Shown here: positions 1-64,000 of the stretch, piece by piece
Layout of the letters: each line of letters starts with the position of its first letter
Numbering within the stretch: the stretch's first letter is position 1
Origin: an uncultured Candidatus Peribacteria bacterium
GTDB lineage: Bacteria > Patescibacteriota > Gracilibacteria > Peribacterales > Peribacteraceae
Assembly (NCBI GenBank): GCA_964541635.1
Contig: CAZIQM010000001.1
Location: 5,852 to 69,851, forward strand
Length of the DNA stretch: 64,000 bases
Reading direction: 5' to 3'
Program-made: the position numbers and the translations under genes
Notes under the pieces: generated by a model
Database searches by the model: none
What the model was told of the DNA's origin: nothing
Seen by the model: the letters and a program-made list of their open reading frames with translations, nothing else

Positions 1-1
1 C

Positions 2-2143
2 GCCCGCGCACCGACGGCGCATAGTTCGGGCCATCCTGGCGGACCATTATCGTCATTCACCTTCGCGTACTTCCTCGCGGCGCGGCGCGACCCCTCGACG
101 GACCAGCCGCTGCGCTACTCCGCCGGCCACTTGAGCCTGCTCGCGTACGGGCTCCAGTGGATGTTCGGCAGGGGCAACGGCGACGAACGCCTCTCCTCGC
201 CCGAGAAGATCATCGAAACGTTCCGCATCCCCTCGGGCCTTCCCGGCCACGTGGAAGCCGGCATCGGCGACATCCCCTTCGGCACGGGCCCGCTCGGCAA
301 AGGCGTGAGCCACGGCCTCGGCACGGCGTTCGGCCTCAAGTACGCGAAAAAGCCGGGCATGGTCGACGTGCTCCTCGCCGACGGCGACAGCCAGGAAGGC
401 CAGGTGCTCGAAGCGTTCCGTTTGGCCTCACACCTGCAACTCGACAACCTCGTGGTGCACGGCGACTGGAACGATATCCAGCTCAGCGACATGCCCAGCA
501 AATCGTTCGCGACGGACATGGCGGGCATCGCCGAGGCGTGCGGATGGAACGTGATCGAAGTGCAGGACGGCAACGATCCCGCGCAGGTGGTCGCCGCGCA
601 GGACGCGGCCGACGCGTTGAAGGACTCGAAGCGCCCGACGTTCGTCTGTTACTACACGACGATGGGCCACGGCATTTCGTTCATGGAGGAAGGAAGCAAC
701 ACCGGCGCGAAGAACTACCACGGCTCGCCGCTCTCGAAGGAAGAATCGGAAAAGGCGGTGTCGATGCTGCGCCCCCTCGACGAACTGAAAGCGGCGTACG
801 AACCGTTCCGCCAAGCGGAGCTGAAGCGCGTCGTCGCGAAGCCGCAGGTGGAAACCGACATCCCCCTCTCGTTCGCGCCCGCCAAAGGCTACGTGCGCGC
901 CGTGACGAAAGAGAAGGGCGCGGCCCGGAAGGACTTCGGCGCGACGCACCTCAAGAACCTCATGAAGGGCGACGACCGCATCGTTGTCCTGCACGCGGAC
1001 CTCGGCGCCTCGGGCGGCTTCGACAAACTCGCGAAGGAATTCCCGACGCGCGTCTTCAACGTCGGCGTGGCGGAAGGGAACATGTACATGATGGCCGCGG
1101 GCATGCGCCAAGCGGGCCTGCTCCCGATCACCTACACCTTCGCCGCCTTCGGCACGAACGAAGCCCGCGCGTCGGCCCGCCTCATCGACATCAACGGGGG
1201 CCACACGCGCTGCGGCGTGATCCACGATTGCACGCACGCGGGCGTGTCCGTGGGCGAAGACGGCGAAACGCACCAGGAACAGAACTACCTGAACGTTCCC
1301 TACCGCCACACGCGGGTATGGATGCCCGGCGACAGCAACCAAGCGGCCGCCATGGCGGAGAAGGCGCTCGAGATCATCGCCGAGGGCCACGAGAGCGTGT
1401 ACGTGTTCTCGTCGCGCATGGACCACCCGCAGCTCCTCACGCCCGGCGGCGAACCGATCTACGGCAACGACTACGTCTTCGACGGCAAGGCGGACCTCAT
1501 CCGCGGCAAAGCCGACCGCAGCGACCGGCTCACGATCCTCGCGACGGGCATCGCCATCCACGCGGCGGTCGAAGCGGCGGAGCGCTACATGGCCGAAAAC
1601 ACGGACGTCTCCATCCGCGTGATCAACGTCGGCTGCCTGCGTCCGCTCGACGCGGCGACGGTCATCGCGGCCGCGCTCGAGACCACGCACCTCATCGTCG
1701 TCGAGGACCACAACATCGAAGGCGGCCTCGCCACGCAGGTCGCGGACCTCATCGCCGACTTCCAACTCCCCTGCTCTCTGAGGCGCCTCGGCCTCACGCA
1801 ATTCTATCCGTCGGGGAAAGCCGAAGACCTCCTCTTCTTCGCGGGGCTCGACGTCGACTCGATCCAAAACGCGATCGAAGAAGAAATCCGCACCGAGGTC
1901 ATGGGCGGCGAAGACGCGCTCGTCACGTGCGTGTTCGGCATGTTGCACCACCTGCACGTCAGCCGTTTCCGCGAACGCACGGAGCCGTTCATCGAACGCC
2001 TGAAGTCGGAACCCGGCTACCTCGAAGAGCTCCGCGCCGTGTGGGCCGAACGCACCGTCCCGGCCGAAAAACTCCCGAGCAACGACGAGCTGCGCAAGCG
2101 CCTCACGCAGGAAATCCAGTTCGGATCGGACGACGACGAGTGA
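2..2143 (+). CDS. tkt: transketolase with fused N- and C-terminal halves; the 5' end lies upstream of the window
   Basis: The frame is open back to position 2 (GHPGGPLSSFTFAYFL). TPP-binding region LADGDSQEGQVLEAFRLASHLQLDNLVVHGDWNDIQ, followed by the pyrimidine-binding and C-terminal domains. About 85 extra C-terminal residues. Confidence 0.9.
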   Translation, partial: ARAPTAHSSGHPGGPLSSFTFAYFLAARRDPSTDQPLRYSAGHLSLLAYGLQWMFGRGNGDERLSSPEKIIETFRIPSGLPGHVEAGIGDIPFGTGPLGKGVSHGLGTAFGLKYAKKPGMVDVLLADGDSQEGQVLEAFRLASHLQLDNLVVHGDWNDIQLSDMPSKSFATDMAGIAEACGWNVIEVQDGNDPAQVVAAQDAADALKDSKRPTFVCYYTTMGHGISFMEEGSNTGAKNYHGSPLSKEESEKAVSMLRPLDELKAAYEPFRQAELKRVVAKPQVETDIPLSFAPAKGYVRAVTKEKGAARKDFGATHLKNLMKGDDRIVVLHADLGASGGFDKLAKEFPTRVFNVGVAEGNMYMMAAGMRQAGLLPITYTFAAFGTNEARASARLIDINGGHTRCGVIHDCTHAGVSVGEDGETHQEQNYLNVPYRHTRVWMPGDSNQAAAMAEKALEIIAEGHESVYVFSSRMDHPQLLTPGGEPIYGNDYVFDGKADLIRGKADRSDRLTILATGIAIHAAVEAAERYMAENTDVSIRVINVGCLRPLDAATVIAAALETTHLIVVEDHNIEGGLATQVADLIADFQLPCSLRRLGLTQFYPSGKAEDLLFFAGLDVDSIQNAIEEEIRTEVMGGEDALVTCVFGMLHHLHVSRFRERTEPFIERLKSEPGYLEELRAVWAERTVPAEKLPSNDELRKRLTQEIQFGSDDDE

Positions 2144-2458
2144 TCACGCCGGCATCTTCTTGATACCCCATAGTCCCGCCGCGAGCAGGACGACGATCAC
2201 GATCTTCGCCATGACGTGCCCGTGCGGATCAAGAACCTGCAGGGTCAGCGGCGTGTACCGTGCCGTCAGGACGTGCGCGAGGAAGCTCGCGGGCAACGCC
2301 AGGAAATACCAGTTTCGCACCGGCACGCGCACGCCGCGGCGTGCGCAGAGCTTCGTCAGCCACGGCGCCAGGAACAGCAACGCGACGACCGTCAAAACGG
2401 AATCGAACACGCTGTAATCGCCGAGGCGCCACTGCCGCAGGTACTCCAAAATATGCAT
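2144..2458 (-). CDS. small hypothetical membrane protein (104 aa)
   Basis: ORF with 3 hydrophobic segments and protein-like composition. It fills the gap between tkt and the tRNA. No recognisable family. Confidence 0.55.
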   Translation of the reverse strand: MHILEYLRQWRLGDYSVFDSVLTVVALLFLAPWLTKLCARRGVRVPVRNWYFLALPASFLAHVLTARYTPLTLQVLDPHGHVMAKIVIVVLLAAGLWGIKKMPA

Positions 2459-2532
2459 GACCGCAGCATAGCCTCATTACCCGCCGTTCTTCAGCATCTC
2501 GCCGGGTTTTTCACGGTTTCCCCGCGAACGTG

Positions 2533-2620
2533 TGGCGGAGGGAGTGGGATTCGAACCCACGAAGCCTTGCGGCTTACCTGATTTCAAGTCAGGCGCGATC
2601 GACCACTCTGCCATCCCTCC
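2533..2620 (-). tRNA. tRNA-Ser (anticodon UGA), type II with long variable arm, CCA encoded
   Basis: The reverse complement reads GGAGGGA...CCTGA-CTTGAAA-TCAGG...GTGGG-TTCGAAT-CCCAC-TCCCTCC-G-CCA. The acceptor, anticodon and T arms pair, and there is a 16-nt variable arm. Confidence 0.9.
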
Positions 2621-2734
2621 GCAAGCAGTATAGCGCTTGCACACGCCAAGCGGGAAAGAGTGGACAACTCCGTTCGTCCGCCGTTGTAGCTCCCGTGGCC
2701 GGGGGTATACTCAGGTCCCCTTTTTCCCACCCCC

Positions 2735-3715
2735 ATGAAGAAATACATCGTCGTTTCGCTCCTCCTGCTGCCGCTCGCGGCCTGTTCATGGGGCACGACC
2801 GATACGCCCGCACCCGACGACGGCACCACGGTCGTCACCGAACGGCCCGAAACGAAGAACGTCATTTACCGCGGCCACCTGCTCCCCCTCGGCGCGAGCA
2901 TCTACATGGAAGGATCGCACCGCCTGGAGTTGGAAGACGGCCGTTTCGTCCTCCTGGAAAGCGACGGCCTGCTTCTCGACGAATACGTCAACAAGGACGT
3001 CGAAGTCTTCGGCAGCACCCGCGCGACGATCGAAGGCAGCGCCATCATCATGCGCGTCGAACGGATCGCCGAACTCTCCGAAAGCAGCGCCCCCGCGATC
3101 GAATCCTCCAGCTCTTCGTCCGCGGCGGTTTCGTCGTCGCCCGTCGCCGTGAGCAGCGCCGCGCCGGTCGTCCCGGCCGCGAGCAGCGCCAAACCGGTCG
3201 CCGCGTCGTCGGCGGCGCCGGTCGCCTCCAGCAAAGCGCCGGTCGCGGTGGTGTCGTCCGCGCCCGCGGCGGTCGCCTCCTCGTCCGTCTCGTCGGTCGA
3301 CGCGGCGTTCGAAGCGCGCGTGACGGCCATGGCGAAAGCGAAAATGGACGCCGCGAACTGGAGCCAGCAGTACTGCGCCCCCTCGAACCTGGCGTTCTGC
3401 TTCCCGGTGCACAAAAACTGGTGGTACACGTCGTTCGGCGCGACCTCGAGCAGCCTCTGGCACGTCGAAATGTCTTCCGAGGAACTCGTGGCGCTCGGCG
3501 ACGGCCCGATCGCGGTCGTGCTCGTCTCCGGCAACGCGTCCGTGCCGGACGGGACGGTGTCGACCGCGAACGGCGTGGCGCTCGGCGTCCGCGCGTGGAC
3601 GAACAACCGCCACATCGAGATCCGCGGCCCCGCGGCGTTGTCCCAGGCGGTCGCGTACATCACGGCCGAATTGAAACCCGCGCCGACCGCGGTCTCGTCC
3701 GCGTCCGCGCAGTGA
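2735..3715 (+). CDS. secreted lipoprotein, function unknown (326 aa)
   Basis: Lipobox MKKYIVVSLLLLPLAAC. Long Ser/Ala/Val-rich linker followed by a globular C-terminal domain. Confidence 0.8.
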   Translation: MKKYIVVSLLLLPLAACSWGTTDTPAPDDGTTVVTERPETKNVIYRGHLLPLGASIYMEGSHRLELEDGRFVLLESDGLLLDEYVNKDVEVFGSTRATIEGSAIIMRVERIAELSESSAPAIESSSSSSAAVSSSPVAVSSAAPVVPAASSAKPVAASSAAPVASSKAPVAVVSSAPAAVASSSVSSVDAAFEARVTAMAKAKMDAANWSQQYCAPSNLAFCFPVHKNWWYTSFGATSSSLWHVEMSSEELVALGDGPIAVVLVSGNASVPDGTVSTANGVALGVRAWTNNRHIEIRGPAALSQAVAYITAELKPAPTAVSSASAQ

Positions 3716-3727
3716 TACACTGATCGC

Positions 3728-4402
3728 ATGCCGACCTTCACCTACATCGCGAAGCGGGCCGACGGCGCGGAAACGCGCGGCAAGATCGACGCCGTGTCCA
3801 TCGACGCGGCGCGCGAAGAACTGCGAAAGCAGGGCTTGATGGTCGAGGACCTCCGCGAGCAACAGCCGCAGCGCCAGCAGCAACAGCCTGCGCGCCCCGC
3901 GCAGCAGCCGAAGCCGCAACAGCCCCAACAGCAGAAACCCGCGAACCAGCAGCAAAAACCCCCGCAGCAGAAACCCCAGGTCCCCAAGCCCACGGTCCAA
4001 CAACCCCCGAAGCCGATCATCCAGGCCTCGCCCGCGCCGAAAGCCTCGAAACCCGAACCGCTCCCGTGGAGCGGGGCGAACAACGGCGCGGCGCCGAAGC
4101 TCCCGGACGAAACGATGTACGCGCCGATGCACGAAACGCTCCGCATTTTCGCGGGGTGGCTCCTCGCGTGGTACGGCCTCATCTACGCCCTCGGGTTCCT
4201 CGAACAGACGGGCAAGCTCTCGCCGATCCCCTTCATCCACGAACTCTTCGCGTCGCGCCTCGTGCTGCAATTCACCTTCGGCACGTTCCTGGTGCTCGCG
4301 CTCTCGAACGTGCACCGCTGGCTCGGCCGCGGTCCGTTCGTCGGCTTCGCGCTCAGCCTCGCCTACCTCGGCGCACTGGCGGGATTCGTCATCTACGGCT
4401 GA
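3728..4402 (+). CDS. membrane protein with a GspF/PilC-like N-terminal motif, a Gln/Pro-rich linker and a TM-rich C-terminus
   Basis: The N-terminus MPTFTYIAKRADGAETRGKIDAVSIDAAREELRKQGLMVEDL matches the F-x-Y-x-A-x-D-x-x-G...A...L...GL pattern of T2SS/T4P platform proteins. It is followed by QQPQRQQQQP repeats and 3 hydrophobic segments. Confidence 0.75.
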   Translation: MPTFTYIAKRADGAETRGKIDAVSIDAAREELRKQGLMVEDLREQQPQRQQQQPARPAQQPKPQQPQQQKPANQQQKPPQQKPQVPKPTVQQPPKPIIQASPAPKASKPEPLPWSGANNGAAPKLPDETMYAPMHETLRIFAGWLLAWYGLIYALGFLEQTGKLSPIPFIHELFASRLVLQFTFGTFLVLALSNVHRWLGRGPFVGFALSLAYLGALAGFVIYG

Positions 4403-5023
4403 TCAGAGTCCGAGCTGCTTGCGGATTTCGTCCGCCTGCGCCTGGTCGTCCTGTTTCACCGACTGCTGGTGCGTGACGCCCTGGAGGTCTGCCCAGTCCT
4501 GCGCGTGGCGCTGTTCGAGCTTCATGAGCTGGAGCAAGTGCTTCGGCGAAAGCTCGGTGAACTTGCGGCGCTCCTCCTCGAGGATGTTCTGCAGTTCGTC
4601 GACCTGGTATTGCGAGAGCTTGGGGATGGCCTGGATGATGCGCCACTTCTCGTCGCGCGTGAGCGAAATCGATCCGCGGAGCAGCGTCAGGAATTTCTGC
4701 TCGTCGAAGGCGGTGCCCGTGTGCGCGGGAACGACGATGCTGTCGTTGCTCATTTGCATCGTGATCGAACCGAAACGGTAATCGCCGACTTCGCCGAGGA
4801 CGCGGATGTCTTCGTCGTCGTAACCCATCTCCTTCGTGGCGACGGTGCCCGGCGGGGGCGGCGGCGGTCCCATGTCCTGCGGCGGCGCGGCGCCGTCGTC
4901 GCCTTGGCCTCCCGCCTGTTGGGCGGGCGGGGGCGGGGGCGTGCCGAATACCTGGGTCGGATCGAGTCCGTCCTGGGGAACCGGATCGCCGGGGCGCGGG
5001 GGGTTCTGCTGGTCGTCTGCCAT
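4403..5023 (-). CDS. hypothetical protein with Pro-rich N-terminus (206 aa)
   Basis: Only the C-terminal 206 codons of the 848-aa track ORF look protein-like (MADDQQNPPRPGD...PPPPPPGT...SLTRDEKWRIIQAIPKLSQYQVDELQNILEEERRKF). ATG at 5023. Confidence 0.7.
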   Translation of the reverse strand: MADDQQNPPRPGDPVPQDGLDPTQVFGTPPPPPAQQAGGQGDDGAAPPQDMGPPPPPPGTVATKEMGYDDEDIRVLGEVGDYRFGSITMQMSNDSIVVPAHTGTAFDEQKFLTLLRGSISLTRDEKWRIIQAIPKLSQYQVDELQNILEEERRKFTELSPKHLLQLMKLEQRHAQDWADLQGVTHQQSVKQDDQAQADEIRKQLGL

Positions 5024-5070
5024 ACGGTGCCAGTCTACGCCAAAAGGCCCCTCTGACAATCGGAAACGGC

Positions 5071-7104
5071 TCAAGCGGACCGCTCCCCCTCGACGCCGAT
5101 CAGCTTCTCGGCGGTGCGCCGCACGCGCAGGATGAACGCCGGATCGAAGAGCTGAGGGAAGCGCATGTCCGGCAGGCCGCTCTGGCGCAAACCGAACAGC
5201 TCGCCGGGACCGCGCAGTTGCAGGTCGATCTCCGCGAGGTGGAATCCGGAGTGGTGTTCTTCCATCGCCTTCAGGCGGGGCGAACGCGCCTGTTCGGGCG
5301 TGGTGGTGAAGAGGAAGCAGTGGCTCTGGTGGTCGCCGCGCCCGACGCGCCCGCGGAACTGGTGAAGCTGCGAGAGGCCGAACCGCTCGGCTCCTTCGAT
5401 GACGATGATGGTCGCGTTCGGCACGTCGATGCCGACTTCGATGACCGACGTCGACACCAGGATGTCGCTCTCCTTCGCCTTGAACGCCTTCATGATCACG
5501 TCCTTCTCGTCGCCCGGCATGCGCCCGTGCAGCAGCGCGATGCGCCGGTGCGGGAACGCCTCGGCGAGGCGCGCGTGCTCCTGCTGGACGTTCTTCACCT
5601 CGCGGATATCCTCCGCTTCCGACTCGGCGATGAGCGGGCAGATGACGAACACTTGGCGGCCACCGTCGATTTCCTTGTCGATGAACAGCTCGATCGTCCG
5701 CCTGTCCTTGGGCGACACCACCTTGGTGTGGATGTCCTTGCGGTTCTTCGGCTTCGTCTGGAGCACGGACAGGTCGTGGTCGCCGTACGCCGTGAGCGCG
5801 AGCGTCCGCGGGATCGGCGTGGCGGTCATCGAGAGGAAATGCGGCGAACCTTTGTCCTTCAGCCGCGCGCGTTGCGCGACGCCGAACCGGTGCTGCTCGT
5901 CGACCACCACGAGGAGCAAGTTGGAAAAACGCACGGAATCTTCGATGAGCGCGTGCGTGCCGATGACGACGTCGATCGTTCCGGCGGCGAGCGATTGGCG
6001 CACCGCGTCCTTCTCGCCCGCCGTCATGGAACCCGTGAGGAGCTGGACGTTGGGCAACCGCCGCGAGCGGCCGTCCGCGGCGACGGCGTTGTGCCACGTG
6101 AGGAGCAATTTCGAGATCGAGAGCACGTGCTGCCTGGCCAAGACCTCCGTCGGGACCATGAGCGCAACCTGGCCGCCGTGCGCGATGGCGTTCGCCATCA
6201 CCGCCACGGCCACGAGCGTTTTGCCCGAGCCGACGTCGCCTTCGAGCAGGCGCGACATCGGGCGGTCCTTCTCCATGTCTTTCAATATTTCGTAGATCGC
6301 GATCTTCTGGTCGTCCGTGGGCGTGAACTGCAGCGACGAGAAGAAACTCTTGATGAGCTCCGGGTCCATCGGCGTCTTCAAACGGTCCTGCGCCGCGGAC
6401 TGCCACGCTTTGCGGCGCTCGAGGGCGTCTTGCTGCACGCCGAGCATTTCCTCGAACGCCATGCGTTCGCGCGCCCGTTCCACCGCGGCGGGATCGTCGG
6501 GAAAATGCAGCGCCTCGAAGGTCTCGCTCCTGCTGAGGAGGTTTTCCTCCTTCAGCACGGCTTCCGGCAGCGTTTCGGGTATGTCCGTGATGGCGGGGCG
6601 GACGAGCGTCATTTTCTCGCGCAGCCACTTCGTGTTGATGATGTCGTGCTGCGGGTAGATCGGCACGAGCCTCCCGGCGTGGACGAGGGGCTTGCTTCCC
6701 GCGACCTCGAACTGCGGGCTCGACATCTGCAACCGGACGCCCACCTCCTTCAACTTCCCCGTGAGCACGACTTCGCTGCCGTCCGGCAGCATGCGTTTCA
6801 CGTGCGGCTGGTTGAACCACGTGACCTCGCACGTATCGCCGGCCGTGTCGGTGAAGGTCGTCTTCAGCAAATTCTTGCCGCCGCGCAGCCGCGTGAACTT
6901 CAATTCGGCGATGGTGCCGCGCACCGTGACCTTCTCGCCGATGGCGCACTGCGCGAGCGTGCGGACCTGGCTCAGGTCTTCGTGTCCGCGCGGCAGGTAC
7001 TTCAACAAATCGAGCACCGTGCGGATGCCCATGCCTTCGAGCGCGTCGATATGGGCCTGCGTGGTGCGCAGGAGCGCCGACGTGAGACGGCTCGATCCTT
7101 TCAC
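5071..7104 (-). CDS. recG: ATP-dependent DNA helicase RecG
   Basis: Wedge/OB domain, then helicase motifs GDVGSGKT, VVDEQHRFGV, SMTATPIPRT and QLHQFRGRVGRG. GTG start. Confidence 0.93.
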   Translation of the reverse strand: MKGSSRLTSALLRTTQAHIDALEGMGIRTVLDLLKYLPRGHEDLSQVRTLAQCAIGEKVTVRGTIAELKFTRLRGGKNLLKTTFTDTAGDTCEVTWFNQPHVKRMLPDGSEVVLTGKLKEVGVRLQMSSPQFEVAGSKPLVHAGRLVPIYPQHDIINTKWLREKMTLVRPAITDIPETLPEAVLKEENLLSRSETFEALHFPDDPAAVERARERMAFEEMLGVQQDALERRKAWQSAAQDRLKTPMDPELIKSFFSSLQFTPTDDQKIAIYEILKDMEKDRPMSRLLEGDVGSGKTLVAVAVMANAIAHGGQVALMVPTEVLARQHVLSISKLLLTWHNAVAADGRSRRLPNVQLLTGSMTAGEKDAVRQSLAAGTIDVVIGTHALIEDSVRFSNLLLVVVDEQHRFGVAQRARLKDKGSPHFLSMTATPIPRTLALTAYGDHDLSVLQTKPKNRKDIHTKVVSPKDRRTIELFIDKEIDGGRQVFVICPLIAESEAEDIREVKNVQQEHARLAEAFPHRRIALLHGRMPGDEKDVIMKAFKAKESDILVSTSVIEVGIDVPNATIIVIEGAERFGLSQLHQFRGRVGRGDHQSHCFLFTTTPEQARSPRLKAMEEHHSGFHLAEIDLQLRGPGELFGLRQSGLPDMRFPQLFDPAFILRVRRTAEKLIGVEGERSA

Positions 7105-7119
7105 GGCCCGATTATACCG

Positions 7120-7575
7120 TCAGAGGCGGCCCAGCACCGACTGCAAAAACTCCTGGTCTTTGGGCACGCTAAGCAGGTTCAGGGCATCGGCCGGTTTCAC
7201 CCACCGCGCCTCGCGGATCCTGGCGTCCGCCGGGAAGAGATCTGTCTCGGTCGTCGTGAAGAGCATCACCGTGATGCGCTTGAGCTGCGTTTTGTCCTCG
7301 CGCCCCTGTTCGTCGATCGTGTACTTCGTGTAGCTGCCGAGCGTCTCGACCTCCGTGAGCTGGCGGATGCCGGTCTCTTCCGTGATTTCGCGTTTCGCCG
7401 CGGCCAAGCGGTGTTCCCCTTCCTCGATCTGCCCCTTCGGGATGGACCACACGCCGTTGCGCTGGAGCACGAGCAGCATCTCCCCCTTGGGGTTCAGCAC
7501 GACCCCTCCCGCGGAATTGCGGTAGGTCATGTGGGGAATCGCCTCCTTTTGCTTGGTAATCGCGCTGTGTTCCAT
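7120..7575 (-). CDS. NUDIX hydrolase
   Basis: Nudix box GQIEEGEHRLAAAKREITEETGI. The start is ambiguous: Met codons at 7647, 7575 and 7530. Confidence 0.8.
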   Translation of the reverse strand: MEHSAITKQKEAIPHMTYRNSAGGVVLNPKGEMLLVLQRNGVWSIPKGQIEEGEHRLAAAKREITEETGIRQLTEVETLGSYTKYTIDEQGREDKTQLKRITVMLFTTTETDLFPADARIREARWVKPADALNLLSVPKDQEFLQSVLGRL

Positions 7576-7636
7576 AAACAAGGACCCATCGTCCCACTGG
7601 AGCGTCGCGAGGGCAAGTTTGCTACACTCACCGTAT

Positions 7637-8026
7637 ATGACGGACATGAAGAGCCTCTATGACGAGCACAAAGACCTGGGCGAGGATGCCCAGAAACAAG
7701 CGGGCAAAGCCATCGCCGGCACCATGCGGCCCGAGATCGAGGCCTTCCTGAACGCCCTGCTGGGCCTCCTGGAAAAAAAGGAGATCGACTCCGGGAACCC
7801 GAAATCGTTCCTCAACGCCGCCGTGTACGACGCGTTGGGCGAAACCGACAAGGACAAAATCGACCTGGCGCTCATCAACCTGGGGCACATGCTGGAGGAC
7901 GTCATCGAATTCCGCCTCTCGAAGCTGACGCCCGATTCCTCGCCCCAGCTCGAAACGATGATCGCGGCGTTGCTCCAAACGAAAACGCGGATCGAGGAGA
8001 AGGTGGGAGACGTGTTCAAGTTCTGA
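7637..8026 (+). CDS. hypothetical protein (129 aa)
   Basis: In-frame ATG at 7637, preceded by TACACT 8 nt upstream. Helical, protein-like composition. Confidence 0.65.
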   Translation: MTDMKSLYDEHKDLGEDAQKQAGKAIAGTMRPEIEAFLNALLGLLEKKEIDSGNPKSFLNAAVYDALGETDKDKIDLALINLGHMLEDVIEFRLSKLTPDSSPQLETMIAALLQTKTRIEEKVGDVFKF

Positions 8027-8037
8027 CCACGACAAAA

Positions 8038-8062
8038 GCGCATCCGAACGTTTCGAATGCGC
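8038..8062 (+). terminator. hairpin downstream of the 7637-8026 CDS
   Basis: GCGCAT-CCGAA-cgt-TTCGA-ATGCGC imperfect stem with a weak U tract. Confidence 0.4.
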
Positions 8063-8091
8063 CTTCGTACATTTTGGCGGGCGGGAATGCC

Positions 8092-8487
8092 CTACTCTTT
8101 TTCACGCATCTGAAGGATAAATTCAGGCCCTACTCCGGTAGGCATAACTCCGGGCAAATCCAGAGTATCCGTGAACCATGTATCTGCCGCGAGGACGTCG
8201 CGATCACCCGTTGCAAGATGGTCAACGATTAGACCTTCTTTATGCACTGTCTGGGCAAAGTCGAACGCGAGATACACCGCAAGAGGTGGATTTCCATCGT
8301 CCTCTACGGGCTTCTCGTTTTCGATCCAAAAATGCATGCTCGGACCATCCGAATAATTCTCGAAGGTGAGACTATCTCTTTTCATTCCAAGCTCTTGGCA
8401 GAGCGTCAGGACCCACGAGAGGTCCTTCACGGAAGGAAATGTGACGACAATTCTTGGATCCTTCAGACTCACATAGAAACGTTTCAT
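8092..8487 (-). CDS. hypothetical protein in a low-GC segment (131 aa)
   Basis: Start MKRFYVSL, preceded by AAGGGGA 8 nt upstream, one of very few SD-like sites in the window. GC is clearly below that of its neighbours. Confidence 0.6.
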   Translation of the reverse strand: MKRFYVSLKDPRIVVTFPSVKDLSWVLTLCQELGMKRDSLTFENYSDGPSMHFWIENEKPVEDDGNPPLAVYLAFDFAQTVHKEGLIVDHLATGDRDVLAADTWFTDTLDLPGVMPTGVGPEFILQMREKE

Positions 8488-8597
8488 GACGTTTCCCCTT
8501 TTTATAAGGCTGTTCTTGCACGGTCCCGCCCGTGGTGTAAATGTACTATGAATATAATAAAACATTAATATATATTGTCAATGTATGGATTTTGGCT

Positions 8598-8700
8598 TAA
8601 GTTAGCTGTCGCGCATCGATCCAACGGATCCGATCGTCGTCCTTCCCCCACGTCAGTCCTCGGTACGATTTTGCTGCGGCAAAATCACTCGGCCTGACAA
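8598..8700 (-). pseudogene. degenerate duplicate of the miaA 3' end (last ~30 codons)
   Basis: The minus-strand translation ...FAAAKSYRGLTWGKDDDRIRWIDARQLT* resembles the intact miaA C-terminus ...IAAKTRQYAKRQMTWWKDDERIKWIDARQM*. The DNA similarity is visible too (gcatcgatcca..gatccg..atcgtcgtccttcc). Confidence 0.7.
8652..8700. repeat. left inverted repeat of the GIY-YIG cassette
   Basis: gtcagtcctcggtacg...gctgcgg...cactcggcctgacaa is the reverse complement of blocks at 9113-9162 (15 + 7 + 16 nt identical). Confidence 0.8.
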
Positions 8701-8718
8701 GCCCGCCGTTCTTAGGGG

Positions 8719-9162
8719 ATGAAGTACGCGATATGTTGTTTTGTCATGCCGAGTGTTCGGCGAGTCGCACGCGAGTCGAATGTACCGAGGCATGACAAAT
8801 CGCATGCTTATTTCGTGCAGCAATATTTCACCTACCTCCTTCGTTTTAAGAACGGCTCGTACTACGTGGGCGTGACGAACGATATCGAGCGCCGAATGGA
8901 CGAACATCGAACTGTTCTCAATCCCGGATCGTACGTGGAACAACAAGGCGACTTCGAACTCGTCTACGTCGAGTCTTCTCCGTACATCCTCAACGCTATC
9001 GCGAGAGAAAAACAAATAAAGAATTGGAGTCGCGCAAAGAAAGATGCTCTCGTCGAGGGGGATGAGAACGCGCTTTTTTATCTCGCGAAGAAAGATTTCT
9101 CTTCGAAAAAGGTTGTCAGGCCGAGTGCCCCGAGCCGCAGCGAGGGGCGTACCGAGGACTGA
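8719..9162 (+). CDS. GIY-YIG domain nuclease (UPF0213/YhbQ-like)
   Basis: YFTYLLRFKNGSYYVGVTNDIERRMDEH...REKQIKNWSRAKK matches the GIY-YIG core (Y..Y..G.T.d..rR..eH...E..iK.W.r.kK). Confidence 0.8.
   Translation: MKYAICCFVMPSVRRVARESNVPRHDKSHAYFVQQYFTYLLRFKNGSYYVGVTNDIERRMDEHRTVLNPGSYVEQQGDFELVYVESSPYILNAIAREKQIKNWSRAKKDALVEGDENALFYLAKKDFSSKKVVRPSAPSRSEGRTED
9113..9162. repeat. right inverted repeat of the GIY-YIG cassette
   Basis: ttgtcaggccgagtg...ccgcagc...cgtaccgaggactgac. It encodes the C-terminus of the GIY-YIG ORF and ends 2 nt before the miaA stop codon. Confidence 0.8.
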
Positions 9163-9164
9163 CA

Positions 9165-10100
9165 TCACATCTGCCTCGCATCGATCCATTTGATCCGCTC
9201 ATCGTCCTTCCACCAGGTCATCTGGCGCTTCGCATATTGGCGGGTTTTCGCGGCGATGACCTCGATGAGCTGCTCCTTGTTCTGCTCGTCTGACCTCAGC
9301 CACTGCGCGATCTCGCGGTAGCCGTGGCTCTTGAAGCCGGGATCATGTTCCGTGTAGCCGCGCTCCAACAATGATTCGACTTCGCGGATCCATCCCCCGT
9401 TCACGAGCTCGGGCGTGCGCGCGTCGATGCGCTTGGTCAGCTCATCACGCGGCCATTCGAGCCCGAGCATCAAGGCGTGGAAATCCGGCGGCACGGTTTT
9501 CTTCAGAGTCGACGGCGGGAACCCCGTGAGCCGGTAGAGCTCCACCGCGCGGACGACGTACTGCTTGTTGGCTTTGTCGAAACTCTTCGCGGTTTCGGGA
9601 TCCACCCTTGAGAGCTCGTCGAAGAGCGCCCACCCGTCGTCTTCGTCGTACAGCTTCTCCAATTCTTTCCGCAGTTCGGGGTCGGCTTCGGGCAACGGAC
9701 GCAGGCCGTCGACGACCGACGAGATGTAGAGCATCGATCCCCCGACGAGCACGGGCACGTTCCCGCGCGCGTGGATTTCCTTGATGACGCTGTTCGCGTG
9801 TTCTTGGTACCACGCGATCGTGACAGGCTCTTTCGGATCGAGCACCGAGAATAGATGGTGCGGGACTCTCCCCTTTTCCTCCTCGGTGATTTTCGCGGTG
9901 CCGATGTCCATGCCCGTGTAGAGCTGGCGCGAGTCGGCGTTCACCACCTCGGCGCACTCCCCCATCCGTTCGCAAAGACGCAACGAGAAACCCGTTTTTC
10001 CGCTGCACGTAGGCCCGAGCACGACGATGACCGGTTTCGGGTTCTGCGCCAGATGCTCGTCGACGAGCGGCTGCCAATCGTTGGGACCCAGGAGATGCAC
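9165..10100 (-). CDS. miaA: tRNA dimethylallyltransferase
   Basis: P-loop GPTCSGKTGFS, then DSRQLYTGMDIGTAK and a conserved C-terminal helix. The GTG start at 10100 is the first plausible start before the P-loop; the upstream part of the 518-aa track ORF is GC noise. Confidence 0.9.
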   Translation of the reverse strand: MHLLGPNDWQPLVDEHLAQNPKPVIVVLGPTCSGKTGFSLRLCERMGECAEVVNADSRQLYTGMDIGTAKITEEEKGRVPHHLFSVLDPKEPVTIAWYQEHANSVIKEIHARGNVPVLVGGSMLYISSVVDGLRPLPEADPELRKELEKLYDEDDGWALFDELSRVDPETAKSFDKANKQYVVRAVELYRLTGFPPSTLKKTVPPDFHALMLGLEWPRDELTKRIDARTPELVNGGWIREVESLLERGYTEHDPGFKSHGYREIAQWLRSDEQNKEQLIEVIAAKTRQYAKRQMTWWKDDERIKWIDARQM

Positions 10101-10190
10101 GCCCCTATTCCACCATATTCCCGAAGCCGTGCCTACTGCTGAGGCAAGCCCAAAAGTGGTAGAATGATCTCGATTTCCCTCAACAGCTTC

Positions 10191-10826
10191 ATGCACCCCC
10201 TCCTCCAGTCGATCTCCAGCCAAATCAACCGCGGACACATCACCCCCACGAACTTCATCATCCCGACCGTCATCGAGAAGACGCAGTTCGGCGAACGCGT
10301 GTACGACATCTACTCGCGCCTCCTCGAGGAGCGCATCGTCTTCCTCGGCACGGCGATCAACGACGACGTCGCCAACGCGATTATCGCGCAGTTCCTCTTC
10401 CTCCAGAAGGAAGACCCGAAGAAGGACATCACGATGTACGTGAACTCCCCCGGCGGACAGGTGACGTCCACGATGGCGATGTACGACACGATGCAGCACA
10501 TCTCGCCGGACGTTTCGACCGTATGCCTCGGCATGGCGGCCTCGGGCGGCGCGATCATCCTCATGGGCGGCCACAAGGGAAAGCGCTTCGCCCTCAAGCA
10601 TTCCGAGATCATGATCCACCAGCCGCTCGGCGGCACCGAAGGCCAGGCGACGGACATCGCGATCCACGCCGAGCACATCATCAACATGAAGAACACCCTC
10701 AACGAGCTCATCGCTAAGCACACCGGCAAGAAGCTCGAGCAGGTGAAGCAGGACACCGAGCGCGACAAGTTCCTCACGGCGAAGGAGGCGCTCGAGTACG
10801 GACTCATCGACAAGATCATCGACTAA
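10191..10826 (+). CDS. clpP: ATP-dependent Clp protease proteolytic subunit
   Basis: [19 protein letters not shown], catalytic GMAASGG, IHQPLGG and ERD. The ATG at 10164 overlaps a TAGAAT -10 box, so 10191 is preferred. Confidence 0.92.
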
Positions 10827-10832
10827 GGCTCG

Positions 10833-10861
10833 AAAAAGGGCGCCCGAGCGGCGCCCTTTTC
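10833..10861. terminator. bidirectional intrinsic terminator between clpP and the convergent membrane-protein gene
   Basis: AAAAA-GGGCGCC-cgagc-GGCGCCC-TTTT. Confidence 0.75.
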
Positions 10862-10880
10862 ATATCCCAGTGTTGCCGTC

Positions 10881-11429
10881 TTACTTCTTCTTGCCGACCG
10901 GCTTCTTGGCCGGGGCCTTCGCGATCATCACGGGCTTCGGCGCGGGAGCGCGCATCGCCGGGGCCGGCATGGGCTTGGCGGCGGGAGCGCAGCAGTCACC
11001 CGTGCAGCAGAAGCCGCGGGCGGCAGCCATGTAGAAGAGCACCCAGATGATGGCGTTCATCGCCGGGGGCATGGTGTCGTTGAGCGAGAGGCCCGACAGG
11101 ACCGACTTGAGCATGAGCCCGGCCGGGATGCTGAGCAGGGCGATGCCCGCGAGGAGCGTGCCGACCGCCGGCATGTAGCCGAAGGCCATGAAGACGCCAC
11201 CGACGATCATGAGGCCCGGGAGCAAGTAGCCCCAAACGAAGCCGAGACCGACGAGGACGTTGATTTCGGTTCCGCGGACGGAGAATTCCAAACCGCGGCC
11301 GACCGCCTCGGCGAAATTCGCGGCGTCCATGTAGTGCGCGACGCCGACGAGGGCGAGGGCGAGACCGAAACCGATGCGCACGGCCTTCTTGGCCACCGCC
11401 ATCGGATGGGACATCGTAGAAGAGTTCAT
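10881..11429 (-). CDS. polytopic membrane protein with Cys-rich and Lys-rich C-terminal tail
   Basis: 4-5 hydrophobic helices. Tail FCCTGDCCAPAAKP...KKPVGKKK. The start is uncertain (Met at 11429, 11414 or 11402). Confidence 0.7.
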   Translation of the reverse strand: MNSSTMSHPMAVAKKAVRIGFGLALALVGVAHYMDAANFAEAVGRGLEFSVRGTEINVLVGLGFVWGYLLPGLMIVGGVFMAFGYMPAVGTLLAGIALLSIPAGLMLKSVLSGLSLNDTMPPAMNAIIWVLFYMAAARGFCCTGDCCAPAAKPMPAPAMRAPAPKPVMIAKAPAKKPVGKKK

Positions 11430-11505
11430 AAAAAAGGAAGTGGGAAGCGTTGGAAAGCAGTCTGAACGCGGCGGCACGTGCGCGACAAGTGCCCGTCGCC
11501 ACTTG

Positions 11506-12609
11506 ATGTTGCCGAAAACGCGAAACCTGTATGCTTCGCGCGTGTTTCATGTGAACAACGAAACGGCCCGCGGACGCGCCGGACGCATCGAAACGATGCA
11601 CGGCGTGATCGAAACCCCCGTGTTCTTCCCCGTCGCGACCGACGGCGCGATGCGCGGGCTCAGTCTTGAGGACACGCGCGCCCTCGGCTCGAGCGTGCTG
11701 CTCTGCAACACGTACCACCTCCACCTGCAGCCGGGCGAAGCGATCGTGAAGGCGGCCGGCGGCCTGCACGAATTCATCGGCTGGGACGGACCGATCCTCA
11801 CCGACAGCGGCGGGTTCCAGGTGTTCTCGCTCCAAGACCTCCTCACGATCGAAGAGCACGGCGTGAAATTCAAATCGCACCTCGACGGCTCCCCGCTCTT
11901 CCTCGGACCGGAAGAAGCCATGCGCATCCAGCACGCGCTCGGATCCGACATCATCATGTGCTTCGACCAATGCCCGCCGTCGACGGCTGCGCGAAGCGTC
12001 CAAGAAGAAGCCGTCGACCGGACGATCCGGTGGGCGAAGGAGTGCAAGCAATGGCACGAGAAGTTAAAAGCGGCATCGGGCAAGAATCCCCTGCTCTTCG
12101 GCATCGTCCAAGGCGGGTTGGAAAAAGACCTGCGCAGGAAGTGCGCCGAGGAACTCATCGCCATCGGGTTCGACGGCTACGCGGTGGGCGGGCTCGCCGT
12201 GGGCGAAACCGAAGCCGAGATGTACGACGTCCTCGACGCCGTGTGCCCCCTCCTCCCGAAGGACAAACCCCGTTACCTCATGGGCGTGGGTCGGGTCGAA
12301 CAGCACAAACAGGCCGTCGCGCGCGGCATCGACATGTTCGACTGCGTCCTTCCGATGCGCGAAGCCCGGCACGGAAAAATCCACCGCAGCGACGGCACGA
12401 CCATCAACATCCTCAACAGCGAGTACCGCACCGACCACTCGCCCATCGACGCCGATTCCCCCGCCGCGATGGGGCGGAACCACTCGAAGGCCTACCTCGC
12501 CCACCTGTTCCGGGCGAAGGAACGCTACGCCGAGACGATCGCGTGCATGCAGAACATGGCCGTGACGCTGGATGCCATGCGGAAACTGCGGGAAGCGATT
12601 TCGGCGTAG
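11506..12609 (+). CDS. tgt: tRNA-guanine transglycosylase (queuine tRNA-ribosyltransferase) lacking the canonical zinc ligands
   Basis: ETPVFFPVAT, LTDSGGFQVFSL, LFGIVQGG, GYAVGGLAVGE and YLMGVG...GIDMFDCVLP are conserved. The CxCxxC...H site is replaced by DSPAAMG ... Q. Confidence 0.9.
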   Translation: MLPKTRNLYASRVFHVNNETARGRAGRIETMHGVIETPVFFPVATDGAMRGLSLEDTRALGSSVLLCNTYHLHLQPGEAIVKAAGGLHEFIGWDGPILTDSGGFQVFSLQDLLTIEEHGVKFKSHLDGSPLFLGPEEAMRIQHALGSDIIMCFDQCPPSTAARSVQEEAVDRTIRWAKECKQWHEKLKAASGKNPLLFGIVQGGLEKDLRRKCAEELIAIGFDGYAVGGLAVGETEAEMYDVLDAVCPLLPKDKPRYLMGVGRVEQHKQAVARGIDMFDCVLPMREARHGKIHRSDGTTINILNSEYRTDHSPIDADSPAAMGRNHSKAYLAHLFRAKERYAETIACMQNMAVTLDAMRKLREAISA

Positions 12610-12699
12610 CACGCTTGGAAAACAAAAAGACGTTATGGCAGGGATTTCACCGCCTACGACGAAATCGTGTTCTGCCCTTCCCTTGGGGCTGAACCGAAA

Positions 12700-13020
12700 T
12701 TACAAGACCTTGATCCCCTTGATCGTGATCGTCGTGTAGTCCTGCTTGTGGCCCTTCGTGCGCATGTAGCGCTTGCGGCGGCGGAACTTGAAGACGGTCA
12801 CCTTATCGTGGCGGCCGTGGTCGACCACTTCGGCCTCGACGGACGCGCCCTTCACCGTGGGGCTGCCGAGGGTGAGCTCCCCGGCGTCCGACACGACCAT
12901 GAGGACGTCGTCGAACGTCAGTTTGTCCTTGGCTTTGGAATCGACGTGCAGCGGCACCTTGAGGGTGTCACCCACGGCGACCTTTTCCTGGAAGCCGGCG
13001 ATTTGGACGACTGCGAACAT
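12700..13020 (-). CDS. rplU: 50S ribosomal protein L21
   Basis: MFAVVQIAGFQEKV...KVTVFKFRRRKRYMRTKGHKQ. Confidence 0.95.
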   Translation of the reverse strand: MFAVVQIAGFQEKVAVGDTLKVPLHVDSKAKDKLTFDDVLMVVSDAGELTLGSPTVKGASVEAEVVDHGRHDKVTVFKFRRRKRYMRTKGHKQDYTTITIKGIKVL

Positions 13021-13073
13021 AGGAAAGCCGCGATATCCTAGGGATTCCCCCGGGGTCCCGCAAGCCGATTTGC

Positions 13074-13106
13074 ATCAAAAAGAGCCAGGCGGAACGCCCG
13101 CCTGGC
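13074..13106 (-). terminator. intrinsic terminator after the desaturase gene
   Basis: The minus strand reads GCCAGGCGG-gcgtt-CCGCCTGGC-TCTTTTTG. Confidence 0.8.
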
Positions 13107-13129
13107 CCTTTGAGTAGTCCCAATCGATG

Positions 13130-14044
13130 TTATGACGATTCAAGCTTGTTGGACGGGTCGCTTTTGACGGCCCAGGCCAACCCGCATAGCCAAAGGAAAC
13201 AGATGAACCAATACGAACAATCTATCTCCCACCATGCGTGCCCGTGGCGGGCGCAGGTGGGTTTGGCATGGTGGTTGTTATGCCACCCCTCGCCGAAGGC
13301 GAGGATGCCGATGATCCAGTTGTTGCGGCTGTTGTCGCGCGTTTCGTACGTGCGGTACCCCCAGATGTGGGTAACGCTGTTCACGCACCACGTGACGTTC
13401 CAGACGAACACCACCCGGAGGAAGTATCCCCAGAGGAGGAACGAGCTAACGCCCGGCCATCCCCCGACGAGGTACCCGATCCCGCCGATCGCCGCGGCCA
13501 TCACCACGGGCACGAGCCAGTAGCGACGGTGGACGAAGAGCGACACCGGATCCTCGAGGATGTCGGACGCGTATTTGCGCGCATCCGCTTCTTTCTCCGG
13601 GGACGTGTGGTACACGAACAACCATCCGGCGTGCGACCAGAGCCACCCGTGTTCCGGACTGTGGGGATCCCCCTCGTGGTCCGAATACTGGTGGTGCTTC
13701 CGGTGCTGGGCGATCCATTCGACGTCGGATCCCTGGAGGGCCATCCAACCGCACGTCTTGAGGAACAATTTCACCGGCCACCACGTTTCGAAACCCCCGT
13801 GGGTTTGGAGACGGTGGTAACAGACGGTGATCCCGACCATGCCCGTGACGGGCACGAGGACGAGGAACGAGACGATCGCTTCCCAACGGACGATGTACGG
13901 CATCAGCGCGGGGGCATCGAGCACTCCGAGCAGTAGCAAGGCGGAAACGATGGCGAATCCGACCGCTACCGCGTGGACGAACAGGATGAACCCGCCGACG
14001 ACGTAATCGACACCGTGGGGAAATTTTACCGAGGACGTAGTCAC
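13130..14044 (-). CDS. membrane fatty-acid (acyl-lipid/acyl-CoA, delta-9-type) desaturase
   Basis: Three His boxes are present: HRLQTH, HRKHHQYSD and HNNHHAKP. N-terminal TM helices. GTG start. Confidence 0.85.
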   Translation of the reverse strand: MTTSSVKFPHGVDYVVGGFILFVHAVAVGFAIVSALLLLGVLDAPALMPYIVRWEAIVSFLVLVPVTGMVGITVCYHRLQTHGGFETWWPVKLFLKTCGWMALQGSDVEWIAQHRKHHQYSDHEGDPHSPEHGWLWSHAGWLFVYHTSPEKEADARKYASDILEDPVSLFVHRRYWLVPVVMAAAIGGIGYLVGGWPGVSSFLLWGYFLRVVFVWNVTWCVNSVTHIWGYRTYETRDNSRNNWIIGILAFGEGWHNNHHAKPTCARHGHAWWEIDCSYWFICFLWLCGLAWAVKSDPSNKLESS

Positions 14045-14096
14045 GATATGTGCCTTTCTGTGGTTTCAAAGAGACTGGGACCTATCCGCATCAAGA

Positions 14097-14125
14097 CAGA
14101 AAAAAGGCGGCCGTACAAGGCCGCC
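14097..14125 (-). terminator. intrinsic terminator after the aquaporin gene
   Basis: The minus strand reads GGCGGCC-ttgtac-GGCCGCC-TTTTTTCTG. Confidence 0.8.
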
Positions 14126-14151
14126 CTTTCGGATTCGCGGGAAAACGCCGT

Positions 14152-14775
14152 TTACTGGGCGTGATGGACGTGCGCGTGCTCCGGCTCGACGAACCAGCGG
14201 TAGAGCCACGCGGCGGCGATCGTGCCGACGATCGGACCGACCAAGTACGCCAAGGAGAACGAGTGGATGCCGAACGCGACCGCGGGGTTGAGTACGCCGT
14301 TGCTGCCGGAGGCAGTGGCCACCAAGACCCCCAACGTCAGCGACGAGCCGACGACCAACCCGGACGCGCCCTTCGACACTTTGCCCTCGACGACCGACAT
14401 GATGCCCCACAGGAGCAGGAAGGCGCCCATCGCTTCCGCGATCGTGACCCAGGCGGTGTTCACGATCGTCGGGGAAGGGGCCTCACCCGTGAGCTTCACG
14501 ACGACGAACGACGCCGCGATGGCTCCCACGAACTGCGCGAGCATGTAGTACACCGCGTCGTTGACGCCGATTTTCTTGATCGTCGCGAGCGCGACCGTGA
14601 CCGCCGGGTTGAGGTGCGCGCCGCTGATCCAGCCGACCGTGTACACGAAGAGGCCGAGCGTCAGTCCGGCCAAGACCGGAACGGGAAGACCGAGGACGCC
14701 GGTCAGCCCCAGCGAGACGGCGAGCGTGAGGACGAAGGTACCGATGAGTTCCGCGAGGTAAGGCTTGAACGTCAT
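14152..14775 (-). CDS. MIP-family channel (aquaporin / glycerol facilitator)
   Basis: Two NPA boxes (SGAHLNPAVT and GVLNPAVAFG) and six hydrophobic helices. Confidence 0.9.
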   Translation of the reverse strand: MTFKPYLAELIGTFVLTLAVSLGLTGVLGLPVPVLAGLTLGLFVYTVGWISGAHLNPAVTVALATIKKIGVNDAVYYMLAQFVGAIAASFVVVKLTGEAPSPTIVNTAWVTIAEAMGAFLLLWGIMSVVEGKVSKGASGLVVGSSLTLGVLVATASGSNGVLNPAVAFGIHSFSLAYLVGPIVGTIAAAWLYRWFVEPEHAHVHHAQ

Positions 14776-14925
14776 GGGGTGGAAAGGAAGGATGGCCTGA
14801 TCCTAGCGTGTCGGTCGAAAGCGGAACCACTTCCCCGCGATCACCGCAAGCCAAAAGAAACGGTGGATTCCCGTAACGATCCGGGCGATCATCCGTATAT
14901 CCTTGTGCTTCCCCCTCCGCTCCCC

Positions 14926-15198
14926 ATGACCCCCCGTCTCCTCGCACTCTCCGCCGCGGCCCTCGCGTTCGCCGCGTGCACGCCCGCGCCAGCCCCCGGC
15001 ACCAACGGCGGCGCGGTTCCGCCTCCGACGTCGTCGGCGCCGTCCGCCGCTTCGTCCTCGTCGTCCAGCGTGGCGCAGCGCCCGCTCTCGAAGGAAGGCG
15101 ACATGTGCGGCGGCATCGCCGGATTCCAGTGCGAACCCGGACTCTTCTGCAAGTACGACGGCGCGTATCCCGACGCTGCCGGCGTCTGCATCAAGTGA
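14926..15198 (+). CDS. small Cys-rich lipoprotein (90 aa)
   Basis: Lipobox LAFAAC, a Ser/Pro linker, and a C-terminal 4-Cys knot MCGGIAGFQCEPGLFCKYDGAYPDAAGVCIK. Only the last 90 codons of the 382-aa track ORF look protein-like. Confidence 0.7.
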   Translation: MTPRLLALSAAALAFAACTPAPAPGTNGGAVPPPTSSAPSAASSSSSSVAQRPLSKEGDMCGGIAGFQCEPGLFCKYDGAYPDAAGVCIK

Positions 15199-15202
15199 TA
15201 GG

Positions 15203-15691
15203 ATGCACCCGATGACGACACTCGAAACGGCGACGTTCGGCGCCGGATGCTTCTGGGGCGTCGAAGAAACGTTCCTGCGCACGAAGGGCGTCGTGAAAAC
15301 GACCGCGGGGTACCTCGGCGGCACGTTGCCGGACCCGACCTACCAGGACGTCTGCAGCGGAACGACCGGCCACGCCGAAGTCGTGCAGGTCGAATTCGAC
15401 CCGACGGTCGTGACGTACGACGAGCTCCTGAAGGTCTTCTGGGACAACCACGACCCCACGCAGAAGAACCGCCAGGGTCCCGACGTCGGCGACCAGTACC
15501 GCTCGGCGATTTTCGTGCATTCGCCCGCGCAACGCGCCGCCGCCGAAGCGTCGAAGGCAGCCCTGGAGAAGGCCAAGCGTTTCGCGCGGCCCATCGCCAC
15601 GGAAATCACCGAAGCGTCGGCGTTCTACCCGGCCGAGGACGAGCACCAACAGTACCTGCGCAAGCGCGGTCTGGACTCGTGCCACATCTGA
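15203..15691 (+). CDS. msrA: peptide methionine (S)-S-oxide reductase
   Basis: ATFGAGCFWGVEETF active-site motif. The alternative ATG at 15212 would sit 7 nt after a TAGGAT box. Confidence 0.93.
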   Translation: MHPMTTLETATFGAGCFWGVEETFLRTKGVVKTTAGYLGGTLPDPTYQDVCSGTTGHAEVVQVEFDPTVVTYDELLKVFWDNHDPTQKNRQGPDVGDQYRSAIFVHSPAQRAAAEASKAALEKAKRFARPIATEITEASAFYPAEDEHQQYLRKRGLDSCHI

Positions 15692-15722
15692 CACGAACGC
15701 GCGCGGGGGGTACCATCGGTGC

Positions 15723-16118
15723 GTGACCAAAGCGTGGCACGCGTTCTTCGGGTTCGTGACGGCCGTCGTGGTGACGACGATGGTCGCGCCCGGCGCGTTC
15801 GGTTTGCAGGGCTACACGCAGTGGGGCGGGATGTACGTCGACGGGTGGTGCAACGTGATCGTGTCGCACACGCCGCTCGAGATCGATCCCTCGGCCGAGA
15901 CGTTCGAAATCCGCGAGGACCAACGCGACGTGTGGTACACGCCCATGCATAACCCGCGCTCGTGCGTCGCGTGGGCGCGCAGCTGGTGCGGGCAGACCGC
16001 GCCGAACGGCTGGACCGTGGGCGCCGCGTACGCCTACCACCGCGGGACGTACCTCGAAAACGACGTCGACATCTGCTCGCTGCCGGACCGTCCGGAATTC
16101 CGCTGGTACCGCCGATGA
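15723..16118 (+). CDS. hypothetical secreted protein (131 aa)
   Basis: GTG start, N-terminal hydrophobic signal and 6 Cys. ATGA overlap with the next gene. Confidence 0.6.
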   Translation: MTKAWHAFFGFVTAVVVTTMVAPGAFGLQGYTQWGGMYVDGWCNVIVSHTPLEIDPSAETFEIREDQRDVWYTPMHNPRSCVAWARSWCGQTAPNGWTVGAAYAYHRGTYLENDVDICSLPDRPEFRWYRR

Positions 16119-16966
16119 GCATCCGACGCGCGTTCGATCGCTGGCGCGGGAACATCGGGCCGTGGACGCTCGCGGCCCAGGTCCTCGTCGGGCTCTTCTT
16201 CCTCGCGGCGGCGGCGCACAAGGTGTCCATGTATTTCGTCGACGGCCGCTCGATCGCCGACGATTTCGCGTATTGGGAGAGCCTGGGGTATCCGCCGCAG
16301 TGGTACCGGGCGTTCCTGCATGCGCTCTTCGCCCTGCCGTACGGGCACAGGGTCCTCGAGATCGCCGTCATCGCGCTCCAGGGCGTCGGCGGCGCCTTGC
16401 TGGTCCTGAACCGCGGCACGCGGATCGGCGGCTGGCTCCTGCTCTTCGTGCAAGCGAACGTGTTCCTGGGAACGTTCCACCACCTCGGCTTCAACGAGTT
16501 CGTCGGCGTGTCGCTCGCCATCGCGCTGTACTTCGCGCTCCGGCCGTCGGACGGACGCTGGACCGGCGCGGGATGGAGGGCGATCGTCTGGCCCGTGGCC
16601 GCGGTCACAGCGCTCTTCCTCTACAACCGCTGGGTCATGGGCGACCCGTGGATCGCGAACGTGGAATGGCGGAGGCTGGACCTGCAGCAGGACGTCATGT
16701 CGACGGCGTGGTTCTGGAAATCGTCCGCTTTGGCCATCGCGGCCTCCCCCATCGGGCCGTACGCCTGGGTCGCGCCGTGGTGGATCGGCCTCGCGTTGGT
16801 CCCGCCGCTGTTCTCGCGACGGGCGCGTCCCTACGCGCTCGCCGGCCTCCTGGTGCTCGCGACGCTGCGCACCCTCACGTGGATGAACTCGATCACGAGC
16901 CAAGGCGTGCTCTTCGTGCTCCTGTACTTCCTGGTCCTCGCCGACGAACGGGAACGGACGCGGTGA
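16115..16966 (+). CDS. polytopic membrane protein (DoxX/MauE-like topology, tentative)
   Basis: MSIRRAFDRW... with 7-8 hydrophobic helices. Translationally coupled to the upstream ORF. Confidence 0.7.
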   Translation: MSIRRAFDRWRGNIGPWTLAAQVLVGLFFLAAAAHKVSMYFVDGRSIADDFAYWESLGYPPQWYRAFLHALFALPYGHRVLEIAVIALQGVGGALLVLNRGTRIGGWLLLFVQANVFLGTFHHLGFNEFVGVSLAIALYFALRPSDGRWTGAGWRAIVWPVAAVTALFLYNRWVMGDPWIANVEWRRLDLQQDVMSTAWFWKSSALAIAASPIGPYAWVAPWWIGLALVPPLFSRRARPYALAGLLVLATLRTLTWMNSITSQGVLFVLLYFLVLADERERTR

Positions 16967-16969
16967 GCG

Positions 16970-17437
16970 TCACTTCGCGCCCTTCATCTTCTCGATCTCC
17001 TTGATGATTTCGCCGAGCGCGCCCTCGATTTTGTCGAGCGTGACGTCGTGCTTCTGGTGGATCGCCTCCTCTTCGTCCGCTTCCACCTGGATCTCGTCGA
17101 CGTCCTTCTGGATGTCCTCGACGTCATCGTGGATGTCTTCCACGTCCTCGTGGATGTCCTCGACCCGCTCCTGGATCACGTCGATGTCTTCCACCACGCC
17201 CTCGAGGCTCTGGGACTGCTGGTTGATGGCCATCTGGATGAAGATCGCGAGGTAGATGGCCTCGAGCGACACGACCGTCGTGACCGTGAGGAGGATTTTG
17301 TCGAAGTCGTAGCCGAAAAGCACGAGCGAGAAGCTGACGATGAAAAGCGCCGTGTGCACCAACAACGACGACACCGAACCGATCCAATCGGTGGCGGACT
17401 TCGCGGCTGCGTTGATTGTGCGTTGGACGGGCGACAT
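16970..17437 (-). CDS. DUF1003-like membrane protein with acidic heptad-repeat tail
   Basis: Two TM helices are followed by the IFIQMAINQQSQ motif, then VEDIHED/VEDIHDD/VEDIQKD/VDEIQVE repeats. Only the last 155 codons of the 784-aa track ORF look protein-like. Confidence 0.7.
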   Translation of the reverse strand: MSPVQRTINAAAKSATDWIGSVSSLLVHTALFIVSFSLVLFGYDFDKILLTVTTVVSLEAIYLAIFIQMAINQQSQSLEGVVEDIDVIQERVEDIHEDVEDIHDDVEDIQKDVDEIQVEADEEEAIHQKHDVTLDKIEGALGEIIKEIEKMKGAK

Positions 17438-17530
17438 GGCTCTCGGGTGAGCGCGCATCCTGCTCCGGCTTCGGGAAGGAGGCAACTTTTTGTCGGACGG
17501 AACGCGCGCCTTGCCGTACCATGCACCGGC

Positions 17531-19186
17531 ATGCCGACGAACGCGCGTCTCACCGATTGCCAGGCGAAGGCGCTCGACATCCTCGAGCGGCAGGGCAACG
17601 TGTTCCTCACGGGCGCCGCGGGAACGGGCAAGAGTTTTTTGCTGAACGAGTACCTGAAGGACAAACCCTCCGAGGCGTTCCCCGTCGTGGCCAGCACCGG
17701 CGCGGCGGCGGTGATCATCGGCGGCCGGACGTTCCACAGCTTCTTCGGCCTCGGGATCATGGAAGGCGGCGTGGACGAAACGGTCCAGCGGGCGCTCAGG
17801 AGCCGCAAACTCACGAACCGCCTGCTCGCGGCGGCCTGCGTGGTGATCGACGAAGTGTCGATGCTCTCGGGCACGACGCTGATGGCCGCGGAGCGGATCG
17901 CACGCGCCGTGCGCAACAGCGACGAACCGTGGGGCGGCCTCCGGATCATCGCCGTGGGCGACTTCGCGCAGCTGCCACCGGTGACCCCGGGCGCGACGCA
18001 GAAGGACTGGGCGTTTTTGCACCAAACATGGAAGGACAGCGCCTTCCTGCCGGCGCTGCTCGACACGGTGATGCGCTCGAAGGACGCCGATTTCCTCGAC
18101 GTGCTGAACTTCGTGCGCGCGGGCACGGTGAACGACGACGTGCGGGGTTTCCTCGACGCACGCACGGGCTACGCGAACGACGACACGGAAGGCACGCGCC
18201 TCTACGCGCACCGGGGCAGCGCGGACGCGTTCAACATGCGCAAGCTCGACATGATTCCAGGGCAGCCGCGGTCGTTCGAGACGCAGTACGCCGGCGACGC
18301 CCGCGCGGTCGAATCGGCGAAGAAGTCGATGCCGATCCCGGACGTGCTGCTGCTGAAGGAAGGAGCGCTCGTGATGATGCGCAAGAACGACACGAACGAA
18401 CCGCAGCTCTTCGTGAACGGGTCGCTCGGCACCGTGCGCCGCATCGAGGACGAACTGCTCGTGGTGGAACTCCTCACGGGCGACGTCATCGAGGTCGAGC
18501 CGCAGAAATTCTCGTACCTCGACGGCGACGGCAAGGAGCTCGTCGCCGCGTGGAACTTCCCCGTGACGCTCGCGTGGGCGACGACCATCCACAAAGCGCA
18601 GGGCGCGTCGCTCGATTCGCTCATCGTCGACCTCAGTTCGCTCTGGGAACCCGGCCAGGCCTACGTGGCGCTGAGCCGCGCGCGCAACCCCGGCAGGCTC
18701 TACGTGGACCGCTGGAACGCGTCGTCCATCCGCGCGGAACCGCTCGTCACGCGCCTGTACGACTCGCTCGCCGTCGAAATGAACGCGTACGTGCCGCGCC
18801 CGTTCTTCGCGTTCGACGCCGCGACGTACACACCCGACGGCGGCGATGAAGCCCCGGCGAAGAAAACTGGCCAGACCAAGCAGAAGCGCGCCCTGCTCAT
18901 CCGCGAGTTGCTCGCGGAGTGCGCGCCGCTCGACGCGATCGTGGCGCGCGCGGGCGTGAAGGCCGACCGCGTGCTGCTGTACATCGAGGAATTCCTGGCC
19001 GAAGGCCTGCCCGTGCGGCCGCAGTACCTGGCCGAACACGTGAAGGACGCCGGCCGGATCCGCGAGGCGTTCGACGAGAACGGGATGGACCGCTTGAAAC
19101 CCGCGTACGACGCGCTGGGAGGCCGCGTGCCGTTCACGACGCTGCGCGTGGTGCGCTGCGCAATGCTGGCGGAGGCCGCGGCGTGA
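17531..19186 (+). CDS. PIF1/RecD-family helicase with C-terminal HTH domain
   Basis: Walker A LTGAAGTGKSF, VIDEVSML, GDFAQLPPV and TIHKAQGASLD, plus a helix-turn-helix-like tail. Confidence 0.88.
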   Translation: MPTNARLTDCQAKALDILERQGNVFLTGAAGTGKSFLLNEYLKDKPSEAFPVVASTGAAAVIIGGRTFHSFFGLGIMEGGVDETVQRALRSRKLTNRLLAAACVVIDEVSMLSGTTLMAAERIARAVRNSDEPWGGLRIIAVGDFAQLPPVTPGATQKDWAFLHQTWKDSAFLPALLDTVMRSKDADFLDVLNFVRAGTVNDDVRGFLDARTGYANDDTEGTRLYAHRGSADAFNMRKLDMIPGQPRSFETQYAGDARAVESAKKSMPIPDVLLLKEGALVMMRKNDTNEPQLFVNGSLGTVRRIEDELLVVELLTGDVIEVEPQKFSYLDGDGKELVAAWNFPVTLAWATTIHKAQGASLDSLIVDLSSLWEPGQAYVALSRARNPGRLYVDRWNASSIRAEPLVTRLYDSLAVEMNAYVPRPFFAFDAATYTPDGGDEAPAKKTGQTKQKRALLIRELLAECAPLDAIVARAGVKADRVLLYIEEFLAEGLPVRPQYLAEHVKDAGRIREAFDENGMDRLKPAYDALGGRVPFTTLRVVRCAMLAEAAA

Positions 19187-19202
19187 GGTAGAGTGGGCGC
19201 AT

Positions 19203-19490
19203 ATGAATTCCAACACCATCTTCGTCCTCGCGAGCGCGGTCGTGTTGGTCGCCCTCGTCGTGTCGTTCGTCTGCTGGATCCAGGTCCACGCCAAAACGCG
19301 GGGCATGGCGCAAATGTCCGCCAAGAGCTTCGTCGCGTGCTTCGGCCTCTACATCGTGGGCCAAGGCCTCGCGCTGCTCCAGGGCATGGGACTCGTGAAC
19401 GGCTACTGGGCGGTCCCCAGCCTCTGCTACGCCGTCGCCGCGCTCATCTTCGCCGTGGGCTCGTTCCAGCAACTGCGCAGCCTGCGTTGA
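19203..19490 (+). CDS. small membrane protein (95 aa)
   Basis: Three hydrophobic helices. A TAGAGT box lies 8 nt upstream of the ATG. Confidence 0.6.
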   Translation: MNSNTIFVLASAVVLVALVVSFVCWIQVHAKTRGMAQMSAKSFVACFGLYIVGQGLALLQGMGLVNGYWAVPSLCYAVAALIFAVGSFQQLRSLR

Positions 19491-19494
19491 TCCG

Positions 19495-21384
19495 ATGAAA
19501 CGGGCGCTGCTCCTGTCGGCGTGTTCGATCGTCCTCGCCTCGTGCGCGGCAGGTGAAGATACGGCGCGGCCCCCGCTCGCGCCGCTCCCGGACCACGCGA
19601 GCGCCCAACCCGACTGGCACGCGATGACCGGTGCCATCGTCCGTGCCGAGATGCACTCGACCGTCGGCGTGCTACTCGACGATTTCCCCGCGGCCTCCCG
19701 CGAACGCCTGGAACGCGAACTGCTCGCCGAGCCCGCGTCGTTCTGGATCGAGCGCGCGAAAACGCAGATCAGGCTCACGAGCATGCGACTCGATTTCCGC
19801 AACGGGTTTTACCCCAAGGGCACCAAGTGGCAATTGCCGCTCCCGCCGGAATCGACGTGGACGGTGACGATCGACGGGCAGGTGGAGAAGAAAACGATCG
19901 ACGGGCACGCCGTCATGGCCGTGCCGTACTCCGTGACGACGTCGATCCTGACCGACGAAGCGTCGCCCGGGATCTCGGAGCCGTCGCTCGCGGCGGTCGG
20001 CGGCACGTGGCGCGAACCGTTCGTCTTCCCCGTCGATCCCCTCTTCGTGTTCCAGCGCACGGGCTACGCCTGCATCAACGAGGCGCAGTTCCCGCCCAAC
20101 AGCCACGACGCCGAGGAGTCGGATCTGTTCTACGACCACGGCTGCACGGTGGAGGCGCGGCTCTCGAACGTGGGCTGCCACCAAACCGCAATGCCGACGA
20201 TGTCGTGCGTGCAGGCGTTACAAAAGAACGTCGGGCGGGTCGAAACGGCCATGGTCTTCACGCGCGCGGCGTGGGATCCCGCGGTCGCGGACGTGCTCCG
20301 CTCCGGCACGGTCACGAACCCGGACGGGCCCGATTTGGAACCGGACCACGCGGAATTCCGCAAACACCGCTTCACCTACCGGTACATCCCGGCGAATTCG
20401 TGCACGATCGAAGAGCGGTGCGTCGGCGGACCCGGATGGCGCAGGCTCCTCATGTTCCCGACGGCCGACCTTAACCGCGGCATGAAGGACCTGAACATCG
20501 GCTGGGTGGATTACTTCCACAAGGACGGCGGTTCGACGCTCTCGGAGCACGGCATGTTCGAACTCAGCGAGTGCCACGGGCACTACCACTTCTCGCACTA
20601 CGGCACGTTCTCCCTCGACGGCGAACCGCAACTGACGCGCAAGAACGGCTTCTGCATGCAGCCCACGCAGCGCATCTGGAACAACGAAGCGAGCCCGCTC
20701 CACCACCCGTTCGTCGATTGCGAGGAGCAGGGCGTGAGCCCGGGGTGGATCGACGAGTACAAGATGGGCCTCGAGTGCCAGTGGCTCGACGTCACCGACG
20801 TGCGGCCCGCGACGAAGAAGCTCTCGTTCGTCAGCAACCCCGACGACATGCTCTGCGAAGGAACGCTCAAGAAAGACGCAGACGGAAAGCAGCTCTTCAA
20901 ACCGAGCGCGTTCACGACCACCAAGGGCACGCCGGTGGACCGGCCCGTTTGCGACGAATTCCCCGGCTGGAAGGACAACAACGGCTCCGCGTACGACGTG
21001 ACGGTGCCCGTCGCGGGCGAGAGCTACGTGACGCAATCCTGCGGGATCGGGCACGACGGCCTCCTGCGCAACTGCGGCTTCACGAACGAGAAAGACCTCC
21101 TCGGGTGCGACGTGCCGGGAAAGACGATGGTCGCCGACTGCACGACCGACGCCGCGACGCCGCAGGTCGTGCGCTTCTGCGAAGGGAGCCGCGCCCTGGG
21201 CCACGGCATTCCCTGCACGGAGGGCGACGCGCTCGCGACGGCGGTGGTCGACGGCTCCGCGCGCGTGACCTTCACCTGCCCCGCCGCGCGCGACGCCGTG
21301 GAAATCGGCGGAGTGTACGGGATGATGCACGCTCCGCTTTTCGTGGGAGACGAATCCGAAACGGTGACGTGCACGGTGCGGTGA
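19495..21384 (+). CDS. lipoprotein with a lysyl-oxidase-like copper amine oxidase domain
   Basis: Lipobox LLLSAC. ECHGHYHFSHYG compares with the LOX motif CHQHYHSMDEFSHY. RKNGFCMQP, SPGWIDEYK and ECQWLDVTDV compare with LOX HKASFCLED, SPGCYDTY and CQWIDITDV. Confidence 0.75.
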   Translation: MKRALLLSACSIVLASCAAGEDTARPPLAPLPDHASAQPDWHAMTGAIVRAEMHSTVGVLLDDFPAASRERLERELLAEPASFWIERAKTQIRLTSMRLDFRNGFYPKGTKWQLPLPPESTWTVTIDGQVEKKTIDGHAVMAVPYSVTTSILTDEASPGISEPSLAAVGGTWREPFVFPVDPLFVFQRTGYACINEAQFPPNSHDAEESDLFYDHGCTVEARLSNVGCHQTAMPTMSCVQALQKNVGRVETAMVFTRAAWDPAVADVLRSGTVTNPDGPDLEPDHAEFRKHRFTYRYIPANSCTIEERCVGGPGWRRLLMFPTADLNRGMKDLNIGWVDYFHKDGGSTLSEHGMFELSECHGHYHFSHYGTFSLDGEPQLTRKNGFCMQPTQRIWNNEASPLHHPFVDCEEQGVSPGWIDEYKMGLECQWLDVTDVRPATKKLSFVSNPDDMLCEGTLKKDADGKQLFKPSAFTTTKGTPVDRPVCDEFPGWKDNNGSAYDVTVPVAGESYVTQSCGIGHDGLLRNCGFTNEKDLLGCDVPGKTMVADCTTDAATPQVVRFCEGSRALGHGIPCTEGDALATAVVDGSARVTFTCPAARDAVEIGGVYGMMHAPLFVGDESETVTCTVR

Positions 21385-21400
21385 CGCCTTGCCGCGACCC

Positions 21401-21637
21401 TCACTTCCCCCACCGCCACCGCGGCTTCTCGCCCGTGTACCAACACAGCAGGAGCAGCGCCCCCGTGGAGAGGCCGACGTCTGCGAGGAAATACCACGGC
21501 TGCGTTTCGGTGTCCCAGCGGATGAACGCGCCCACGAAGAAGACGGTCCACACGAGCATCGCGAACCATCCTTGCCACGTCGAAGGATACCATCCGTACC
21601 CGTACCGTTTCGCCTTGAACCATACGTGTCGCGCCAT
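21401..21637 (-). CDS. small Trp-rich membrane protein (78 aa)
   Basis: Two TM helices and protein-like composition. Confidence 0.55.
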   Translation of the reverse strand: MARHVWFKAKRYGYGWYPSTWQGWFAMLVWTVFFVGAFIRWDTETQPWYFLADVGLSTGALLLLCWYTGEKPRWRWGK

Positions 21638-21726
21638 GAGAATGAGTATATGAAATCCGTCCTCACAAGCATAGGCGCCGCGCTCGGCATCCCGACGGGA
21701 TGGATCGGCGGCCGGCTCGCCCGCAT

Positions 21727-22026
21727 ATGAACGCGCTGCTGCTCCGCCATCGGATCGTCCTCGCCTACGTCGTCGTCTGCACGGCGCTGTACGTCGCGGG
21801 CGTCATCGACTGTTGGGGCGTCCACGACGGATTCCTGTGCGGGTACGACTACCTCCGCGCCGCGTTCTTCCTGACCTGCCCGGCGTCGTACGGATTGCTC
21901 GTCCTGACGCAGGCGCTCCCCGGCGTCCCGCTGTCGGACCACGCCTTCGCCGCGGGCGCCGTCGCGATCAACGCCCTGTTGCTCGGGGGCGCCATCGAGT
22001 GGCTCAAGCGGCTCCGCTCCCGATGA
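21727..22026 (+). CDS. small membrane protein
   Basis: MNALLLRHRIVLAYVVVCTALYVAG... with 3 hydrophobic helices. The start is uncertain (21700 or 21727). Confidence 0.5.
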   Translation: MNALLLRHRIVLAYVVVCTALYVAGVIDCWGVHDGFLCGYDYLRAAFFLTCPASYGLLVLTQALPGVPLSDHAFAAGAVAINALLLGGAIEWLKRLRSR

Positions 22027-22176
22027 CCCTTTTTTCGACCGGGGAAAGGCGTACCATGTCGCGCCGGCACCCGGTTTTTCACAACGCACCGATGCAGGGA
22101 GCACCCTGGCACTCTCCACGTTTTTCGGGAGGGGGCCAGCGCCCCTCCCTACACCTCTCCGCGAAAGGAATCTCGT

Positions 22177-22545
22177 ATGACGACCGCCGTCGCTGCGGAC
22201 CCCGGGACGATCACGCTCACGTGGCCGGGGGTAGAACATTCGCTCGAACTCAGTGAACGCGAGGCCGGCATCCATGCCGCGCTGAACGTCATCAAGCCCA
22301 ACGGGCGGCAAAAGCTCGAGTTCGATCTCCCGCCCAACGTCTCGCTCGACCACGTCCGCAAGGCATGGAAAGAGCAAGGCGAGAAATGGGAAGACCTCTA
22401 CGTCCTCAAGGGCGCTCCCGTCTTCCTCGCCGTCCGGGTGATCCGCTTGGATCCCCACGGCGGCATCTTCTGGTTCGTCCACCACGTGGACAACGCGCCG
22501 GACGACCGATGCTTCTTCACGCCGATCGGCACGAAGATCCCGTAA
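22177..22545 (+). CDS. hypothetical protein (122 aa)
   Basis: Protein-like ORF followed by a clean hairpin terminator. Confidence 0.65.
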   Translation: MTTAVAADPGTITLTWPGVEHSLELSEREAGIHAALNVIKPNGRQKLEFDLPPNVSLDHVRKAWKEQGEKWEDLYVLKGAPVFLAVRVIRLDPHGGIFWFVHHVDNAPDDRCFFTPIGTKIP

Positions 22546-22583
22546 TGACCTCACCCGCGCAGCGGGTACGAGGGGCACACACC

Positions 22584-22608
22584 GGAGGCAAACCACGCGT
22601 TTGCCTCC
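22584..22608 (+). terminator. intrinsic terminator
   Basis: GGAGGCAAAC-cacgc-GTTTGCCTCC, followed by ATTTCCACGTTTT. Confidence 0.7.
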
Positions 22609-22636
22609 ATTTCCACGTTTTCACGACCAGGGATAT

Positions 22637-22664
22637 TTGACATATGTAATAAATGTATTAATAT
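22637..22664 (+). promoter_or_regulatory. near-consensus sigma70-type promoter
   Basis: TTGACA-N16-TAATAT in an AT-rich context. Confidence 0.6.
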
Positions 22665-22667
22665 GCA

Positions 22668-22864
22668 CGCAGTTGTTCTCTCTCATTCGCACGTTGCAGC
22701 CGACACCGGCGCGGATTCCATCGAGATCCACGCTTCGCTCGTCGACCAGGGGTCGACCAGCACAACAATACGAACGAGAACGATTACGGGATCGATGAGG
22801 CCCGCGCCCGTCAGAACGTATCTGACAATGACCCCGCACGTACCAACGTGCGGGGTTCTTTTTT
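22668..22864 (+). ncRNA. candidate structured small RNA (~200 nt, rod-like, 6S-like shape), class unassigned
   Basis: It lies between a consensus promoter and a strong terminator (ACCCCGCACG-taccaa-CGTGCGGGGT-TCTTTTTT). No credible ORF is present. Long-range pairing: GGCGCGG/CCGCGCC, CATCGA/TCGATG, CATT/AATG, and an apical GTCGACC-agg-GGTCGAC. Confidence 0.45.
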
Positions 22865-22875
22865 GCTTTGAATAC

Positions 22876-23394
22876 TTAACTCTTCCATCCTTCCGACGGC
22901 TCATCAAATTGTCTTTTCGTGTAGTTCCCGCCGATTTCCTTCGAAGCAATTTGCGACAACTTGTGAAGCTGCTGATCCAGGGAGCGCTGCCCCCGGAAAT
23001 CAGCGATCTCAAACTCCGCCTCGAAGTCTTCCCCGGTCACCGTGTTCCATGCAGTAACGGCGGCGGCGGACGCAACTTCCCGAAGGGCGTTTTCGACTTC
23101 CGTACGCAGGTGCGGATCGCGTTCCCACTGGCTCAGCTCAGGCGATTGTAGAACGTTCTCCGGCCGCAGTTGTAGCCACCAATCCGGATTTCCTTGATCC
23201 GATAATACGGAAATAAGTTTTTCTTTTATTTTCTCCTGCAAAGCAATCGCGGGCTCGATGCCTCGTTCGCGCATTATCGCAACGTGATCGGGCTTTGCCA
23301 CGACGTCTTCCGTTGCTTGCAACGGCTCAATCGCTACTCCCCGCTCGAAGAGAGCCGGAAATACGGTCTGTAGCTTCATAATAATATTATACAA
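22876..23394 (-). CDS. hypothetical protein (172 aa)
   Basis: Protein-like ORF with intermediate GC. No family recognised. Confidence 0.6.
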   Translation of the reverse strand: MYNIIMKLQTVFPALFERGVAIEPLQATEDVVAKPDHVAIMRERGIEPAIALQEKIKEKLISVLSDQGNPDWWLQLRPENVLQSPELSQWERDPHLRTEVENALREVASAAAVTAWNTVTGEDFEAEFEIADFRGQRSLDQQLHKLSQIASKEIGGNYTKRQFDEPSEGWKS

Positions 23395-23438
23395 TAATTA
23401 CTGTATTTGATAAATACTTCAAATAAACGTTCAACCGC

Positions 23439-23840
23439 TTATTGGGCGGCGTTCGGGTTCATCCACGTGAGTCCCCATCCGTGGCCATCAAGGTCGTAGA
23501 ACGCACCCTGGTACATGAAACCGTGGTCTTCGAATTCGTGCGCCTGCGATCCCCCGGCGGCGATCGCCTTCTTCACCATCTCGTCGACTTCTTCCCGGCT
23601 CTCGCAGTTCACGCTCATGAGCACGTTGCATGCCTTTTCGGGCTCGATGTACGGCCGGGGCGAGATCTGCGCGAACTGTTCCTTCGACCCGAGCATGAGG
23701 GACGTCTTGTCGTTCAACACCACGCAGCACGCGGAACCGTCGGCGAACCGCGGATCCCGCGCGAACCCGACCGCCTCGTAGAACGCCAACGACTTCGCCG
23801 GATCGGCGACGGGGAGGGTGATGAACATGCTCGTGACCAT
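23439..23840 (-). CDS. VOC/glyoxalase-bleomycin-resistance family protein
   Basis: MFITLPVADPAKSLAFYEAVGF...FYDLDGHGWGLTWMNP is typical of the paired beta-alpha-beta-beta-beta fold. Confidence 0.8.
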   Translation of the reverse strand: MVTSMFITLPVADPAKSLAFYEAVGFARDPRFADGSACCVVLNDKTSLMLGSKEQFAQISPRPYIEPEKACNVLMSVNCESREEVDEMVKKAIAAGGSQAHEFEDHGFMYQGAFYDLDGHGWGLTWMNPNAAQ

Positions 23841-23888
23841 GGGATGAGGGGAAAGGATTATTAGGATAATTGGCGACGAGTGATGGTT

Positions 23889-24911
23889 TTAGCATCCGAT
23901 AAGGTGCCTCTCTACTTTATCTATTTCTTTCATAGAATAAAACTTTGTGGGAAGCTTTATGAATTCAGATTGCAGAGGATCCATGTTAATTAATGAGAAC
24001 CAATTATGATCAATCAGCATCACATCACAGTAAGGTGCGAAGTGCGAAATAATATCAATATCAGCAAAATCACTACCCTCTGGAAGACTGTTATATAAAT
24101 CTTTGGGAGAAAGTTTGCGAGCACGTTCCGACCACATTTTTAAACTGAGTGCTACACATGGAACATGATTCTTTATGTTAGGATCTCTCAAAATGTAACA
24201 AACAGTCCTAAGACGGTTGAGTACAGGAATATGTGAGATTTCTTCACATCTCAATATTTCATCGATGAGCTGAATATATTCATCAGGCACCTCTTCAATG
24301 TCTTTGTGTGGAATTCCGAAAACTGAATATGAAATATAATGAATCACAGCTCGTTCAATCACCCTTGTGTAGCCCGAAAATTCTTCATCGATGTAATCAT
24401 CGAAACTTTTTCCTTCTTCCTTTGCACTGATCCATCGTTTTGTTAACTCAGACAAATTCCGCTCGGCCTCTTTCCTCGTCTGTCGAATCCCTTCTATGTA
24501 ACGACTTTCCGCAGAAATATTTATATGTTTGTAAGCTTTGGTAACATCTTTAAAATCAATATTTTTAACGGTCTTTTGAAAAATTTGCTTTTGTAAATAT
24601 TCCTTAAACTGAAGAGTAAATATACGACTCGAATTCAAAAATTCTTTTTCACAAAGTTCATTGCAAACGTTCAATATTGGATCCGCTAATGCACCCGCAA
24701 GCGCAGACTCTTCACGATGGGATCTGGAAAAGGGAATGATTATTTTCCCTTCATCTTTCTTAGATTTTATTAGCACATATATATGCCTCCATTTCTTAAG
24801 CCATTCTTCTTTGTCTGTTAATGACATTTTTCCTCGTATCAGATGTGGGTTTTGAGCTTTTGCGAAATTACTCATCCACCCCTGATCTAGATAGATAACC
24901 TGCGATTCCAT
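23889..24911 (-). CDS. AT-rich orphan protein (340 aa); a PIN-like nuclease fold is only a weak guess
   Basis: GC is roughly 35-40% versus >60% in the surroundings. N-terminal VIYLDQGW and C-terminal DFADIDIISHFAPYCDVMLIDHNW resemble the acidic strands of PIN-like domains. ATG at 24911. Confidence 0.7.
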   Translation of the reverse strand: MESQVIYLDQGWMSNFAKAQNPHLIRGKMSLTDKEEWLKKWRHIYVLIKSKKDEGKIIIPFSRSHREESALAGALADPILNVCNELCEKEFLNSSRIFTLQFKEYLQKQIFQKTVKNIDFKDVTKAYKHINISAESRYIEGIRQTRKEAERNLSELTKRWISAKEEGKSFDDYIDEEFSGYTRVIERAVIHYISYSVFGIPHKDIEEVPDEYIQLIDEILRCEEISHIPVLNRLRTVCYILRDPNIKNHVPCVALSLKMWSERARKLSPKDLYNSLPEGSDFADIDIISHFAPYCDVMLIDHNWFSLINMDPLQSEFIKLPTKFYSMKEIDKVERHLIGC

Positions 24912-24947
24912 CACTAGATATTAGCAGCACTGAGAAGCTATCAGGAT

Positions 24948-25003
24948 TGGCTGGGGAGGAGGGATTCGACTCCCCAATGCACGAACGGATGATAGCCTCC
25001 CCT
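24948..25003 (-). other. tRNA-like minihelix (acceptor stem + T arm + G + CCA) lacking D and anticodon arms
   Basis: The minus strand reads AGGGGAG-(21 nt)-GGGGA-GTCGAAT-CCCTC-CTCCCCA-G-CCA, with canonical T-loop and acceptor spacing. It lies 36 nt upstream of the AT-rich ORF. Confidence 0.35.
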
Positions 25004-25145
25004 ATTGTAGCGCAAAGCCCGTTTTTCCGTGAGCTGAAGCCCAAAGACGTGATTCTTTGACATTCGGAGGTTTCGAAACCGCATTAAACCATTCAAAGCA
25101 CTAATTTGCCGCTTCTTTGCCATGTTTGAGGTACCCCACAAATAG

Positions 25146-25174
25146 TTGACAAGATTATATTACTATGACATGAT
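25146..25174 (+). promoter_or_regulatory. candidate promoter of giant surface protein gene 1
   Basis: TTGACA-N17-CATGAT, followed by a CT-rich leader. Confidence 0.4.
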
Positions 25175-25205
25175 CACCCCCTTTTTGTCACTCCTCCTCT
25201 TCCCT

Positions 25206-28200
25206 ATGGGTACGCGCACTGTATCCGTCCTCTCGCTCCTCGCGCTGTCGCTGAACGCGACCGCCGCGATGGCCGCCGAACCCGCGCAAGCGCCGTTCGG
25301 TTCGCGCGACATGGACTCGCAGGTGGACCTCTCGCAGGCCTACCTGCCCGAAGCGGTCTACGTCACGAGCGTGGCGGCGAACGTCACGGACACCTCCGTG
25401 GCGGGATCGTTCACGGTGGAGAACACGGAAGACGTCCTCGTCACCGGCCTGCAGTACCGCTTGGAACTGCGCGGCACCGGGAAGCTCGACGGACTCCCCT
25501 ACGCGATCGACGTGGTGCGCGCGTCGTTGGCGTTGGCCCCCCAGGAAAGCAAGAAACTCCTCTTCGCGACCGCCCTCCCGAACGTCCCGGCCGGCCGCTA
25601 TGACCTGCGCGTGCAGCTCCTGACCGCCAAGGGCCGCGCCCTCGGTTGGCAGGACACGCCGGTGGTCGTCGCCGCCGAGCGCGGCGCGACGGATTTCGTC
25701 ACGGTCGTGCCGGGCACGATCGGCATCGCCGCGTACGGCGACGAACTCCTGCCCCCGCTCTCGGGCCCCAACGTCGATCCCTCCGGCGCCATGACCCTGC
25801 GCGCCACGGCGATCAACGACACCGACCACGCCATCCGCGTGACGCCGGTCATCGACCTCTACGACTTCAACGCCGCGCGCGTCGGGCTCGGCAGCCTGGA
25901 ATACTCCGACCTCAACGTCGCCGCGGGCGAAACGGTGAAGCTCGACCTCCCGGTCACGGCCGACGCCGTCCCGGGCACCTACATGGCCCACCTCACGCTC
26001 AAGGACGCCGACACCGGCGAGACCCTCTCGAGCATCGCCCAGTACCGCTACGTGGTGAAAGGCGAGGACGCCGACATCGTCTCGGTCCGCATCGAGAACA
26101 TGGGCACGAAGGCAGGCGACTGGGCCTACGGCACGGTCGACATGGCCGGCGCCGCCGACGCCCTCACGACCACCGTCGCCACGCTCCGCGTGCAGCTGAC
26201 GGACGACAAGGGCACGGTCGGCTCGATCGACGTCCCGGGCATCACGCTCGCCGACTCGATCCTCTCCGCCAAGATCCGCATCCCGCTCTCGCGCGACCTC
26301 GTGGGCGCCCCGAGCGTGGACGCGAGCCTCCTCAGCGACTCCAACACGACCTACGACCACGTGACCTACGCCGGCACGCTGACGCCCGCGCAGCTCGCGG
26401 GCCTCACGCAGGACAAGGCGTTCAATAACTGGGTGGCCTGGCACGGCCTCTCCCGCATCGCCCTCTTCGCCTTCATCGCGATGGCCATGGGCTACGCGCT
26501 CTTCGCGGTCGCGTCGCGCATGCGCGCTTCGATCGCCTTCGCGCGCGCCGCGACGGCGGCGTTCCTCCTCGTCGCGTTCGTCGGCAACGTCGGTTCCGCG
26601 TTCGCGGCCGGCAGCGGCGGCATCGAGACCCTCACGCCGGTCAACGGCAGCGCGGTCTTCGCCCCGCTCGGCAACCGCCCGATCATCGCGCTGTTCGTGA
26701 ACAGCCCGGTGCACGGCCAGGCCAACAACTTCTGCAACCGCCAGATCCAGCTCAGCTACCGCCTGGAATACGGCGTGTGCGAGAACGAAATCGCCTACGC
26801 CCGCGTCGTCGGACGCGTCACGCGCAACGGCGGCCTCATCAGCGCCTACGACGTCCCCGGAACGGCCTGGGACACCGTGCACAACCGCACGTACCAGAGC
26901 CAGTTCTGCAACAACCACTTCTGCTTCCAGGAGGAGAACTTCAGCGGCATGGTCGACCTCACGAACATCGTGGACCAGAACGCCAACACCGCCACGCTCC
27001 AGCTCCTCGCCAAGTGGGGCAAGAACCTCTCGATGCCCGACGCGAGCTTCGACCGCACCGACCCGTACATCAACCTCGGCTGGGCCCACGCGTTGAACAT
27101 CCACCTGCAGTGCACGCCGCCGCAGCTGAACGTCACCAAGACCGTCCAGTCCGGCTCGGCCACGCCCGGCAGCACCGTGACCTACACGTTCGCCGTCACC
27201 AACGGCGGCCAGACGAACGCCCCGAACGTCACGCTCAACGACATCTTCCTGAACGGCAACACGCGCTACATGCCGTTCGAATACGTCGGCGCCAACGGCG
27301 CCACGTGCTCGTTCGACACCGGCGCGGTGCAGCTCTCCTGCACGCTCGGCGCGCTCACGCCCGGCCAAACGAAGACCTTCACGGCTTCGTTCCGCGTGCC
27401 GCAGAACCAACCGCAGCTGTGCGGCCAGACCGTGCGCAACCGCGCGGAGGTCCGCACGAACAACCAGTCGACGGGCTCCGCCAGCGCCGAAGCGCAGGTG
27501 AACGTCGTCTGCCCCCCGAGCTACGGCTGCGTGGAAGTCTTCAAGGAAGGCTTCACGTCCGACAACCAGCGCATCACGGGACCGCTCCCCTCCTTCACCT
27601 TCAAGCTCGATAACCAGATCACGACGACGAGCGACCAGAACGGCTTCGCCCGCTTCGAGAACGTCCAGCCCGGCACGCACTCCGTGTCGGAAATCGCCCA
27701 AAGCGGTTGGACGAACTTCCTCATCACGCCCCAAAACGGCTTCGTGACGGTCCAGGCCGGCTCGAACTGCGCAGGCGTGACGGTGAAAAACCGCCAGGAC
27801 CCGCAGGACGCCGACCTCCAGCTCGCCAAGACGGGCCCGCAGACGGTCGTCCGCGGTTCCACCGCCACCTACGCGCTCACGGTGAAGAACAACGGCCCCG
27901 TGTCCGCCACGAACACCATCGTGCGCGACACGATCCCGGCCGGCACGTCGTTCAACGCCGCGCAGTCGGACACGCGCTGCTCGATGCAGGGCAACAGCGT
28001 CGCCTGCAACGTCGGCACGCTCACGCCGGGCCAAACGGTCACGGTGTCCCTCGTGCTCAACGTCGCGAACCCCGATCCCGCCTCGTGCGCCCCGGGCACC
28101 ATCGTGAACCAAGCCGCCGCGCTCAGCGACCGCGTGGACAACAACCTCGCGAACAACCAATCGTCCTTCACCACGCAGGCAACGTGCCCGCAGCCGCAGG

Positions 28201-31200
28201 TCGGGTGCATCGAAATCCTCAAGGAAGGCTTCACGTCCGACAACCAGCGCATCACGGGCGCCCTCCCGGCGTTCTCGTTCAAGCTCGACGGCAACCAAAC
28301 CGTCCAGACGGACGCCCTCGGCCGCGCGACGTTGCAGAACGTCACGCCGGGCCAGCACACGGTCACCGAACTCACGGCCTCCGGATGGACGAACTTCCTC
28401 GTCACGCCGCAAAACGGCGTGGTGAACGTCCAAGCGGGCACGGCCTGCGCGGGCGTGACCTTCAAGAACCGCCAGGACGCGCACGACGCCGACCTCTCGC
28501 TCGTGAAAACGGGCCCGGCCAGCGTGACCCGCGGCACGACCGCGACGTACGCGCTCGCCGCGAAGAACAACGGCCCGACCGCCGCCCCGAACACGATCGT
28601 CCGCGACGAACTCCCGGCCGGCACGACCTTCAACGCCGCCCAGTCGGATAACCGCTGCACGCTCCAGGGCAACAGCATCGTCTGCAACATCGGCACGCTC
28701 GCGATCGGCCAAACGATCACGCTGTCGATCGCGCTGAACGTCCCGTCGTCGTACGTCGGAGCCACGCTCGTGAACCGCGCCGCGGTGTTGAGCGACCTCC
28801 AGGACCCAAACCTCGACAACAACCAGTCGGTCTTCACCTCGCAGGTGGCCATCGTGCAACCGCAGGTCGGCTGCATCGACGTCTTCAAGGAAGGCTTCGA
28901 CGCCGGCGGCAGCCGCCTCGGCACGGTGCCCCCGTTCACATTCATCCTCGACGGCAGCGGTGCTCTGAACGTCCACACGAATAGCGCCGGCAGCGCGCGC
29001 TTCGTGAACGTTCCCGTCGGCCAACACACGGTCTCGGAAGTCACGGCCAGCGGCTGGACCCTCTTCAACACGACGCCCACGGGCGGCGTGGTGAACGTCG
29101 CCGCGGGTTCCACCTGCGCCGGCGTCGTCTTCAAAAACCGCCAGCAACCGCTGAACGCCGACGTCTCGATCGTGAAATCCGGACCGGCCACGGCCGTCCG
29201 CGGCGGCAACCTCACCTACAGCCTCACGGTCACGAACAACGGCCCGGCCGTCGCGCAGAACGTAATGGTCGACGACCAGCTCCCCTCCGGCCTCGGCACG
29301 CCCGTGGTGTCCGGCGCGGGATGCACGGTCAATAACGGCCTCGTGCACTGCGTGATCGGCCCGATGAACGTGAACGACCAACGCATCATCACGATCAACG
29401 TCCCCGTGCCGTCGCAGCAGACCTGCCAGCCCGGCTCGGTGACGAACACCGCCACCGTCACGTCGCAGAACGACTCGCAGGCGGGCAACAACGCGAGCTC
29501 CGTCACCACGCAGCTCCAGTGCCCCACGCAGCAGCAGGCGGACCTCCTGGTGCAGAAAACCGGCCCGGCCTCCGTGGTCCGCGGCCAGAACGCGCAGTAC
29601 ACGATCCTCATGAAGAACAACGGCCCGGCCGCGTCGCCGAACACGATCGTCGGCGACCCGCTCCCCGCGGGCACGACGTTCGTCGCCGCCCAATCCGATA
29701 ACCGCTGCCAGCTCTCGGGCAACGCCGTCTTCTGCAACCTCGGCACGATGGCCCTGAACCAGCAGATCACGTTCACGCTCACGCTAAACGTCACCGCGCA
29801 GGCGCAGTGCCAGGCCGGAACGCTCCTCAACCGGGCGTCGGTCCTGGGCGACCTGCAGGATCCCTTCCTCGACAACAACCAGTCGACCTTCACGTCGCAG
29901 GTGACGTGCCCGAGCCCGACCACGGCCGACGTCTCGGTCGCGAAGACCGGACCGAGCACCGTCGTGCGCGGCACGAACCTCTCCTACGGCATCACGGTCA
30001 GCAACCTCGGCCCCGCCACCGCGAGCGGCGTCGTCCTCTCGGACGCCGTCCCCGCCGGCCTCACGCTCGTCTCCTCGGGTTCCGGCTGCTTGCTGAACAA
30101 CGGCGTCGTGACCTGCCAAATCGGCGCCCTCCCGACCGCGCAAACGCGCACCTACTCGTTCGTGTATTCGACCGGCTCCGCCCAGAACTGCGCGGCGGGC
30201 ACGGCCACGAACGTCGCCAACGTCACGTCGACCTCGACGGACCCGAACACCGCGAACAACCAGTCGACCGTCACGACGCAGATCACCTGCCCGTCGTCGA
30301 CCGGCAAGGACGTCCAGATCGCGAAGACGGGCCCCTCGGTCGTCACGCGCGGCGAGAACTTCACCTACACGCTGACCGTCACGAACAACGGTCCGGCTAC
30401 GGCCACGGGCGTCGTCGTCACCGACGTCCTCCCGAGCGGCCTCACGTTCGTCTCCACGAGCGCCGAATGCCAGAACCTGAACGGCGTCGTGACCTGCCAG
30501 GCGGGCACGATCGGCGCCGCACAATCGCGCGCGTTCTCGGTCACGGTGGTCGCCCCGGCCGTCAGCTCCTGCACGCAGGCGTCCGTCACGAACACCGCGA
30601 CGGTCACGTCGTCGGGCACGGATAACAACGTCGGCAACAACTCGAGCTCGCTCACCACGCAGGTGAACTGCCCGAACGCGCAGCTCGGCTGCATCGACGT
30701 CATCAAGGAAACGTACGACACGAACGGCAACGTCCTCACGCCGGTCACGCAGTTCACGTTCAACCTCGACGGATCGCGCACCGCCGTCAACGACGGCCAG
30801 GGCCGCGCCCGCTTCGAGAACGTGACCCTCGGCCAGCACACCGTGACGGAAAACCTCCCGAGCGGCTGGACCCAGCTCCTCGTGACGCCTTCCGGCGGCC
30901 TCGTGAACGTCACGGCCGGCACGTGCGTCGCCGTCTCGTTCAAGAACAAGCAGACCATCCAGAACTCCGGAAGCTTCTCGATCACGAAGACCGACCACGA
31001 AACGGAAGTCGAACCGGGCGACACGCTCGAGTACGAAATCCGCGTCCGCAACAACTCCTCGGTCCGCGTCACGAACGTGACGGTGACGGACACGCTGCCC
31101 GACGAAGTCGAATTCCAGGACGCCTCGCCGAACGAGTCGTCCGAGAACGGCCGCGTGATCCGCTGGGAGAACCAGACGTTCGAAGCCAACGAAGAGAAGC

Positions 31201-31856
31201 TGTACCGCGTCGAAGTCGACGTCGACGACGACGCCGACGGCACGCTCTACAACACGGCCGAGGCGCGCGGCGTCTCCGCGACGGACCGCACAGACGTCGA
31301 TGACAACGGCAACCACAACGGCAACGCGGAAATCGACCTGACCAAGACCGCGAGCACGTCGGAAGTGTTCCCCGGCGGCATCATCGATTACACGGTGCGC
31401 GTCCGCAACACGGGCGACGACCCGATCGAGAACCTCACCGTCACCGACCAGCTCCCGGCCGACGTGATCGTCATCGACGACGGCGACGCGGACAGCCGCA
31501 GCGGCCGCCGCCTGGAATGGGAAATCGACGAACTCGATGACGGCGACGAGGAAATCTTCCGCTACCGCGTCTCCGTGCCGACCTACATGGTCGCCGGCCA
31601 GATCATCCGCAACAACGTGTGCGTCGAAGCCGACGACCTCGACAACGACGAATGCGAAAGCGTGACCGTCAGCGTCCTGGGCATGATCCCGAAGACGGGT
31701 GCTAAGGCGCCGGAGCACGACACGCACCTGACGCCGGTCGCCGCGCACGACGCGCCGAGCGACGGGACCCTCCCCTTCTTCGGCCTCATCGCCCTCGCGG
31801 GCGCCGCCACGGGCGCGGGCCTCGGATTCGGCCGGAAGATGCTGTTTGGCATCTAA
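25206..31856 (+). CDS. giant cell-surface protein (2216 aa) with CARDB-like N-terminal domains, an internal TM pair, about 9 DUF11 repeats, 4 SpaA/Cna-B-type domains and a C-terminal sortase-like sorting signal
   Basis: Signal peptide MGTRTVSVLSLLALSLNATAAMA. Repeats of the form L.KTGP..V.RG....Y.L.V.NNGP. GC(I/V)E..KEGF...G.H.V.E...GWT modules. C-terminus IPKTG...FFGLIALAGAATGAGLGFGRK. Confidence 0.9.
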   Translation: MGTRTVSVLSLLALSLNATAAMAAEPAQAPFGSRDMDSQVDLSQAYLPEAVYVTSVAANVTDTSVAGSFTVENTEDVLVTGLQYRLELRGTGKLDGLPYAIDVVRASLALAPQESKKLLFATALPNVPAGRYDLRVQLLTAKGRALGWQDTPVVVAAERGATDFVTVVPGTIGIAAYGDELLPPLSGPNVDPSGAMTLRATAINDTDHAIRVTPVIDLYDFNAARVGLGSLEYSDLNVAAGETVKLDLPVTADAVPGTYMAHLTLKDADTGETLSSIAQYRYVVKGEDADIVSVRIENMGTKAGDWAYGTVDMAGAADALTTTVATLRVQLTDDKGTVGSIDVPGITLADSILSAKIRIPLSRDLVGAPSVDASLLSDSNTTYDHVTYAGTLTPAQLAGLTQDKAFNNWVAWHGLSRIALFAFIAMAMGYALFAVASRMRASIAFARAATAAFLLVAFVGNVGSAFAAGSGGIETLTPVNGSAVFAPLGNRPIIALFVNSPVHGQANNFCNRQIQLSYRLEYGVCENEIAYARVVGRVTRNGGLISAYDVPGTAWDTVHNRTYQSQFCNNHFCFQEENFSGMVDLTNIVDQNANTATLQLLAKWGKNLSMPDASFDRTDPYINLGWAHALNIHLQCTPPQLNVTKTVQSGSATPGSTVTYTFAVTNGGQTNAPNVTLNDIFLNGNTRYMPFEYVGANGATCSFDTGAVQLSCTLGALTPGQTKTFTASFRVPQNQPQLCGQTVRNRAEVRTNNQSTGSASAEAQVNVVCPPSYGCVEVFKEGFTSDNQRITGPLPSFTFKLDNQITTTSDQNGFARFENVQPGTHSVSEIAQSGWTNFLITPQNGFVTVQAGSNCAGVTVKNRQDPQDADLQLAKTGPQTVVRGSTATYALTVKNNGPVSATNTIVRDTIPAGTSFNAAQSDTRCSMQGNSVACNVGTLTPGQTVTVSLVLNVANPDPASCAPGTIVNQAAALSDRVDNNLANNQSSFTTQATCPQPQVGCIEILKEGFTSDNQRITGALPAFSFKLDGNQTVQTDALGRATLQNVTPGQHTVTELTASGWTNFLVTPQNGVVNVQAGTACAGVTFKNRQDAHDADLSLVKTGPASVTRGTTATYALAAKNNGPTAAPNTIVRDELPAGTTFNAAQSDNRCTLQGNSIVCNIGTLAIGQTITLSIALNVPSSYVGATLVNRAAVLSDLQDPNLDNNQSVFTSQVAIVQPQVGCIDVFKEGFDAGGSRLGTVPPFTFILDGSGALNVHTNSAGSARFVNVPVGQHTVSEVTASGWTLFNTTPTGGVVNVAAGSTCAGVVFKNRQQPLNADVSIVKSGPATAVRGGNLTYSLTVTNNGPAVAQNVMVDDQLPSGLGTPVVSGAGCTVNNGLVHCVIGPMNVNDQRIITINVPVPSQQTCQPGSVTNTATVTSQNDSQAGNNASSVTTQLQCPTQQQADLLVQKTGPASVVRGQNAQYTILMKNNGPAASPNTIVGDPLPAGTTFVAAQSDNRCQLSGNAVFCNLGTMALNQQITFTLTLNVTAQAQCQAGTLLNRASVLGDLQDPFLDNNQSTFTSQVTCPSPTTADVSVAKTGPSTVVRGTNLSYGITVSNLGPATASGVVLSDAVPAGLTLVSSGSGCLLNNGVVTCQIGALPTAQTRTYSFVYSTGSAQNCAAGTATNVANVTSTSTDPNTANNQSTVTTQITCPSSTGKDVQIAKTGPSVVTRGENFTYTLTVTNNGPATATGVVVTDVLPSGLTFVSTSAECQNLNGVVTCQAGTIGAAQSRAFSVTVVAPAVSSCTQASVTNTATVTSSGTDNNVGNNSSSLTTQVNCPNAQLGCIDVIKETYDTNGNVLTPVTQFTFNLDGSRTAVNDGQGRARFENVTLGQHTVTENLPSGWTQLLVTPSGGLVNVTAGTCVAVSFKNKQTIQNSGSFSITKTDHETEVEPGDTLEYEIRVRNNSSVRVTNVTVTDTLPDEVEFQDASPNESSENGRVIRWENQTFEANEEKLYRVEVDVDDDADGTLYNTAEARGVSATDRTDVDDNGNHNGNAEIDLTKTASTSEVFPGGIIDYTVRVRNTGDDPIENLTVTDQLPADVIVIDDGDADSRSGRRLEWEIDELDDGDEEIFRYRVSVPTYMVAGQIIRNNVCVEADDLDNDECESVTVSVLGMIPKTGAKAPEHDTHLTPVAAHDAPSDGTLPFFGLIALAGAATGAGLGFGRKMLFGI

Positions 31857-31885
31857 GCGGCTAAAGCATCGCCATCACGCCAATG

Positions 31886-31908
31886 AGGCTTCCTCGGGAA
31901 GCCTTTTT
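31886..31908 (+). terminator. intrinsic terminator of giant gene 1
   Basis: AGGCTTCC-tcg-GGAAGCCT-TTTTGG. Confidence 0.8.
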
Positions 31909-31952
31909 GGCATGTTTAGCAGTGAGGATCGACTGTTTTGCCCAGGAAAACA

Positions 31953-31982
31953 TTGACAAAAAAGATCATATGGGCCAATACT
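31953..31982 (+). promoter_or_regulatory. candidate promoter of giant gene 2
   Basis: TTGACA-N18-AATACT in an AT-rich spacer, followed by a CT-rich leader. Confidence 0.45.
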
Positions 31983-32013
31983 ATTTTCTTTCTATCTCTC
32001 TCCCTCCCGGTTT

Positions 32014-35000
32014 ATGGTCCGTTCGACGTTGCAGAAGCGCACCGCTTCCGCCCTCCTCCTTACGACCATCGCGGTCCAGCTGCACGTCAGCGGAGCGCTC
32101 TCGGCGTTGCAGAACACGCCGGTCTTCCGGCCGTTCATCGGCGTCCCCGCTGCGGAAGCGCAGACGACGGGCTTCTATGATGAAGGCGCCATGCCGAAGT
32201 ACGGCAAGACGTGGATCGCGTCGATCACGTGCCGCGATTCGAACGGGGCCACCACGACGATCGGCGGAACGGGAAACCCCGAAGTGGTGAAGAACGCCGT
32301 GCGCCAAGCCATCGCGAACCGCGGCCTCGGCCTCACGCCGCCGAACAACCCGATCGTCCGCACGGACGGCGGCACGGGAGCGGGTTTCAACTGGAACGAC
32401 AACAGCGGCACGCCCGCGCTGAACGACCTCAATGCCGTGTGCCAGATCCTTGGCTATCCCACGTACATCAGCTCGACCTGCCGCGACGAAGAGCGTTCGG
32501 GCATCTACCCGAACGGCAAGTGCAACTTCCACTCGCCCGAAGACAACCAACTCTCGCGCCTGAGCGGCACCTTCACGACCTCCGCCTGCAGCGACGGCGT
32601 GGATAACGACGGCGACGGACGCGTCGACTTCCCCTCCGATCCGGGCTGCGTGAACGCGCAGGACACCGACGAAGCGGATCCGACGAACAACGCCCGCTGC
32701 TTGAGCATCATCACCCCGAACGTCATCAACGTGGGCCAGCAATTCCAGGCCACGGTCACGATGCAGAACAACGGCGGCACGACGTGGAGCACGAGCAACT
32801 ACAAACTCAGCTCCGAGAACCCCATGGATAACCTCACGTGGGGCATCAACCGCGTGGACCTCCCGCAGAACACCGCGGTGAACGGCAGCGCGACCTTCAC
32901 GTTCACGGCCACGGCGCCGTCGACGCAGGGAACGTACAACTTCGATTTCGGCATGGTGCAGACCAACCTCGGCCACTTCGGCGAGATCTGCCGCAAGAGC
33001 CTCACCCTGACGCCGGTCCAGTGCCCGTCGTCCACGGTGAACGCCACCTTCGAAGGCAACCAAGGACCGTGGGAAGACGTCGCCCCGAACGGCGACGCCA
33101 AGGCCCCGACCTTCGTGGGCAACGTACAGCCCGGCACCGTCATGAAAGTGAACTCGGTGAACGGGACGTACTCCGCCCGCATCTACGGCGGCGTCGACCA
33201 ACTCCCGGTGAGCTGCGACAACGGCACGCTCAGCTTCACGGGCAACAGCAACAGCACGATCTCGAGCATCAAGCTCAACGCGATCGGCAGCAACGGCGTC
33301 ACGGTGCCGAACGGCGCCACGCGCGCGTTCGTGAGCCACGACGAACCCGGCTCGTTCAACTACTTCGATAACTCCGGCAACCGCGACCACCGCGCCCCCT
33401 GCCAGGTGAACTTCGGCATCGTGCCGACGTCGTGCCAGCAGCCCCAGTGCCGCGACGGCCTCGATAACGACGGCGACGGACTCACCGACTTCCCGGCCGA
33501 TCCGGGCTGCATCAACCAGGACGACAACGACGAATCGCCGCGCAACATCGGCAACCTCGACGTCGAAAAGGTCCTCGACGGCCAGATCGTCCCGGGCCAG
33601 ACGGCGCAGTACACGATCACGGTCCGCAACAACGGCAACGTCGCCGCGCAGAACGTGAACGTCTACGACTACTTCCTCGACGACCAGGACCTCAAGTACG
33701 TGCCCTTCACGTACGTCTCGAGCGCCGGCGTGAACTGCTCCTACCAGTCGGGCCTCCAGCAGGTGTCCTGCCCGGTCGGGACGGTCGCCGCCGGATCGAC
33801 GGTCACGATCACCCTCCGCTTCAACGTCCCGCAAACCCAATCCTGCAACACGCAGGTAAAGAACCGCGTCGACGCGTGGATCAACGGTCAGCAGGCCGGC
33901 GCCGACACCGACGACGTCTCGTCGGGCGTCCAGTGCCCCTTCCAGTGCTCCGACGGCCGCGATAACGACGGCGACGGACTCACGGACTTCCCGCAGGATC
34001 CGGGCTGCGTAAACGCGCAGGACAACGACGAATTCAACGCTCCCCAGTGCCAGGACGGCATCGATAACGACCAGGACGGCGTCACGGACTACCCGAACGA
34101 CTTCTCCTGCTCATCCCCGACGGACAACGACGAAACGAACCCCAAGGCCGCCTGCCAGGACGGCCTCGATAACGACAACGACGGACGCGTCGACTTCCCG
34201 CAGGACGTCGGTTGCGTGAACAACCAGGACAACGACGAAACGGATCCCTACACGTTCCTCTACGTGTACAAAACCGGCCCCGTCGACGCCACCCGCGGCT
34301 CGAACATCCCCTACACGATCAACGTCCGCAACAACGGCGCTTCCATCGCGCAGAACGTGGTGGTCCAGGACATCTTCCCGACCGGCCTCTCGTTCGTCGC
34401 CGCCCAAAGCACCGCGGGCTGCACGGCGGGTCCGAACACGATCACCTGCAACGTCGGCGCCATCCAGCCCGGCCAAGACAAGGAACTGACGCTCGTCTTC
34501 ACCGCCACCACGACGGTCGCGTGCGAAGGCATCGTCCAGAACCGCGCGCAGGCCACGGCCTCGAACGTGCAGGGCACGAGCGTGGGCAACCAGTGGTCCA
34601 CGACGATCCACTGCACCGCGCAGTGCCAGGACGGCATCGACAACGACGGCGACGGAGCGACGGACTACCCGAACGACTTCAGCTGTTCGTCCCCGACCGA
34701 CACCGACGAAACGAACCCGAAGGCGGCCTGCCAGGACGGCGTCGACAACGACGGTGACGGCCTGACGGACTTCCCCCAAGACCCGGGCTGCGTCAGCAAG
34801 CAGGACAACGACGAATCGAACGCGTCGCAGTGCAACGACGGCATCGACAACGACGGCGACGGAGCGACCGATTACCCGAACGACTTCAGCTGTTCGTCCC
34901 CGACCGACACCGACGAAACGAACCCGAAGGCGGCCTGCCAGGACGGCTTCGACAACGACTTCGACGGCAAAGTCGACTTCCCGCAGGATCCCGGTTGCGC

Positions 35001-37824
35001 CAGCAAACAGGATAACGATGAATTCAACGCCCCGTTGCCCGCCTGCCAGGACGGCATCGACAACGACGGCGACGGACGCGTCGACCTCCAGGATCCGGGC
35101 TGCAGCGGCCCCACTGACACGAACGAAGGCGACGAAGCGCAGTGCCAGGACCTCCGCGACAACGACGGGGACGGCCTGACGGACTTCCCCTTCGATCCGG
35201 GCTGCGCGAGCCCCTCGGATAACGACGAATTCAACCAGACCCAAACGGTGGACGTGCAGATCACGAAGACCGGCCCGGCGAGCGTCGTCCGCGGCCAGAC
35301 CCTCGTCTACACGATCCAAGTCGGCAACGCCGGAAACGCGCAGGCCACGAACGTGACGGTCGTCGACCAGATCCCGGCCGGCGTCACCTTCAACGACAAC
35401 GCCAGCTACTTCCCCTGCCAGCAGCAGGGCAACCAGGTCTCGTGCCCCATCGGCACGCTGCCCGCGGGCGTGTTCGGCTCGTTCCAGATCTCCTTCGACG
35501 TCCCGACGGTCCCGAACTGCGTCCAAGGCCAGACGCAGCCCATCGTGAATACGGCGACGATCACCGCGACCGAAGACAGCGCGACGACGGGTAACAACGC
35601 GTCGTCGACGGCGAACGCCCCGGCGCGCGTCGATTGCCCCGCCTCGCCCCAGTGCTCCGACGGCATCGATAACGACGCCGACGGCGCCACGGACTTCCCG
35701 AACGACTTCAGCTGTTCCTCCCCGACCGACACCGACGAAACGAACCCGAAGGCGGCCTGCCAGGACGGCTTCGACAACGACTTCGATGGTCTCACAGACT
35801 TCCCGTTGGACCCCGGTTGCGCCAGCAAACAGGACAACGACGAAGCCAACGCCCCGGCCACGCAGTGCACCGACGGCATCGATAACGACGGCGACGGACG
35901 CATCGACACGCAGGACGCGGGCTGCGCCAACCCGACGGACAACAACGAAGGCGACGGCGCCGCCGACCTCGGCGTCACGCTGAACGGCCCGTCGACGGTG
36001 CAGGGCGGCACGAACGCCACGTACATCGCGACGATCTCGAACAACGGCCCCGACGCCGTCACCACGCCCGCCACGATCCGCATCGCGATCCCGAACGGCG
36101 TCACCTTCAACCCGAACTCCTCCAGCCCCGGCTGCGTCCAGAACGGCAACGCGGTGGTCTGCTCGGGCATCACGCTCGGCACGACCTTCCCGAACAACCA
36201 GACGCAACGCACGATCTCGTTCTCGGTCCCGGGAAACCAACTCGGTTCCCGCGGCACGAACCTGATCGACATCGCGTTCGGCGTCGAGACGGCGCAGGCG
36301 CAGGCGGTGGGCGTGTGCAACACGACGATCGTCGTGACGGTGACGATCCCGCAGAACGCCAACCCCGATCCGAACCAGACGAACAACACGGCCACGGTCT
36401 CGACGTTCGTGTCCTGCCAGCAGTTCCAGTGCAGCGACGGCATCGACAACGACGGCGACGGACGCACGGACTTCCCGAGCGATCCGGGCTGCACCTCGGC
36501 CCAGGACAACAACGAAGGCGACGAAGCCGCGTGCCAGGACCGCCGCGACAACGACGGCGACGGCCTCGTGGACTGGCCGCTCGATCCGGGCTGCGTGAGC
36601 CCGACGGACACCGACGAATTCAACGCCCCGTTGCCCGCCTGCAGCGACGGCCAGGACAACGACCATGACGGCCGCATCGACATGCTCGATCCGGGCTGCA
36701 GCAACCCGCAGGACACCAACGAAGGCGACGATCCCGCCTGCAGCGACCGCATCGACAACGACAACGACGGCTTGGTCGACTGGCCGCTCGATCCGGGCTG
36801 CGTCGGCCCGACCGACACGGACGAAACCAACGCCCTGCCCCAGTGCAGCGACGGCCTCGACAACGACTTCGACGGCAAGGTCGACATGCTCGATCCGGGC
36901 TGCAGCAGCCCGCAGGACAACAACGAAGGCGATGATCCGGTCCAATCCGGCTGCGTCGAGATCACGAAGCAGACGTTCGACCCGCACGGCACGGCGCTCC
37001 CGGTGACCGCGCAGTTCACGTTCATCCTCGACGCCACCCGCGTCGCCTACAACGATTCCACGGGCCGCGCGCGCTTCGATAACGTCCTCGCCGGCACCCA
37101 CACGGTCGCCGAAATCATCCCGTCCGGTTGGACGCAGCTGTCGATCACGCCGGCCAACGGCCTCGTGACGGTCGCCCCCGGCCAGACCTGCGCCCAGATC
37201 ACCTTCCGCAACCGCCAGGTGTTCGTCGCCAACGCGCAGTGCAACGACGGCTACGACAACGACGGCGACGGATTGGTCGACTACCCGCAGGACACGGGCT
37301 GCTCCAGCGCCACGGACAACGACGAGTACAACAGCACGTTCGTGCCGCAGTGCCGCGACGGCATCGACAACGACGGCGACGGGCTGAGCGACTACCCGCT
37401 GGACCCGGGCTGCGCGAACCAGGACGACAACAACGAGCAGAACCAATCGGTGACGCCCGCCTGTTCCGACAACCTGGATAACGACGGCGACGGCCTGAAG
37501 GACTACCCGGCCGATCCGGGCTGCGCCAACGCGCTCGACACCGACGAAACGAACGCCGCCGGCTCCTACGCCTGCAACGACAACGTCGACAACGACGGCG
37601 ACGGCGTGAAGGACTTCCCGCAGGATCCGGGCTGCTCCAGCGCCACGGACAACGACGAGTTCAACTTCCGCGTCCCGCGCTGCTCCGACGGCATCGATAA
37701 CGACGGCGACGGATTGAAGGACTATCCCCAGGACACCGGCTGCACCACGCCGTACGACGACAACGAGTACAACGACCGCCTGTGGCTCGACCGCTGGCGC
37801 GAGTGGTGGAACTGGAACTGGTAA
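32014..37824 (+). CDS. giant secreted protein (1936 aa) with 24 Cys-bracketed DNDGDG (Ca-binding-like) modules, DUF11 repeats, an NBR1-FW-like Ig domain, one SpaA-like domain and a Trp-rich C-terminus
   Basis: Signal peptide. C.DG.DND.DG..D(F/Y/W)P.DPGC....D.(D/N)E occurs 24 times. There are 4-5 KTGP/NNG DUF11 units. Ends in ...DRLWLDRWREWWNWNW*. Confidence 0.9.
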   Translation: MVRSTLQKRTASALLLTTIAVQLHVSGALSALQNTPVFRPFIGVPAAEAQTTGFYDEGAMPKYGKTWIASITCRDSNGATTTIGGTGNPEVVKNAVRQAIANRGLGLTPPNNPIVRTDGGTGAGFNWNDNSGTPALNDLNAVCQILGYPTYISSTCRDEERSGIYPNGKCNFHSPEDNQLSRLSGTFTTSACSDGVDNDGDGRVDFPSDPGCVNAQDTDEADPTNNARCLSIITPNVINVGQQFQATVTMQNNGGTTWSTSNYKLSSENPMDNLTWGINRVDLPQNTAVNGSATFTFTATAPSTQGTYNFDFGMVQTNLGHFGEICRKSLTLTPVQCPSSTVNATFEGNQGPWEDVAPNGDAKAPTFVGNVQPGTVMKVNSVNGTYSARIYGGVDQLPVSCDNGTLSFTGNSNSTISSIKLNAIGSNGVTVPNGATRAFVSHDEPGSFNYFDNSGNRDHRAPCQVNFGIVPTSCQQPQCRDGLDNDGDGLTDFPADPGCINQDDNDESPRNIGNLDVEKVLDGQIVPGQTAQYTITVRNNGNVAAQNVNVYDYFLDDQDLKYVPFTYVSSAGVNCSYQSGLQQVSCPVGTVAAGSTVTITLRFNVPQTQSCNTQVKNRVDAWINGQQAGADTDDVSSGVQCPFQCSDGRDNDGDGLTDFPQDPGCVNAQDNDEFNAPQCQDGIDNDQDGVTDYPNDFSCSSPTDNDETNPKAACQDGLDNDNDGRVDFPQDVGCVNNQDNDETDPYTFLYVYKTGPVDATRGSNIPYTINVRNNGASIAQNVVVQDIFPTGLSFVAAQSTAGCTAGPNTITCNVGAIQPGQDKELTLVFTATTTVACEGIVQNRAQATASNVQGTSVGNQWSTTIHCTAQCQDGIDNDGDGATDYPNDFSCSSPTDTDETNPKAACQDGVDNDGDGLTDFPQDPGCVSKQDNDESNASQCNDGIDNDGDGATDYPNDFSCSSPTDTDETNPKAACQDGFDNDFDGKVDFPQDPGCASKQDNDEFNAPLPACQDGIDNDGDGRVDLQDPGCSGPTDTNEGDEAQCQDLRDNDGDGLTDFPFDPGCASPSDNDEFNQTQTVDVQITKTGPASVVRGQTLVYTIQVGNAGNAQATNVTVVDQIPAGVTFNDNASYFPCQQQGNQVSCPIGTLPAGVFGSFQISFDVPTVPNCVQGQTQPIVNTATITATEDSATTGNNASSTANAPARVDCPASPQCSDGIDNDADGATDFPNDFSCSSPTDTDETNPKAACQDGFDNDFDGLTDFPLDPGCASKQDNDEANAPATQCTDGIDNDGDGRIDTQDAGCANPTDNNEGDGAADLGVTLNGPSTVQGGTNATYIATISNNGPDAVTTPATIRIAIPNGVTFNPNSSSPGCVQNGNAVVCSGITLGTTFPNNQTQRTISFSVPGNQLGSRGTNLIDIAFGVETAQAQAVGVCNTTIVVTVTIPQNANPDPNQTNNTATVSTFVSCQQFQCSDGIDNDGDGRTDFPSDPGCTSAQDNNEGDEAACQDRRDNDGDGLVDWPLDPGCVSPTDTDEFNAPLPACSDGQDNDHDGRIDMLDPGCSNPQDTNEGDDPACSDRIDNDNDGLVDWPLDPGCVGPTDTDETNALPQCSDGLDNDFDGKVDMLDPGCSSPQDNNEGDDPVQSGCVEITKQTFDPHGTALPVTAQFTFILDATRVAYNDSTGRARFDNVLAGTHTVAEIIPSGWTQLSITPANGLVTVAPGQTCAQITFRNRQVFVANAQCNDGYDNDGDGLVDYPQDTGCSSATDNDEYNSTFVPQCRDGIDNDGDGLSDYPLDPGCANQDDNNEQNQSVTPACSDNLDNDGDGLKDYPADPGCANALDTDETNAAGSYACNDNVDNDGDGVKDFPQDPGCSSATDNDEFNFRVPRCSDGIDNDGDGLKDYPQDTGCTTPYDDNEYNDRLWLDRWREWWNWNW

Positions 37825-37843
37825 ATCCGCCGATACTCACGAC

Positions 37844-37868
37844 GAGGGGGCCGAAAGGCCCTCTTTTC
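37844..37868 (+). terminator. intrinsic terminator of giant gene 2
   Basis: GAGGGGGCC-gaaa-GGCCCTC-TTTTCG. Confidence 0.75.
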
Positions 37869-37871
37869 GTA

Positions 37872-38417
37872 TCAGAGCTCCACCACGAACTCCTTCACGA
37901 TCTCGGGCACGACGGCGTAGAGCCCGTCCATGCCTTTGCGTTCTTCCTCGGAAAACGCGCTCACGACCCAGTTGGCCAGATCGACCTTCTCGGGCTTCGG
38001 GCCGATGCCCAGGCGCAAGCGCGGGAATCCTTCGCCGACGTGTTCGATGATCGACTTCAGTCCGTTGTGCGTGCCGGCGCTGCCGGACTTCCGCAGGCGC
38101 GGCGTGCCGAGCGGCAGGTCGATGTCGTCGCAGACGACGAGCACGTTCTGCGCGGGATCGAGCTTGTAGAAATCGACGACCTTGCGGACCGCCTCGCCCG
38201 AGAGGTTCATGAACGTGTGGGGCTTGAGGAGCAGCACGGGCACGATGCCGATGCGCGCTTCGAGCGTCTCCCCGCCGAACTTCGGCGCCTGTTTCCAGTC
38301 GCCTGTGCCGTAGTGCTTGGCGAGTTCGTCGAGCGCGTGGAAGCCCGCGTTGTGCCGGGTCTTCTCGTACGCTTTGCCGGGATTCCCGAGGCCGACGATG
38401 ACGAGGGAGGGCTTCAT
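37872..38417 (-). CDS. pth: peptidyl-tRNA hydrolase
   Basis: LVIVGLGNPGKAYEKTRHNAGF...DDIDLPLG...GTHNGLKS. Confidence 0.93.
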   Translation of the reverse strand: MKPSLVIVGLGNPGKAYEKTRHNAGFHALDELAKHYGTGDWKQAPKFGGETLEARIGIVPVLLLKPHTFMNLSGEAVRKVVDFYKLDPAQNVLVVCDDIDLPLGTPRLRKSGSAGTHNGLKSIIEHVGEGFPRLRLGIGPKPEKVDLANWVVSAFSEEERKGMDGLYAVVPEIVKEFVVEL

Positions 38418-38812
38418 CGCGAGAGGTGTTTGATGGCGTGCTCGAGGACGCGCACCGCGCGGTCGATCTGCGCGGGGTTCGCGGACGCATCGTGCTCGTG
38501 CGCGAGGACATTGCGCAACTTATGCGCTTCCCACACCGCCTGGATGTTCGGGATGCGCGGACCGGCCTTCTTCAACTTGTCGCCGAGCGATCCCGCGAAC
38601 CCGAGTTCCGCGAGCGCGAGGTCGAGCACCGTGTCCATCGACCAGACACGCCGGACGGGGTCCTGTTGTGAAATGGCTTGCGCAAGCGCTTTTTCGACCT
38701 TCGCTTTCGACGCCCCCGACATGCCGCGGCGACGCGTTTTCAGCACGACGCCGGCAAGGACGATCGCCGCCAGGAGCGCGAGGACGCCGACGGAGATCCA
38801 CATCCCCGTCAT
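38414..38812 (-). CDS. membrane-anchored DUF4145/HEPN-like protein (132 aa)
   Basis: N-terminal TM helix. The C-terminal WEAHKLRNVLAHEHD carries an R-x4-H motif in a DUF4145-like context. 4-nt overlaps with both neighbours. Confidence 0.6.
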   Translation of the reverse strand: MTGMWISVGVLALLAAIVLAGVVLKTRRRGMSGASKAKVEKALAQAISQQDPVRRVWSMDTVLDLALAELGFAGSLGDKLKKAGPRIPNIQAVWEAHKLRNVLAHEHDASANPAQIDRAVRVLEHAIKHLSR

Positions 38813-39411
38813 TCGTCGTCTTCGTCGGAAGCGATGCCCAATTCCTTCATGTTCATCTGGTTGGCGAGGAGCGACGAGAGCATCTTCTGCACCTCCTTGC
38901 CGTCGCGCAGGTTTTTCTTATGCAGGTACTTCTCCTGGTTCGCGAGGAGCAGCGACTCGATTTTCTTCGGGCGCTTCACCGACTCGAGCGACACGCTGTC
39001 GCCCGTCGAGATTTTTTCCACGGAGATCACGCCGACTTGCAGGAGCGTGCCGATCACGCCCTTGATCTCGTAACTCACGCCCTGGATGTCGCTGTAGAGG
39101 ATGCGCGCCGATTCGCGGTGGAACCATCCGTGCCACGCGACGTCGATGATCCCTTCGTTCGTGATGATCCACGCGTCGAGGAAGTAATCGAAGAAGCTGC
39201 GCAGCCACCACACGGCGACCACGGCGCCGAACACGCCGCAGAGGATGAACATCGCGCGCGTCGGGAAGCCGACCGCGAGCAATGCATCGAAGGCGATCCA
39301 CGCTGTGGGCCACAGGAGCGCCCTCACGCCGAGCAACCAGTGCTTGTGCACCACGCGGACGAGCGTCTCGTCGTCGTCGAGATGCTTCGTGAAGAGCATT
39401 TTCTGCAGCAT
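38809..39411 (-). CDS. bacterial PH-domain (bPH_2, YdbS/YdbT-like) membrane protein
   Basis: Two TM helices, then ITNEGIIDV...ILYSDIQGVSYEIKG...ISVEK, a pattern typical of DUF304. Confidence 0.7.
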   Translation of the reverse strand: MLQKMLFTKHLDDDETLVRVVHKHWLLGVRALLWPTAWIAFDALLAVGFPTRAMFILCGVFGAVVAVWWLRSFFDYFLDAWIITNEGIIDVAWHGWFHRESARILYSDIQGVSYEIKGVIGTLLQVGVISVEKISTGDSVSLESVKRPKKIESLLLANQEKYLHKKNLRDGKEVQKMLSSLLANQMNMKELGIASDEDDE

Positions 39412-39493
39412 CAGGCCGATTGTACCCGCGCGGGGCCGCGCGAAACAGGCCGATCCGCTGTACAGCCGGAGGCCGCGCTCCTACCATGCGGAC

Positions 39494-40144
39494 ATGGCGC
39501 ACGCGCCCGCACAACGAGGGTTTTGGTTCCACGTTCTCGACGTCGTGTTCAACATCGCCGTGATCGTGGCGATCGTCACCGCGATCCGCACGTTCCTCGT
39601 GTCGCCGTTCAAAGTGGAAGGCAGTTCGATGGTCAGCACGCTCGAGGACCACGAGTACATCGTCATCAACAAACTCGCGTACATCCTGGGAGACCCCAAG
39701 CGCGGCGACATCGTGGTGTTCCGTCCGCCGAGCGAGCCCAGCAAGTACTACGTCAAGCGCGTCATCGGCGTGCCCGGCGACACCGTCGACATCCGCGGCG
39801 GCAACGTCTACGTCCGCCCGGACGGCGAGGAATCGGAAGCCGAGCTGGCGGAACCCTACCTGGACGAAAACAACCAAGGCGCGACCTACCGCCATCCGCC
39901 GAACAGCGGCGACCGGACGCCGACGGTCTACAAAGTGCCGGACAACGAATACTTCCTCCTCGGCGACAACCGCCAAGGCAGCCACGATTCGCGCAGTTTC
40001 CGCGTCGACGGCAAGGAAGCCCCTTTCGTTCCGGACCAGGACATCAAGGGACGGGTCTGGTTCGTGGTGCTGCCGATCACGAAAGTGCACGCGTTTTCCG
40101 CCCCCGATTACGACCTCGAGGGGGCCGGAGACGCCCAGGAATAA
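39494..40144 (+). CDS. lepB: signal peptidase I
   Basis: TM anchor, catalytic VEGSSMVSTL, KRGDIVVF, YVKRVIGVPGD and LLGDNRQGSHDSR. Confidence 0.9.
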   Translation: MAHAPAQRGFWFHVLDVVFNIAVIVAIVTAIRTFLVSPFKVEGSSMVSTLEDHEYIVINKLAYILGDPKRGDIVVFRPPSEPSKYYVKRVIGVPGDTVDIRGGNVYVRPDGEESEAELAEPYLDENNQGATYRHPPNSGDRTPTVYKVPDNEYFLLGDNRQGSHDSRSFRVDGKEAPFVPDQDIKGRVWFVVLPITKVHAFSAPDYDLEGAGDAQE

Positions 40145-40146
40145 GC

Positions 40147-40174
40147 TTGCAAACGCCTTCAGATAGCCTATAAT
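40147..40174 (+). promoter_or_regulatory. candidate promoter upstream of secE-nusG
   Basis: TTGCAA-N16-TATAAT. Confidence 0.5.
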
Positions 40175-40181
40175 GGCTTCG

Positions 40182-40200
40182 AGCCCCGAAGGGCTTTTTT
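40182..40200 (+). terminator. short hairpin plus U tract (lepB terminator or secE leader attenuator)
   Basis: AGCCC-cgaa-GGGCT-TTTTT, starting about 8 nt after the TATAAT box. Confidence 0.55.
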
Positions 40201-40213
40201 ACGAAGCACGCCT

Positions 40214-40405
40214 ATGCAGCCGATCATCACCTTCGTCCAAGATTCCATCGTCGAACTCCGCCAGGTCCGCTGGCCCACGCGCCAACAGGCCGTGCGTCTG
40301 TCGGGCATCGTGATCGCCTTCACGCTCGCGTGCACCGTGGTGTTCGGCGCCCTCGATTTCGGCCTGTCCGAACTCCTGCGGTATCTCTTGTCGTTCGCCG
40401 CGTAA
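40214..40405 (+). CDS. secE: preprotein translocase subunit SecE
   Basis: 63 aa, with ELRQVRWPTRQQ and a single TM helix. It lies immediately upstream of nusG. Confidence 0.88.
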   Translation: MQPIITFVQDSIVELRQVRWPTRQQAVRLSGIVIAFTLACTVVFGALDFGLSELLRYLLSFAA

Positions 40406-40427
40406 TCCCTTCCTTCCTCTTTTTCCC

Positions 40428-40973
40428 ATGGCAAAGCAGGACCCCAATGCAGGACGGAACTGGTACGTCGTTCACACCTACGCAGGGTACGAAGACGCTG
40501 TCGCCTCGGCGCTGAAACAGCGCATCGAGAGCTTCAACATGGGCGACTACATCTTCGACGTGCAGGTGCCGAAGGAGAAGCAGCTCGTCTTCAAGAAGGG
40601 CGATCCGGTCGAGGAAGAGCGCAAGCTGTTCCCGGGCTACGTGCTCGTGGACATGAAGGTCACCGACGAATCGTGGTACCTCGTGCGCAACACGCCGAAC
40701 GTCACGGGCTTCGTCGGCTCGGGCAACATCCCGGTGCCGGTCACGCCCGAGGAATTCGGCGTCATCCAGCGCCGCATCGGCGAACAGCAGGCGAAGTTCA
40801 AGAGCGACTTCCAGGTGGGCGACCTCGTCATCATCGTCGACGGTCCGTTCAAGAACTACGAAGGAACCGTGGACTCGGTCGACGTCGACAAGGGCAAGCT
40901 CACGGTGCTCGTGGTCATCTTCGACCGCGAAACGCCGGTCGAACTCGACTTCACGCAGGTGAAGAAGAAGTAA
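40428..40973 (+). CDS. nusG: transcription termination/antitermination factor NusG
   Basis: NWYVVHTYAGYE NGN domain and a KOW motif GDLVIIVDGPFKNYEGTV. Confidence 0.95.
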   Translation: MAKQDPNAGRNWYVVHTYAGYEDAVASALKQRIESFNMGDYIFDVQVPKEKQLVFKKGDPVEEERKLFPGYVLVDMKVTDESWYLVRNTPNVTGFVGSGNIPVPVTPEEFGVIQRRIGEQQAKFKSDFQVGDLVIIVDGPFKNYEGTVDSVDVDKGKLTVLVVIFDRETPVELDFTQVKKK

Positions 40974-40997
40974 GCCCGCGCATCCAACGCATCCGCA

Positions 40998-41022
40998 AAG
41001 ACCGGCCCCCGGCCGGTCTTTT
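40998..41022 (+). terminator. intrinsic terminator after nusG
   Basis: AAGACCGGCC-ccc-GGCCGGTCTT-TT. Confidence 0.75.
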
Positions 41023-42338
41023 CATGCCGGCCGCAGCGTCCGCCGCGTGGCGAACGGGAGCAACGCCGCGAGGCCCGCGAGGGATATCGCCTGCCCCAAG
41101 AGGAACCCGAGCGGGATCGCCTGCACGCCGATGTGCGGTGCCAGCGCCCACGCGACGACGATGGCGATCGCGCCGTTCACGACACTGAGCACGGCCGGCA
41201 ACGCCGTGACGTGCAGCGAATAGTAGGAACGCAACACGAGGTGGTTGAGGCTCTCGAACGGGATGCTGACCGCGTACACGAGGATCGCCGCGGAGAACGA
41301 CGCGTACACGCTATCGATGTGCACGAGCTTCGCCGCGATCGGGGTCGCCACGACGAGCGCGATCGCCGCGGGCACGGTGAGCGCGACGATCGTCGTCACG
41401 CCTTTGCGCACGTACAACACGAAGCGGTCTTTTTCGCCGCGGGCCGCCGCTTGCGACATGAGCGGGAACGCCGACTGCGCGAGCGCGATGCCGATGACGC
41501 CGACGACGAACGATTGGAAATTGCGCGCGTTGCTGTTCACGACGATCGATCCCGGCGACAGGCCCGACGCGATCGTGTCGAACAGCAGCAGCTGGAGTTG
41601 GAGCACGGCCAGCGCCGCCATGCGCGGCAGCATGAGAAGCCCCATCGTGGATAAATCGGGATCCCAGAAACGGAGCCTCGGCCTGTACCCCGACCACACG
41701 GCCCCCACTAGGCGGATGAGCACGTAGACGACGGCGCCGCCTAGCGTGCCGAGCATCGGACCGAGCGGTCCGTACGCGGGCGTCAGCCAGAGCGTGCCCA
41801 TGATCGTGCCCGCGGTGTAGAGCACGGGCGTAAGGCCGTAGAGCCAATATTTTTGGACGGTGACCAGGTATTGCCCGAGGCTGTTGCCGCACACGAAGAG
41901 GAAGTTCGTGAGCAGCGCGATGCGCCCGAATTGGATGTAGAGCTCCAGGGAGCGGCCGTCGAAATCGACGAGCGCGGGGGCCACGTACGGGAAGAGCAAC
42001 CCGAAGGCGAGCGCGAGAGCGCCGAACACCAGCGAACCGATGCTCATGACGCTCGAGAGCAAATCCGACGAATCCCCGCCCTTGGCGTGGGCGCGGGCCA
42101 GGAGCGGCACCAACACCGTCGCGATGCCCGACATCACCGTGAGCTGGAAGAGGAGGTCGCTGGGCCGGAAACTCGCGATGTAGGCGTCGACGACCGACAG
42201 GTCCCCCGAAAACGTCTGGTTAAGCAAGCGGTCGCGCAACAGCCCCGCCACCGACGCCGCAGCTTGCGTGACCGCGAGGACGGCCGCGCCGCCGAGGATC
42301 CGGTGTTGCCCGACGTGCGCTTTCAGGAAGGCGAACAT
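41022..42338 (-). CDS. murJ: lipid II flippase MurJ/MviN family
   Basis: About 12-14 TM helices. The N-terminus ...AAVLAVTQAAASVAGLLRDRLLNQTFS is typical of MurJ. Start taken at MFAFLK. Confidence 0.8.
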   Translation of the reverse strand: MFAFLKAHVGQHRILGGAAVLAVTQAAASVAGLLRDRLLNQTFSGDLSVVDAYIASFRPSDLLFQLTVMSGIATVLVPLLARAHAKGGDSSDLLSSVMSIGSLVFGALALAFGLLFPYVAPALVDFDGRSLELYIQFGRIALLTNFLFVCGNSLGQYLVTVQKYWLYGLTPVLYTAGTIMGTLWLTPAYGPLGPMLGTLGGAVVYVLIRLVGAVWSGYRPRLRFWDPDLSTMGLLMLPRMAALAVLQLQLLLFDTIASGLSPGSIVVNSNARNFQSFVVGVIGIALAQSAFPLMSQAAARGEKDRFVLYVRKGVTTIVALTVPAAIALVVATPIAAKLVHIDSVYASFSAAILVYAVSIPFESLNHLVLRSYYSLHVTALPAVLSVVNGAIAIVVAWALAPHIGVQAIPLGFLLGQAISLAGLAALLPFATRRTLRPA

Positions 42339-42442
42339 GGTTCCATGGTAGACGAACGCGATCAGGATGCGAAACGCCGACCCTGAACAGTCCCGCGGCG
42401 ACACCCCCCGGTGTAGAGTCGGGGCATCTTTCCCGCTCCACG

Positions 42443-43792
42443 ATGCGCCTCTCCGCCGCACTCCTTCCCCTGCTCCTCGTTCCCGCCGTCGCTTTCGCGG
42501 ATTCCGGCGCGACGGTGATCGACGAATCGTCCTCGCAGGTGCTGGCGCCGGATAACACGGATACGGCCATCCCCGAAGGAACGGCGAGCGTCACGATCGA
42601 GCAGGTGTCGCTCGTCCCGGGCGTCCAGGGATCCTGGCTCTTGTCCTTCCCCGACCACACGCAACGCACCGGCACCGTCGGCGCCGAGGTGCTCACCGAC
42701 ATCCCGAGCGGCAATTACGTCCTCTACGCCAACCTGCCGAACGGCACGCTCTCGACCATCCGCATCTACAAGAACGGCGTGCTCGATAAATTCTTCGAGC
42801 GCCAGCAAACGCCGTTCGCCCTGTACCCCGGCGACGACATCCGCATCGCGATCCACTACCGCCTCGACAAAACAGGCACGGTGTCCGTGCAGAGCGACCC
42901 CACCGGCACGCACTTCGTGCTCTACGGGCCCGATGAAGCCGTGTACGACGGCACGACGCCCGCGACGTACGAGGATTTGCCCGAAGGACAGTACAAGGTG
43001 CTCTACGACGCCTTCGCCGAAGGATGCATCACCCCCGCGCCGAAAGCCGGGCAATTGGTGAAGGATTCGCGCGTGTCGTTCGACGTGAAGTTCGACTGCC
43101 CCGCGGCGAACAAAGCGCGCGAGCGCCAGGCGAAGGACTCGAAGAAGTACCTCACGATCGTCGTGGGCGGCAAGGACGTGCAGCTCCAGGACGTGCAGCA
43201 GAGCGATTGGTTCTCGACGTACGTCTTCGAAGCGGCCAAACGCGACATCCTCTCGGGCTACAAGGACGCCGAGGGCAACCCGACGGGAGCGTTCGGCCCC
43301 GGCAACAGCGTCACGGTCGCGGAACTCGGCAAAATCGCGCACCGGATGGCGGGCATCGCCGAAGACGCGTTCAAGACCGCGCAGCCGAAGAACCCCGCGG
43401 GGGCCGGACAATGGTTCTCGCCGTTCATCGCCAGCGCGGAAAACCGCGGATGGATCATCTACGCCGACGGGACGATCGACCCGACGCGCCCCGCCACCCG
43501 CGGCGAAGTGCTCGTGACGCTCATGCAGGCCTTCGACGTCGGCCTGCGGTGGCAGAAAGGCAACGTGTTCACGGACGTTCCCGTGACGTATCCGTACGCC
43601 GCGGCCATCGAAACCGCCGCCGCCGACAAGGTCGTCTCTGGCCGCACGGACGCCGACGGCAAGCCCACGGGCGCCTTCGACCCCGACGCGTCGATCACGC
43701 GCGCGGAAATCGCCAAGATCATCACGACGCTCCTCGACACGTACAAATCGCCGACCGCCCTGCGCAACGCGGCGAACAAGAAGCAGGATTAA
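42443..43792 (+). CDS. secreted protein with PEGA-like N-terminal domains and three C-terminal SLH domains
   Basis: Signal peptide. SLH repeats DVQQSDWFSTYV...VTVAELGKIAHRM, QWFSPFIASAENRGWI...ATRGEVLVTL and FTDVPVTYPYAAAIETAAADKVVSG...ITRAEIAKII. Confidence 0.8.
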   Translation: MRLSAALLPLLLVPAVAFADSGATVIDESSSQVLAPDNTDTAIPEGTASVTIEQVSLVPGVQGSWLLSFPDHTQRTGTVGAEVLTDIPSGNYVLYANLPNGTLSTIRIYKNGVLDKFFERQQTPFALYPGDDIRIAIHYRLDKTGTVSVQSDPTGTHFVLYGPDEAVYDGTTPATYEDLPEGQYKVLYDAFAEGCITPAPKAGQLVKDSRVSFDVKFDCPAANKARERQAKDSKKYLTIVVGGKDVQLQDVQQSDWFSTYVFEAAKRDILSGYKDAEGNPTGAFGPGNSVTVAELGKIAHRMAGIAEDAFKTAQPKNPAGAGQWFSPFIASAENRGWIIYADGTIDPTRPATRGEVLVTLMQAFDVGLRWQKGNVFTDVPVTYPYAAAIETAAADKVVSGRTDADGKPTGAFDPDASITRAEIAKIITTLLDTYKSPTALRNAANKKQD

Positions 43793-43830
43793 GCGGCGAG
43801 CCCCTCGGCACGCTCGGGGTGACAGAAGGA

Positions 43831-45111
43831 TTACTGTTGCAAAATTTTGCCCGCCAACGACGTCACGTCGCCCGCGCCCATGGTGACCACCACGTCATGG
43901 GGTTTCAGGCCTTCCGCAAGCCATTGTAAGGTTCCCTCCAGCCCGCCGCCGTCGACGACCGTCGTCGCGCTGCCGGCCGCCACGTCGGCGATGAAACGGA
44001 GGAAATCCACTTTGGCCGAATCGGATTCGCCGCGGGCGCCGTACACGTTCGGCATCACCACGAGATCGACGCCGCGGAACGCGGTGAGGAATTCGTCGTA
44101 CAGTTTCAGCGTGCGGTCGTGCGTGTGCGGCTGGAACACGACGACGATGCGGCGGCCGGGATACCCTTCCTTGATTCCCTGGAGCGACCCCGCGATCTCC
44201 GCGGGATGGTGCGCGTAGTCGTCGATGACCGTCACGCCGTCCGAGTCACGGGTGCCCTTCACTTCCATGCGCCGCCACGTGCCGCGGAATCCCGCGAGCG
44301 AGCGGAGTGCCGACTCCTCGGCGATGCCGAAGTGTTTCGCGGTCGCGAGGGCCAACCGGGCGTTCTGCCGCATGATGTCGCCCGGTACGCCGACCACGGG
44401 CAGGTCCGCCGCGTCGGCGTTGATGCCCGGATGCCCGCTGCGCGCGACGACCTCTTTGCACGTGTCGTCCGACGCGTGGAGCACCACGGGATTGCCTTCG
44501 GGTTCCAAACGGAAGAAATCGACGAACGCCTGCCGGTAGTCCTCGAGCGATCCGTAGGCGTCGAAGTGGTCGCCGTCGACGGTGGTGAGCACCGCGACGT
44601 CCGGCGAAAGGTAATGGAACGATTTCCGGTACTCGCACGCTTCGACGATGAAGATCTCGGACGCGCCTTTCCGCCAGTTGCGCCCCGCGAGGTCGGGCGA
44701 TTTCGTGCCGACCACGACCGAGGGGTCTTTGCCCGCGTCGATGAACGCCTTCGCGATCATGGCGGTCGTCGTCGATTTGCCGTGCGTGCCGCACACGGCG
44801 ATCACGGTGTAGTTCTCGCTCAGCTCGCCGAGGGCGCGGAAGTACGACTGCTGCTCGATGCCGAGATCGGTCGCTTTCCTGCGCTCCGGCGCGTCCGGCG
44901 GGACGGCTTCCGAATAGACGAAGAGATCGACATCGCCCGTCACGTGCGAGCCGTCCTGGTCGAGGAAGACCTCGATGCCCTGGCCGCGGAGGTCGTCGAG
45001 CAAGGCGCTGTCCGATTTATCGCTGCCGCGCACGACGTGCCCGTTGGCGCGCTGCAACGCCGCGTAGGCGCTGAGCCCGATGCCGCCGATGCCGCTGCAG
45101 TAGATCACCAT
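43831..45111 (-). CDS. murC: UDP-N-acetylmuramate--L-alanine ligase
   Basis: GIGGIGLSAYA...VRGSD N-terminus and the Mur ligase P-loop GTHGKSTTTAM. Confidence 0.88.
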   Translation of the reverse strand: MVIYCSGIGGIGLSAYAALQRANGHVVRGSDKSDSALLDDLRGQGIEVFLDQDGSHVTGDVDLFVYSEAVPPDAPERRKATDLGIEQQSYFRALGELSENYTVIAVCGTHGKSTTTAMIAKAFIDAGKDPSVVVGTKSPDLAGRNWRKGASEIFIVEACEYRKSFHYLSPDVAVLTTVDGDHFDAYGSLEDYRQAFVDFFRLEPEGNPVVLHASDDTCKEVVARSGHPGINADAADLPVVGVPGDIMRQNARLALATAKHFGIAEESALRSLAGFRGTWRRMEVKGTRDSDGVTVIDDYAHHPAEIAGSLQGIKEGYPGRRIVVVFQPHTHDRTLKLYDEFLTAFRGVDLVVMPNVYGARGESDSAKVDFLRFIADVAAGSATTVVDGGGLEGTLQWLAEGLKPHDVVVTMGAGDVTSLAGKILQQ

Positions 45112-45137
45112 GGTCCTAGTGTAGACTGTCCGCCGTC

Positions 45138-45587
45138 ATGGCGTACAACCGGGTCACCCAACCGGTCAGCAAGCAGCTGACGATCATCATCGGCCTCACC
45201 GTCGTGGGGTTCATGGCGTTCGGCTTGGCGCTGTCGTTTTACCGCAACATCCTCTTCGAACAAACCCTGGGCGACATCGAGAACGAAAACGCCCGGATCG
45301 CCGGGACGATCGAGCAGGGATACGGCGACCTGGAGTACTACCGCTCGGCGCAGTACAAAGACAAATACGCCAAGGAAAACCTCGGCAAAGTGAACGCCGG
45401 GGAAAAGCTCATCATCATCACGCCCGATCCCAACGCGCATAGCCCCTTGGCCCAGAGCGGCTCGACGGACCAGGAGCGGCGCGAAGCGGCGTATTTCGAA
45501 CTGCTGCAGCAAATGCCGGTCATCGAACACTGGCAACTCTTCCTCTTCCAGCGCAAGAAACTGGAGGAACTGCGTAAGAACATCTGA
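45138..45587 (+). CDS. septum formation initiator (FtsB/DivIC-like)
   Basis: Single N-terminal TM, a coiled coil, and YYRSAQYKDKYAKENLGKVNAGEKLIII. Confidence 0.7.
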   Translation: MAYNRVTQPVSKQLTIIIGLTVVGFMAFGLALSFYRNILFEQTLGDIENENARIAGTIEQGYGDLEYYRSAQYKDKYAKENLGKVNAGEKLIIITPDPNAHSPLAQSGSTDQERREAAYFELLQQMPVIEHWQLFLFQRKKLEELRKNI

Positions 45588-45597
45588 GGCCGAACGC

Positions 45598-45625
45598 TTG
45601 TGTTATGGCGATCCGTCGCTAGAAT
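45598..45625 (+). promoter_or_regulatory. candidate promoter of tRNA-Met
   Basis: TTGTGT-N16-TAGAAT, 11 nt before the tRNA 5' end. Confidence 0.5.
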
Positions 45626-45636
45626 CCTTCCACTTC

Positions 45637-45713
<77 letters not shown>

Positions 45714-45729
45714 ATTTGATCGCCCTAAA

Positions 45730-45751
45730 GCCCCCAAACGGGGCCTTTTTT
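45730..45751 (+). terminator. intrinsic terminator after tRNA-Met
   Basis: GCCCC-caaac-GGGGC-CTTTTTT. Confidence 0.7.
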
Positions 45752-45755
45752 GTGC

Positions 45756-45783
45756 TTGCGCGGCCATGATCTTTCGGTAGAAT
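45756..45783 (+). promoter_or_regulatory. candidate promoter of rpmA
   Basis: TTGCGC-N16-TAGAAT, 11 nt before the ATG. Confidence 0.5.
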
Positions 45784-45794
45784 CCCCGTACCCT

Positions 45795-46079
45795 ATGGCA
45801 CATAAGAAAGCAGGTGGCACAACAGAAAACGGCCGAGATTCTCGGGCCAAACGCCGTGGCGTAAAGCGCTTCGGTTCGCAGCTGGTGAAAGCCGGCGAGG
45901 TCATCGTGCGCCAGAAGGGCACGCTCTTCCGCATCGGAAAAAACACGTACATGGGCAAGGATTTCACCATCCACGCCGAAGTCGCCGGCAAAGTGAAGTT
46001 CTCGCGCACGAAGCTCTCGAACTTCACGGGCAAGCGCATGTGGGCGACGCTCGTGCACATCGAACCCGCGAAGGCCTGA
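45795..46079 (+). CDS. rpmA: 50S ribosomal protein L27
   Basis: [24 protein letters not shown]... Confidence 0.95.
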
Positions 46080-46131
46080 GCCTCCGCTTCGCCTTTCCCC
46101 CTTCCCCTGCCGCACGGTAGGATTTCCGCAT

Positions 46132-46818
46132 ATGTTCATGGATCTTGGCGCCGGCCCCGGTGAAAACGCCTCGCCCGACGAAGGCGGCGGCAGCGGCGGC
46201 GAAACCCTCAGCGAAGAAGCCCGCGCCCGGTTCGCCGGCGCGGCGGCGGCGCAGCAGCAAGCCAGGAAAGACGAACGGAAAGCTAAGAAGCGCGACGACG
46301 GCGTCGCCCAGATGATCATGGCGTTCCTCACGGACACGCAGCGCACGCACCTCGCGACGCTCATTTCGCGGCTCGTCGCGCTCGACTGCCCCTCGCCGTT
46401 CCTCCTCGCGATCCTCTCGCTCGTGAACGCCGACTGCACGAAGGCCGTCGACGAGTACTTGGCGGAACAAGGCTCGCCCGCGGATCCCGACACGACCGCC
46501 CTCGCCGCGCTCGGCGAAACGAACCTGCCCGCAGAAGCCAACGCGACCCTCGAGAAGTGGATCCTCTCCATGGAGCTCGTCCTCGCCACGAACCCGGTGC
46601 AGATCCTCGCCGCCCTCATCGTGGAGGAAGGCAACATCGACGGCACGGTGCTGCAGCTCACGACCTTCGTCCTCGACGAATTCATGAAATCGCACGGCAA
46701 GCCCGTGCAGTTCGCGGCGCTGCAAAGCGCGACCATCTCGATCCTGCAGGCGGTGTTCGAGGATTACATGCACCACGCCCCGCTGCCGGAAGCCGCGAAA
46801 AACGAGGACGACGAGTGA
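46132..46818 (+). CDS. hypothetical protein (228 aa), acidic
   Basis: Protein-like ORF. A TAGGAT box lies 8 nt upstream of the ATG. Confidence 0.65.
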   Translation: MFMDLGAGPGENASPDEGGGSGGETLSEEARARFAGAAAAQQQARKDERKAKKRDDGVAQMIMAFLTDTQRTHLATLISRLVALDCPSPFLLAILSLVNADCTKAVDEYLAEQGSPADPDTTALAALGETNLPAEANATLEKWILSMELVLATNPVQILAALIVEEGNIDGTVLQLTTFVLDEFMKSHGKPVQFAALQSATISILQAVFEDYMHHAPLPEAAKNEDDE

Positions 46819-46849
46819 TCCCCTTCGGCAGGCTCAGGGTGACAGCGGA

Positions 46850-48667
46850 TTAATCGCGCTTGAGCACGCTCAGGAACGCTTCCTGCGTGATGGTCACTTT
46901 GCCCATCTGCTTCATGCGCTTTTTGCCTTTCTTCTGCTTATCGAGGAGCTTGTTCTTGCGCGAGACGTCGCCGCCGTAGAGGTAGCCGGTCACGTCCTTG
47001 CGCATGGCGCCGATCGTTTCGCGGGCGACGACCTTGCCGCCGATCGCCGCTTGGATCGCGATTTCGAACTGCGCCTTCGGCAATACCTCTTTTAGGCGTT
47101 TGCACACGATAGCTCCCACGCTGTGTGCTTCGCTGCGGTGCACGATCGTCGAGAGCGCTTCGGCCGGTTCGCCCGCGAGCAGGATCTGCAATTTCACCAA
47201 ATCGCCGCTGTGGTACCCGAGCGGTTCGTAGCTCATGGAGCCGTACCCTTCGGTCGAACTCTTCAGGCGATCGAAGAAATCGAGGACGATCGACTGGAGC
47301 GGGACGTCGAACTTCATGAGCACGCGCTGCGCGTCGAGGTACTCCAACGCCTTCTGCGTGCCGCGTCGTTCCTGCAGCATCTGCATCACGATGCCGACGT
47401 CGACGTCGCGGCACACGACTTCGAGCGCCACCCACGGCTCGCGGACCTGTTCGATGATCACGGGATCCGGAAAGTCCGCCGGGTTGCTGATGCGCGCGGT
47501 GTCGGGCTCGTCGACCTTGAGCAGCGAGCTGCGCACGTACTCGGCCGGGTTCTTGGCGGCCATCTTCACCTCGTAGAGCACGCTCGGCGCGGTGACGATG
47601 AGATCGCAATTATGTTCGCGTTCCAGGCGTTCTTGGACGATTTCGAGGTGCAGGAGCCCGAGGAACCCGCAGCGGAACCCGTTGCCGAGGGCGGCGTTCT
47701 GTTCCGGTTCGGTGGAGAGCGCGCTGTCGTTGAGCGTCAGTTTCTCGAGCGCGTCGCGCAGGTCCGGGTACTTGTCGGCTTCGGTCGGGTACAACCCCGC
47801 GAACACCATCGGCTGCACGAGTTTGTAGCCCGGCAAGAGTTTCAGGTCCGGCGCCGACGCCATCGTGTCGCCCACGCGGACCAGGCGGACGTCCTTCATC
47901 CCTGAGACGACGTACCCGATCTGGCCGAGGACCATTTTGTCGTCCGGCACGTAGTGCGGCGAGAAATGGCCGACTTCCTGGACGTCGAACTGCGTTTTTT
48001 GGCCGAGGAGATGCACCTTCATCCCCTTCTTCAACTCACCTTCGATCACGCGGACGTACGCGATGGCGCCGCGGTAGCCGTCCATGAACGCGTCGAAAAT
48101 GAGCGCCCGGGTGCCGCCGCCCGCCGGCTGGACCGTCGGCGCCGGGATGCGCGCCGCGACCGCGTCGAGCACCTGGTCGACGTTCGTGCCGTCCTTGGCC
48201 GAAATCCTGAGGATATCCTCCTTTGCGCACCCGATGAGCTTCACCACTTCCTCGCTCACGCGCTCGGGATCGGCGGCGGGCAGGTCGATTTTGTTCAGCA
48301 CGGGGATGATCGTCAGGTCGTGCTCCATCGCCATCATGAGCACCGCGATCGTCTGGGCTTGGATGCCCTGCGACGCGTCGACGAGGAGGATAGCGCCTTC
48401 GCACGCGGCGAGACTGCGCGACACTTCGTAGCGGAAGTCGGTATGGCCCGGCGTATCGATGAGGTTGTACTCCACGCCCTTCCATTCCATGCGGACCGGC
48501 GTGAGCTTGATTGTGATCCCCCGCTCGCGCTCCAAATCGAGCATGTCGAGCGTCTGGCTCTTCATTTCGCGCTTCTGCAACGTGCCCGTCAGTTCGATCA
48601 TGCGGTCCGACAACGTCGATTTGCCGTGGTCGATGTGCGCGATGATGCAGAAGTTGCGGATATCCAT
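46850..48667 (-). CDS. lepA: translation elongation factor 4 (LepA)
   Basis: IRNFCIIAHIDHGKSTL, DTPGH, NKID, and the LepA-specific C-terminal domain. Confidence 0.96.
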   Translation of the reverse strand: MDIRNFCIIAHIDHGKSTLSDRMIELTGTLQKREMKSQTLDMLDLERERGITIKLTPVRMEWKGVEYNLIDTPGHTDFRYEVSRSLAACEGAILLVDASQGIQAQTIAVLMMAMEHDLTIIPVLNKIDLPAADPERVSEEVVKLIGCAKEDILRISAKDGTNVDQVLDAVAARIPAPTVQPAGGGTRALIFDAFMDGYRGAIAYVRVIEGELKKGMKVHLLGQKTQFDVQEVGHFSPHYVPDDKMVLGQIGYVVSGMKDVRLVRVGDTMASAPDLKLLPGYKLVQPMVFAGLYPTEADKYPDLRDALEKLTLNDSALSTEPEQNAALGNGFRCGFLGLLHLEIVQERLEREHNCDLIVTAPSVLYEVKMAAKNPAEYVRSSLLKVDEPDTARISNPADFPDPVIIEQVREPWVALEVVCRDVDVGIVMQMLQERRGTQKALEYLDAQRVLMKFDVPLQSIVLDFFDRLKSSTEGYGSMSYEPLGYHSGDLVKLQILLAGEPAEALSTIVHRSEAHSVGAIVCKRLKEVLPKAQFEIAIQAAIGGKVVARETIGAMRKDVTGYLYGGDVSRKNKLLDKQKKGKKRMKQMGKVTITQEAFLSVLKRD

Positions 48668-48736
48668 GGAAGCCGCGGTAGAGTAGCAAAAAACGCGCCG
48701 AATGGATACGGTGCCTTTCGGGGTTTCGGGCGCCGT

Positions 48737-51700
48737 TTAGTGGATATACGCGAAGATATCACCCACCGCCGGCGGCATGACCGCTGGCCCCAGCTTTTTT
48801 TGCGCGTCGAATATGGCTTCCTGGATGAGGTTGTGGACGTCGATCTCGGTCGTGATCGCGGCGAACTTTTCGCGTCGCGCTTCGACGGCCGCGCCGACCG
48901 CCACCGTGATTTTCCGCAGGTTCCCGGGCTCGAGGTGAAGATCCGGATTGCCGAGGGCGCGGTAATACTGGTCGAGCTTCGTCCGGATCGCCCCTTCGAC
49001 GGCGGCGTTATCGAATCGCGGGACGGGATCGACGGCATCGAGGACTTCGGGCGGCAGCGGCGCGATTTTCGCCTTGTCATTGAACAAGCCAAGAAGATCC
49101 GACGACGCGGGCTGCCATGCGCCAACCGTTTCTTCGGCGGCCGCCTTTTCTTCCAATTCTTCCCCGTAGCGTTTCTCCTCCTCGGAGATCCTGCGCTCCC
49201 CGCCCACGCGGCCGTTATTCACGCGGAGGCGCTCGAACGAATCCGCCCAATCCCGCGCCGAAACCTCGCGCGATGTCGTCCGCGGCGTCGCGATCGACAC
49301 CGTTTCCCATCCTCCGGTCGCGTTTTGTCGCAGGAGCACGAGACGGCTGTCCTTGCCTTCGCCCAGGCGCACGCCCCACGTGGAGCGATCGATCTGCGTG
49401 AGCACCCCCGGCCGCTCGCCGGCGCGGAACATGCGCTCCGCCCTGGACGTCCCTTTCAGGAGCTCCACGTCCTTCTTCTCGCCTTGCGCCGCGCGCTGGG
49501 CCACGATCTCGCGCAGGAACAGCGACCGCTTTTCCTCCGGAAGCCGCACGAGAGGATTGCCCAGGACGGGCAAACCGACCTCGAGATACCCCGACCCTTC
49601 GCTGCGGATACCGGCGATTTGCACGTACGAAGGCTCTTTGCCATTCCCGGCGTGCTCGGGATCGTCGCCGAGCGACAAGGGATCGCTGGAATAGACGAAC
49701 GTGACGAGGTAACGGACGGTGTTATCGGCTTCGACCATCTTCTGGCAGTGCACCGCGTAGATTTTTTCGCGCGAGAGGTAGTGGGAATCCGCTTGTACCG
49801 GAAACGCGAGGAGCTCTTTGAACGCCCGCACGTCTTCGGCATCGAACGTATCGGAAGCGACCAGCGTGGGAACGCGTCCGCCCTTGTCCTTCAACACTTC
49901 GGCGAGTTCCCCGTTGGATTCACGGAACTGGAATGTGTCCCTGGCCCACAACGCGACGGCGCGTGCGGAAGCCTCCGTGGTCCTCGATTCGAGTTGTTTT
50001 TCCGTGCCGACGAATCGCTTCGTTTCCCGCTCGCAGTGCGAAAGGTCCAGCAGGAACATCGAAAGGTCCGCCCGGAACGACGCGTAGATATCCGACAGCG
50101 TTTCTTTGTCGTACGCGGCGCATGCGTCGGCGCCGTACTCGGCGCGATACGCGTCGAAGTCGACGCGGGAACGCGCCGCCGCCTCCTTCGCGCGGGCGAG
50201 TTGTTCGTTCGCCTTGGCGAGGGCGGTCGTGGCTTCGTCCAGGTTTCCCGTGTACGGCACGTCGTGGGGACGTTCCCTCCTGAAACGCGTGATCTCGGCG
50301 TCGAGCGTCTCGACAGTTTTCTTCTTCGCATCAACGTCGGTTTGCGTGGCCGCGACGTTCGCGTCCGCGAGTTCGGCGCGCGAGCGCCAAAACACGTACC
50401 GTTCCAGGAACCGCAAACGGGAATGCTCCGCGGAAACGACGTTATGCTGCTCCATGAGCTGCCGCCGTTCGGTCCGGAGCTGCGGATACGCATCCGCGCC
50501 CATCATCGGTTCTATCGCCGGAATGGCGCGGTTGATGTCGGGCACGCACGTCGTTTCAGGATCGCGGACACCGCCGTCCGAAAACCTGATAGCTCCGTCT
50601 TTGCCGAGCTTCTCCGTTCCCGCGATGCCAGCAGTCGAAACGTCGAAGTCGCGGTCGTACGAGAAACGCCTGGCGGCGATCGTGTCCGTCTTGCCGTCCA
50701 CCTTCATGGGCGTCTCGCGGAACGTGTTCGGGCCGCCGCCCGTCGTGCGCCCGCTGTCCATGACGTCCTCCCACGTCGCGTCCGGGCCGCCGCCCGCTTT
50801 GAGCAACGTTTCGCGGAAACGGGCCATGAGGAGTTCCGTGCGTGTTTTCCCGCCGTTCTTCGCGAGTTCGCCTTCGACGTCGAGAAGGCGCGTATGCAGC
50901 ACGACTTTCGACCCGAGCTCATAGCGGCGCGCCTCGAGCAACTCGCGGATGACGGGATCCCGTTCGCCCTTGGCGTCCGCGGAAACCTGGAGGAACTGCT
51001 TCTCTTGCAGGTGCGTGGCGTAGGCCTTTCCCGCGCCGCGAAGCGCTTCCGCCAGGCGCTTCGGCTCGATGTCCTGCATGAACCAATCGCTGTTGGGGTT
51101 GTATCCCCTCTGCGTGTTCAACCCGTCGATGAACGACATGCCCACATCGGCACGGTGTCCGTCCACGAACATGTGCGTCGCGTAGAACGGAAGGACGTGC
51201 GTTTGGAAATCGCCCTCGAAGAATTCCTGCATGCGGTCCGCGGGACCGCCGAATTGCGCGGCGATCACGCCGTACTCGCTCGGCGCGTGCGTCTTCATCT
51301 CGCGCAGGAACAGCGCGAAGAACAATTTTTTCCGGATTTCGACGTCTTTCGCCTCTTTCAGGTTCAGGGTGGAAAGCCCGTCGAGCACGAAATCAACGTA
51401 GGAATCGCCGAGGAGGTGTTCTTCCTGTTGGTTGATCGTCGGCGTCGTTCCGCCGAGGTGCGCCAGGATCCACGCGGGGCAACGCCGGACGAACTCGTAG
51501 TACGAATTCTTTTCCCACGCGCTGACTGCCGAATGGAGGGTGACGATGACGCCCAAGGCGATCCATCCGGGGGGACCTTCCCACCCGAGCCCGCTCGCGA
51601 GGAACGCGAGCATCGACGTCGAATCGATGCCGAGACGCCAGTTGGCGGCGGTTTTCTCCGTCGTCGGATCGAGCGCCGACGCGTCGATCGACACCTTGTC

Positions 51701-54700
51701 GCCGTACCAATAGACGTTCCCTTTTTTCGTGAGGAGCGGATCAGACCCGCCCGAGAGCTCGTCGAGCTGTTTGGCCATGCGCGCGCTCGCGTCTTTGTAG
51801 AAGTTTTCGGCACGCTGCAATGCCAGGAGATCTTCGTACACGATGTACGCTTCCGCAGCGGCACCGGCGAAGAACAGCATGTTTCGCGCTGCGGGGGAGC
51901 TCATCCACTTCGCGAGGAGCGATTCTTCCGTTTTGAGGAGCGGACGTCCGGCATTCGGACCCGGCGAGACCGACGGGCCGCGCCGGCCGCCGACGACGCG
52001 GATGTTCGACGTGCTTACCCGACCGAACGCGGATCCCCCTTCCGCCGCCGCGGCACCCATGCGCGTCAGCCCCCGTCCTCCGGTTCCGAACTTGGCCACC
52101 GTCTCCGTCACGTCCCCGCAGATCCCGGACCGCAGAAGCGTGCCGGCTTGCTCCAGCGAGAAGATTCCGTTTTTCGTGAGGATCGACATTTTCGCCTCCA
52201 TCGTGGCGGCCACGTGCGCTTCCCAGATCGCGGCCCGTTGGGCCGGCAAGAGCTCGAACCGCAGCCCGAGCAATTGGCGGGCGCCCGTCACGCGCAACGC
52301 GTGCTCCGCGGCGATCGTTTCGTCCAGCACCCGCTGGAGCGCCGTCAGGTGATCGCCGCGCGCGCCCTTGAGCGCGTCGGCAAGCGCCGGATCGAGACCC
52401 TTGCGGAGCTCGCCCAGCTCGACGGCGTACTTCGCGTCATCGAGGCCCTGCATCGTCCGCAGCTTCTCCAGGGCACCCTGCGCGCGTTCGGTACGGCCCG
52501 CGAGCGTGCCGATTTCACCGAACGTTTCCCGTCCGATGTCCGTGCCCAGGTATTCCTGGATCCTCGCCTGCGCGTTCGCGCGACGGACCTGCAGGCGCGA
52601 TCCTCTCATCACTTTCTCCAGTTCCTCCACGCGGGCCTTGGCGGCCGTCGCTTCCGCCCTGGCAACCCGGGCTTCTTCCTTGGCCGCGGCAGATTCCGTC
52701 TTGGCCGCGGCGGCTTCCGCCTTCGCCGCCCGCGCTTCCGCCTGCGCCGCTTCGACCTGCGCTTGCGCGATCTCTTCCACCGTTTTGGGAGCGCCGAAGA
52801 CCGCGTTCTTGCCCGCCGTCCACGCCTTGCCCATCACCCACTTCGTGCCCTTCCAGGCGACGGCGCCGAACACCGCGCCGCCCGCCGCCACGGCGAGCAG
52901 GAGGAGCGCGATGTCCATCTGCGCGTCGCCGAACTCGTGGTAGAACCTCTCCATGTCGAGGTGCGTCCCGACGATCGTGTTGAAATCGCCCAGAAGCACT
53001 TCGTACTCCTTGGAATAGTTCTCCCAATCAGCCTTCAGCGTCTGGAACGTCTGCACGTAAATGCCGCGCATGCGCTCCATCTCCTCGGGCGTCAGTTCCG
53101 ATCGAACTTGTTCGGGCGTGAGCTTGTCGATGGGCACCTTGCCGAACCGTTTCTGCAGCCGCTGCCGCACGGACGCGATGAACGCCGTGGAATCGGCATC
53201 GACCTCCGGCAGCCCCGCTTTCCCGTCGACGTCGACGAGTTGCTCCGGGAGCAGCACCGGCGAGTCGATGAGGCCCTTCGCCGTCGCGACCGACACTTTC
53301 AGCTTGTCGATGCCGGAGCGTTCGCGGAACCTCCGGATCGCTTTTTCGATCGAATCCTGCTTCTCTTTGATCTTTTCCCAATCTTCCTTCTCCAGTTGTT
53401 CGACCGGCCGCCCCGTCTTGGGGTCGCGCGGCCAACCGACCGCGTCGTAGATGCTGCCGTCTTCGGCGTTCGAATCGAGGATCCACGACTTCATTTGCTG
53501 GCGCAAATAGTCGCCGCCGAGCATGTCGGGAAGCGTCGGCACCCATGCCGTCTCCACCCCCGCCACGCGATCCGCGAACCACGTCATGTTCGGCCTGACC
53601 CGCCCGTTCCACACGGTTTCCGCCTTCTCGGCGATGCCCACGCGCAGCACCCCGCTCTCGACGCGTTGGAGATGCGTATCGACCGCCGCAATGCCTCCCT
53701 TCGCCTGCATCTGGAGCCATTCGCGGTACTTTTGTATTTCGGGATCGTCTTTCAGCGGGAGCGGTTCACGCTGCGCCGTGTCCGTTTCGGCATCTTGCCC
53801 GATGTGGTGGCGCATGAACGACAGCTCCGCGCGCAGGATCTGGTACCCGCCCATCATCCCGCTGATGCGCGCGAGACGTTTGACGTTCTCTTCGGAATCC
53901 GCGCGAAGACCCTCGAGCGCCGTGTTCTTCCCCTCGAGCAACCGCAGGTCGAGTTGGTACTGGACGTAATCGTACGGTTTCCCGTCGACGTTCAACGACG
54001 GGTCTTCCTGCAGCGCGGCGTTCGCCTCGTTTTTCGGGATGGGTTTCTTGCCGATCCTGTCGAGGATCGGGTCGGCCCGCTTCACGCGTTCCGTCGCCTC
54101 GGGGATTCCCTGGCCTTTGCCCACCTCCCGGTAGCGATCCATGATGCGTTTGTACTGCTCTTTCTGCACGTCCAAGAGGACGCGGAACGCCGGCAAAATG
54201 CCTTCTTTGTTGTTTCCCGGAACGTCGGCGTCGGTGCAGAGCAGCAGCTTCAAAATCTGCCGATCCGCTTCCGTTTTTTGCTGCGGCGTCGCGTTCGGAT
54301 TGCGCGCGATGGCCATGCGCTTCTCGCTGGCCTGCGTCAGCATCGCGAGATGCTCCATGACGATCGCGTCTTCCCCCGTGCTCGCGCCGCGTCCCACGTC
54401 ACGGAGCTTTTTGTATTCCTCGACCAGGTCCATGTAGATCGTGAGTCCTTTGGCGAGGCTTTCCTTCGTCGAGGCGCGCATCTGCGCCGCGACGAGCGAG
54501 CGCGTCTCCGCCGGCGTGGGACTCCGTTTCTCGGCGTTGATTTTGGACACGATCCTCGACGCCTGCATGCGCTCGACGCCGGCGTGCAATTCCCCGTACA
54601 TCTCGGCCAGCGACACCGTGCCGCGCGGATCGCGCAATTCCCTCTTCATTTCCTCGGTTTCGTACTCTTCGCGTTGCGCGTTCCACGGCTCCGCGGACGG

Positions 54701-54832
54701 CTGGTACCGACCGATGACCGAACGCGCCCGATCGACCGTGTTGGGAATATCCAACGACTTCTTCACTGACGGCGCCCCTTCGGCGGGCCGGGATTCTGGA
54801 GCCGGTGTTGGTGTCGGTTTTGGGAGTTCCAT
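48737..54832 (-). CDS. giant orphan membrane protein (2031 aa), mostly helical, with a central TM helix followed by an Ala/Glu/Lys coiled coil
   Basis: Uninterrupted, protein-like ORF. The ATG at 54832 lies 4 nt after the upstream stop. TM helix MDIALLLLAVAAGGAVFGAVAW (about 52853-52918), then AQAQVEAAQAEARAAKAEAAAAK.... No catalytic motif recognised. Confidence 0.85.
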   Translation of the reverse strand: MELPKPTPTPAPESRPAEGAPSVKKSLDIPNTVDRARSVIGRYQPSAEPWNAQREEYETEEMKRELRDPRGTVSLAEMYGELHAGVERMQASRIVSKINAEKRSPTPAETRSLVAAQMRASTKESLAKGLTIYMDLVEEYKKLRDVGRGASTGEDAIVMEHLAMLTQASEKRMAIARNPNATPQQKTEADRQILKLLLCTDADVPGNNKEGILPAFRVLLDVQKEQYKRIMDRYREVGKGQGIPEATERVKRADPILDRIGKKPIPKNEANAALQEDPSLNVDGKPYDYVQYQLDLRLLEGKNTALEGLRADSEENVKRLARISGMMGGYQILRAELSFMRHHIGQDAETDTAQREPLPLKDDPEIQKYREWLQMQAKGGIAAVDTHLQRVESGVLRVGIAEKAETVWNGRVRPNMTWFADRVAGVETAWVPTLPDMLGGDYLRQQMKSWILDSNAEDGSIYDAVGWPRDPKTGRPVEQLEKEDWEKIKEKQDSIEKAIRRFRERSGIDKLKVSVATAKGLIDSPVLLPEQLVDVDGKAGLPEVDADSTAFIASVRQRLQKRFGKVPIDKLTPEQVRSELTPEEMERMRGIYVQTFQTLKADWENYSKEYEVLLGDFNTIVGTHLDMERFYHEFGDAQMDIALLLLAVAAGGAVFGAVAWKGTKWVMGKAWTAGKNAVFGAPKTVEEIAQAQVEAAQAEARAAKAEAAAAKTESAAAKEEARVARAEATAAKARVEELEKVMRGSRLQVRRANAQARIQEYLGTDIGRETFGEIGTLAGRTERAQGALEKLRTMQGLDDAKYAVELGELRKGLDPALADALKGARGDHLTALQRVLDETIAAEHALRVTGARQLLGLRFELLPAQRAAIWEAHVAATMEAKMSILTKNGIFSLEQAGTLLRSGICGDVTETVAKFGTGGRGLTRMGAAAAEGGSAFGRVSTSNIRVVGGRRGPSVSPGPNAGRPLLKTEESLLAKWMSSPAARNMLFFAGAAAEAYIVYEDLLALQRAENFYKDASARMAKQLDELSGGSDPLLTKKGNVYWYGDKVSIDASALDPTTEKTAANWRLGIDSTSMLAFLASGLGWEGPPGWIALGVIVTLHSAVSAWEKNSYYEFVRRCPAWILAHLGGTTPTINQQEEHLLGDSYVDFVLDGLSTLNLKEAKDVEIRKKLFFALFLREMKTHAPSEYGVIAAQFGGPADRMQEFFEGDFQTHVLPFYATHMFVDGHRADVGMSFIDGLNTQRGYNPNSDWFMQDIEPKRLAEALRGAGKAYATHLQEKQFLQVSADAKGERDPVIRELLEARRYELGSKVVLHTRLLDVEGELAKNGGKTRTELLMARFRETLLKAGGGPDATWEDVMDSGRTTGGGPNTFRETPMKVDGKTDTIAARRFSYDRDFDVSTAGIAGTEKLGKDGAIRFSDGGVRDPETTCVPDINRAIPAIEPMMGADAYPQLRTERRQLMEQHNVVSAEHSRLRFLERYVFWRSRAELADANVAATQTDVDAKKKTVETLDAEITRFRRERPHDVPYTGNLDEATTALAKANEQLARAKEAAARSRVDFDAYRAEYGADACAAYDKETLSDIYASFRADLSMFLLDLSHCERETKRFVGTEKQLESRTTEASARAVALWARDTFQFRESNGELAEVLKDKGGRVPTLVASDTFDAEDVRAFKELLAFPVQADSHYLSREKIYAVHCQKMVEADNTVRYLVTFVYSSDPLSLGDDPEHAGNGKEPSYVQIAGIRSEGSGYLEVGLPVLGNPLVRLPEEKRSLFLREIVAQRAAQGEKKDVELLKGTSRAERMFRAGERPGVLTQIDRSTWGVRLGEGKDSRLVLLRQNATGGWETVSIATPRTTSREVSARDWADSFERLRVNNGRVGGERRISEEEKRYGEELEEKAAAEETVGAWQPASSDLLGLFNDKAKIAPLPPEVLDAVDPVPRFDNAAVEGAIRTKLDQYYRALGNPDLHLEPGNLRKITVAVGAAVEARREKFAAITTEIDVHNLIQEAIFDAQKKLGPAVMPPAVGDIFAYIH

Positions 54833-54836
54833 CGGT

Positions 54837-55403
54837 TCAGGGCAACAATTCGCCGGTTTCCCCGCCGTAGGTATTGGGGAGCTGTTCCGCCGCGCCGTTC
54901 GCGGCGTTGCCGATGGCTTCGGCCGCCGTGTCGGCGCCCAGCTTGCCGTACAAGTGCGATATGCCGAGCTTCGAGAACAATCCTTCGATATCACCCGCCA
55001 GGTAGTACGCTCCCCCGATCGCCGCCGCGGTCAACGCCAAGAGCCCTATGGACGTCAGGACGGGATGCCGCTTGAAGGACCGCCATGTCCATCGAAAAGG
55101 CGCGGTCACGACGTTCTTCGTCCAACGCCACGTGGTTCCGAGGAGCGTTTCCTTACGGGCGAATTCCTGCTGGTGCAAACGATACGTTCGTTCGACGGCT
55201 TCCGAACTGCCGTTGAGTCCGTACTTGTGCAATTCTTCGACGATTTCCTTCTGCTTGAGGTTCGAATCCTTCAAGGTCCGAAGCACCTCCGGGCCGTAGG
55301 CCCGCTCGAAGTGTTCGTCGAGCTCTTCGATCGTTTCGACGTGGGGAACCTCGACGATGGACAGGTTCTTCTTTTTCGTCGCCTGTTTCTGTTGGGAGCT
55401 CAT
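54837..55403 (-). CDS. single-pass membrane protein (188 aa)
   Basis: MSSQQKQATKKK..., with TM helix VLTSIGLLALTAAAIGGAYYLAG. The start lies 1 nt after the upstream TAA. Confidence 0.7.
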   Translation of the reverse strand: MSSQQKQATKKKNLSIVEVPHVETIEELDEHFERAYGPEVLRTLKDSNLKQKEIVEELHKYGLNGSSEAVERTYRLHQQEFARKETLLGTTWRWTKNVVTAPFRWTWRSFKRHPVLTSIGLLALTAAAIGGAYYLAGDIEGLFSKLGISHLYGKLGADTAAEAIGNAANGAAEQLPNTYGGETGELLP

Positions 55404-55404
55404 A

Positions 55405-55818
55405 TTACGCGATGGAAATGGAAGCATTCGTGTTCAGGATGTCGCGGCGGATATGGGAAAGTCCCACGACGCCCTCGACGTCTTCGTCGTCCGCGCACGC
55501 GGACAAGAGTTCGCGGATCATGTGCGTCACGCCGACCGCGCCGATCGTGAAGAACAATTCCGGCAGTGCGTCCTGCGGGATGTCCTTGATGGTTTGCGGA
55601 TCGATCTTCTCGCCCCTCACGGCCTTCTGCACGAAATCCCGCAGGTCCGGGAACGCATCGAAGCGCGCCATGCCCGCGCGGACCTTCAGCACGTCGGCGT
55701 CTTCGTAGGCCGTGCCGTTCTCCTCCTCGACCGTCCACCCCTCGCGGAGCGTCTCGGGCAACGAGGAAAAGACTGCGGACTCGGCCGCGGTGAGGTAGAG
55801 GGTGGTGTGTGTAGCCAT
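55405..55818 (-). CDS. small acidic hypothetical protein (137 aa), first gene of the giant-protein operon
   Basis: The ATG at 55818 lies 6 nt downstream of a TATACT box. Confidence 0.7.
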   Translation of the reverse strand: MATHTTLYLTAAESAVFSSLPETLREGWTVEEENGTAYEDADVLKVRAGMARFDAFPDLRDFVQKAVRGEKIDPQTIKDIPQDALPELFFTIGAVGVTHMIRELLSACADDEDVEGVVGLSHIRRDILNTNASISIA

Positions 55819-55824
55819 CTCCCG

Positions 55825-55853
55825 AGTATACCCGATTTTACGTAAAAATTCAA
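55825..55853 (-). promoter_or_regulatory. near-consensus promoter giving a leaderless transcript
   Basis: The minus strand reads TTGAAT-N17-TATACT-cgggag-ATG. Confidence 0.6.
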
Positions 55854-56800
55854 CGTTTCAGCGCTTCCCGAAGCGCCGACTCGCCGTTCCCGATATCGGC
55901 CAGCGCCTGCGTTTGGCCATCCGGGCGTCCGAACCGTGCCGAAACGGTCGAAATCTTGTCTCCCGCCGCTTGCGGGACGCTCGACAGCGGCACGCCCGCC
56001 GCCGCGGCCGCGAGCGCGCCGTGGAAACGTTCGCACACGCAATGCGACGCGGTGGCGAGGAGAGACATCAAATCGTCGACGGTGCGGATCGTCCGGACGG
56101 ACGCTTGCGGATACGTCCGGCGCAACGCCTCCACCGCTTTCCTCTCGCCCGGATCATCGGGCTGGAAGAGCGCGATGACCACGTCCACGTGCCGGAGGTT
56201 CGTCGCGTGGGATTCGAGCGCGGCCAGGAAATTCTTCCCCGAGTTGTGACGCGGGATGAGGACGTAGGAGTTGTCCGGTCGGTACGCGCGTTTCTTGGCG
56301 AGGAACAGCGCGAAAACGGGATCGAACGCCAGCACGACGGACGCGCGCTTCGACCATCCGGCGATGCGCGCGAACGAGGCGTCGTCGCGCACCGAGACCG
56401 TCGTCGCCATGCGCACCACGCGTCGCGCGATCCACTCCCCCGCCGCGGTCCTGAACGGACCGATCCCTTGGAATGCGAGATGTACCGGCACGCCGAACAT
56501 CCGCGCCGCGGCTGCGTGGATCCCCCACACGACGCATGCCTTCGGCGATTCGATGTCCGTGAAGAGGGTCCCCCCGCCGAACACGACGGCGTCCGCGCGA
56601 CGGATGGCCCCGAGCGTCTTCATCCACGGCGTGCCGACGAACGACCGGATTCCCGCGGGCAGGCGCGGCAACTCCCCTCCTCCCGGATGCGCGGACAGGA
56701 CCGTCCATTCGACGCCGGAGTACGCGCCCAGGAAATACTCCTTCAGCGCCTCGTCACCGAAATTCCCGACCCCGTAATTGCCGATGAGGACGGCGTTCAT
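55850..56800 (-). CDS. csaB: polysaccharide pyruvyl transferase (CsaB-like)
   Basis: LIGNYGVGNFGDEALKEYF...ADAVVFGGGTLFTD...GVPVHLAFQGIGP are typical PS_pyruv_trans motifs. Confidence 0.8.
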   Translation of the reverse strand: MNAVLIGNYGVGNFGDEALKEYFLGAYSGVEWTVLSAHPGGGELPRLPAGIRSFVGTPWMKTLGAIRRADAVVFGGGTLFTDIESPKACVVWGIHAAAARMFGVPVHLAFQGIGPFRTAAGEWIARRVVRMATTVSVRDDASFARIAGWSKRASVVLAFDPVFALFLAKKRAYRPDNSYVLIPRHNSGKNFLAALESHATNLRHVDVVIALFQPDDPGERKAVEALRRTYPQASVRTIRTVDDLMSLLATASHCVCERFHGALAAAAAGVPLSSVPQAAGDKISTVSARFGRPDGQTQALADIGNGESALREALKR

Positions 56801-56817
56801 GCGACGATGGTATCAGG

Positions 56818-57297
56818 TCAAGCCGCCGGCTGCTCCGCCTTCTCCTCGGCCTTCGGCTCTTCGGGCGTCGCCTCGACGACCGGAGCATCTTCCTGCTGGG
56901 CCTGGATGTCCTTGTCGACCTTGAGGGCCTCGAATTCGCCTTCGTTCGTGAAGCGCTCGATCATGCGGGCGGACTTGCCCGTGCGGCCGCGGAGGAAGTT
57001 CAGGCGGGCGCGGCGGACCTTGGCGACCTTCTTCACTTCGATCTTCTCGAGGTTCGGCGAGTGCAGGGCGAACACCTTCTCCACGCCGATGCCCGACACC
57101 ACCTTGCGGACGGTGAAGGAACGGTCCGTCTGGACATGCCCCTTGTGGACACCGATGACGATGCCTTCGAAGATCTGCACGCGGGTCTTTTCGCCTTCCT
57201 GGATGCGTTCGTGGACACGCACGGTGTAGCCGGGCTGGATGTCCGGAACGCTGCGGAGGTAGTTTTTGGCCTGGGAATGGAGAACCTGGTGCGGCAT
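56818..57297 (-). CDS. rplS: 50S ribosomal protein L19 with an acidic C-terminal extension
   Basis: PDIQPGYTVRVHERIQEGEKTRVQIFEGIVIG...RRARLNFLRGRTGKSARM, plus about 45 extra residues. Confidence 0.93.
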   Translation of the reverse strand: MPHQVLHSQAKNYLRSVPDIQPGYTVRVHERIQEGEKTRVQIFEGIVIGVHKGHVQTDRSFTVRKVVSGIGVEKVFALHSPNLEKIEVKKVAKVRRARLNFLRGRTGKSARMIERFTNEGEFEALKVDKDIQAQQEDAPVVEATPEEPKAEEKAEQPAA

Positions 57298-57360
57298 ACA
57301 AAAGTGTGCGGAGAGCCTACAGAGGCGATCCTCCCCTGTAAAGGGAGATTCCGGACCCTC

Positions 57361-57948
57361 TTAGCGGGTCGCTTCCTCGATCTGCTTCTGCAGCTGGTTC
57401 AAGACCACCATGTGGCGCGGATCATTGAGGATTTCGATGACGAAACGGTCCTTCAGGCTCAGGCGGTAGAGGAAGTCCGCCTCGGAGAAGATCGAGTACT
57501 TCACGTACTTCATCTGCGGATCCTGGAGGAGCAAGGCCTCGATCACCTCCTTCTTCACGTCCCCCACGATGAGCAGGTCGACCTTCGATTCGCTGCTGAC
57601 GAAGGCACCCGCAAGGAGGATGAGCTTCACGTGGGGCAGGGCGCGCAGGCTTTGGACCAGGGGGCTCTCCCCTTGGACGGCCTTCGAGAACAAGCTGCGC
57701 AAATCCTGGTAGAGCGGGAACTCGGTATCGACGTGGTAGTACTTCTTGCGGTTCTTGTGGCGCGCCTTCACCAATCCGATCTTCCGAAGGTTCTCGAGCT
57801 CGCGGCGGATGCTGTTGATCTGCTCGTTCAGGAGACGCGTCAGCTCACGGATGAAGTACTCCTCCTCCGGATGAAGGAGGAACGTGGAGAGCAATTTGAC
57901 CCGAGTTTGGGAGCTGAAGAGGGACTTCAGCACTGCTGCGGAGGACAT
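57361..57948 (-). CDS. winged-HTH (ArsR/MarR-like) transcriptional regulator with a nucleotidyltransferase-like C-terminal domain
   Basis: LFSSQTRVKLLSTFLLHPEEEYFIRELTRLLNEQINSIRRELENLRKIGLV. The ATG at 57948 is preferred over the GTG at 57969. Confidence 0.75.
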   Translation of the reverse strand: MSSAAVLKSLFSSQTRVKLLSTFLLHPEEEYFIRELTRLLNEQINSIRRELENLRKIGLVKARHKNRKKYYHVDTEFPLYQDLRSLFSKAVQGESPLVQSLRALPHVKLILLAGAFVSSESKVDLLIVGDVKKEVIEALLLQDPQMKYVKYSIFSEADFLYRLSLKDRFVIEILNDPRHMVVLNQLQKQIEEATR

Positions 57949-57960
57949 ATGAGCACAAGT

Positions 57961-57976
57961 AGTATTCACGAATACT
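57961..57976. promoter_or_regulatory. perfect 7-2-7 palindrome (candidate operator)
   Basis: AGTATTC-ac-GAATACT, 13 nt upstream of the regulator ATG. A further TTGTG-tt-CACAA lies at 58004-58015. Confidence 0.45.
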
Positions 57977-58140
57977 GGATAAGTGCAAGGAATTTACTCA
58001 AGTTTGTGTTCACAAGAGTTATTCATAAAATATGGCTTATTTCCGAGGAAAAACACAAAAAAATTGCCTAAAAATCGCAATGTTTGCACAAATTTTGTAT
58101 TCAGTATTTTGGCCGCTTGTAGCGGCGTTCCCAGGACCAC

Positions 58141-58171
58141 GCTTCCCCCCGTGATCGACGCGGGGGGAAGC
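58141..58171 (+). promoter_or_regulatory. very stable 5' hairpin upstream of the membrane-protein gene
   Basis: GCTTCCCCCCG(TG)-atcga-(CG)CGGGGGGAAGC gives 11-13 bp with no following U tract. Confidence 0.5.
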
Positions 58172-58205
58172 ATTGAGAAAATGGCTCATTTCTGCTATAC
58201 TTATG

Positions 58206-60062
58206 GGAATGCATACACACACCCTCCGCCGCGTCACCGCGAGCCTTTCCGCCATCGTCGCGGGGGTGATCGTCCCCTCGGTCACGTTCGCCCAGGTGGT
58301 CGGCGGCGGGACGCTGCCGGTGAACCAAACCTACGACGTCATCTCGAAGTACACCGTCCTGGTCGCCCAGTTCTTGAACATCATGACCTGGTTCGTGTTC
58401 TCGTTCCTCATCTTCCTCCTCGATCCCCGCTTCATGTTCGACATGAAAGACGGGGTGGAAGGAAGCCTGATGGAGGTGTTGAACCTCATCTGGCGGCTTT
58501 CCAGGGACCTCATGAACGTGGGTTTCGCCGTCGGGCTCGTGGGCGCGGCCATCTACACGGTTGTGAAGGCGGACAAGGAATTCGTCTCGGCGCACCTGAA
58601 AACCTTCGTGATGGCGGTCGTGCTCGTGAACTTCTCGTGGTTCATCCCGCGGGTCATCCTCGACGTCGCCAACATCGCCACGGCCACCGTCTACTCGATT
58701 CCCACGGCGATCACGAACCCCGCGGCGCAGTGCACCTACACGAGCGTGAAGGAGGAGGGCTGCATCAAGGCCGACGCCGGCGGCGCGGCGCTTCCGCCGG
58801 GCGAAATGCTCTGCAAGTGCAAGGCCGTGGCCGACTTCATCCCCTTCCCCGGCACCAAGAAGGCCGAAGACCTCAAAGAGAAGGATAAAACCTGGCAGTG
58901 CTACTGGCTCTACTGCGTCCGGTTCGTCGAGCTGGACCCCAAGACCAGCACCAAGCAGGGCGGCGTCTTGAACGGACTGATCATCAACCACGCCCGCCTG
59001 CCCCAGCTGGCGGTCGTCACGCGCACGGACGTCGACGGCGACATCGCCGACCTCCTGCTCTTCATCCTGCGGCAAATGGTCGTGATCATGATCCACATCG
59101 CGATCCTCTTCCCGCTCGTGGCCTTGCTCATCGCGCTCGTCGTCCGGATCCCTATCCTGTGGATGACGATCGCCTTCATGCCGTTCTACTTCGTCAGCTG
59201 GGTGATCCCCGACGAAATACCCGGCATGGGGCAGGTGAAGGAATTCGCCGACAAAATCCTCAGCCTGTTCCTGAAAGCCGCGTTCCTGCCCGCGGCGGTC
59301 GCCGTGCCCCTCAGCATCGGCTACCTCATGGCGAACGCCGGCTCGCGGGTGTCGTTCGACGGCATCAAGGACATGCCGTTCAACCTCATCGACGGCATGG
59401 GCAACTTCGGCCAATTGCTGTGGGTCATCATGGTGCTCGGCATCCTCTGGACCGGCACCTTCACGGTCCTCGAGATGATGATGTCCGGCATGCCGGGCGA
59501 AGGCCTCATCGGCCAAATCAAGGAAACGGGCGAACAGGCCGGCAAGTTCGCGGCGGAGTTGCCGCTCTCGTCGGTACCGCTGCCGGGCGTCGCGGGCAAC
59601 AACCTCCTCAAGTTCGGCAAGATGTTCGGCGCCGAAGGCATCCGCAACGCGCGCTCCACGCTCCAGCGCGGCGGTCCCAGCGCCCTCCTGGGCGCGGCCA
59701 CGGGCGGATTCAAGGACGAAGACATCCTCAAGACCCGCGGCCAAGACATCGCGAAGGAAAAGGACGGCAAGGACAAGTTCGTGAAAGCGCTCGATGAGTT
59801 CAGCGGCAAGGACGCCGGTAGCCTGAAGGTCGACGACATCCAGGTGATCTTCAAGGACCAGCTCAAGGGCACGGGGGTCACGCTGACGGACGACAACTTC
59901 AAGAAGCACATCGGCGACCTCATGAAGACGCTCAACCTCGACGACGGCAAGATCCGCGCGTTCAACACGCAGGCCGACAAGTACATCAACCTGAAGAAAG
60001 CCGGCGGCGGCGCGCCCGCCCCGGGCGGCGCCCCCGGCGCACCTCCCGCTCCCGTCATCTAA
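58206..60062 (+). CDS. polytopic membrane protein with a Cys-rich external loop and long soluble tail (TrbL/VirB6-like topology, tentative)
   Basis: Signal peptide MHTHTLRRVTASLSAIVAGVIVPSVTFAQ, about 8 TM helices, a 7-Cys loop and a Gly/Pro-rich C-terminal end. The TTG at 58173 is rejected as the start. Confidence 0.8.
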   Translation, partial: GMHTHTLRRVTASLSAIVAGVIVPSVTFAQVVGGGTLPVNQTYDVISKYTVLVAQFLNIMTWFVFSFLIFLLDPRFMFDMKDGVEGSLMEVLNLIWRLSRDLMNVGFAVGLVGAAIYTVVKADKEFVSAHLKTFVMAVVLVNFSWFIPRVILDVANIATATVYSIPTAITNPAAQCTYTSVKEEGCIKADAGGAALPPGEMLCKCKAVADFIPFPGTKKAEDLKEKDKTWQCYWLYCVRFVELDPKTSTKQGGVLNGLIINHARLPQLAVVTRTDVDGDIADLLLFILRQMVVIMIHIAILFPLVALLIALVVRIPILWMTIAFMPFYFVSWVIPDEIPGMGQVKEFADKILSLFLKAAFLPAAVAVPLSIGYLMANAGSRVSFDGIKDMPFNLIDGMGNFGQLLWVIMVLGILWTGTFTVLEMMMSGMPGEGLIGQIKETGEQAGKFAAELPLSSVPLPGVAGNNLLKFGKMFGAEGIRNARSTLQRGGPSALLGAATGGFKDEDILKTRGQDIAKEKDGKDKFVKALDEFSGKDAGSLKVDDIQVIFKDQLKGTGVTLTDDNFKKHIGDLMKTLNLDDGKIRAFNTQADKYINLKKAGGGAPAPGGAPGAPPAPVI

Positions 60063-60068
60063 TCCCCC

Positions 60069-61385
60069 ATGACGTCCGGCGCAGAACGATTGCCCACCGG
60101 CCCCCGCGAAACGCCCGAACAGGAGCGTGGCCGCTTGCTGGACGCGACCGTGACCCAACTCGCCTCGCGGAAATTCGACGAGGTGCGGCGCAACCCGGGC
60201 CTGACCCAGGATGCGCAAACGAGGAAAAGCTACGAAACCATGATCGGCGAGCTGCAATCGCTCCACGGCGCATCGAAAAGCGTCGCCGCGGACGCGGAGA
60301 GGCACGTGACGCCGTACTTCGATTCGATCGATCCCACGGGCAGCGCCTCGCAGCGACTCGAGGAAATCTGCGAACGGATCCAAGCCGATATCCCCGCGTA
60401 CGGCGAGGAACCGGTCGACCACCCGTACCTCACGCGCTCGACCGTCGACCCCCGGGTGAAAGGCCTCGAACCGGTGGAGGATGACAAGAAGATCTCGATC
60501 TACCACATCTTCAACGGATCGCCGTTCTGCAAAGGGGCCCTCCGGACCGACATCGCCTTCCTCCGCGGGCACCTGAAGAACGTTCCCGCGAACACCGACG
60601 CGTCGAAGGGGCTCACGACGCTCATCCTCCACATGGAACGGATGCGCATGACGGACCCGCCGAACTCGTGGGAACACCTCATGCAGGTTGAACGGGGCGG
60701 CAGGACCGCGATGGACACCGGCGTCAAAGAAATGGGCCGCGTGGCCCTCGCGGGCATCTTCCTCGCGGGGCTTACCCTCACCGGCATCGCGTCGATCGTG
60801 CAGTTCTTCCGCAAAGGCGAACTGTCGCTCTCGTGGGTGTTCTGGCTCGTCGCGGCGCTCGTGGCGGCCGACAAGGACATCCTGAAGACCATGTTCGGCA
60901 GCGACGCGAAAATCCTGAAGGATTTCGATGACGTGAACCGCGTGAGCACGAACCCGCGCCTTCGCAGGATCGCGGGAAAATACGACGTGGGCGGCCAGCG
61001 CTGGTCCGCCGTCGTCCAGAAGCTCTACGACGACGAAGAAGAGTACCGGAAGGTCATCGAGCTGAAATCGCCCGATGCGGAAACCCTCGCGAAGACGGTG
61101 AACGAGCTCTCGGGTGAACAACCGATCAAGCCCGGCGAAGAGCCGCCGAAGGGCACGATCCGCGGGGCGCTGTACCTGATGCTCACCACGAAGGACGCGC
61201 GGGGCGTCAGCGAATTCGAGGAATTCTTCACTGGGCTCATGGGCGCGAAAGCCGAAGGCGGCCGGGAATTCATGGTCACGTTCGTCCGCAACGACTCGTT
61301 CAAAGCCGGGCTCGACATGGATGCCGGCACGATGAAGGGCGTGAAAGCGACCGTCGCGGCGCAGAAAGGAGCGGCAGGACGCTGA
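60069..61385 (+). CDS. hypothetical membrane protein (438 aa, 2 central TM helices)
   Basis: Starts 6 nt after the upstream stop. TM pair VALAGIFLAGLTLTGIASIV / WVFWLVAALVAA. Confidence 0.75.
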   Translation: MTSGAERLPTGPRETPEQERGRLLDATVTQLASRKFDEVRRNPGLTQDAQTRKSYETMIGELQSLHGASKSVAADAERHVTPYFDSIDPTGSASQRLEEICERIQADIPAYGEEPVDHPYLTRSTVDPRVKGLEPVEDDKKISIYHIFNGSPFCKGALRTDIAFLRGHLKNVPANTDASKGLTTLILHMERMRMTDPPNSWEHLMQVERGGRTAMDTGVKEMGRVALAGIFLAGLTLTGIASIVQFFRKGELSLSWVFWLVAALVAADKDILKTMFGSDAKILKDFDDVNRVSTNPRLRRIAGKYDVGGQRWSAVVQKLYDDEEEYRKVIELKSPDAETLAKTVNELSGEQPIKPGEEPPKGTIRGALYLMLTTKDARGVSEFEEFFTGLMGAKAEGGREFMVTFVRNDSFKAGLDMDAGTMKGVKATVAAQKGAAGR

Positions 61386-61388
61386 GCG

Positions 61389-63620
61389 TCACTCGTCCTT
61401 CTTCTTGAATTCCTTGTTGTAGACCTCGAGGATATCGCCCTCCATGACCGGGATGGTCGATTCGACGCGCATGCCGCACTCGGAATCCGCCTTCGCTTCC
61501 TTGATGTCCTGGTCCACGCGGCGGAGCGACAGGATGCGCCCCGTGCCCACGAGCTGCTCGCCGCGCATCATGCGGAAGAGCACGCGCTTCACGACACCGT
61601 CGGTCACGCGGCCGCCGACGATCATCTCTTTCTTCTGCGTGAGGAACACGCCCTTCACTTCGAGGTGGCCGAGGACTTTCTCCTGCTCCTCGGGCACCAA
61701 GAGCCCCTGGAGCAGGCCTTCCATGTCTTCCAAGAGGGCGTAGATGACCTCGTATTCGCGGATTTTCACGCCTTCGCGGTCGGCCGTGCGCACGACGGCC
61801 TGGGGCACGTCCGCGCGGAAGGACACGACCAACGCCTGCGAGGCGGCGGCCATCATCACGTCGCTCTCCGACACCGCGCCGATCGCGCCGTGGATGACCT
61901 TCACCTGGAGCTCGGAGGTCTTAAGCTTCTCGAGCGCCTGCTGGAGCGCCTCGAGCGAACCCTGCGCATCGGCCTTGAGGACGATCTTCAACTGCGTCGC
62001 TTTGCCTTCGTGCAGGAGCGACACGAGGTCGCCCGCGGGCTTGCGGCTCACCGCCCCCGCCTGGTCGAGGAACACCTTCTGGAGGTCCTTCGCTTCGCGA
62101 TCGGTGGTCATCGCCTGCAGGATGTCGCCCACGCTGGGAACGTCGCCGAAGCCCGAGATACGGACCGCGCCGGAGGGTCCCGCCTGCTGGAGGCGCGCGC
62201 CCGTGGCGTCGGTCATGCTGCGGACCTTGCCCGTGGTGCGGCCGCAGAGGAACGGATCGCCCACCTTGAGCGTTCCGGTGTTCACGATGACCGTGGCCAG
62301 CGCGCCGAGCGACGGGTCCAGGTTGCTTTCGATGACGGTGCCGATGGCGCGGCGGTTGGGGTTGCCCTTGAACGGCGTGAGCTCCGCGCGCAGGAGGATG
62401 GTGTCGAGGAGCGTGTCGATGCCCATCTTCGTGACGGCGGACGTCGGCACGTAGGCCGTGTCGCCGCCCCATTCCTCGGGCTGCAGGCCGTGCGCGGCCA
62501 ATTCGCCCTTCACGCGGTCCGGATCGGCGTTCGGGCGGTCCATCTTGTTGATCGCGACGATGATCGGCACGCCGGCTTCCTTCGCGTGATTGATGGCCTC
62601 GACGGTCGTGGGACGCACGCCTTCTTCGGCGGACACCACGAGGATCGCGATGTCGGTGATCTGCGCGCCGCGGGCGCGCATCTGCGTGAAGGCTTCGTGA
62701 CCCGGGGTATCGAGGAACGTGATCGGTTTGCCGGCGTGCATCACCTGGTACGCGCCGATGTGCTGCGTGATGCCGCCCGACTCCCCCGCCACGACGTTCG
62801 TCTTGCGGATGGCGTCGAGCAGCGAGGTCTTGCCGTGGTCGACGTGGCCCATGACCACGACGATCGGGGCGCGTTCGACCAGGTTCTCCGGCTCGTCCTT
62901 CGTGAGCTCCTCGAGGTTCTTGCTGAGCAAGTCCTCGACCTTCGTTTCCTGTTGTTCGCGGCTCACCTGCACGCCGAGCTCGCCGGCGACGATGGCCGCC
63001 GTTTCGTAGTCGATGGTCTGGGTGATCGTGGCGAGCACGCCGTTCTTGAGCAACGCGCCGACCACCTGCGGCACCTGGATGCCGGTCTTCTCGGCGAATT
63101 CCTTCACCGTGATCTGCGCCGGGAGCGGCACGACGCCTTCTTTCTTCTTGATCTGCTGCTGGACCGTGGGCTTCTTTTCCTCGCGCCGCTCGGAGCGGTC
63201 GCGCTGCGGACGGCGTTGGCCGCCGCGGTGCCCTCCCGGTCGGGGCGGCAGCACGGCGGGGCGGTGGCGCATCGCGGCCTCCTTCGACACGTCGTCGAGG
63301 GTCAGCTTGCGGAGCACGTGGAGCGATTCGGGGGCGACGGGCGCCGCGGGCGCCGCGGGGGCGACGGGCGAAGGCGCGTCGAGCGTGGCGGTGGATGTCG
63401 GGGCGGGTTGATCGTCGTCGTCCCCGGTCGGCGGGGCGGTGAGGAGGCTTTCGTCGATCTTGATGCCGTGCTTGCGCGCGACGAAGCGCACGATGCCGAG
63501 CGCCAGGTTATCGGGCACTTCGCGATCCGTGGGGCGCACGCCGAAGTCGACCAACTCCAGCTCCTTGCGGAGCTGCTGTCCCGTCATGCCGAGGATTTTA
63601 CCAATCTGAACAAGACGCAT
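61389..63620 (-). CDS. infB: translation initiation factor IF-2
   Basis: [20 protein letters not shown] and NKMD, plus the C-terminal beta-barrels. Confidence 0.96.
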
Positions 63621-63680
63621 CGGATACGCGAAACGCGCCCGACGATCCTAGCAACCTTTACGCTTTGCCGAAAGGAAGAA

Positions 63681-64000
63681 TCACGCGTTGTTCGACACGC
63701 TCCTGATGACGTCGGTGCCGCCCTGGAGCGCGTTCGCGGGGCGGACCGCCTCGATCACGTCGACCGACTTCGCGGCCGGCTTCGCCGGAGCCGGCGCCGG
63801 CGGCACGATGCGCGCCACCGAGGGCACCGCCGCTTTCGGGGCGACGGGCGGGATGTCCTTCATGCCTTCGTCCTGCTGCTGCGCTTTCATCCCCTCCTTC
63901 AGCTTCTGCACGCACTCGATGACCTGCAGCTGGAAGTTGTCGAACTTCGGCACGCGGAAACCCGAGGCCCGGGCGTGCCCGCCGCCGCCGTAGGTTTGGC
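63681..64000 (-). CDS. hypothetical protein; the 5' end may lie beyond the window
   Basis: The frame is open to the window edge (...YGGGGHARASGFRVPKFDNFQLQVIECVQKLKEG...). Ala/Pro-rich C-terminus. Confidence 0.45.
   Translation of the reverse strand, partial: QTYGGGGHARASGFRVPKFDNFQLQVIECVQKLKEGMKAQQQDEGMKDIPPVAPKAAVPSVARIVPPAPAPAKPAAKSVDVIEAVRPANALQGGTDVIRSVSNNA

Follow-up and report, generated by a model that had tools for sequence, protein, structure and literature searches.

A minimal GIY-YIG nuclease gene and its palindromic modules are exchanged as a cassette at the miaA 3′ end of Peribacteria

We found that a 565-bp accessory cassette has inserted into the last 18 codons of miaA on a Candidatus Peribacteria contig, where it occupies window positions 8656-9220. 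It consists of two palindromic modules (m1 and m2), a minimal GIY-YIG nuclease gene, a third module (m3) and a replacement for the 3′ end of miaA. Comparison with related loci showed that the gene and the palindromic modules move together and pass horizontally between lineages of Peribacteria. The window, that is, the whole stretch of DNA that was analysed, comprised 64,000 nt (GCA_964541635.1, contig CAZIQM010000001.1, 5,852-69,851 of the forward strand). Its features around the insertion are listed below.

8092-8597, minus strand: 131-aa ORF, an older resident of the variable slot (35% identical to a 132-aa ORF of the related locus L032, E 1e-17)
8598-8655, minus strand: native miaA 3′ end, now a displaced remnant (TWGKDDDRIRWIDARQLT and stop), contiguous with the original downstream DNA
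8651-8700, minus strand: palindromic module m1, inverse orientation (R1 covariance model, 61.1 bits, E 5e-16)
8741-8798, plus strand: palindromic module m2, just 5′ of the GIY-YIG start (R1, 63 bits)
8815-9162, plus strand: minimal GIY-YIG nuclease gene, 115 aa from a likely GTG start, UPF0213/Slx1-like (PF01541, PDB 1zg2)
9113-9164, plus strand: palindromic module m3, overlapping the last 16 GIY-YIG codons and the stop (R1, 70.1 bits)
9165-9220, minus strand: replacement miaA end, last 18 codons and stop, direct-repeat partner of the remnant
9165-10100, minus strand: functional miaA, 311 aa (TIGR00174, E 9e-77; identical to P0121)

The insertion was recognized by comparison with L032, the closest relative with an empty site, where the intact miaA end leads directly into the promoter and small ORF that lie beyond the remnant in the window. 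The alignment was colinear over 8480-8655, and since the intact end of L032 is joined to the same promoter and ORF, 8656-9220 was inserted and supplied miaA with a new 3′ end, as had been proposed in an earlier note on this DNA. The native end was displaced and is still attached to its native downstream promoter and ORF. The promoter-like site of this 131-aa ORF is strong (TTGACA-16-TATTAT, 8581-8554 on the minus strand, scan score 11/12), and the ORF itself had no Pfam or PADLOC match. In other relatives, the L017 remnant is joined to a convergent gene by precisely the junction seen in L011, where the site is empty, and the L001 remnant matches the empty site of L013. The two miaA ends in the window form a direct repeat (8606-8655 and 9171-9220) with 82% identity over 50 nt. 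Their local score of 32 lay well above the 8.1 ± 1.5 of 2000 dinucleotide shuffles (z 15.8). The diverged miaA copy described in the earlier note was therefore genuine as far as TWGKDDDRIRWIDARQLT (8598-8655) is concerned, but the stretch AAAKSYRGL that had been read as part of it is translated m1. On the other side, the end of m3 at 9164 abuts the miaA stop codon (9165-9167), placing the right repeat where it had been reported. The GC content is 0.48-0.52 in the GIY-YIG ORF compared to about 0.60-0.63 in miaA.

The last 18 codons of functional miaA were probably imported. Compared with L032, the nearest relative, the remnant in the window is 86% identical and the functional end 82%; in L006 the values are 86% and 79%, and the clade consensus can still be read in frame from the remnant. 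This argument depends on differences of 2-4 nt within 57 nt, which counts against the explanation favoured below, as does the finding that sliding-window identity along miaA revealed no clear mosaic or donor/recipient breakpoint. No short target-site duplication borders the cassette; the direct repeat that flanks it spans 56 nt with 82% identity, and one copy appears to be imported. No recombinase or integrase domain was found in the cassette or in genes within about 5 kb of it in five relatives.

We found intact cassettes at miaA in the window, L001-L005/L007, L006 and L043, a pseudogene in L010, footprints in L008, L017 and L025, and cassette-free sites in L009, L011, L013 and L031-L034. In L006 the cassette has the opposite orientation with respect to miaA, which may reflect inversion by recombination between m1 and m3, or re-insertion. 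As the site is empty, occupied, inverted or decayed among relatives, this is a real, horizontally moving element, in agreement with the mobility suspected in the earlier note. Furthermore, cassette similarities conflict with miaA similarities: L006 and L010 share 84.6% identity in the cassette compared to 73.8% in the last 405 nt of miaA (dS 0.47 for the GIY-YIG gene, saturated for miaA), and the window and L006 share 75.2% in the cassette compared to 85.7% in miaA. These conflicts indicate horizontal transfer. The cassette also lies on one side of a hairpin X remnant in L006 and on the opposite side in L010/L043. Only five close homologues of the nuclease were found among 5.8 billion proteins, three of them at miaA, one beside an rnc-like gene and one on a contig too short to place. 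The copy at L041, 64% identical and accompanied by the same repeats, is the neighbour of an RNase III-like (rnc-like) gene.

The miaA 3′ end proved to be a recurrent insertion site in this clade, with the previous 3′ end left behind as a remnant each time. The hairpin X insertion (L034/L043), which has no nuclease, also duplicates the miaA end, a block with an HTH-like gene in L033 leaves a decayed miaA-end vestige, and in L001 a short remnant lies past a block with a 110-aa ORF. PADLOC and Pfam gave nothing useful for the cargo ORFs of this slot. Because nuclease-free insertions occur here, the hot spot is independent of this nuclease, which weighs against the favoured explanation, and the duplication of the miaA end is no evidence for nuclease-driven homing. 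The remnant lengths (about 72, 56, 51, and 24 nt or fewer) argue against a single precise mechanism and weigh in the same direction. A single ancestral event could account for the insertions in the window, L017 and L001, so that few independent events are proven, a further point against the favoured explanation.

The inverted repeats around the gene were real: m1 and m3 are inverted copies of one element of about 50 nt, and their arms are 100% complementary over 16 nt (8652-8667/9148-9163) and 15 nt (8686-8700/9113-9127). There are three copies in the window instead of the two that had been noticed. The additional copy, m2, sits within the N-terminal extension of the long ORF, has a perfect outer stem of 11 bp and is conserved in L006, L010 and L043. 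The 16-nt arm motif had 3 matches in the 64 kb against 0.10 expected, and the long-module model likewise found only 3 matches, all by the GIY-YIG gene (61-70 bits; the next scored 13.9 bits). The m1 and m3 arms are identical inside one genome and different between genomes. Pairing held in 92.8% of module cells compared to 21-51% in slid controls, and two-sided changes occurred in 43 cells compared to 14.5 in shuffles, none of 500 reaching the observed value. Judged by this covariation, the modules are one structured repeat family, predicted to fold as hairpins. Their core, GTCAnnC(C/T)GAG...CGA(G/A)GnnTGAC, has a potential tandem G.A motif and was found across hosts of 38-70% GC. That the conserved internal loop forms a K-turn was considered but is not proposed, as the register requires G.U pairs, or C-G between the bulge and the G.A pairs, and an analogy to integron attC sites was discarded given the lack of an integrase and the different conserved ends. 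Neither an Rfam search of both strands of 8000-9400 (E ≤ 10) nor a search of IMG/VR for the module pattern returned a match.

The modules accompany related genes at other loci. The same long module flanks the L041 gene. In L039 and L040, genes of 41-48% identity have short versions on their flanks that share its core, those in L040 being the only two in 20 kb. Flanking copies are arranged (+)...(-) in these three loci; in the window the orientations are m1(-), m2(+) and m3(+). The C-terminal 16 aa of the window protein are translated m3, and termini resembling translated palindromes were present in 32 of 120 homologues. Two short hairpins between convergent genes in the window resemble the wider palindrome family, with the L035 repeat as the closest. 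No second cassette or fourth long-module copy was detected in the 64-kb window with filters off, and no long module outside the cassette or its miaA-slot vestiges in about 150 kb of relatives' loci. Modules were also found without the gene, alone at the miaA locus in L025 and, on short metagenome contigs, at loci with no detectable GIY-YIG gene; the latter count against the favoured explanation. So do 14 IMG/VR loci with 40-48%-identical genes, which had 0 modules within 250 nt and 10 further away; the control loci differ in GC and are therefore weak controls. The adjacency of module and gene is thus not universal, and with three copies that also occur without the gene, the modules are not the element-specific terminal inverted repeats that they had been taken for.

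The ORF at 8719-9162 (147 aa) matched PF01541 with 59.1 bits (cut-off 22.6, E 5e-16), confirming a low-GC GIY-YIG ORF between the repeats. Translation likely starts at GTG 8815; relatives begin with ATG at MQQYFTY. A promoter candidate for the gene (TTCTTA-17-TATGTT, about 8710-8738) was unreported by the promoter scan and was dropped. The only two PDB matches were 1zg2 (E 2e-9) and 1ywl (E 0.011), which are BH0048 and EF2693, UPF0213 proteins of the E. coli YhbQ type. An alignment of 40 sequences, the window protein among them, shows no variation at the catalytic residues Y7, Y17, G19, R27, H31 and E65, which also align with 1zg2. With a dN/dS of 0.08-0.17 and these residues retained, the gene is under purifying selection and is regarded as functional. 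Homologues of 85-120 aa are annotated as GIY-YIG nuclease family protein. The window protein is likewise a stand-alone domain, with no auxiliary or DNA-binding domain in its 115 aa, and TIGR01453 matched only residues 39-68 of the 147-aa ORF, at 17.3 bits where the cut-off is 56. By sequence we class it as a minimal UPF0213/prokaryotic Slx1-like GIY-YIG nuclease and not as a homing enzyme of the Seg/I-TevI type. To our knowledge, UPF0213 (YhbQ/Slx1-like) proteins are very widespread and have solved structures, and their function was never settled. Dunin-Horkawicz et al. (2006; PMC1564403) treated UPF0213/Slx1-like proteins as mostly vertically inherited, repair-type minimal nucleases. The earlier note had regarded a YhbQ-type grouping as speaking against a mobile cassette; the protein does belong to that type, but the cassette is accessory, moves horizontally and occupies a polymorphic site.

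We consider the best overall explanation, at a probability of about one half, to be a horizontally moving nuclease-module cassette that spreads by recombination anchored in miaA homology and whose nuclease acts on its own modules. The left arm of such an exchange would be the miaA body or end, and the right junction would fall within the recipient's own miaA 3′ end, where the window and L017 have TGAC microhomology; the outer end of m1 has TGAC in common with the remnant junction. After duplication, the two miaA 3′ copies would serve as portable homology arms, and ordinary homologous recombination could then carry the unit into any relative. By analogy with Slx1, the nuclease would most likely be structure-specific and act on its own hairpin or cruciform modules. 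The resulting breaks would favour exchange, inversion as in L006, and deletion to footprints as in L025 and L008.

A second explanation, possible although clearly the less probable, is that an ordinary YhbQ/Slx1-like accessory gene of the repair or housekeeping type is passive cargo in a recombination hot spot, brought in by homology-facilitated illegitimate recombination. The modules would then act at the RNA level as 5′ stem-loop, 3′ stabilizer or terminator, or be protein-binding hairpins between convergent genes; insertions would follow DNA uptake, and selection would retain only events that restore miaA. This is consistent with a UPF0213 family protein that has no DNA-binding domain, with the duplication made by hairpin X and the short or decayed vestiges left by the HTH-like and 110-aa ORF blocks, with variable junctions, those of the window and L017 showing TGAC microhomology, with the 14 IMG/VR genes that have no adjacent module, with modules and short hairpins at gene 3′ ends and between convergent genes, and with m2 at the 5′ and m3 at the 3′ end of the gene, both in sense. 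It fits poorly with a conserved module core that accompanies the gene across loci (miaA versus rnc-like) and across hosts of such different GC, with the location of all three long-module copies of the 64 kb at this gene, with arms of m1 and m3 that evolve in concert although m1 is antisense, and with the conflict between the divergence of cassette and host.

The proposal of the earlier note that the gene encodes a free-standing homing endonuclease was not upheld and appears unlikely. The enzyme would recognize and cut the uninterrupted miaA 3′ end of genomes that lack the cassette, repair from an allele that has it would copy it in, and the diverged replacement end would protect the carrier. 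Presence or absence at one conserved site, horizontal transfer, repeated landing at the miaA end in different contexts, a split target with a diverged functional end, and strong purifying selection on the nuclease would all be expected of such an enzyme. However, Seg and I-TevI enzymes combine an N-terminal GIY-YIG domain with a linker and C-terminal DNA-binding modules (NUMOD, HTH or Zn finger), and no such modules are found in this 115-aa protein, which scores far below the TIGR01453 cut-off (17 bits against 56), has 1zg2 and 1ywl as its nearest structures and groups with UPF0213/Slx1-like proteins (PMC1564403). In addition, the L041 copy lies beside a different gene, functional miaA ends show no consistent difference between carriers and non-carriers, and insertions that carry no nuclease produce the same duplication. 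A tiny transposon bounded by m1 and m3 with the GIY-YIG protein as transposase, the other alternative in that note, would account for the perfect 15-16-nt inverted arms, the inverted cassette of L006, solo or half modules as footprints in L008 and L025 and the related copy at L041, but is very improbable and was left without support, because no second copy occurs in the 64 kb (nor a second cassette or long module in the roughly 150 kb from relatives) and short target-site duplications are absent, while the three of five close homologues with sufficient context are all at miaA and there are three modules, also found away from the gene, not two ends.

A broader extension of the cassette explanation is that a large subset of UPF0213 proteins may be dedicated enzymes of a widespread palindromic-repeat family, forming a selfish unit that would be the GIY-YIG counterpart of RAYT-REP or a hairpin-homing nuclease, would move between loci and genomes, and would have settled at the miaA 3′ end in Peribacteria; we regard this as rather doubtful. 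If the cassette explanation is true, it offers a testable substrate hypothesis for UPF0213/Slx1-like nucleases, namely the flanking hairpin modules. Streamlined CPR genomes carry few classical mobile elements, and genes may move among them as sub-kilobase single-gene cassettes that use the conserved 3′ end of a housekeeping gene as their anchor. Since each cassette would leave a dated remnant, the locus would record insertion order. The modules would also constitute a new covarying structured repeat, absent from Rfam, that lends itself to searches and to tests of protein binding. In the literature on GIY-YIG proteins with YhbQ, REP, MITE/hairpin, CPR and UPF0213, such an element was found nowhere described.

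Among known systems, the seg and mob genes of T-even phages, which spread by intronless homing, are also stand-alone nuclease genes outside any intron or intein; their presence at one conserved site varies among relatives, they are horizontally transferred, and the adjoining conserved host gene differs in carriers. In the Peribacteria cassette, by contrast, the enzyme is a minimal 115-aa UPF0213/Slx1-like protein with no DNA-binding domain whose target cleavage is only putative, structured palindromes flank the gene, and the host-gene 3′ end is duplicated, which is unexpected from simple co-conversion. REP/RAYT systems (REPINs) share a single-copy nuclease-type gene flanked by short structured palindromes, some of them inverted, with the repeat also present elsewhere as singlets and inverted doublets. 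However, RAYTs are Y1 HUH transposases of the IS200/IS605 type and the enzyme here is GIY-YIG, the long repeat here shows no dispersal within the 64-kb genome fragment (0 other copies), and the whole unit is mobile. Integrative elements that target the 3′ ends of tRNA, tmRNA and some protein genes likewise restore their target with their own 3′ end, keep the old end beyond the insert as a direct repeat and stack by successive insertions; here there is no integrase within about 5 kb, the inserts are 0.1-0.6 kb, and junction positions vary instead of falling in a fixed core. Finally, the UPF0213/Slx1-like proteins of the YhbQ type, represented by 1zg2 and 1ywl, share the domain, size and catalytic residues and are the best solved-structure match, but in contrast to the view of that family in PMC1564403, the subfamily described here resides in an accessory, horizontally moving, repeat-flanked cassette.

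The window belongs to a Candidatus Peribacteria (Peregrinibacteria, CPR) genome: its miaA product matches a protein of an NCBI MAG at full identity, and the relatives of this protein carry the organism name Peribacteria. We compared the 3′ end of miaA in the window with about 20 related miaA loci. The site in the window comprises the following features:

8092-8597, minus strand, region of a 131-aa ORF and its promoter-like site, close to consensus (TTGACA-16-TATTAT, 8581-8554)
8598-8655, remnant of a miaA 3′ end
8651-8700, m1, copy of a ~50-nt palindromic module in inverse orientation
8719-9162, plus strand, long GIY-YIG ORF (PF01541, E 5e-16)
8741-8798, m2, module copy
8815-9162, plus strand, likely extent of the GIY-YIG (GIY) gene (115 aa, GTG start)
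9113-9164, m3, module copy
9165-10100, minus strand, miaA (TIGR00174, E 9e-77)

The diverged copy of the miaA end described earlier was real, since positions 8606-8655 and 9171-9220 were 82% identical (z 15.8 against shuffles). Of its peptide, only TWGKDDDRIRWIDARQLT* was miaA-derived, and the upstream 'AAAKSYRGL' was m1 read in frame. Among relatives with an empty site, L032 was the closest; there, an AT-rich promoter followed immediately on an intact miaA end and preceded an ORF of 132 aa. The remnant and positions 8480-8597 of the window aligned colinearly with this stretch, and the 131-aa ORF (8092-8487) was a homologue of the L032 ORF (E 1e-17). In addition, the remnant of L017 joined the stop of a convergent gene ('GDVFKF') in precisely the fusion seen at L011, a compact empty site, and the decayed remnant of L001 ran on into sequence found 3′ of miaA in the empty site L013. 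Together, these comparisons showed that the remnant is the original miaA end and that 8656-9220 (565 bp) is an insert, composed of the three modules, the GIY gene between m2 and m3, and 56 nt of new miaA end, bearing out the proposed insertion with a replacement 3′ end. Identity to L032 was 86% for the remnant and 82% for the functional end in the window, and 86% and 79% in L006, whose remnant still encoded the clade consensus in frame and differed by 21% from its functional end. Based on 57 nt, this is suggestive of a functional end that arrived with the insert, the direct repeat then not being a target-site duplication. In L011 (6985-6995) the miaA and 'GDVFKF' stop codons overlapped (cttTAAaac), so that both genes can stay intact after an insertion at this point only if some sequence is duplicated.

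The two inverted repeats reported to bracket the ORF were exact (arms 8652-8667/9148-9163 and 8686-8700/9113-9127, each 100% complementary), but they formed part of a set of three module copies, m2 being the extra one. A covariance model with filters off found only m1, m2 and m3 in the 64 kb (61-70 bits; next best 13.9 bits). By pattern scan the module was detected on 11 further metagenome contigs, most copies being convincing and the matches in L024 and L026 apparently spurious. These copies were intergenic, at gene 3′ ends and often inverted doublets, and no GIY-YIG gene could be detected on the same short contigs. Across 20 aligned instances the stems varied and two cores were invariant: TGTCA..CCGAGTG (5′ side) and GTACCGAGG (3′ side). 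The outer stem carried compensating changes (one pair was T-A, G-C or C-G, the next G-C or A-T), and the inner stem differed wholly in sequence between copies with pairing always kept. Pairing occurred in 92.8% of cells (21-51% in slid controls) and two-sided changes in 43 cells against 14.5 in shuffles, a value reached in 0 of 500. A conserved asymmetric internal loop (5′ GAGUG, 3′ YGUACCGA) could form tandem G.A pairs beside the outer stem. No family like the module was found in Rfam. The module belongs to a structured repeat family and is no private transposon end.

The shorter extent of the GIY gene is the most likely one, because relatives start with 'MQQYFTY', equivalent to GTG 8815 here. 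Matches to solved structures were limited to the UPF0213 proteins BH0048 (1zg2, E 2e-9) and EF2693 (1ywl), classed as bacterial Slx1-family members, a minimal GIY-YIG variant typically devoid of auxiliary domains (Dunin-Horkawicz et al. 2006, PMC1564403). The dN/dS of the gene was 0.08-0.17 and the catalytic residues Y7, Y17, G19, R27, H31 and E65 were conserved; the gene is maintained as functional. Structure-specific activity is a property of eukaryotic Slx1, and for this reason the flanking hairpins would be the simplest candidate for a substrate; such an action of the nuclease on the modules around it is a tentative proposal, which we rate as less likely than not.

The state of the site differed among the relatives, some retaining a footprint, or reduced leftover, of the cassette.

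State of the miaA end in the window and related loci
Intact cassette: window; L001-L005 and L007; L006; L043
Cassette pseudogene (TGG to TAG): L010
Footprint, two half modules: L008
Footprint, solo m1 and 17-nt miaA vestige: L025
Footprint, unrelated HTH-like ORF flanked by a decayed m3 and a partial m1: L017
Empty site: L009, L011, L013, L031, L032, L033, L034

The L006 cassette was inverted relative to miaA. Between L006 and L010 the cassettes were 84.6% identical and the last 405 nt of miaA 73.8%, whereas the window and L006 shared 75.2% in the cassette and 85.7% in miaA; GIY dS between L006 and L010 was 0.47, with miaA saturated. The suspected mobility was thus confirmed by the polymorphic site and the conflict between cassette and host similarity. 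In L041, a 64%-identical gene with the same long module on both sides lay downstream of a gene ending in a dsRNA-binding domain (RNase III-like); gene and modules therefore travel jointly between loci. At L041 575-640, one inverse-module arm 3′ of the GIY gene was expanded to four tandem gcctcggtcct before the module resumed.

Duplication of the miaA end was not specific to the nuclease, the site being a general hot spot. A second, nuclease-free insert, the ~45-nt hairpin X, lay between a new miaA end and a 51-nt old end in L034 and L043. Hairpin X (..ccggcgtagc..gccgcag..) occurred at L034 4982-5076, L043 809-896, L010 3795-3865, L006 1033-1102 and L008 1774-1812; in L010 and L006 the 51-nt duplication was cut to about 27 nt, which looks like a deletion between GGTGGA repeats. 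The cassette lay on one side of the hairpin X insert, with the miaA remnant belonging to X, in L006 and on the other side in L010/L043, which requires at least two insertion events at the miaA end. L001 contained, in order, a 110-aa ORF block, a short remnant, the GIY cassette and a further decayed remnant, and L033 an HTH-like ORF followed by a miaA-end vestige. The distance from the start of the remnant to the stop varied (about 72, 56, 51 and 24 nt or fewer), and at the window and L017 junctions TGAC was shared by the end of the module and the miaA sequence ATGACC. None of the five relatives examined had a recombinase gene within about 5 kb. An integrase or fixed staggered cut fits this pattern poorly, and miaA-anchored recombination fits it. 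Insertion would occur by recombination anchored in miaA, whose sequence is very conserved; the right junction would be variable and partly illegitimate, and selection would retain only products with intact miaA. Two miaA 3′ copies, once present, would serve as homology arms through which ordinary recombination could carry the unit to further lineages.

The variable slot beyond the miaA end held further residents. The window 131-aa ORF was low in GC, 35% identical to its L032 counterpart (88% for the miaA protein) and without a match in Pfam and PADLOC searches; apparently it is a resident that evolves fast. On the minus strand of L017 (4233-4679) and L033 (1478-1942), the same slot held two homologous ORFs of 148 and 154 aa (34% identity, E 6e-28) that share an HTH-like motif, 'SQFSRV..G...PSP', the L017 copy lying between decayed m3 and partial m1 as if the GIY gene had been replaced within the module frame. 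A second recurrent hairpin family, gcgcatccgaa-nnnn-ttcgaatgcgc, was seen 3′ of small ORFs in the slot and looks like a shared terminator-type element:

Window 8037-8063
L001 4455-4490 and 5390-5425
L031 about 5465-5495
L032 about 2308-2340

Elsewhere in the window, a short hairpin, gtcaccc[c/t]gagc..ccga[g/a]ggg, occurred twice. The two hairpins resembled the wider palindrome family, were closest to a repeat in L035, and may represent a shortened version of the module family. They lay exactly between the stops of convergent genes, 43799-43824 between 42443-43792 and 43831-45111, and 46816-46844 between 46132-46818 and 46850-48667. In L035 (2810-3230), a ~235-bp tandem duplication 3′ of a 54%-identical GIY gene contained several gtcaccctgagcttgtcgaaggg-type palindromes per unit.

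The link between gene and modules holds for a subset of the nuclease family. Four short modules (GTCATGCCGAGCGGAGTCGAGGCAT) surrounded the gene in L039 (48%-identical protein), an inverted pair, the sole two in 20 kb, stood beside it in L040 (GC 0.69), and termini resembling translated palindromes (DPSLRSG, LRCAQDD, VILSEAKDL, RPSAPS) occurred in 32/120 homologues. None of 14 IMG/VR loci with 40-48%-identical genes had modules within 250 nt, and our literature search found no paper describing the link. Collectively, we favour, at a probability of roughly 0.5, a horizontally exchanged cassette of nuclease gene and structured repeats, inserted via recombination anchored in miaA homology; its insertion and transfer part is highly probable. 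The main rival shares this insertion history and would make the nuclease passive cargo and the modules RNA-level elements, a reading we consider less likely. A classical homing endonuclease, as the earlier note had it, was not supported: in a profile search the nuclease scored far under the cut-off for group I intron and Seg-type endonucleases and was too short to accommodate a DNA-binding domain, and it is therefore outside that family, although it may act like such an enzyme. The TIR transposon was not supported, the 'TIRs' belonging to a structured repeat with three copies here that is found also on short contigs with no detectable GIY-YIG gene. The exchanged cassette is best compared with known systems as a variant akin to free-standing nuclease genes, to REP-associated genes and to 3′-end-targeting inserts.

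Follow-up and report, generated by a model that had tools for sequence, protein, structure and literature searches.

The 64,000-nt stretch of Peribacteria DNA analysed here (the window) contains an intergenic region at 22546-22875, which separates a gene for a 122-aa protein (22177-22545, plus strand) from a gene for a 167-aa protein (22876-23379, minus strand). Does an independent RNA gene exist between the two, and if so, of which kind is it? The first-pass annotation had proposed a stand-alone promoter-to-terminator unit encoding a rod-shaped, possibly 6S-like RNA of ~200 nt. In our view, to which we assign a probability of roughly 0.6 based on sequence comparison and folding, positions 22637-22864 correspond to an independent gene on the plus strand for a non-coding RNA of ~192 nt which matches no described family. 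The stand-alone unit is supported by its geometry, by a conserved block, by the lack of a conserved ORF and by the convergent neighbours, while the rod and the 6S-like character were not supported.

Promoter, terminator and conserved block

The unit begins with a near-consensus promoter of the sigma-70 type, which consists of the -35 hexamer TTGACA (22637-22642), an AT-rich spacer of 16 nt (22643-22658), the -10 hexamer TAATAT (22659-22664) and a discriminator of 6 nt (22665-22670), all on the plus strand. It had been listed among the best promoter matches of the window, and the counts are in line with this: the pattern TTGACA-N15-18-TANNAT occurs twice in the 64 kb, with 0.04 matches expected, and the site at 22637-22664 is one of the two best matches within 20000-26000. 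The tRNA genes and the giant surface-protein genes of the window also have sigma-70-like promoters, the strongest of them with AT-rich spacers, and thus the promoter type of the RNA unit is native to the organism. An exact TTGACA-N16-TAnnAT is found at one other site in the window besides the RNA promoter. The strongest promoter-like sites, at 8554-8581 (minus strand), 23413-23386 (minus strand) and 25146-25174 (plus strand), have very AT-rich spacers in a genome with ~65% G+C.

At the other end, the strong intrinsic terminator of the first reading is present (22830-22864, plus strand). It comprises a G+C-rich stem of 12 pairs at 22830-22857 followed by CTTTTTT, with the T-run ending at 22864; on the complementary strand no U-run follows the hairpin. 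Transcription would start approximately at A22671, the +1 position that we infer, and would end in the U-run 22858-22864, resulting in a predicted transcript of ~192 nt (22671-22864, plus strand).

For comparison, the RNA region was aligned in five lineages: that of the window, L006/L007, L004/L005, L002, and a fifth lineage which is split across L010 and a 4678-nt contig of the run X15. Among 5.8 billion proteins, only four clusters were homologous to the upstream 122-aa protein, and the contigs of these clusters carry the RNA region. The identity of this region to the window is 97.8% over 232 nt in L006/L007, 89.6% in L004/L005 and 82.9% in L002, and contigs from public runs show the same variants as the lineage loci. 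Searches for RNA runs yielded just two, X7 and X22, which are of unknown type and look like low-coverage DNA: their contigs of ~150 nt, with a depth of 2-3, cover coding and non-coding DNA alike.

Across the lineages the promoter hexamers are changed at only 2 of 48 positions. Both changes are in L004, which has TTGACG instead of TTGACA and TATTAT instead of TAATAT, the other four lineages being identical. In spacer and discriminator, 32 of 88 positions (36%) are changed, while their lengths of 16 nt and 6 nt are invariant. When compared to the window, the 16-nt spacer differs at one position in L006, five in L004, six in L002 and eight in L010; in the discriminator, between one and five of the six positions differ between lineages. 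Since hexamers and spacing are kept while the spacer drifts, the promoter behaves like a functional one.

In all lineages, AGTTGTTC at A22671 marks the start of the conserved block, which extends to the last T of the T-run. Identity of the predicted transcript to that of the window is 98.5% in L006, 92.4% in L004 and 87.7% in L002. For L004 and L002, the corresponding values are 75.6% and 80.5% for the upstream gene and 83.0% and 72.4% for the glyoxalase gene, and the third codon positions of the flanking genes show 63-74% identity. Thus, boundaries and identities suggest that the selected block coincides with the predicted plus-strand transcript, and by this comparison the RNA sequence is under purifying selection relative to its surroundings.

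Beyond these lineages, the RNA was absent at the syntenic locus of Peribacteria with a neighbour protein of 33-46% identity, as analysed by nhmmer and with our covariance model R1. These loci were reached by way of the glyoxalase gene and of remote homologues of the upstream gene; they harbour other genes instead (DUF1761, DUF4256 and AT-rich orphans). No match was obtained when the GTDB representative genomes and the JGI metagenomes were scanned with an exact two-anchor pattern. As far as can be seen from these searches, the RNA appears to be restricted to a single genus-level clade of Peribacteria from wastewater.

Predicted fold of the RNA

The sequence 22670-22864 was predicted to fold with -76.7 kcal/mol (z = -5.1). 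Most of the z-score is supplied by the terminator; for the plus-strand body alone, z was -1.6 to -1.9 in the window. This dominance of the terminator would fit a locus without dedicated function, in which a chance or leftover promoter is accompanied by a hairpin merely terminating neighbouring genes. We consider such an origin distinctly improbable, because conservation of the body far exceeds that of third codon positions and of the adjacent spacer, because the promoter geometry is kept despite the 36% change in spacer and discriminator, and because the upstream gene has its own hairpin. The latter is a terminator-like 9-bp hairpin at 22584-22608 (plus strand), which is separate from the RNA. 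Downstream of the 122-aa gene, the region 22570-22616 contains the motif GAGGGGCAC, this hairpin and then a T-poor tail; motif and hairpin are kept, with compensatory changes in the stem, in the RNA-less loci L011, L012 and L024 (33-46% protein identity). Since the upstream gene has its own conserved hairpin, the RNA is not the 3' end of its neighbour.

According to the minimum free energy (MFE) structure and the RNAalifold consensus, which agree in this respect, a helix P1 encloses the hairpins P2 to P4, and P5, P6 and the terminator follow. In the resulting 5' domain of 115 nt, the CU-rich 5' end of the RNA (22671-22680) would pair with GAGAACGAUU at 22776-22785, both strands of P1 being supported by the consensus and by pair probabilities (0.92-0.98; 0.68 for the terminal A-U pair). 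P2 (22693-22704, 4 bp) is a weak hairpin with an alternative partner in the MFE structure (22763-22766), and is invariant in sequence. P3 (22708-22734) has 9 bp and two bulges, and in the X15 lineage a GCC insertion falls in its loop. P4 (22737-22761) corresponds to GTCGACC-agg-GGTCGAC with an extension of 3 bp, and its core of 5 bp is invariant. Two short hairpins of the consensus fold, P5 (22787-22804) and P6 (22810-22826), would be located between the 5' domain and the terminator, all elements being on the plus strand.

Several differences between the lineages are compatible with this fold. In P1 the pair U22679-A22777 is replaced by C-G in the X15 lineage, and in P6 the pair U22811-A22825 is replaced by C-G in L004, L002 and X15; both changes are compensatory. 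The terminator stem shows one compensatory change from U-A to C-G (L004) and two changes from C-G to U.G in relatives. In P3 the exchange of G22708 to A converts a G.U pair to A-U in L002, and in P5 the pair 22792/22800 is changed from U.G to U-A in L004 and X15. All five one-sided changes (at 22708, 22761, 22800, 22834 and 22837) are compatible with wobble pairing on the plus strand. Changes which disrupt the plus-strand fold sit at helix ends; in P4, the exchange of GG to AA at 22751-2 opens two apical pairs in L006 and L002.

In the five-sequence alignment, 97% of the paired cells can pair, when compared to 32-44% with slid partners. Two-sided changes were counted in three pairs, a value reached by 18 of 500 shuffles, and in four cells, a value reached by 1 of 500. 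These counts rest on five closely related sequences with ~3 events, and the key event in P1 is spread over two contigs (L010 and the 4678-nt contig of X15) that come from the same run. We regard the covariation support for the plus-strand fold as real but thin.

The first-pass annotation had suggested another structure, in which the 5' and the 3' half of the transcript pair to form an irregular rod. Its complementary words (CATT/AATG, ACGTT/AACGT, GGCGCGG/CCGCGCC and CATCGA/TCGATG) and the hairpin GTCGACC-agg-GGTCGAC were all found. The rod is nevertheless not the favoured fold: with its helices as a constraint the energy was -56.9 kcal/mol versus -76.6 kcal/mol for the MFE structure, a cost of ~20 kcal/mol, and the pair probability was ~0.01. 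Its long-range helices are invariant in the five lineages and thus show no covariation; since they never vary, the comparison neither supports nor contradicts the rod.

Closely linked to the rod was the comparison to 6S RNA, an open-promoter mimic that sequesters the RNA polymerase holoenzyme. The RNA unit resembles 6S RNA (Rfam RF00013 and relatives) in its length of ~190 nt, in having its own promoter, and in some self-complementarity between the 5' and 3' halves, the several complementary words being invariant in five lineages. Still, a 6S-like function is extremely improbable in our opinion. When the window was compared to Rfam (4227 families) at the gathering score, 6S was not matched; the region 22400-23500 and the homologues from L004 and L002 showed, at E <= 10, only terminator-shaped noise, with no 6S or related model and no other sRNA family among the matches. 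In the folds predicted in silico, the partner of the 5' end is located in the middle of the RNA (22776-85) and not at its 3' end. Unlike 6S RNA, the unit would thus have no end-to-end closing stem, and it lacks a central bubble in its favoured fold. The low stability and probability of the rod and its helices without covariation also argue against a 6S-like RNA. The intrinsic terminator at the end of the RNA unit, inside the conserved block, is a further difference from 6S RNA. A wider distribution would be expected of a housekeeping RNA, whereas this RNA is missing at the syntenic locus of distant Peribacteria, gave zero matches in the exact-pattern scans of the two large collections and, to judge from these loci and scans, does not appear to be conserved across the class.

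Coding potential, neighbouring genes and cargo

An ORF at 22663-23151 had been described as the only one between promoter and terminator and as lacking protein-like features. This ORF is present and extends across the terminator, and Pfam gave no match to it. It is not the only ORF, since further overlapping ones are located at 22601-22798 (plus strand), 22621-22839 (minus strand) and 22683-23012 (minus strand); no Pfam match was obtained for the ORFs of the region. The X15 lineage carries a 1-nt deletion at 22705 and the 3-nt insertion (GCC) after 22716, so that indels lie inside every candidate frame, and L004 has single-base insertions further along. Due to the indels in these two lineages, no frame survives.

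The region downstream of the terminator is informative with respect to a possible leader function. In all four lineages in which it is known, the gene after the terminator is in convergent orientation: the 167-aa orphan gene in the window, the glyoxalase gene in L006 and L002, and a gene for a 134-aa protein in L004 (continued in L040), the stop codon of which is 4 nt away from the terminator hairpin. This consistently convergent arrangement argues that the RNA is not a leader. A riboswitch or an attenuating 5' leader was therefore rejected as a candidate, with no gene on the same strand directly downstream in the four lineages.

Taken together with the coding readings, the locus could be a riboswitch-like 5' leader, a gene for a small protein or a type I toxin-antitoxin locus. 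With several stems enclosed by P1 and a terminator downstream, the fold does resemble an aptamer with its expression platform, and short ORFs are present on both strands. We nevertheless judge these possibilities very improbable: a co-directional gene is absent downstream in four lineages, no riboswitch model was matched, and all ORFs are broken by indels in X15 or L004. In addition, the TTG-ORF starting at 22694 shows approximately nine non-synonymous changes versus one synonymous change in L002 according to a codon-by-codon count by hand, and the minus-strand ORFs encode Arg-rich strings, which are not hydrophobic.

The convergent gene of the window belongs to a strain-variable cassette of 578 bp (22865-23442, minus strand), which abuts the T-run of the RNA and contains the 167-aa orphan gene 22876-23379. 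Strains which are 97-98% identical have 20 nt in place of this cassette. Its gene has an AT-rich promoter of its own (TTATCA-16-TATAAT, 23413-23386), and only two homologues of the protein were found (58-62% identity), neither in a related context and one following pth; thus, the 167-aa gene is unrelated cargo. Depending on the lineage, the T-run is followed by 20 nt, by 65 nt, by the 578-bp cassette, by the 134-aa gene or by more than 4.5 kb. On the other side, L006/L007 harbour a 1.2-kb insert with a gene for a 368-aa orphan protein between the upstream hairpin and the RNA promoter, left of 22633. Strains therefore differ by whole cassettes on either side of the RNA, and the comparison of loci identifies the segment from the 122-aa gene to the glyoxalase gene as a hot spot for cargo (22546-23442 in the window; L002, L004 with L040, L006, L011, L012, L024, L033 and L042).

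Further to the right, at 23889-25145, an AT-rich gene (34-40% G+C) encodes a 341-aa orphan protein and is absent in L011, L012, L015 and L024. In these four loci a distance of ~0.5-1 kb separates the glyoxalase gene from the giant gene. In strain L006, which is 97% identical, the right flank is entirely different and lacks the giant gene.

Given this setting, it must be considered that the module is the remnant or the boundary of a mobile or integrative element, such as an attachment site or a palindrome-associated element, with hairpins acting at the DNA level and a conservation reflecting a function in recombination. Strain-level insertions and deletions have their break points at either edge of the 232-bp module (22633 and 22864), the locus is a hot spot for cargo, and the module contains a long imperfect palindrome. 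However, all five lineages carry the module at one and the same locus, and no second copy was found: in the window and 42 related loci, blastn, nhmmer and the covariance model R1 revealed no paralogues beyond the orthologues, so that one copy, always at the same locus, is present in 64 kb plus ~234 kb of related loci. Phage and plasmid collections yielded only chance matches of 25-35 nt. When read by eye, the junctions showed no terminal inverted repeats or target duplications; none of the window genes checked near the locus gave an integrase or transposase family; and the conserved promoter geometry would be left unexplained. For these reasons we consider an origin from a mobile element improbable, and prefer the RNA gene.

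For the upstream neighbour, no Pfam match was found, as was also the case for the 167-aa protein, and the PDB contained no sequence match to the 122-aa protein. The latter was modelled confidently by AlphaFold (pLDDT 86, pTM 0.80) with the topology beta4-alpha-beta4. Matches of this fold in the PDB were weak (E 0.05-0.3, TM about 0.3); the best ones were PUR-alpha, the trypanosome guide-RNA-binding proteins MRP1/MRP2, and LEF-3, which we take to be Whirly/PUR-type binders of single-stranded nucleic acid. The modelled 122-aa protein may thus weakly resemble PUR/Whirly-type binders of single-stranded nucleic acid, which we mention as a lead only.

Minus strand and possible function

Folding of the reverse complement gave a result which is not accounted for by an RNA acting from the plus strand only. 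For the body on the minus strand, z was -4.2 to -4.4 in the window and -2.5 to -4.7 in four homologues, while the plus-strand body without the terminator reached -1.0 to -2.9 in the homologues, marginally better than shuffles. The better folding of the body on the minus strand is unexplained. Its stability is due to a helix of ~20 bp (22677-97 with 22762-83), in which 5-6 G.U pairs correspond to C.A mismatches on the plus strand.

Hence the selected structure could be located on the minus strand, or both strands could matter. Read-through transcripts of the convergent cargo, which has no own U-tract terminator, would then carry a stable antisense fold, and the plus-strand RNA would act in cis by pairing with these transcripts or by collision of the polymerases, shielding the upstream core genes. 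Apart from the z-scores and the helix 22677-22697/22762-22783 with G.U pairs present there only, the changes at 22690, 22762, 22769 and 22751-2 leave minus-strand pairing intact or strengthen it; the GG to AA exchange at 22751-2 keeps the apex of P4 paired on this strand only. The downstream genes, where known, are all convergent, with their ends 4-65 nt from the hairpin, which would also fit. The conserved block, however, contains neither a promoter nor a U-tract terminator for the minus strand, and its boundaries match the plus-strand transcript. In X15 the changes at 22682 and 22777 result in two adjacent C.A mismatches in the minus-strand helix, although they include the compensatory pair in P1 on the plus strand, and the five one-sided changes listed above (22708, 22761, 22800, 22834, 22837) are tolerated on the plus strand only. 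Disruptive changes are about as many as consistent ones in the minus-strand model, as tallied by hand from the pair table. A selected minus-strand or two-strand structure is therefore unlikely in our estimation, though it is the main alternative to the plus-strand gene.

A specific version of this idea, which we regard as quite unlikely and mention as a speculation, is that this hot spot of cargo insertion in a CPR genome harbours an 'insulator' RNA gene which works through both strands. The strongly transcribed plus-strand RNA would pair with read-through from the downstream terminator-less cassette, or its transcription would collide with it; selection would consequently act on the hairpins of both strands, and the neighbouring 122-aa protein might take part. 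Such a gene would be comparable to cis-encoded antisense RNAs of the CopA/CopT, RNAI/RNAII or Sok/hok type, which also have a strong promoter facing convergent transcription, stable hairpins possible on both strands, and a location in accessory, variable DNA. Unlike in those systems, there is no toxin ORF or replication gene opposite the RNA, the convergent gene differs from lineage to lineage, and the minus-strand transcript is only hypothetical.

The independent plus-strand gene most probably serves as an accessory riboregulator, with an sRNA which would act by base pairing or protein binding; this mode of action is inferred, as are transcription, the exact ends and the fold. In its organization it is similar to stand-alone genes for trans-encoded sRNAs of the GlmY/GlmZ or RsaE type: a unit of ~190 nt from a sigma-70 promoter to a Rho-independent terminator, located between protein genes, with no conserved ORF, with conservation above the surroundings, and with several stem-loops and a terminator hairpin with a U-tail. 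It differs from the named sRNA families in the lack of similarity at the level of sequence or covariance model, in its CPR host and in its distribution, which is limited to the genus level. Our verdict is that the locus probably represents a new orphan sRNA family of an ordinary kind in an unusual host.

To our knowledge, hardly any regulatory RNAs have been charted in bacteria of the candidate phyla radiation, and a full-text literature search revealed no paper pairing 'Peribacteria' with 'small RNA'. If this is a conserved sRNA gene in a symbiont-type genome of ~1 Mb, it would mean that genome reduction has not put an end to the retention and exchange of accessory riboregulators. The unit of ~230 bp is a concrete, cloneable candidate for functional work. 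As the RNA is a lineage-restricted orphan with a candidate function only, its general importance is modest for now.

With respect to targets, a crude RNAduplex scan of 113 start regions in the window gave no signal above shuffled controls. A perfect complement of 15 nt to the RNA positions 22797-22811 was detected at 31809-31823 (blastn-short, E 0.011), inside the 3' end of the giant surface-protein gene 1; it may be due to chance in a G+C-rich genome. We also observed that many start codons in the window, for example those at 2735, 14926, 25206, 32014 and 40428, are preceded by CU-rich leaders of the CCTCC/CTTCC type, which are not Shine-Dalgarno-like. The 5' end of the RNA (UUCUCUCUCAUUC) resembles these leaders and, in the predicted fold, would be sequestered by GAGAACGA in P1.

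Follow-up and report, generated by a model that had tools for sequence, protein, structure and literature searches.

A giant acidic repeat protein of an uncultured Peribacteria bacterium with probable calcium-binding modules and a conserved Trp-rich C-terminal tag

The locus lies in a 64-kb window (the whole stretch of DNA analysed, 64,000 nucleotides) from an uncultured Peribacteria (Patescibacteria/CPR) bacterium. It encodes a 1936-aa protein, preceded by a second giant gene, and the transcription signals lie between and behind the two genes as follows:

25206..31856, + strand: giant gene 1, the upstream partner (translation, Pfam/NCBIfam, hydropathy and motif scan)
31880..31910, + strand: intrinsic terminator hairpin of gene 1 (-18.5 kcal/mol, z -4.0) with a U-run
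31953..31982, + strand: promoter-like site TTGACA-N18-AATACT (consensus scan, 10/12 matches)
32014..37824, + strand: coding sequence of the 1936-aa protein, ATG start, TAA stop
37839..37870, + strand: intrinsic terminator hairpin, common to the convergent pth gene (-22.4 kcal/mol, z -5.9), with a U-run

The 1936-aa reading frame described in an earlier note on this DNA is genuine, and the gene, hereafter the W-tail gene, is a separate transcription unit. Strong hairpins with U-runs stand after gene 1 and after the W-tail gene, as had been proposed, and the TTGACA promoter assigned to the gene was borne out by comparison of six orthologous intergenic regions, in which TTGACA and CAATACT are both invariant and the spacer between the two genes measures 157-162 bp. 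At the position of the gene 1 terminator, the five other loci carry a hairpin of different sequence with a T-run. Downstream of the promoter-like site lies a conserved leader that is rich in pyrimidines and lacks a Shine-Dalgarno sequence.

The product of gene 1 has a signal peptide and an Ig-rich N-domain, contains two hydrophobic segments in its interior and nine DUF11/CLIPPER domains as well as SpaA-like ones, and ends in IPKTG, a 26-aa spacer, a TM segment and GRKMLFGI. A gene of this type (CLIPPER/DUF11, IPxTG and TM) is directly upstream of the W-tail gene in 6/6 loci, and the halves of gene 1 match two separate genes that come after a sortase gene in a distant relative. Searches with tblastn found no sortase gene in the 64-kb window or in the orthologous flanks. 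The neighbours in the orthologous loci are pth, SPase I, secE, nusG and murJ, and two genomes contain a second tandem paralogue with the same tail.

The product of the W-tail gene is a secreted, very acidic surface-fibre protein. The mature form has a mass of ~199 kDa and a pI of ~4.05, with 287 D+E vs 77 K+R. Its parts, from the N-terminus to the last repeat module, are:

32014..32160, + strand: long N-terminal signal-like region, residues 1-49 (hydropathy, N-terminal alignment)
32161..32580, + strand: N-terminal head domain, residues 50-189, four Cys (alignments)
32587..32673, + strand: acid repeat module 1 (relaxed pattern, NF033662)
32719..32985, + strand: NBR1-type Ig-like domain (N_BRCA1_IG / choice-of-anchor V-like), residues 236-324 (PF16158)
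32986..33447, + strand: conserved domain, residues 325-478, kept in P0002-P0004
33448..33534, + strand: acid repeat module 2 (relaxed pattern, NF033662)
33535..33945, + strand: CLIPPER/DUF11-type Ig-like domain 1 (DUF11, DUF7927; boundaries from the flanking modules)
33946..34239, + strand: acid repeat modules 3-5 (relaxed pattern, NF033662)
34240..34623, + strand: CLIPPER/DUF11-type domain 2 (DUF7507 at residues 759-858, TIGR01451 at residues 758-801)
34624..35229, + strand: acid repeat modules 6-11 (relaxed pattern)
35230..35652, + strand: CLIPPER/DUF11 domain 3, the best Pfam stretch, residues 1080-1199
35653..35949, + strand: acid repeat modules 12-14 (relaxed pattern)
35950..36429, + strand: divergent CLIPPER/DUF11 domain 4 (DUF11 E 9.8e-7, scanned alone)
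36430..36927, + strand: acid repeat modules 15-19 (relaxed pattern)
36928..37239, + strand: SpaA-like (prealbumin-fold) domain, residues 1640-1737 (similarity to a gene 1 segment)
37240..37767, + strand: acid repeat modules 20-24 (relaxed pattern)

The signal-like region consists of K8R9, the hydrophobic stretch ASALLLTTIAVQL and then A-E-A|Q, the putative cleavage site, and is kept in orthologues and paralogues. Hydropathy analysis showed it to be the sole hydrophobic segment of the protein, and a combined motif and hydropathy scan found no LPXTG-type motif with a TM segment and basic end, so that the absence of a TM anchor or LPXTG, remarked on previously, holds.

P0002-P0004 and P0006 share the head domain at residues 50-189, while P0005, P0007 and the tandem paralogues have another head in its place; neither this domain nor residues 325-478 matched a Pfam family. 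Among the stalk domains, the DUF11/CLIPPER family (PF01345) matches four stretches (E 4.7e-46, 156.2 bits vs a gathering score of 24.6), in agreement with the interleaved DUF11 domains of the earlier note, and TIGR01451 scores 109.7 bits on the protein. The NBR1-FW-like Ig domain was also recovered, barely over threshold (PF16158, E 1.6e-6, 29.0 bits vs a cut-off of 28), with an NF041895 match at the same domain under its own cut-off (E 5.1e-5). The SpaA-like domain received no direct Pfam SpaA match, either in the whole protein or in segment 1640-1737, and its assignment stands indirectly, through 49% identity (E 3e-27) to a gene 1 segment that does match SpaA PF17802. A phmmer search of the PDB with a CLIPPER domain gave no match.

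In fibrillar adhesins, CLIPPER has been characterised by experiment as a stalk domain (PMC12617251). With those adhesins the W-tail protein has in common a signal peptide, N-terminal non-repeat heads, a stalk of CLIPPER and SpaA-type Ig domains and a length of ~2000 aa. It differs in having no recognised C-terminal sorting or anchor domain (LPXTG, OmpA-like, TM), and its stalk is dominated by the acid mini-modules, whereas that of fibrillar adhesins is a tandem Ig array.

All 24 module copies counted previously were confirmed, both by the relaxed pattern C.D..DND.DG..D.{2,6}[GS]C.{3,5}D.[DN]E and by NCBIfam NF033662, which matches 24 stretches with 365.8 bits (E 3.4e-112) against a curated cut-off of 41 bits, the best stretch spanning positions 3-28 of the 32-position model. 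The stricter consensus given for every copy (position 4 G/N/R, [FYW]-P, D-P-G-C) was too narrow and fits 12/24 modules only; D-F-S-C occurs in 4/24, and four short modules are without the [FYW]-P residues. The mini-modules are ~34 residues long, modules 6-11 include a super-repeat of two modules (207 bp, 86% DNA identity), and the last two modules are unusually conserved. Judged by this profile match, the modules are a known repeat type, not a new one, the "acidic double-disulfide repeat" (acid_disulf_rpt), and hundreds of homologues carry 8-40 modules of this type in Patescibacteria, Myxococcota and one Woesearchaeota archaeon. The repeat described in the earlier note thus maps cleanly to an existing, curated family. 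A literature search found no experimental work on NF033662, and no function follows from membership. Two disulfides per repeat are implied by the family name, which may describe one repeat or a pair, whereas each module here, like those of the aligned homologues, has exactly two invariant Cys, which allow one disulfide.

Across the modules D9-N10-D11-x-D13-G14...D17 is invariant, corresponding to a Dx[DN]xDG loop with a downstream acidic ligand. When a single-module profile was searched against the PDB, the top match was the teneurin-4 C-rich domain (7plp_A, E 0.001), aligned from Cys to Cys (profile positions 2-25 to chain residues 11-33), and phmmer with six modules also found this domain (E 0.0088). 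The crystal structure of the teneurin-4 domain contains three bound Ca2+ and a C838-C857 disulfide (PMC9058538), and this disulfide aligns with the two Cys positions of the module. Seven of the nine side-chain Ca ligands (D840, D843, N844, D845, D847, D851, D854) are invariant in all 24 modules. The teneurin-4 match, the aligned disulfide and the invariant ligands therefore lend homology support to the earlier reading of a Ca-loop core stapled by a Cys pair, and the modules probably bind calcium through such a stapled DxDxDG loop, a deduction from homology at E 0.001 across ~24 residues.

The likeness to the teneurin C-rich domain (human teneurin-4 residues 834-871, PDB 7PLP; Drosophila Ten-m 8FIA) lies in the core C-x-D-x-x-D-N-D-G-D-G-L-x-D-x-x-D-P-x-C and in the loop length, which equals that of the four short modules; its statistical support is modest. 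The remaining 20/24 modules have one extra residue, with [FYW]-P in place of Cys852 (teneurin Cys 2), a position occupied in the modules by F, Y, W, L, M or T. Teneurin has six Cys in three disulfides (1-3, 2-5, 4-6) and a single copy of the domain, whereas the modules keep only Cys 1 and Cys 3, are without Cys 4-6 and the conotoxin-like C-terminal half, and occur as 24 tandem or interspersed copies. The ligands E835 and D856 are not conserved in the modules, and their absence, like that of two of the three teneurin disulfides, counts against the calcium assignment.

AlphaFold modelling of three modules gave a pLDDT of 86 within modules and a pTM of 0.50; the model is confident within modules and not between them, and did not bear out the "Ca-rigidified" fibre of the earlier note. 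A Foldseek search with this model returned 7plp_B as the only PDB match, over 16 columns (rmsd 1.5 Angstrom), a non-significant result (E 3.2) from a method that is weak on loops lacking regular secondary structure. Calmodulin EF-hand loops dominate the three-module profile search of the PDB (E 1e-7 to 1e-10) because their ~36-residue spacing coincides, and they were rejected as homologues, the resemblance being at motif level only.

Thrombospondin type 3 (T3) repeats likewise have a Cys-bracketed DxDxDGxxD and form long, Ca-dependent, wire-like arrays, and the teneurin paper equates C-rich Ca sites I and II with T3 sites (PMC9058538). The T3 resemblance noted earlier thus stands at motif level only: Pfam TSP_3 (PF02412), dockerin (PF00404) and MopE (PF11617), the families also named then, gave no match to the protein at E <= 0.01, and no thrombospondin chain was among the single-module-profile PDB matches at E <= 1. 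PF11617 is recorded only for the distant homologue P0039.

With its 287 acidic residues, pI of 4.05 and at least 48 inferred Ca sites, the protein might serve mainly as a cation sink or mineral-nucleating matrix that buffers or concentrates Ca2+ or other metals at the surface, instead of forming an adhesive fibre, and Dx[DN]xDG loops are reported to bind Ca in many contexts (PMC3123361). We regard this as very unlikely, given that a signal peptide, variable heads and a CLIPPER/SpaA/Ig stalk make up the architecture of a fibrillar adhesin (PMC12617251), that the homologous motif is structural in teneurin (PMC9058538), and that the pairing with an anchored stalk protein is conserved.

Beyond the last module, the protein ends in a Trp-rich tail, about which the NF033662 model says nothing:

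37768..37821, + strand: C-terminal tail YNDRLWLDRWREWWNWNW, conserved in orthologues and paralogues
37789-37821, + strand: invariant tail core D-R-W-[RK]-[ER]-[WFL]-W-[ND]-W-N-W (orthologue/paralogue alignment)

The tail contains 6 Trp in the last 14 residues (6/13 in the last 13), one fewer than the seven first reported, compared with a Trp content of 0.5% elsewhere in the protein (10/1918 residues). It is not a chance feature. The core is conserved in ~15 proteins, orthologues and tandem paralogues encoded in assemblies of uncultured Peribacteria; overall identity is as low as 39% in some, and every copy ends W-stop. Synonymous changes affect the codons for D, R/K, E and N and leave the peptide as it is. 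Absence from orthologues, which the earlier note had named as fatal to its proposal, was thus replaced by the opposite finding. The tail starts exactly where the next module would be expected to begin. By favourable Wimley-White interfacial free energy it ranks first in the protein (-5.7 kcal/mol over 15 aa); the runner-up among 15-residue stretches that do not overlap it reaches -2.6 kcal/mol. Its helical hydrophobic moment is reached by 6% of shuffles, and the four invariant Trp fall on one face of a beta-strand, an arrangement expected in ~6% of cases by chance. The net charge of the core is ~+1; DDNEYND precedes it, and the stretch upstream is strongly acidic. From an alignment of eight sequences, AlphaFold modelled the last 200 residues at a pLDDT of 43, so the helix drawn for the tail carries no weight, and a search of the PDB with the tail peptide found no match even at E 10.

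Such a strictly C-terminal, highly conserved element closing every copy with W-stop could be a new general sorting signal comparable to LPXTG, PEP-CTERM or the T9SS CTD, recognised by a dedicated enzyme and found on several cargo proteins, and the earlier note had envisaged a new sorting motif on other proteins. The searches largely refute this reading, which we now consider extremely improbable. Of 1.84 billion representative proteins searched by phmmer with the last 34 residues, five matched via the tail, all in the acid-repeat family. A degenerate DNA pattern of the tail, scanned against 185,579 species genomes, gave four matches, all in Peribacteria and one per genome, at the same locus in 3/3 whose flanks were examined. 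The single match in a metagenome collection was rejected as a chance one in non-coding sequence, and the 64-kb window has no second reading frame with an ending of this type. NCBIfam and Pfam sorting-signal models (PEP-CTERM, MYXO-CTERM, GlyGly-CTERM, T9SS CTD and others) did not match, and no candidate processing enzyme is conserved beside the gene. The tail also lacks a TM helix, which to our knowledge all known sortase-type signals require. On the databases searched, it appears as a tag confined to one acid-repeat family, tandem paralogues included, within a narrow Peribacteria clade.

Several other assignments were considered for the tail and rejected. Its aromatic end and alternating pattern recall an OMP beta-signal, but Patescibacteria are monoderm; a type I secretion signal does not fit a protein with an N-terminal Sec-type signal; WxL domains and choline-binding repeats were discarded since the tail is much too short and contains no W-x-L motif; and eukaryotic W-x-x-W C-mannosylation is not applicable in bacteria.

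In related Patescibacteria proteins with the same modules (P0009, P0018, P0022, P0056, P0060, P0068, P0076 and P0094), the C-terminus carries PxTG, a spacer, a TM segment and basic residues, and the Trp tag occupies the position of this anchor. From its position, conservation and synteny, the tag probably holds the fibre on the cell. C-terminal amphipathic helices act as in-plane membrane anchors in E. coli PBP5/PBP6. Other in-plane or interfacial anchors (pestivirus Erns, PMC3937272; classifier, PMC1564421) resemble the tail in being C-terminal, without a TM helix and of favourable interfacial energy. The tail differs in its far shorter core (11 aa), its much higher Trp content and its invariant polar residues, which are unusual for a purely lipid-binding segment; its helical amphipathicity is not significant, and beta periodicity fits the invariant Trp about equally. 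The shortness of the 11-residue core for an in-plane anchor, together with its position after a strongly acidic stretch, speaks against a membrane tether.

Clustered Trp with Arg/Asn, W-x-W and W-W runs are also described for the lipid-binding peptides puroindoline-a/PuroA and gp41 MPER (PMC7696940, PMC8084527), which have no sequence homology with the tail and differ in being cationic or beside a TM helix, whereas the tail is nearly neutral with a free C-terminus. These peptides provide a precedent for the tail as a distal effector, a Trp/Arg-rich membrane-active peptide that would insert into a host or prey membrane while the fibre is held via its N-terminus or gene 1. The strongly favourable interfacial partitioning would suit this role; CPR bacteria related to Peregrinibacteria are epibionts, and giant surface proteins have been proposed to mediate host attachment (PMC8080830). 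We nevertheless consider it unlikely. The N-terminus resembles a cleavable signal peptide with a conserved A-x-A site, which leaves no evident anchor at that end, the related proteins are anchored by their C-terminus, and the variable heads are N-terminal, as in fibrillar adhesins (PMC12617251). The low positive charge of the core and the acidic residues before it also fit poorly with such a peptide.

Trp-zipper-type beta pairing has an alternating pattern that W-N-W-N-W resembles. The tail might accordingly be a self-association or capping element, either bundling fibres through their Trp tails or folding back on the hydrophobic face of the last module and in neither case tethering the fibre, a role with which its start exactly at the next-module position and the unusual conservation of the last two modules would agree. 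This too seems improbable to us: four invariant Trp, a fixed free C-terminus and invariant D, R and N are more than a cap would need, the five other arrays of modules meet Ig domains at their internal ends without such an element, and the C-terminal AlphaFold model (pLDDT 43) does not support it.

The explanation that we prefer, and hold to be an evenly balanced proposition as a whole, is a Sec-exported ~199 kDa Ca-repeat fibre that is non-covalently tethered by its C-terminal Trp tag. The shaft would alternate the 24 mini-modules with four CLIPPER/DUF11, one SpaA-like and one NBR1-type Ig stalk domain. Each mini-module would be a DxDxDG Ca loop closed by a single disulfide and a homologue of the teneurin C-rich domain's N-terminal core. 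With at least two Ca2+ inferred per module, the shaft would depend on both calcium and oxidation to fold and become stiff once outside the cell. Ligand binding would fall to the head domains, at the distal end, and the tag would tether the cell-proximal end, an orientation that, like the disulfides, is deduced. The tag may dock onto the co-encoded giant protein 1, anchored by its IPxTG and TM, or may serve as a Trp-rich in-plane anchor by partitioning into the interface of the membrane; docking on gene 1 is slightly favoured, given that the invariance extends to the polar residues and the free C-terminus. In its most specific form, the proposal would make the 11-residue tag a new non-covalent docking signal, recognised for example through a beta-strand or the free C-terminus, that plugs a Ca-repeat fibre onto a co-encoded giant stalk protein with a sortase-type/TM anchor; this we put forward tentatively, as a possibility that is more doubtful than not.

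Giant surface proteins are thought to let tiny, host-dependent CPR bacteria recognise and hold other cells, and almost nothing is known of how these proteins are constructed and attached. The analysis provides a structural hypothesis for the widespread prokaryotic repeat NF033662, as Ca loops of the teneurin C-rich/T3 type with one disulfide each, and the nearest PDB relationship of this bacterial repeat, to the metazoan teneurin C-rich domain, is relevant to the proposal that teneurins have a bacterial ancestry. The tag is narrowly distributed, with about a dozen metagenome-assembled genomes and contigs carrying it, and its general importance is limited accordingly; within one Peribacteria clade, it is a compact candidate attachment tag replacing the usual PxTG and TM anchor, as part of a conserved two-gene module of an anchored stalk and a tagged fibre. 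If the docking reading is true, Peribacteria cells would bear a two-component, heteromeric surface appendage of ~4000 residues, expanded in two lineages through a second tagged paralogue.

The reading frame reported earlier on this DNA runs from 32014 to 37824 on the + strand, exactly as noted, with 1936 codons, an ATG start and a TAA stop. Its product, the W-tail protein, has a computed mass of ~199 kDa and a computed pI of 4.05 in the mature form. The sole hydrophobic segment is a signal-like one at the N-terminus, and LPXTG and a TM anchor are absent, in agreement with the earlier note. The closest relatives, P0002-P0008, share 39-71% identity. Their sources are metagenome-assembled genomes and contigs from metagenomes; the titled assemblies among these are all labelled Candidatus Peribacteria or Peribacteraceae. 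Gene order is conserved in six loci, and ORFs of equal sizes are present in the window. The conserved order and the C-terminal tail are as follows:

Upstream side: glyoxalase / DUF1761, then giant gene 1 (25206-31856, +), then the W-tail gene (32014-37824, +)
Directly after the W-tail gene, in two genomes: a second tandem paralogue
Downstream, opposite strand: pth and two small genes
Further downstream, in order: signal peptidase I, secE, nusG, murJ
End of the conserved order: a protein with a faint SLH match, then a Mur ligase
C-terminus of the W-tail protein: Trp-rich tail peptide, YNDRLWLDRWREWWNWNW

The second paralogue is shorter and differs in its N-terminal head, but shares the Trp tail (L001 16831-20805, L002 16038-19088); P0008 and P0121 represent such a tandem case, on a single contig of 19,391 bp. 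Upstream, a few kilobases from the surface-protein genes, a 629-aa ORF (19495-21384, +) matches the lysyl oxidase family (PF01186, E 1.3e-12), a domain uncommon in bacteria. A third giant ORF (48737-54994, -) encodes a 2085-aa product with abundant Ala, Leu, Glu and Arg, and has no Pfam matches; the + strand ORF overlapping it (2271 aa, 17% Arg, GC3 0.65) is probably spurious. GC3 is 0.92-0.94 for gene 1 and the W-tail gene (25146-37824), compared with 0.80 for this third ORF, and GC content just upstream of the surface-protein genes (22-26 kb) falls to 51-56%.

Trp makes up 0.5% of the W-tail protein outside the tail. Six Trp were counted in the last 14 residues, one fewer than first reported, and the first Trp of the tail as originally given (R-L-W) is not conserved. 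All of P0002-P0008 end in DRWRE[WFL]W[ND]WNW, and the same ending is found in two tandem paralogues, two further GTDB genomes, P0121 and P0122, the last as the variant DRWRRWWNWNW. The tail is thus not unique to one protein; absence from orthologues, raised beforehand as a possible refutation, was not observed. The core of 11 residues, D-R-W-[RK]-[ER]-[WFL]-W-[ND]-W-N-W-stop, is invariant down to 39% overall protein identity, while its codons for D, R/K, E and N show synonymous differences between genomes. Selection on the tail is therefore on the peptide and not on the DNA.

To define the distribution of the tail, a degenerate DNA pattern was searched in 185,579 species genomes, giving four sites, all in Peribacteria and one per genome; among 241 million metagenome records, only a chance match was found. 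Phmmer, with the 34 C-terminal residues as query and 1.84 billion representative proteins as target, gave five matches through the tail, all of them acid-repeat family members, and none of the other frames in the window has an ending of this kind. The proposal of a new shared sorting motif was thus not borne out, as the tail is confined to the acid-repeat family in genome, metagenome and protein scans. Given this narrow distribution, these comparisons indicate that the tail is real and selected, and a family-specific tag, not a shared sorting signal. Other acid-repeat proteins have conserved endings of their own: one set ends in '...[IVL]PR[FT]xxxC' plus one or two residues (P0012, P0015, P0025, P0027, P0043, P0047, P0085, P0105), and another large set, some members of which are labelled Myxococcota, in 'PRFGNFELSVxE' (P0021, P0030-P0034 and others).

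Gene 1 precedes the W-tail gene in every locus compared, and encodes an anchored, CLIPPER-rich product of ~2200 aa. The product ends in IP[KTR]TG, after which come ~26 spacer residues, a TM helix rich in Gly, and GRKxLxGI. Comparison with a distant relative (L013 6966-10498) makes gene 1 look like a fusion: in that relative its halves are two separate genes that immediately follow a sortase gene. The N-terminal Ig-rich domain of ~410 aa plus TM matches a membrane protein of 444 aa that stands alone (P0137, 36% identity), and the sequence beyond the internal hydrophobic segments matches the gene after it (429 aa, ending ...AKTG plus TM). This arrangement marks gene 1 as a sortase-type surface stalk; a tblastn search for a sortase gene in the window and the orthologous flanks gave no match. 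An ending of this kind, [ILVYP]P.TG followed by a 25-40-residue spacer, a TM helix rich in Gly, and basic residues, recurs in Patescibacteria (gene 1, window 31680-31856, and eight other proteins); it is sortase-signal-like, but its spacer is unusually long and its spacing atypical.

The two genes also have separate transcription signals, as proposed. A promoter-like site, TTGACA-N18-AATACT, lies at 31953-31982, and gene 1 is followed by a terminator hairpin with a U-run (-18.5 kcal/mol, z -4.0); a second one lies 3' of the W-tail gene (-22.4 kcal/mol, z -5.9). Across six orthologous loci, the spacer between the genes measures 157-162 bp, the -35 box, -10 box and leader are invariant, and the gene 1 terminator keeps its hairpin with varying sequence. 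From promoter to ATG, the leader carries a block, CAATACTACTTCCTTTCT, that does not vary, together with a C-rich tract (spacers at window 31857-32013, L001, L002, L003, L009 and L010), and no Shine-Dalgarno sequence was found in the leader of these six spacers.

Module-bearing Patescibacteria relatives (P0009, P0018, P0022, P0056, P0060, P0068, P0076, P0094) end in PxTG, a spacer, a TM segment and basic residues. Since these carry the same modules, the C-terminus in this protein class would be the cell-proximal, anchored end, with the tag of the W-tail protein in the place of the anchor; a rival explanation instead makes the tail a distal, membrane-active tip. The last 15 residues have a Wimley-White interfacial free energy of -5.7 kcal/mol, by far the most favourable in the protein. 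Position, partner gene and membrane affinity together make a putative non-covalent C-terminal tether the most likely role. Such a tether could dock on a specific receptor, most simply the gene 1 product, or insert into the membrane interface. Docking is slightly preferred, because specific recognition, more than lipid partitioning, would typically keep polar residues invariant and the free C-terminus fixed; insertion is a close second. The helical hydrophobic moment of the tail is equalled by 6% of shuffles, and the helix modelled by AlphaFold has a pLDDT below 50. In beta geometry, the four invariant Trp all fall on one face, with a chance about equal to the helical case (6%). The tail has also been considered as a self-association or capping element, a rival to the preferred tether.

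The shaft preceding the tail contains 24 modules, short Cys-bracketed acid repeats, as previously counted. All 24 match the relaxed pattern C.D..DND.DG..D.{2,6}[GS]C.{3,5}D.[DN]E, whereas the strict consensus first given fits only 12; sub-types outside it include four modules with D-F-S-C and four short ones without the [FYW]-P pair. They are arranged in blocks of 1, 1, 3, 6, 3, 5 and 5, separated by segments of 104-258 residues, and module number ranges from 15 to 31 among orthologues. No Pfam model for the module was found in a scan of the protein. NCBIfam NF033662 ("acidic double-disulfide repeat-containing protein") gives 24 matches (E 3.4e-112), so the repeat belongs to a family already curated but unstudied, for which no paper was found.

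Six modules used as a query against the PDB matched a 49-residue teneurin-4 chain, and the profile of all 24 gave the teneurin-4 C-rich domain (7PLP, E 0.001) as best match, followed by Drosophila Ten-m and full-length teneurin-4. In 7PLP, three Ca2+ ions are fully coordinated, with E835, D840, D843, N844, D845, D847, D851, D854 and D856 as side-chain ligands, and the disulfides are C838-C857, C852-C863 and C858-C869 (PMC9058538). The alignment spans the first to the second module Cys, which align with C838 and C857. D840, D843, N844, D845, D847, D851 and D854 correspond to columns invariant in 24/24 modules, whereas conservation does not extend to E835, D856 or the four remaining Cys. Teneurin C-rich Ca sites I and II are equated with thrombospondin type 3 sites (PMC9058538), which explains the thrombospondin-like impression formed earlier; that likeness holds at motif level, although the Pfam TSP_3, dockerin and MopE models gave no match. 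A match of a three-module profile to calmodulin EF-hand loops was read as the shared linear motif Dx[DN]xDG (PMC3123361) and not as fold homology.

Three consecutive modules were modelled with AlphaFold using an alignment of 70 triple-module sequences drawn from 120 homologues. The model lacks regular secondary structure; pLDDT is 86 within modules and pTM only 0.50, which supports the module folds but not the rigid fibre proposed earlier. Its sole Foldseek match in the PDB was 7PLP, not significant. Most likely, each module is a reduced version of the related teneurin C-rich core and forms a calcium loop, with an inferred single disulfide and inferred binding of at least two Ca2+. A rival explanation takes the whole protein as a pure cation sink. 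The best PDB match of the bacterial repeat is the metazoan teneurin C-rich domain (7PLP / 8FIA), and placing this repeat as the domain's nearest PDB sequence relative is a new observation. A descent of teneurins from bacterial toxin genes has been proposed, so their C-rich domain may have the same origin.

Among the module separators, four Pfam DUF11 stretches (E 4.7e-46) substantiate the interleaving described before. The NBR1-FW Ig domain is present at the margin (N_BRCA1_IG, residues 236-324, 29.0 bits with the cut-off at 28). The SpaA-like domain has no direct Pfam match, but is 49% identical (E 3e-27) to a SpaA-matching segment of gene 1. DUF11, renamed CLIPPER, is experimentally a CnaA-like domain, often isopeptide cross-linked, and builds the stalks of fibrillar adhesins (PMC12617251). 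Like these, the W-tail protein has a signal peptide, non-repeat N-terminal heads and then a long shaft. No Pfam family was found for the head (residues 50-189) or the domain at 325-478; both are kept in some orthologues, while P0005, P0007 and the tandem paralogues have a different head. This replacement is compatible with a variable, ligand-binding distal end.

Giant surface proteins form a known class in CPR bacteria (PMC8080830), and the stalk domain types found here are likewise known. New here are the Trp-rich tag, conserved at the C-terminus, and its association with a partner gene whose product is anchored. The interest is moderate, given that only a small clade has the tag and that the role assigned to it is a proposal. 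Acid-repeat proteins may in general carry C-terminal tags specific to their family.
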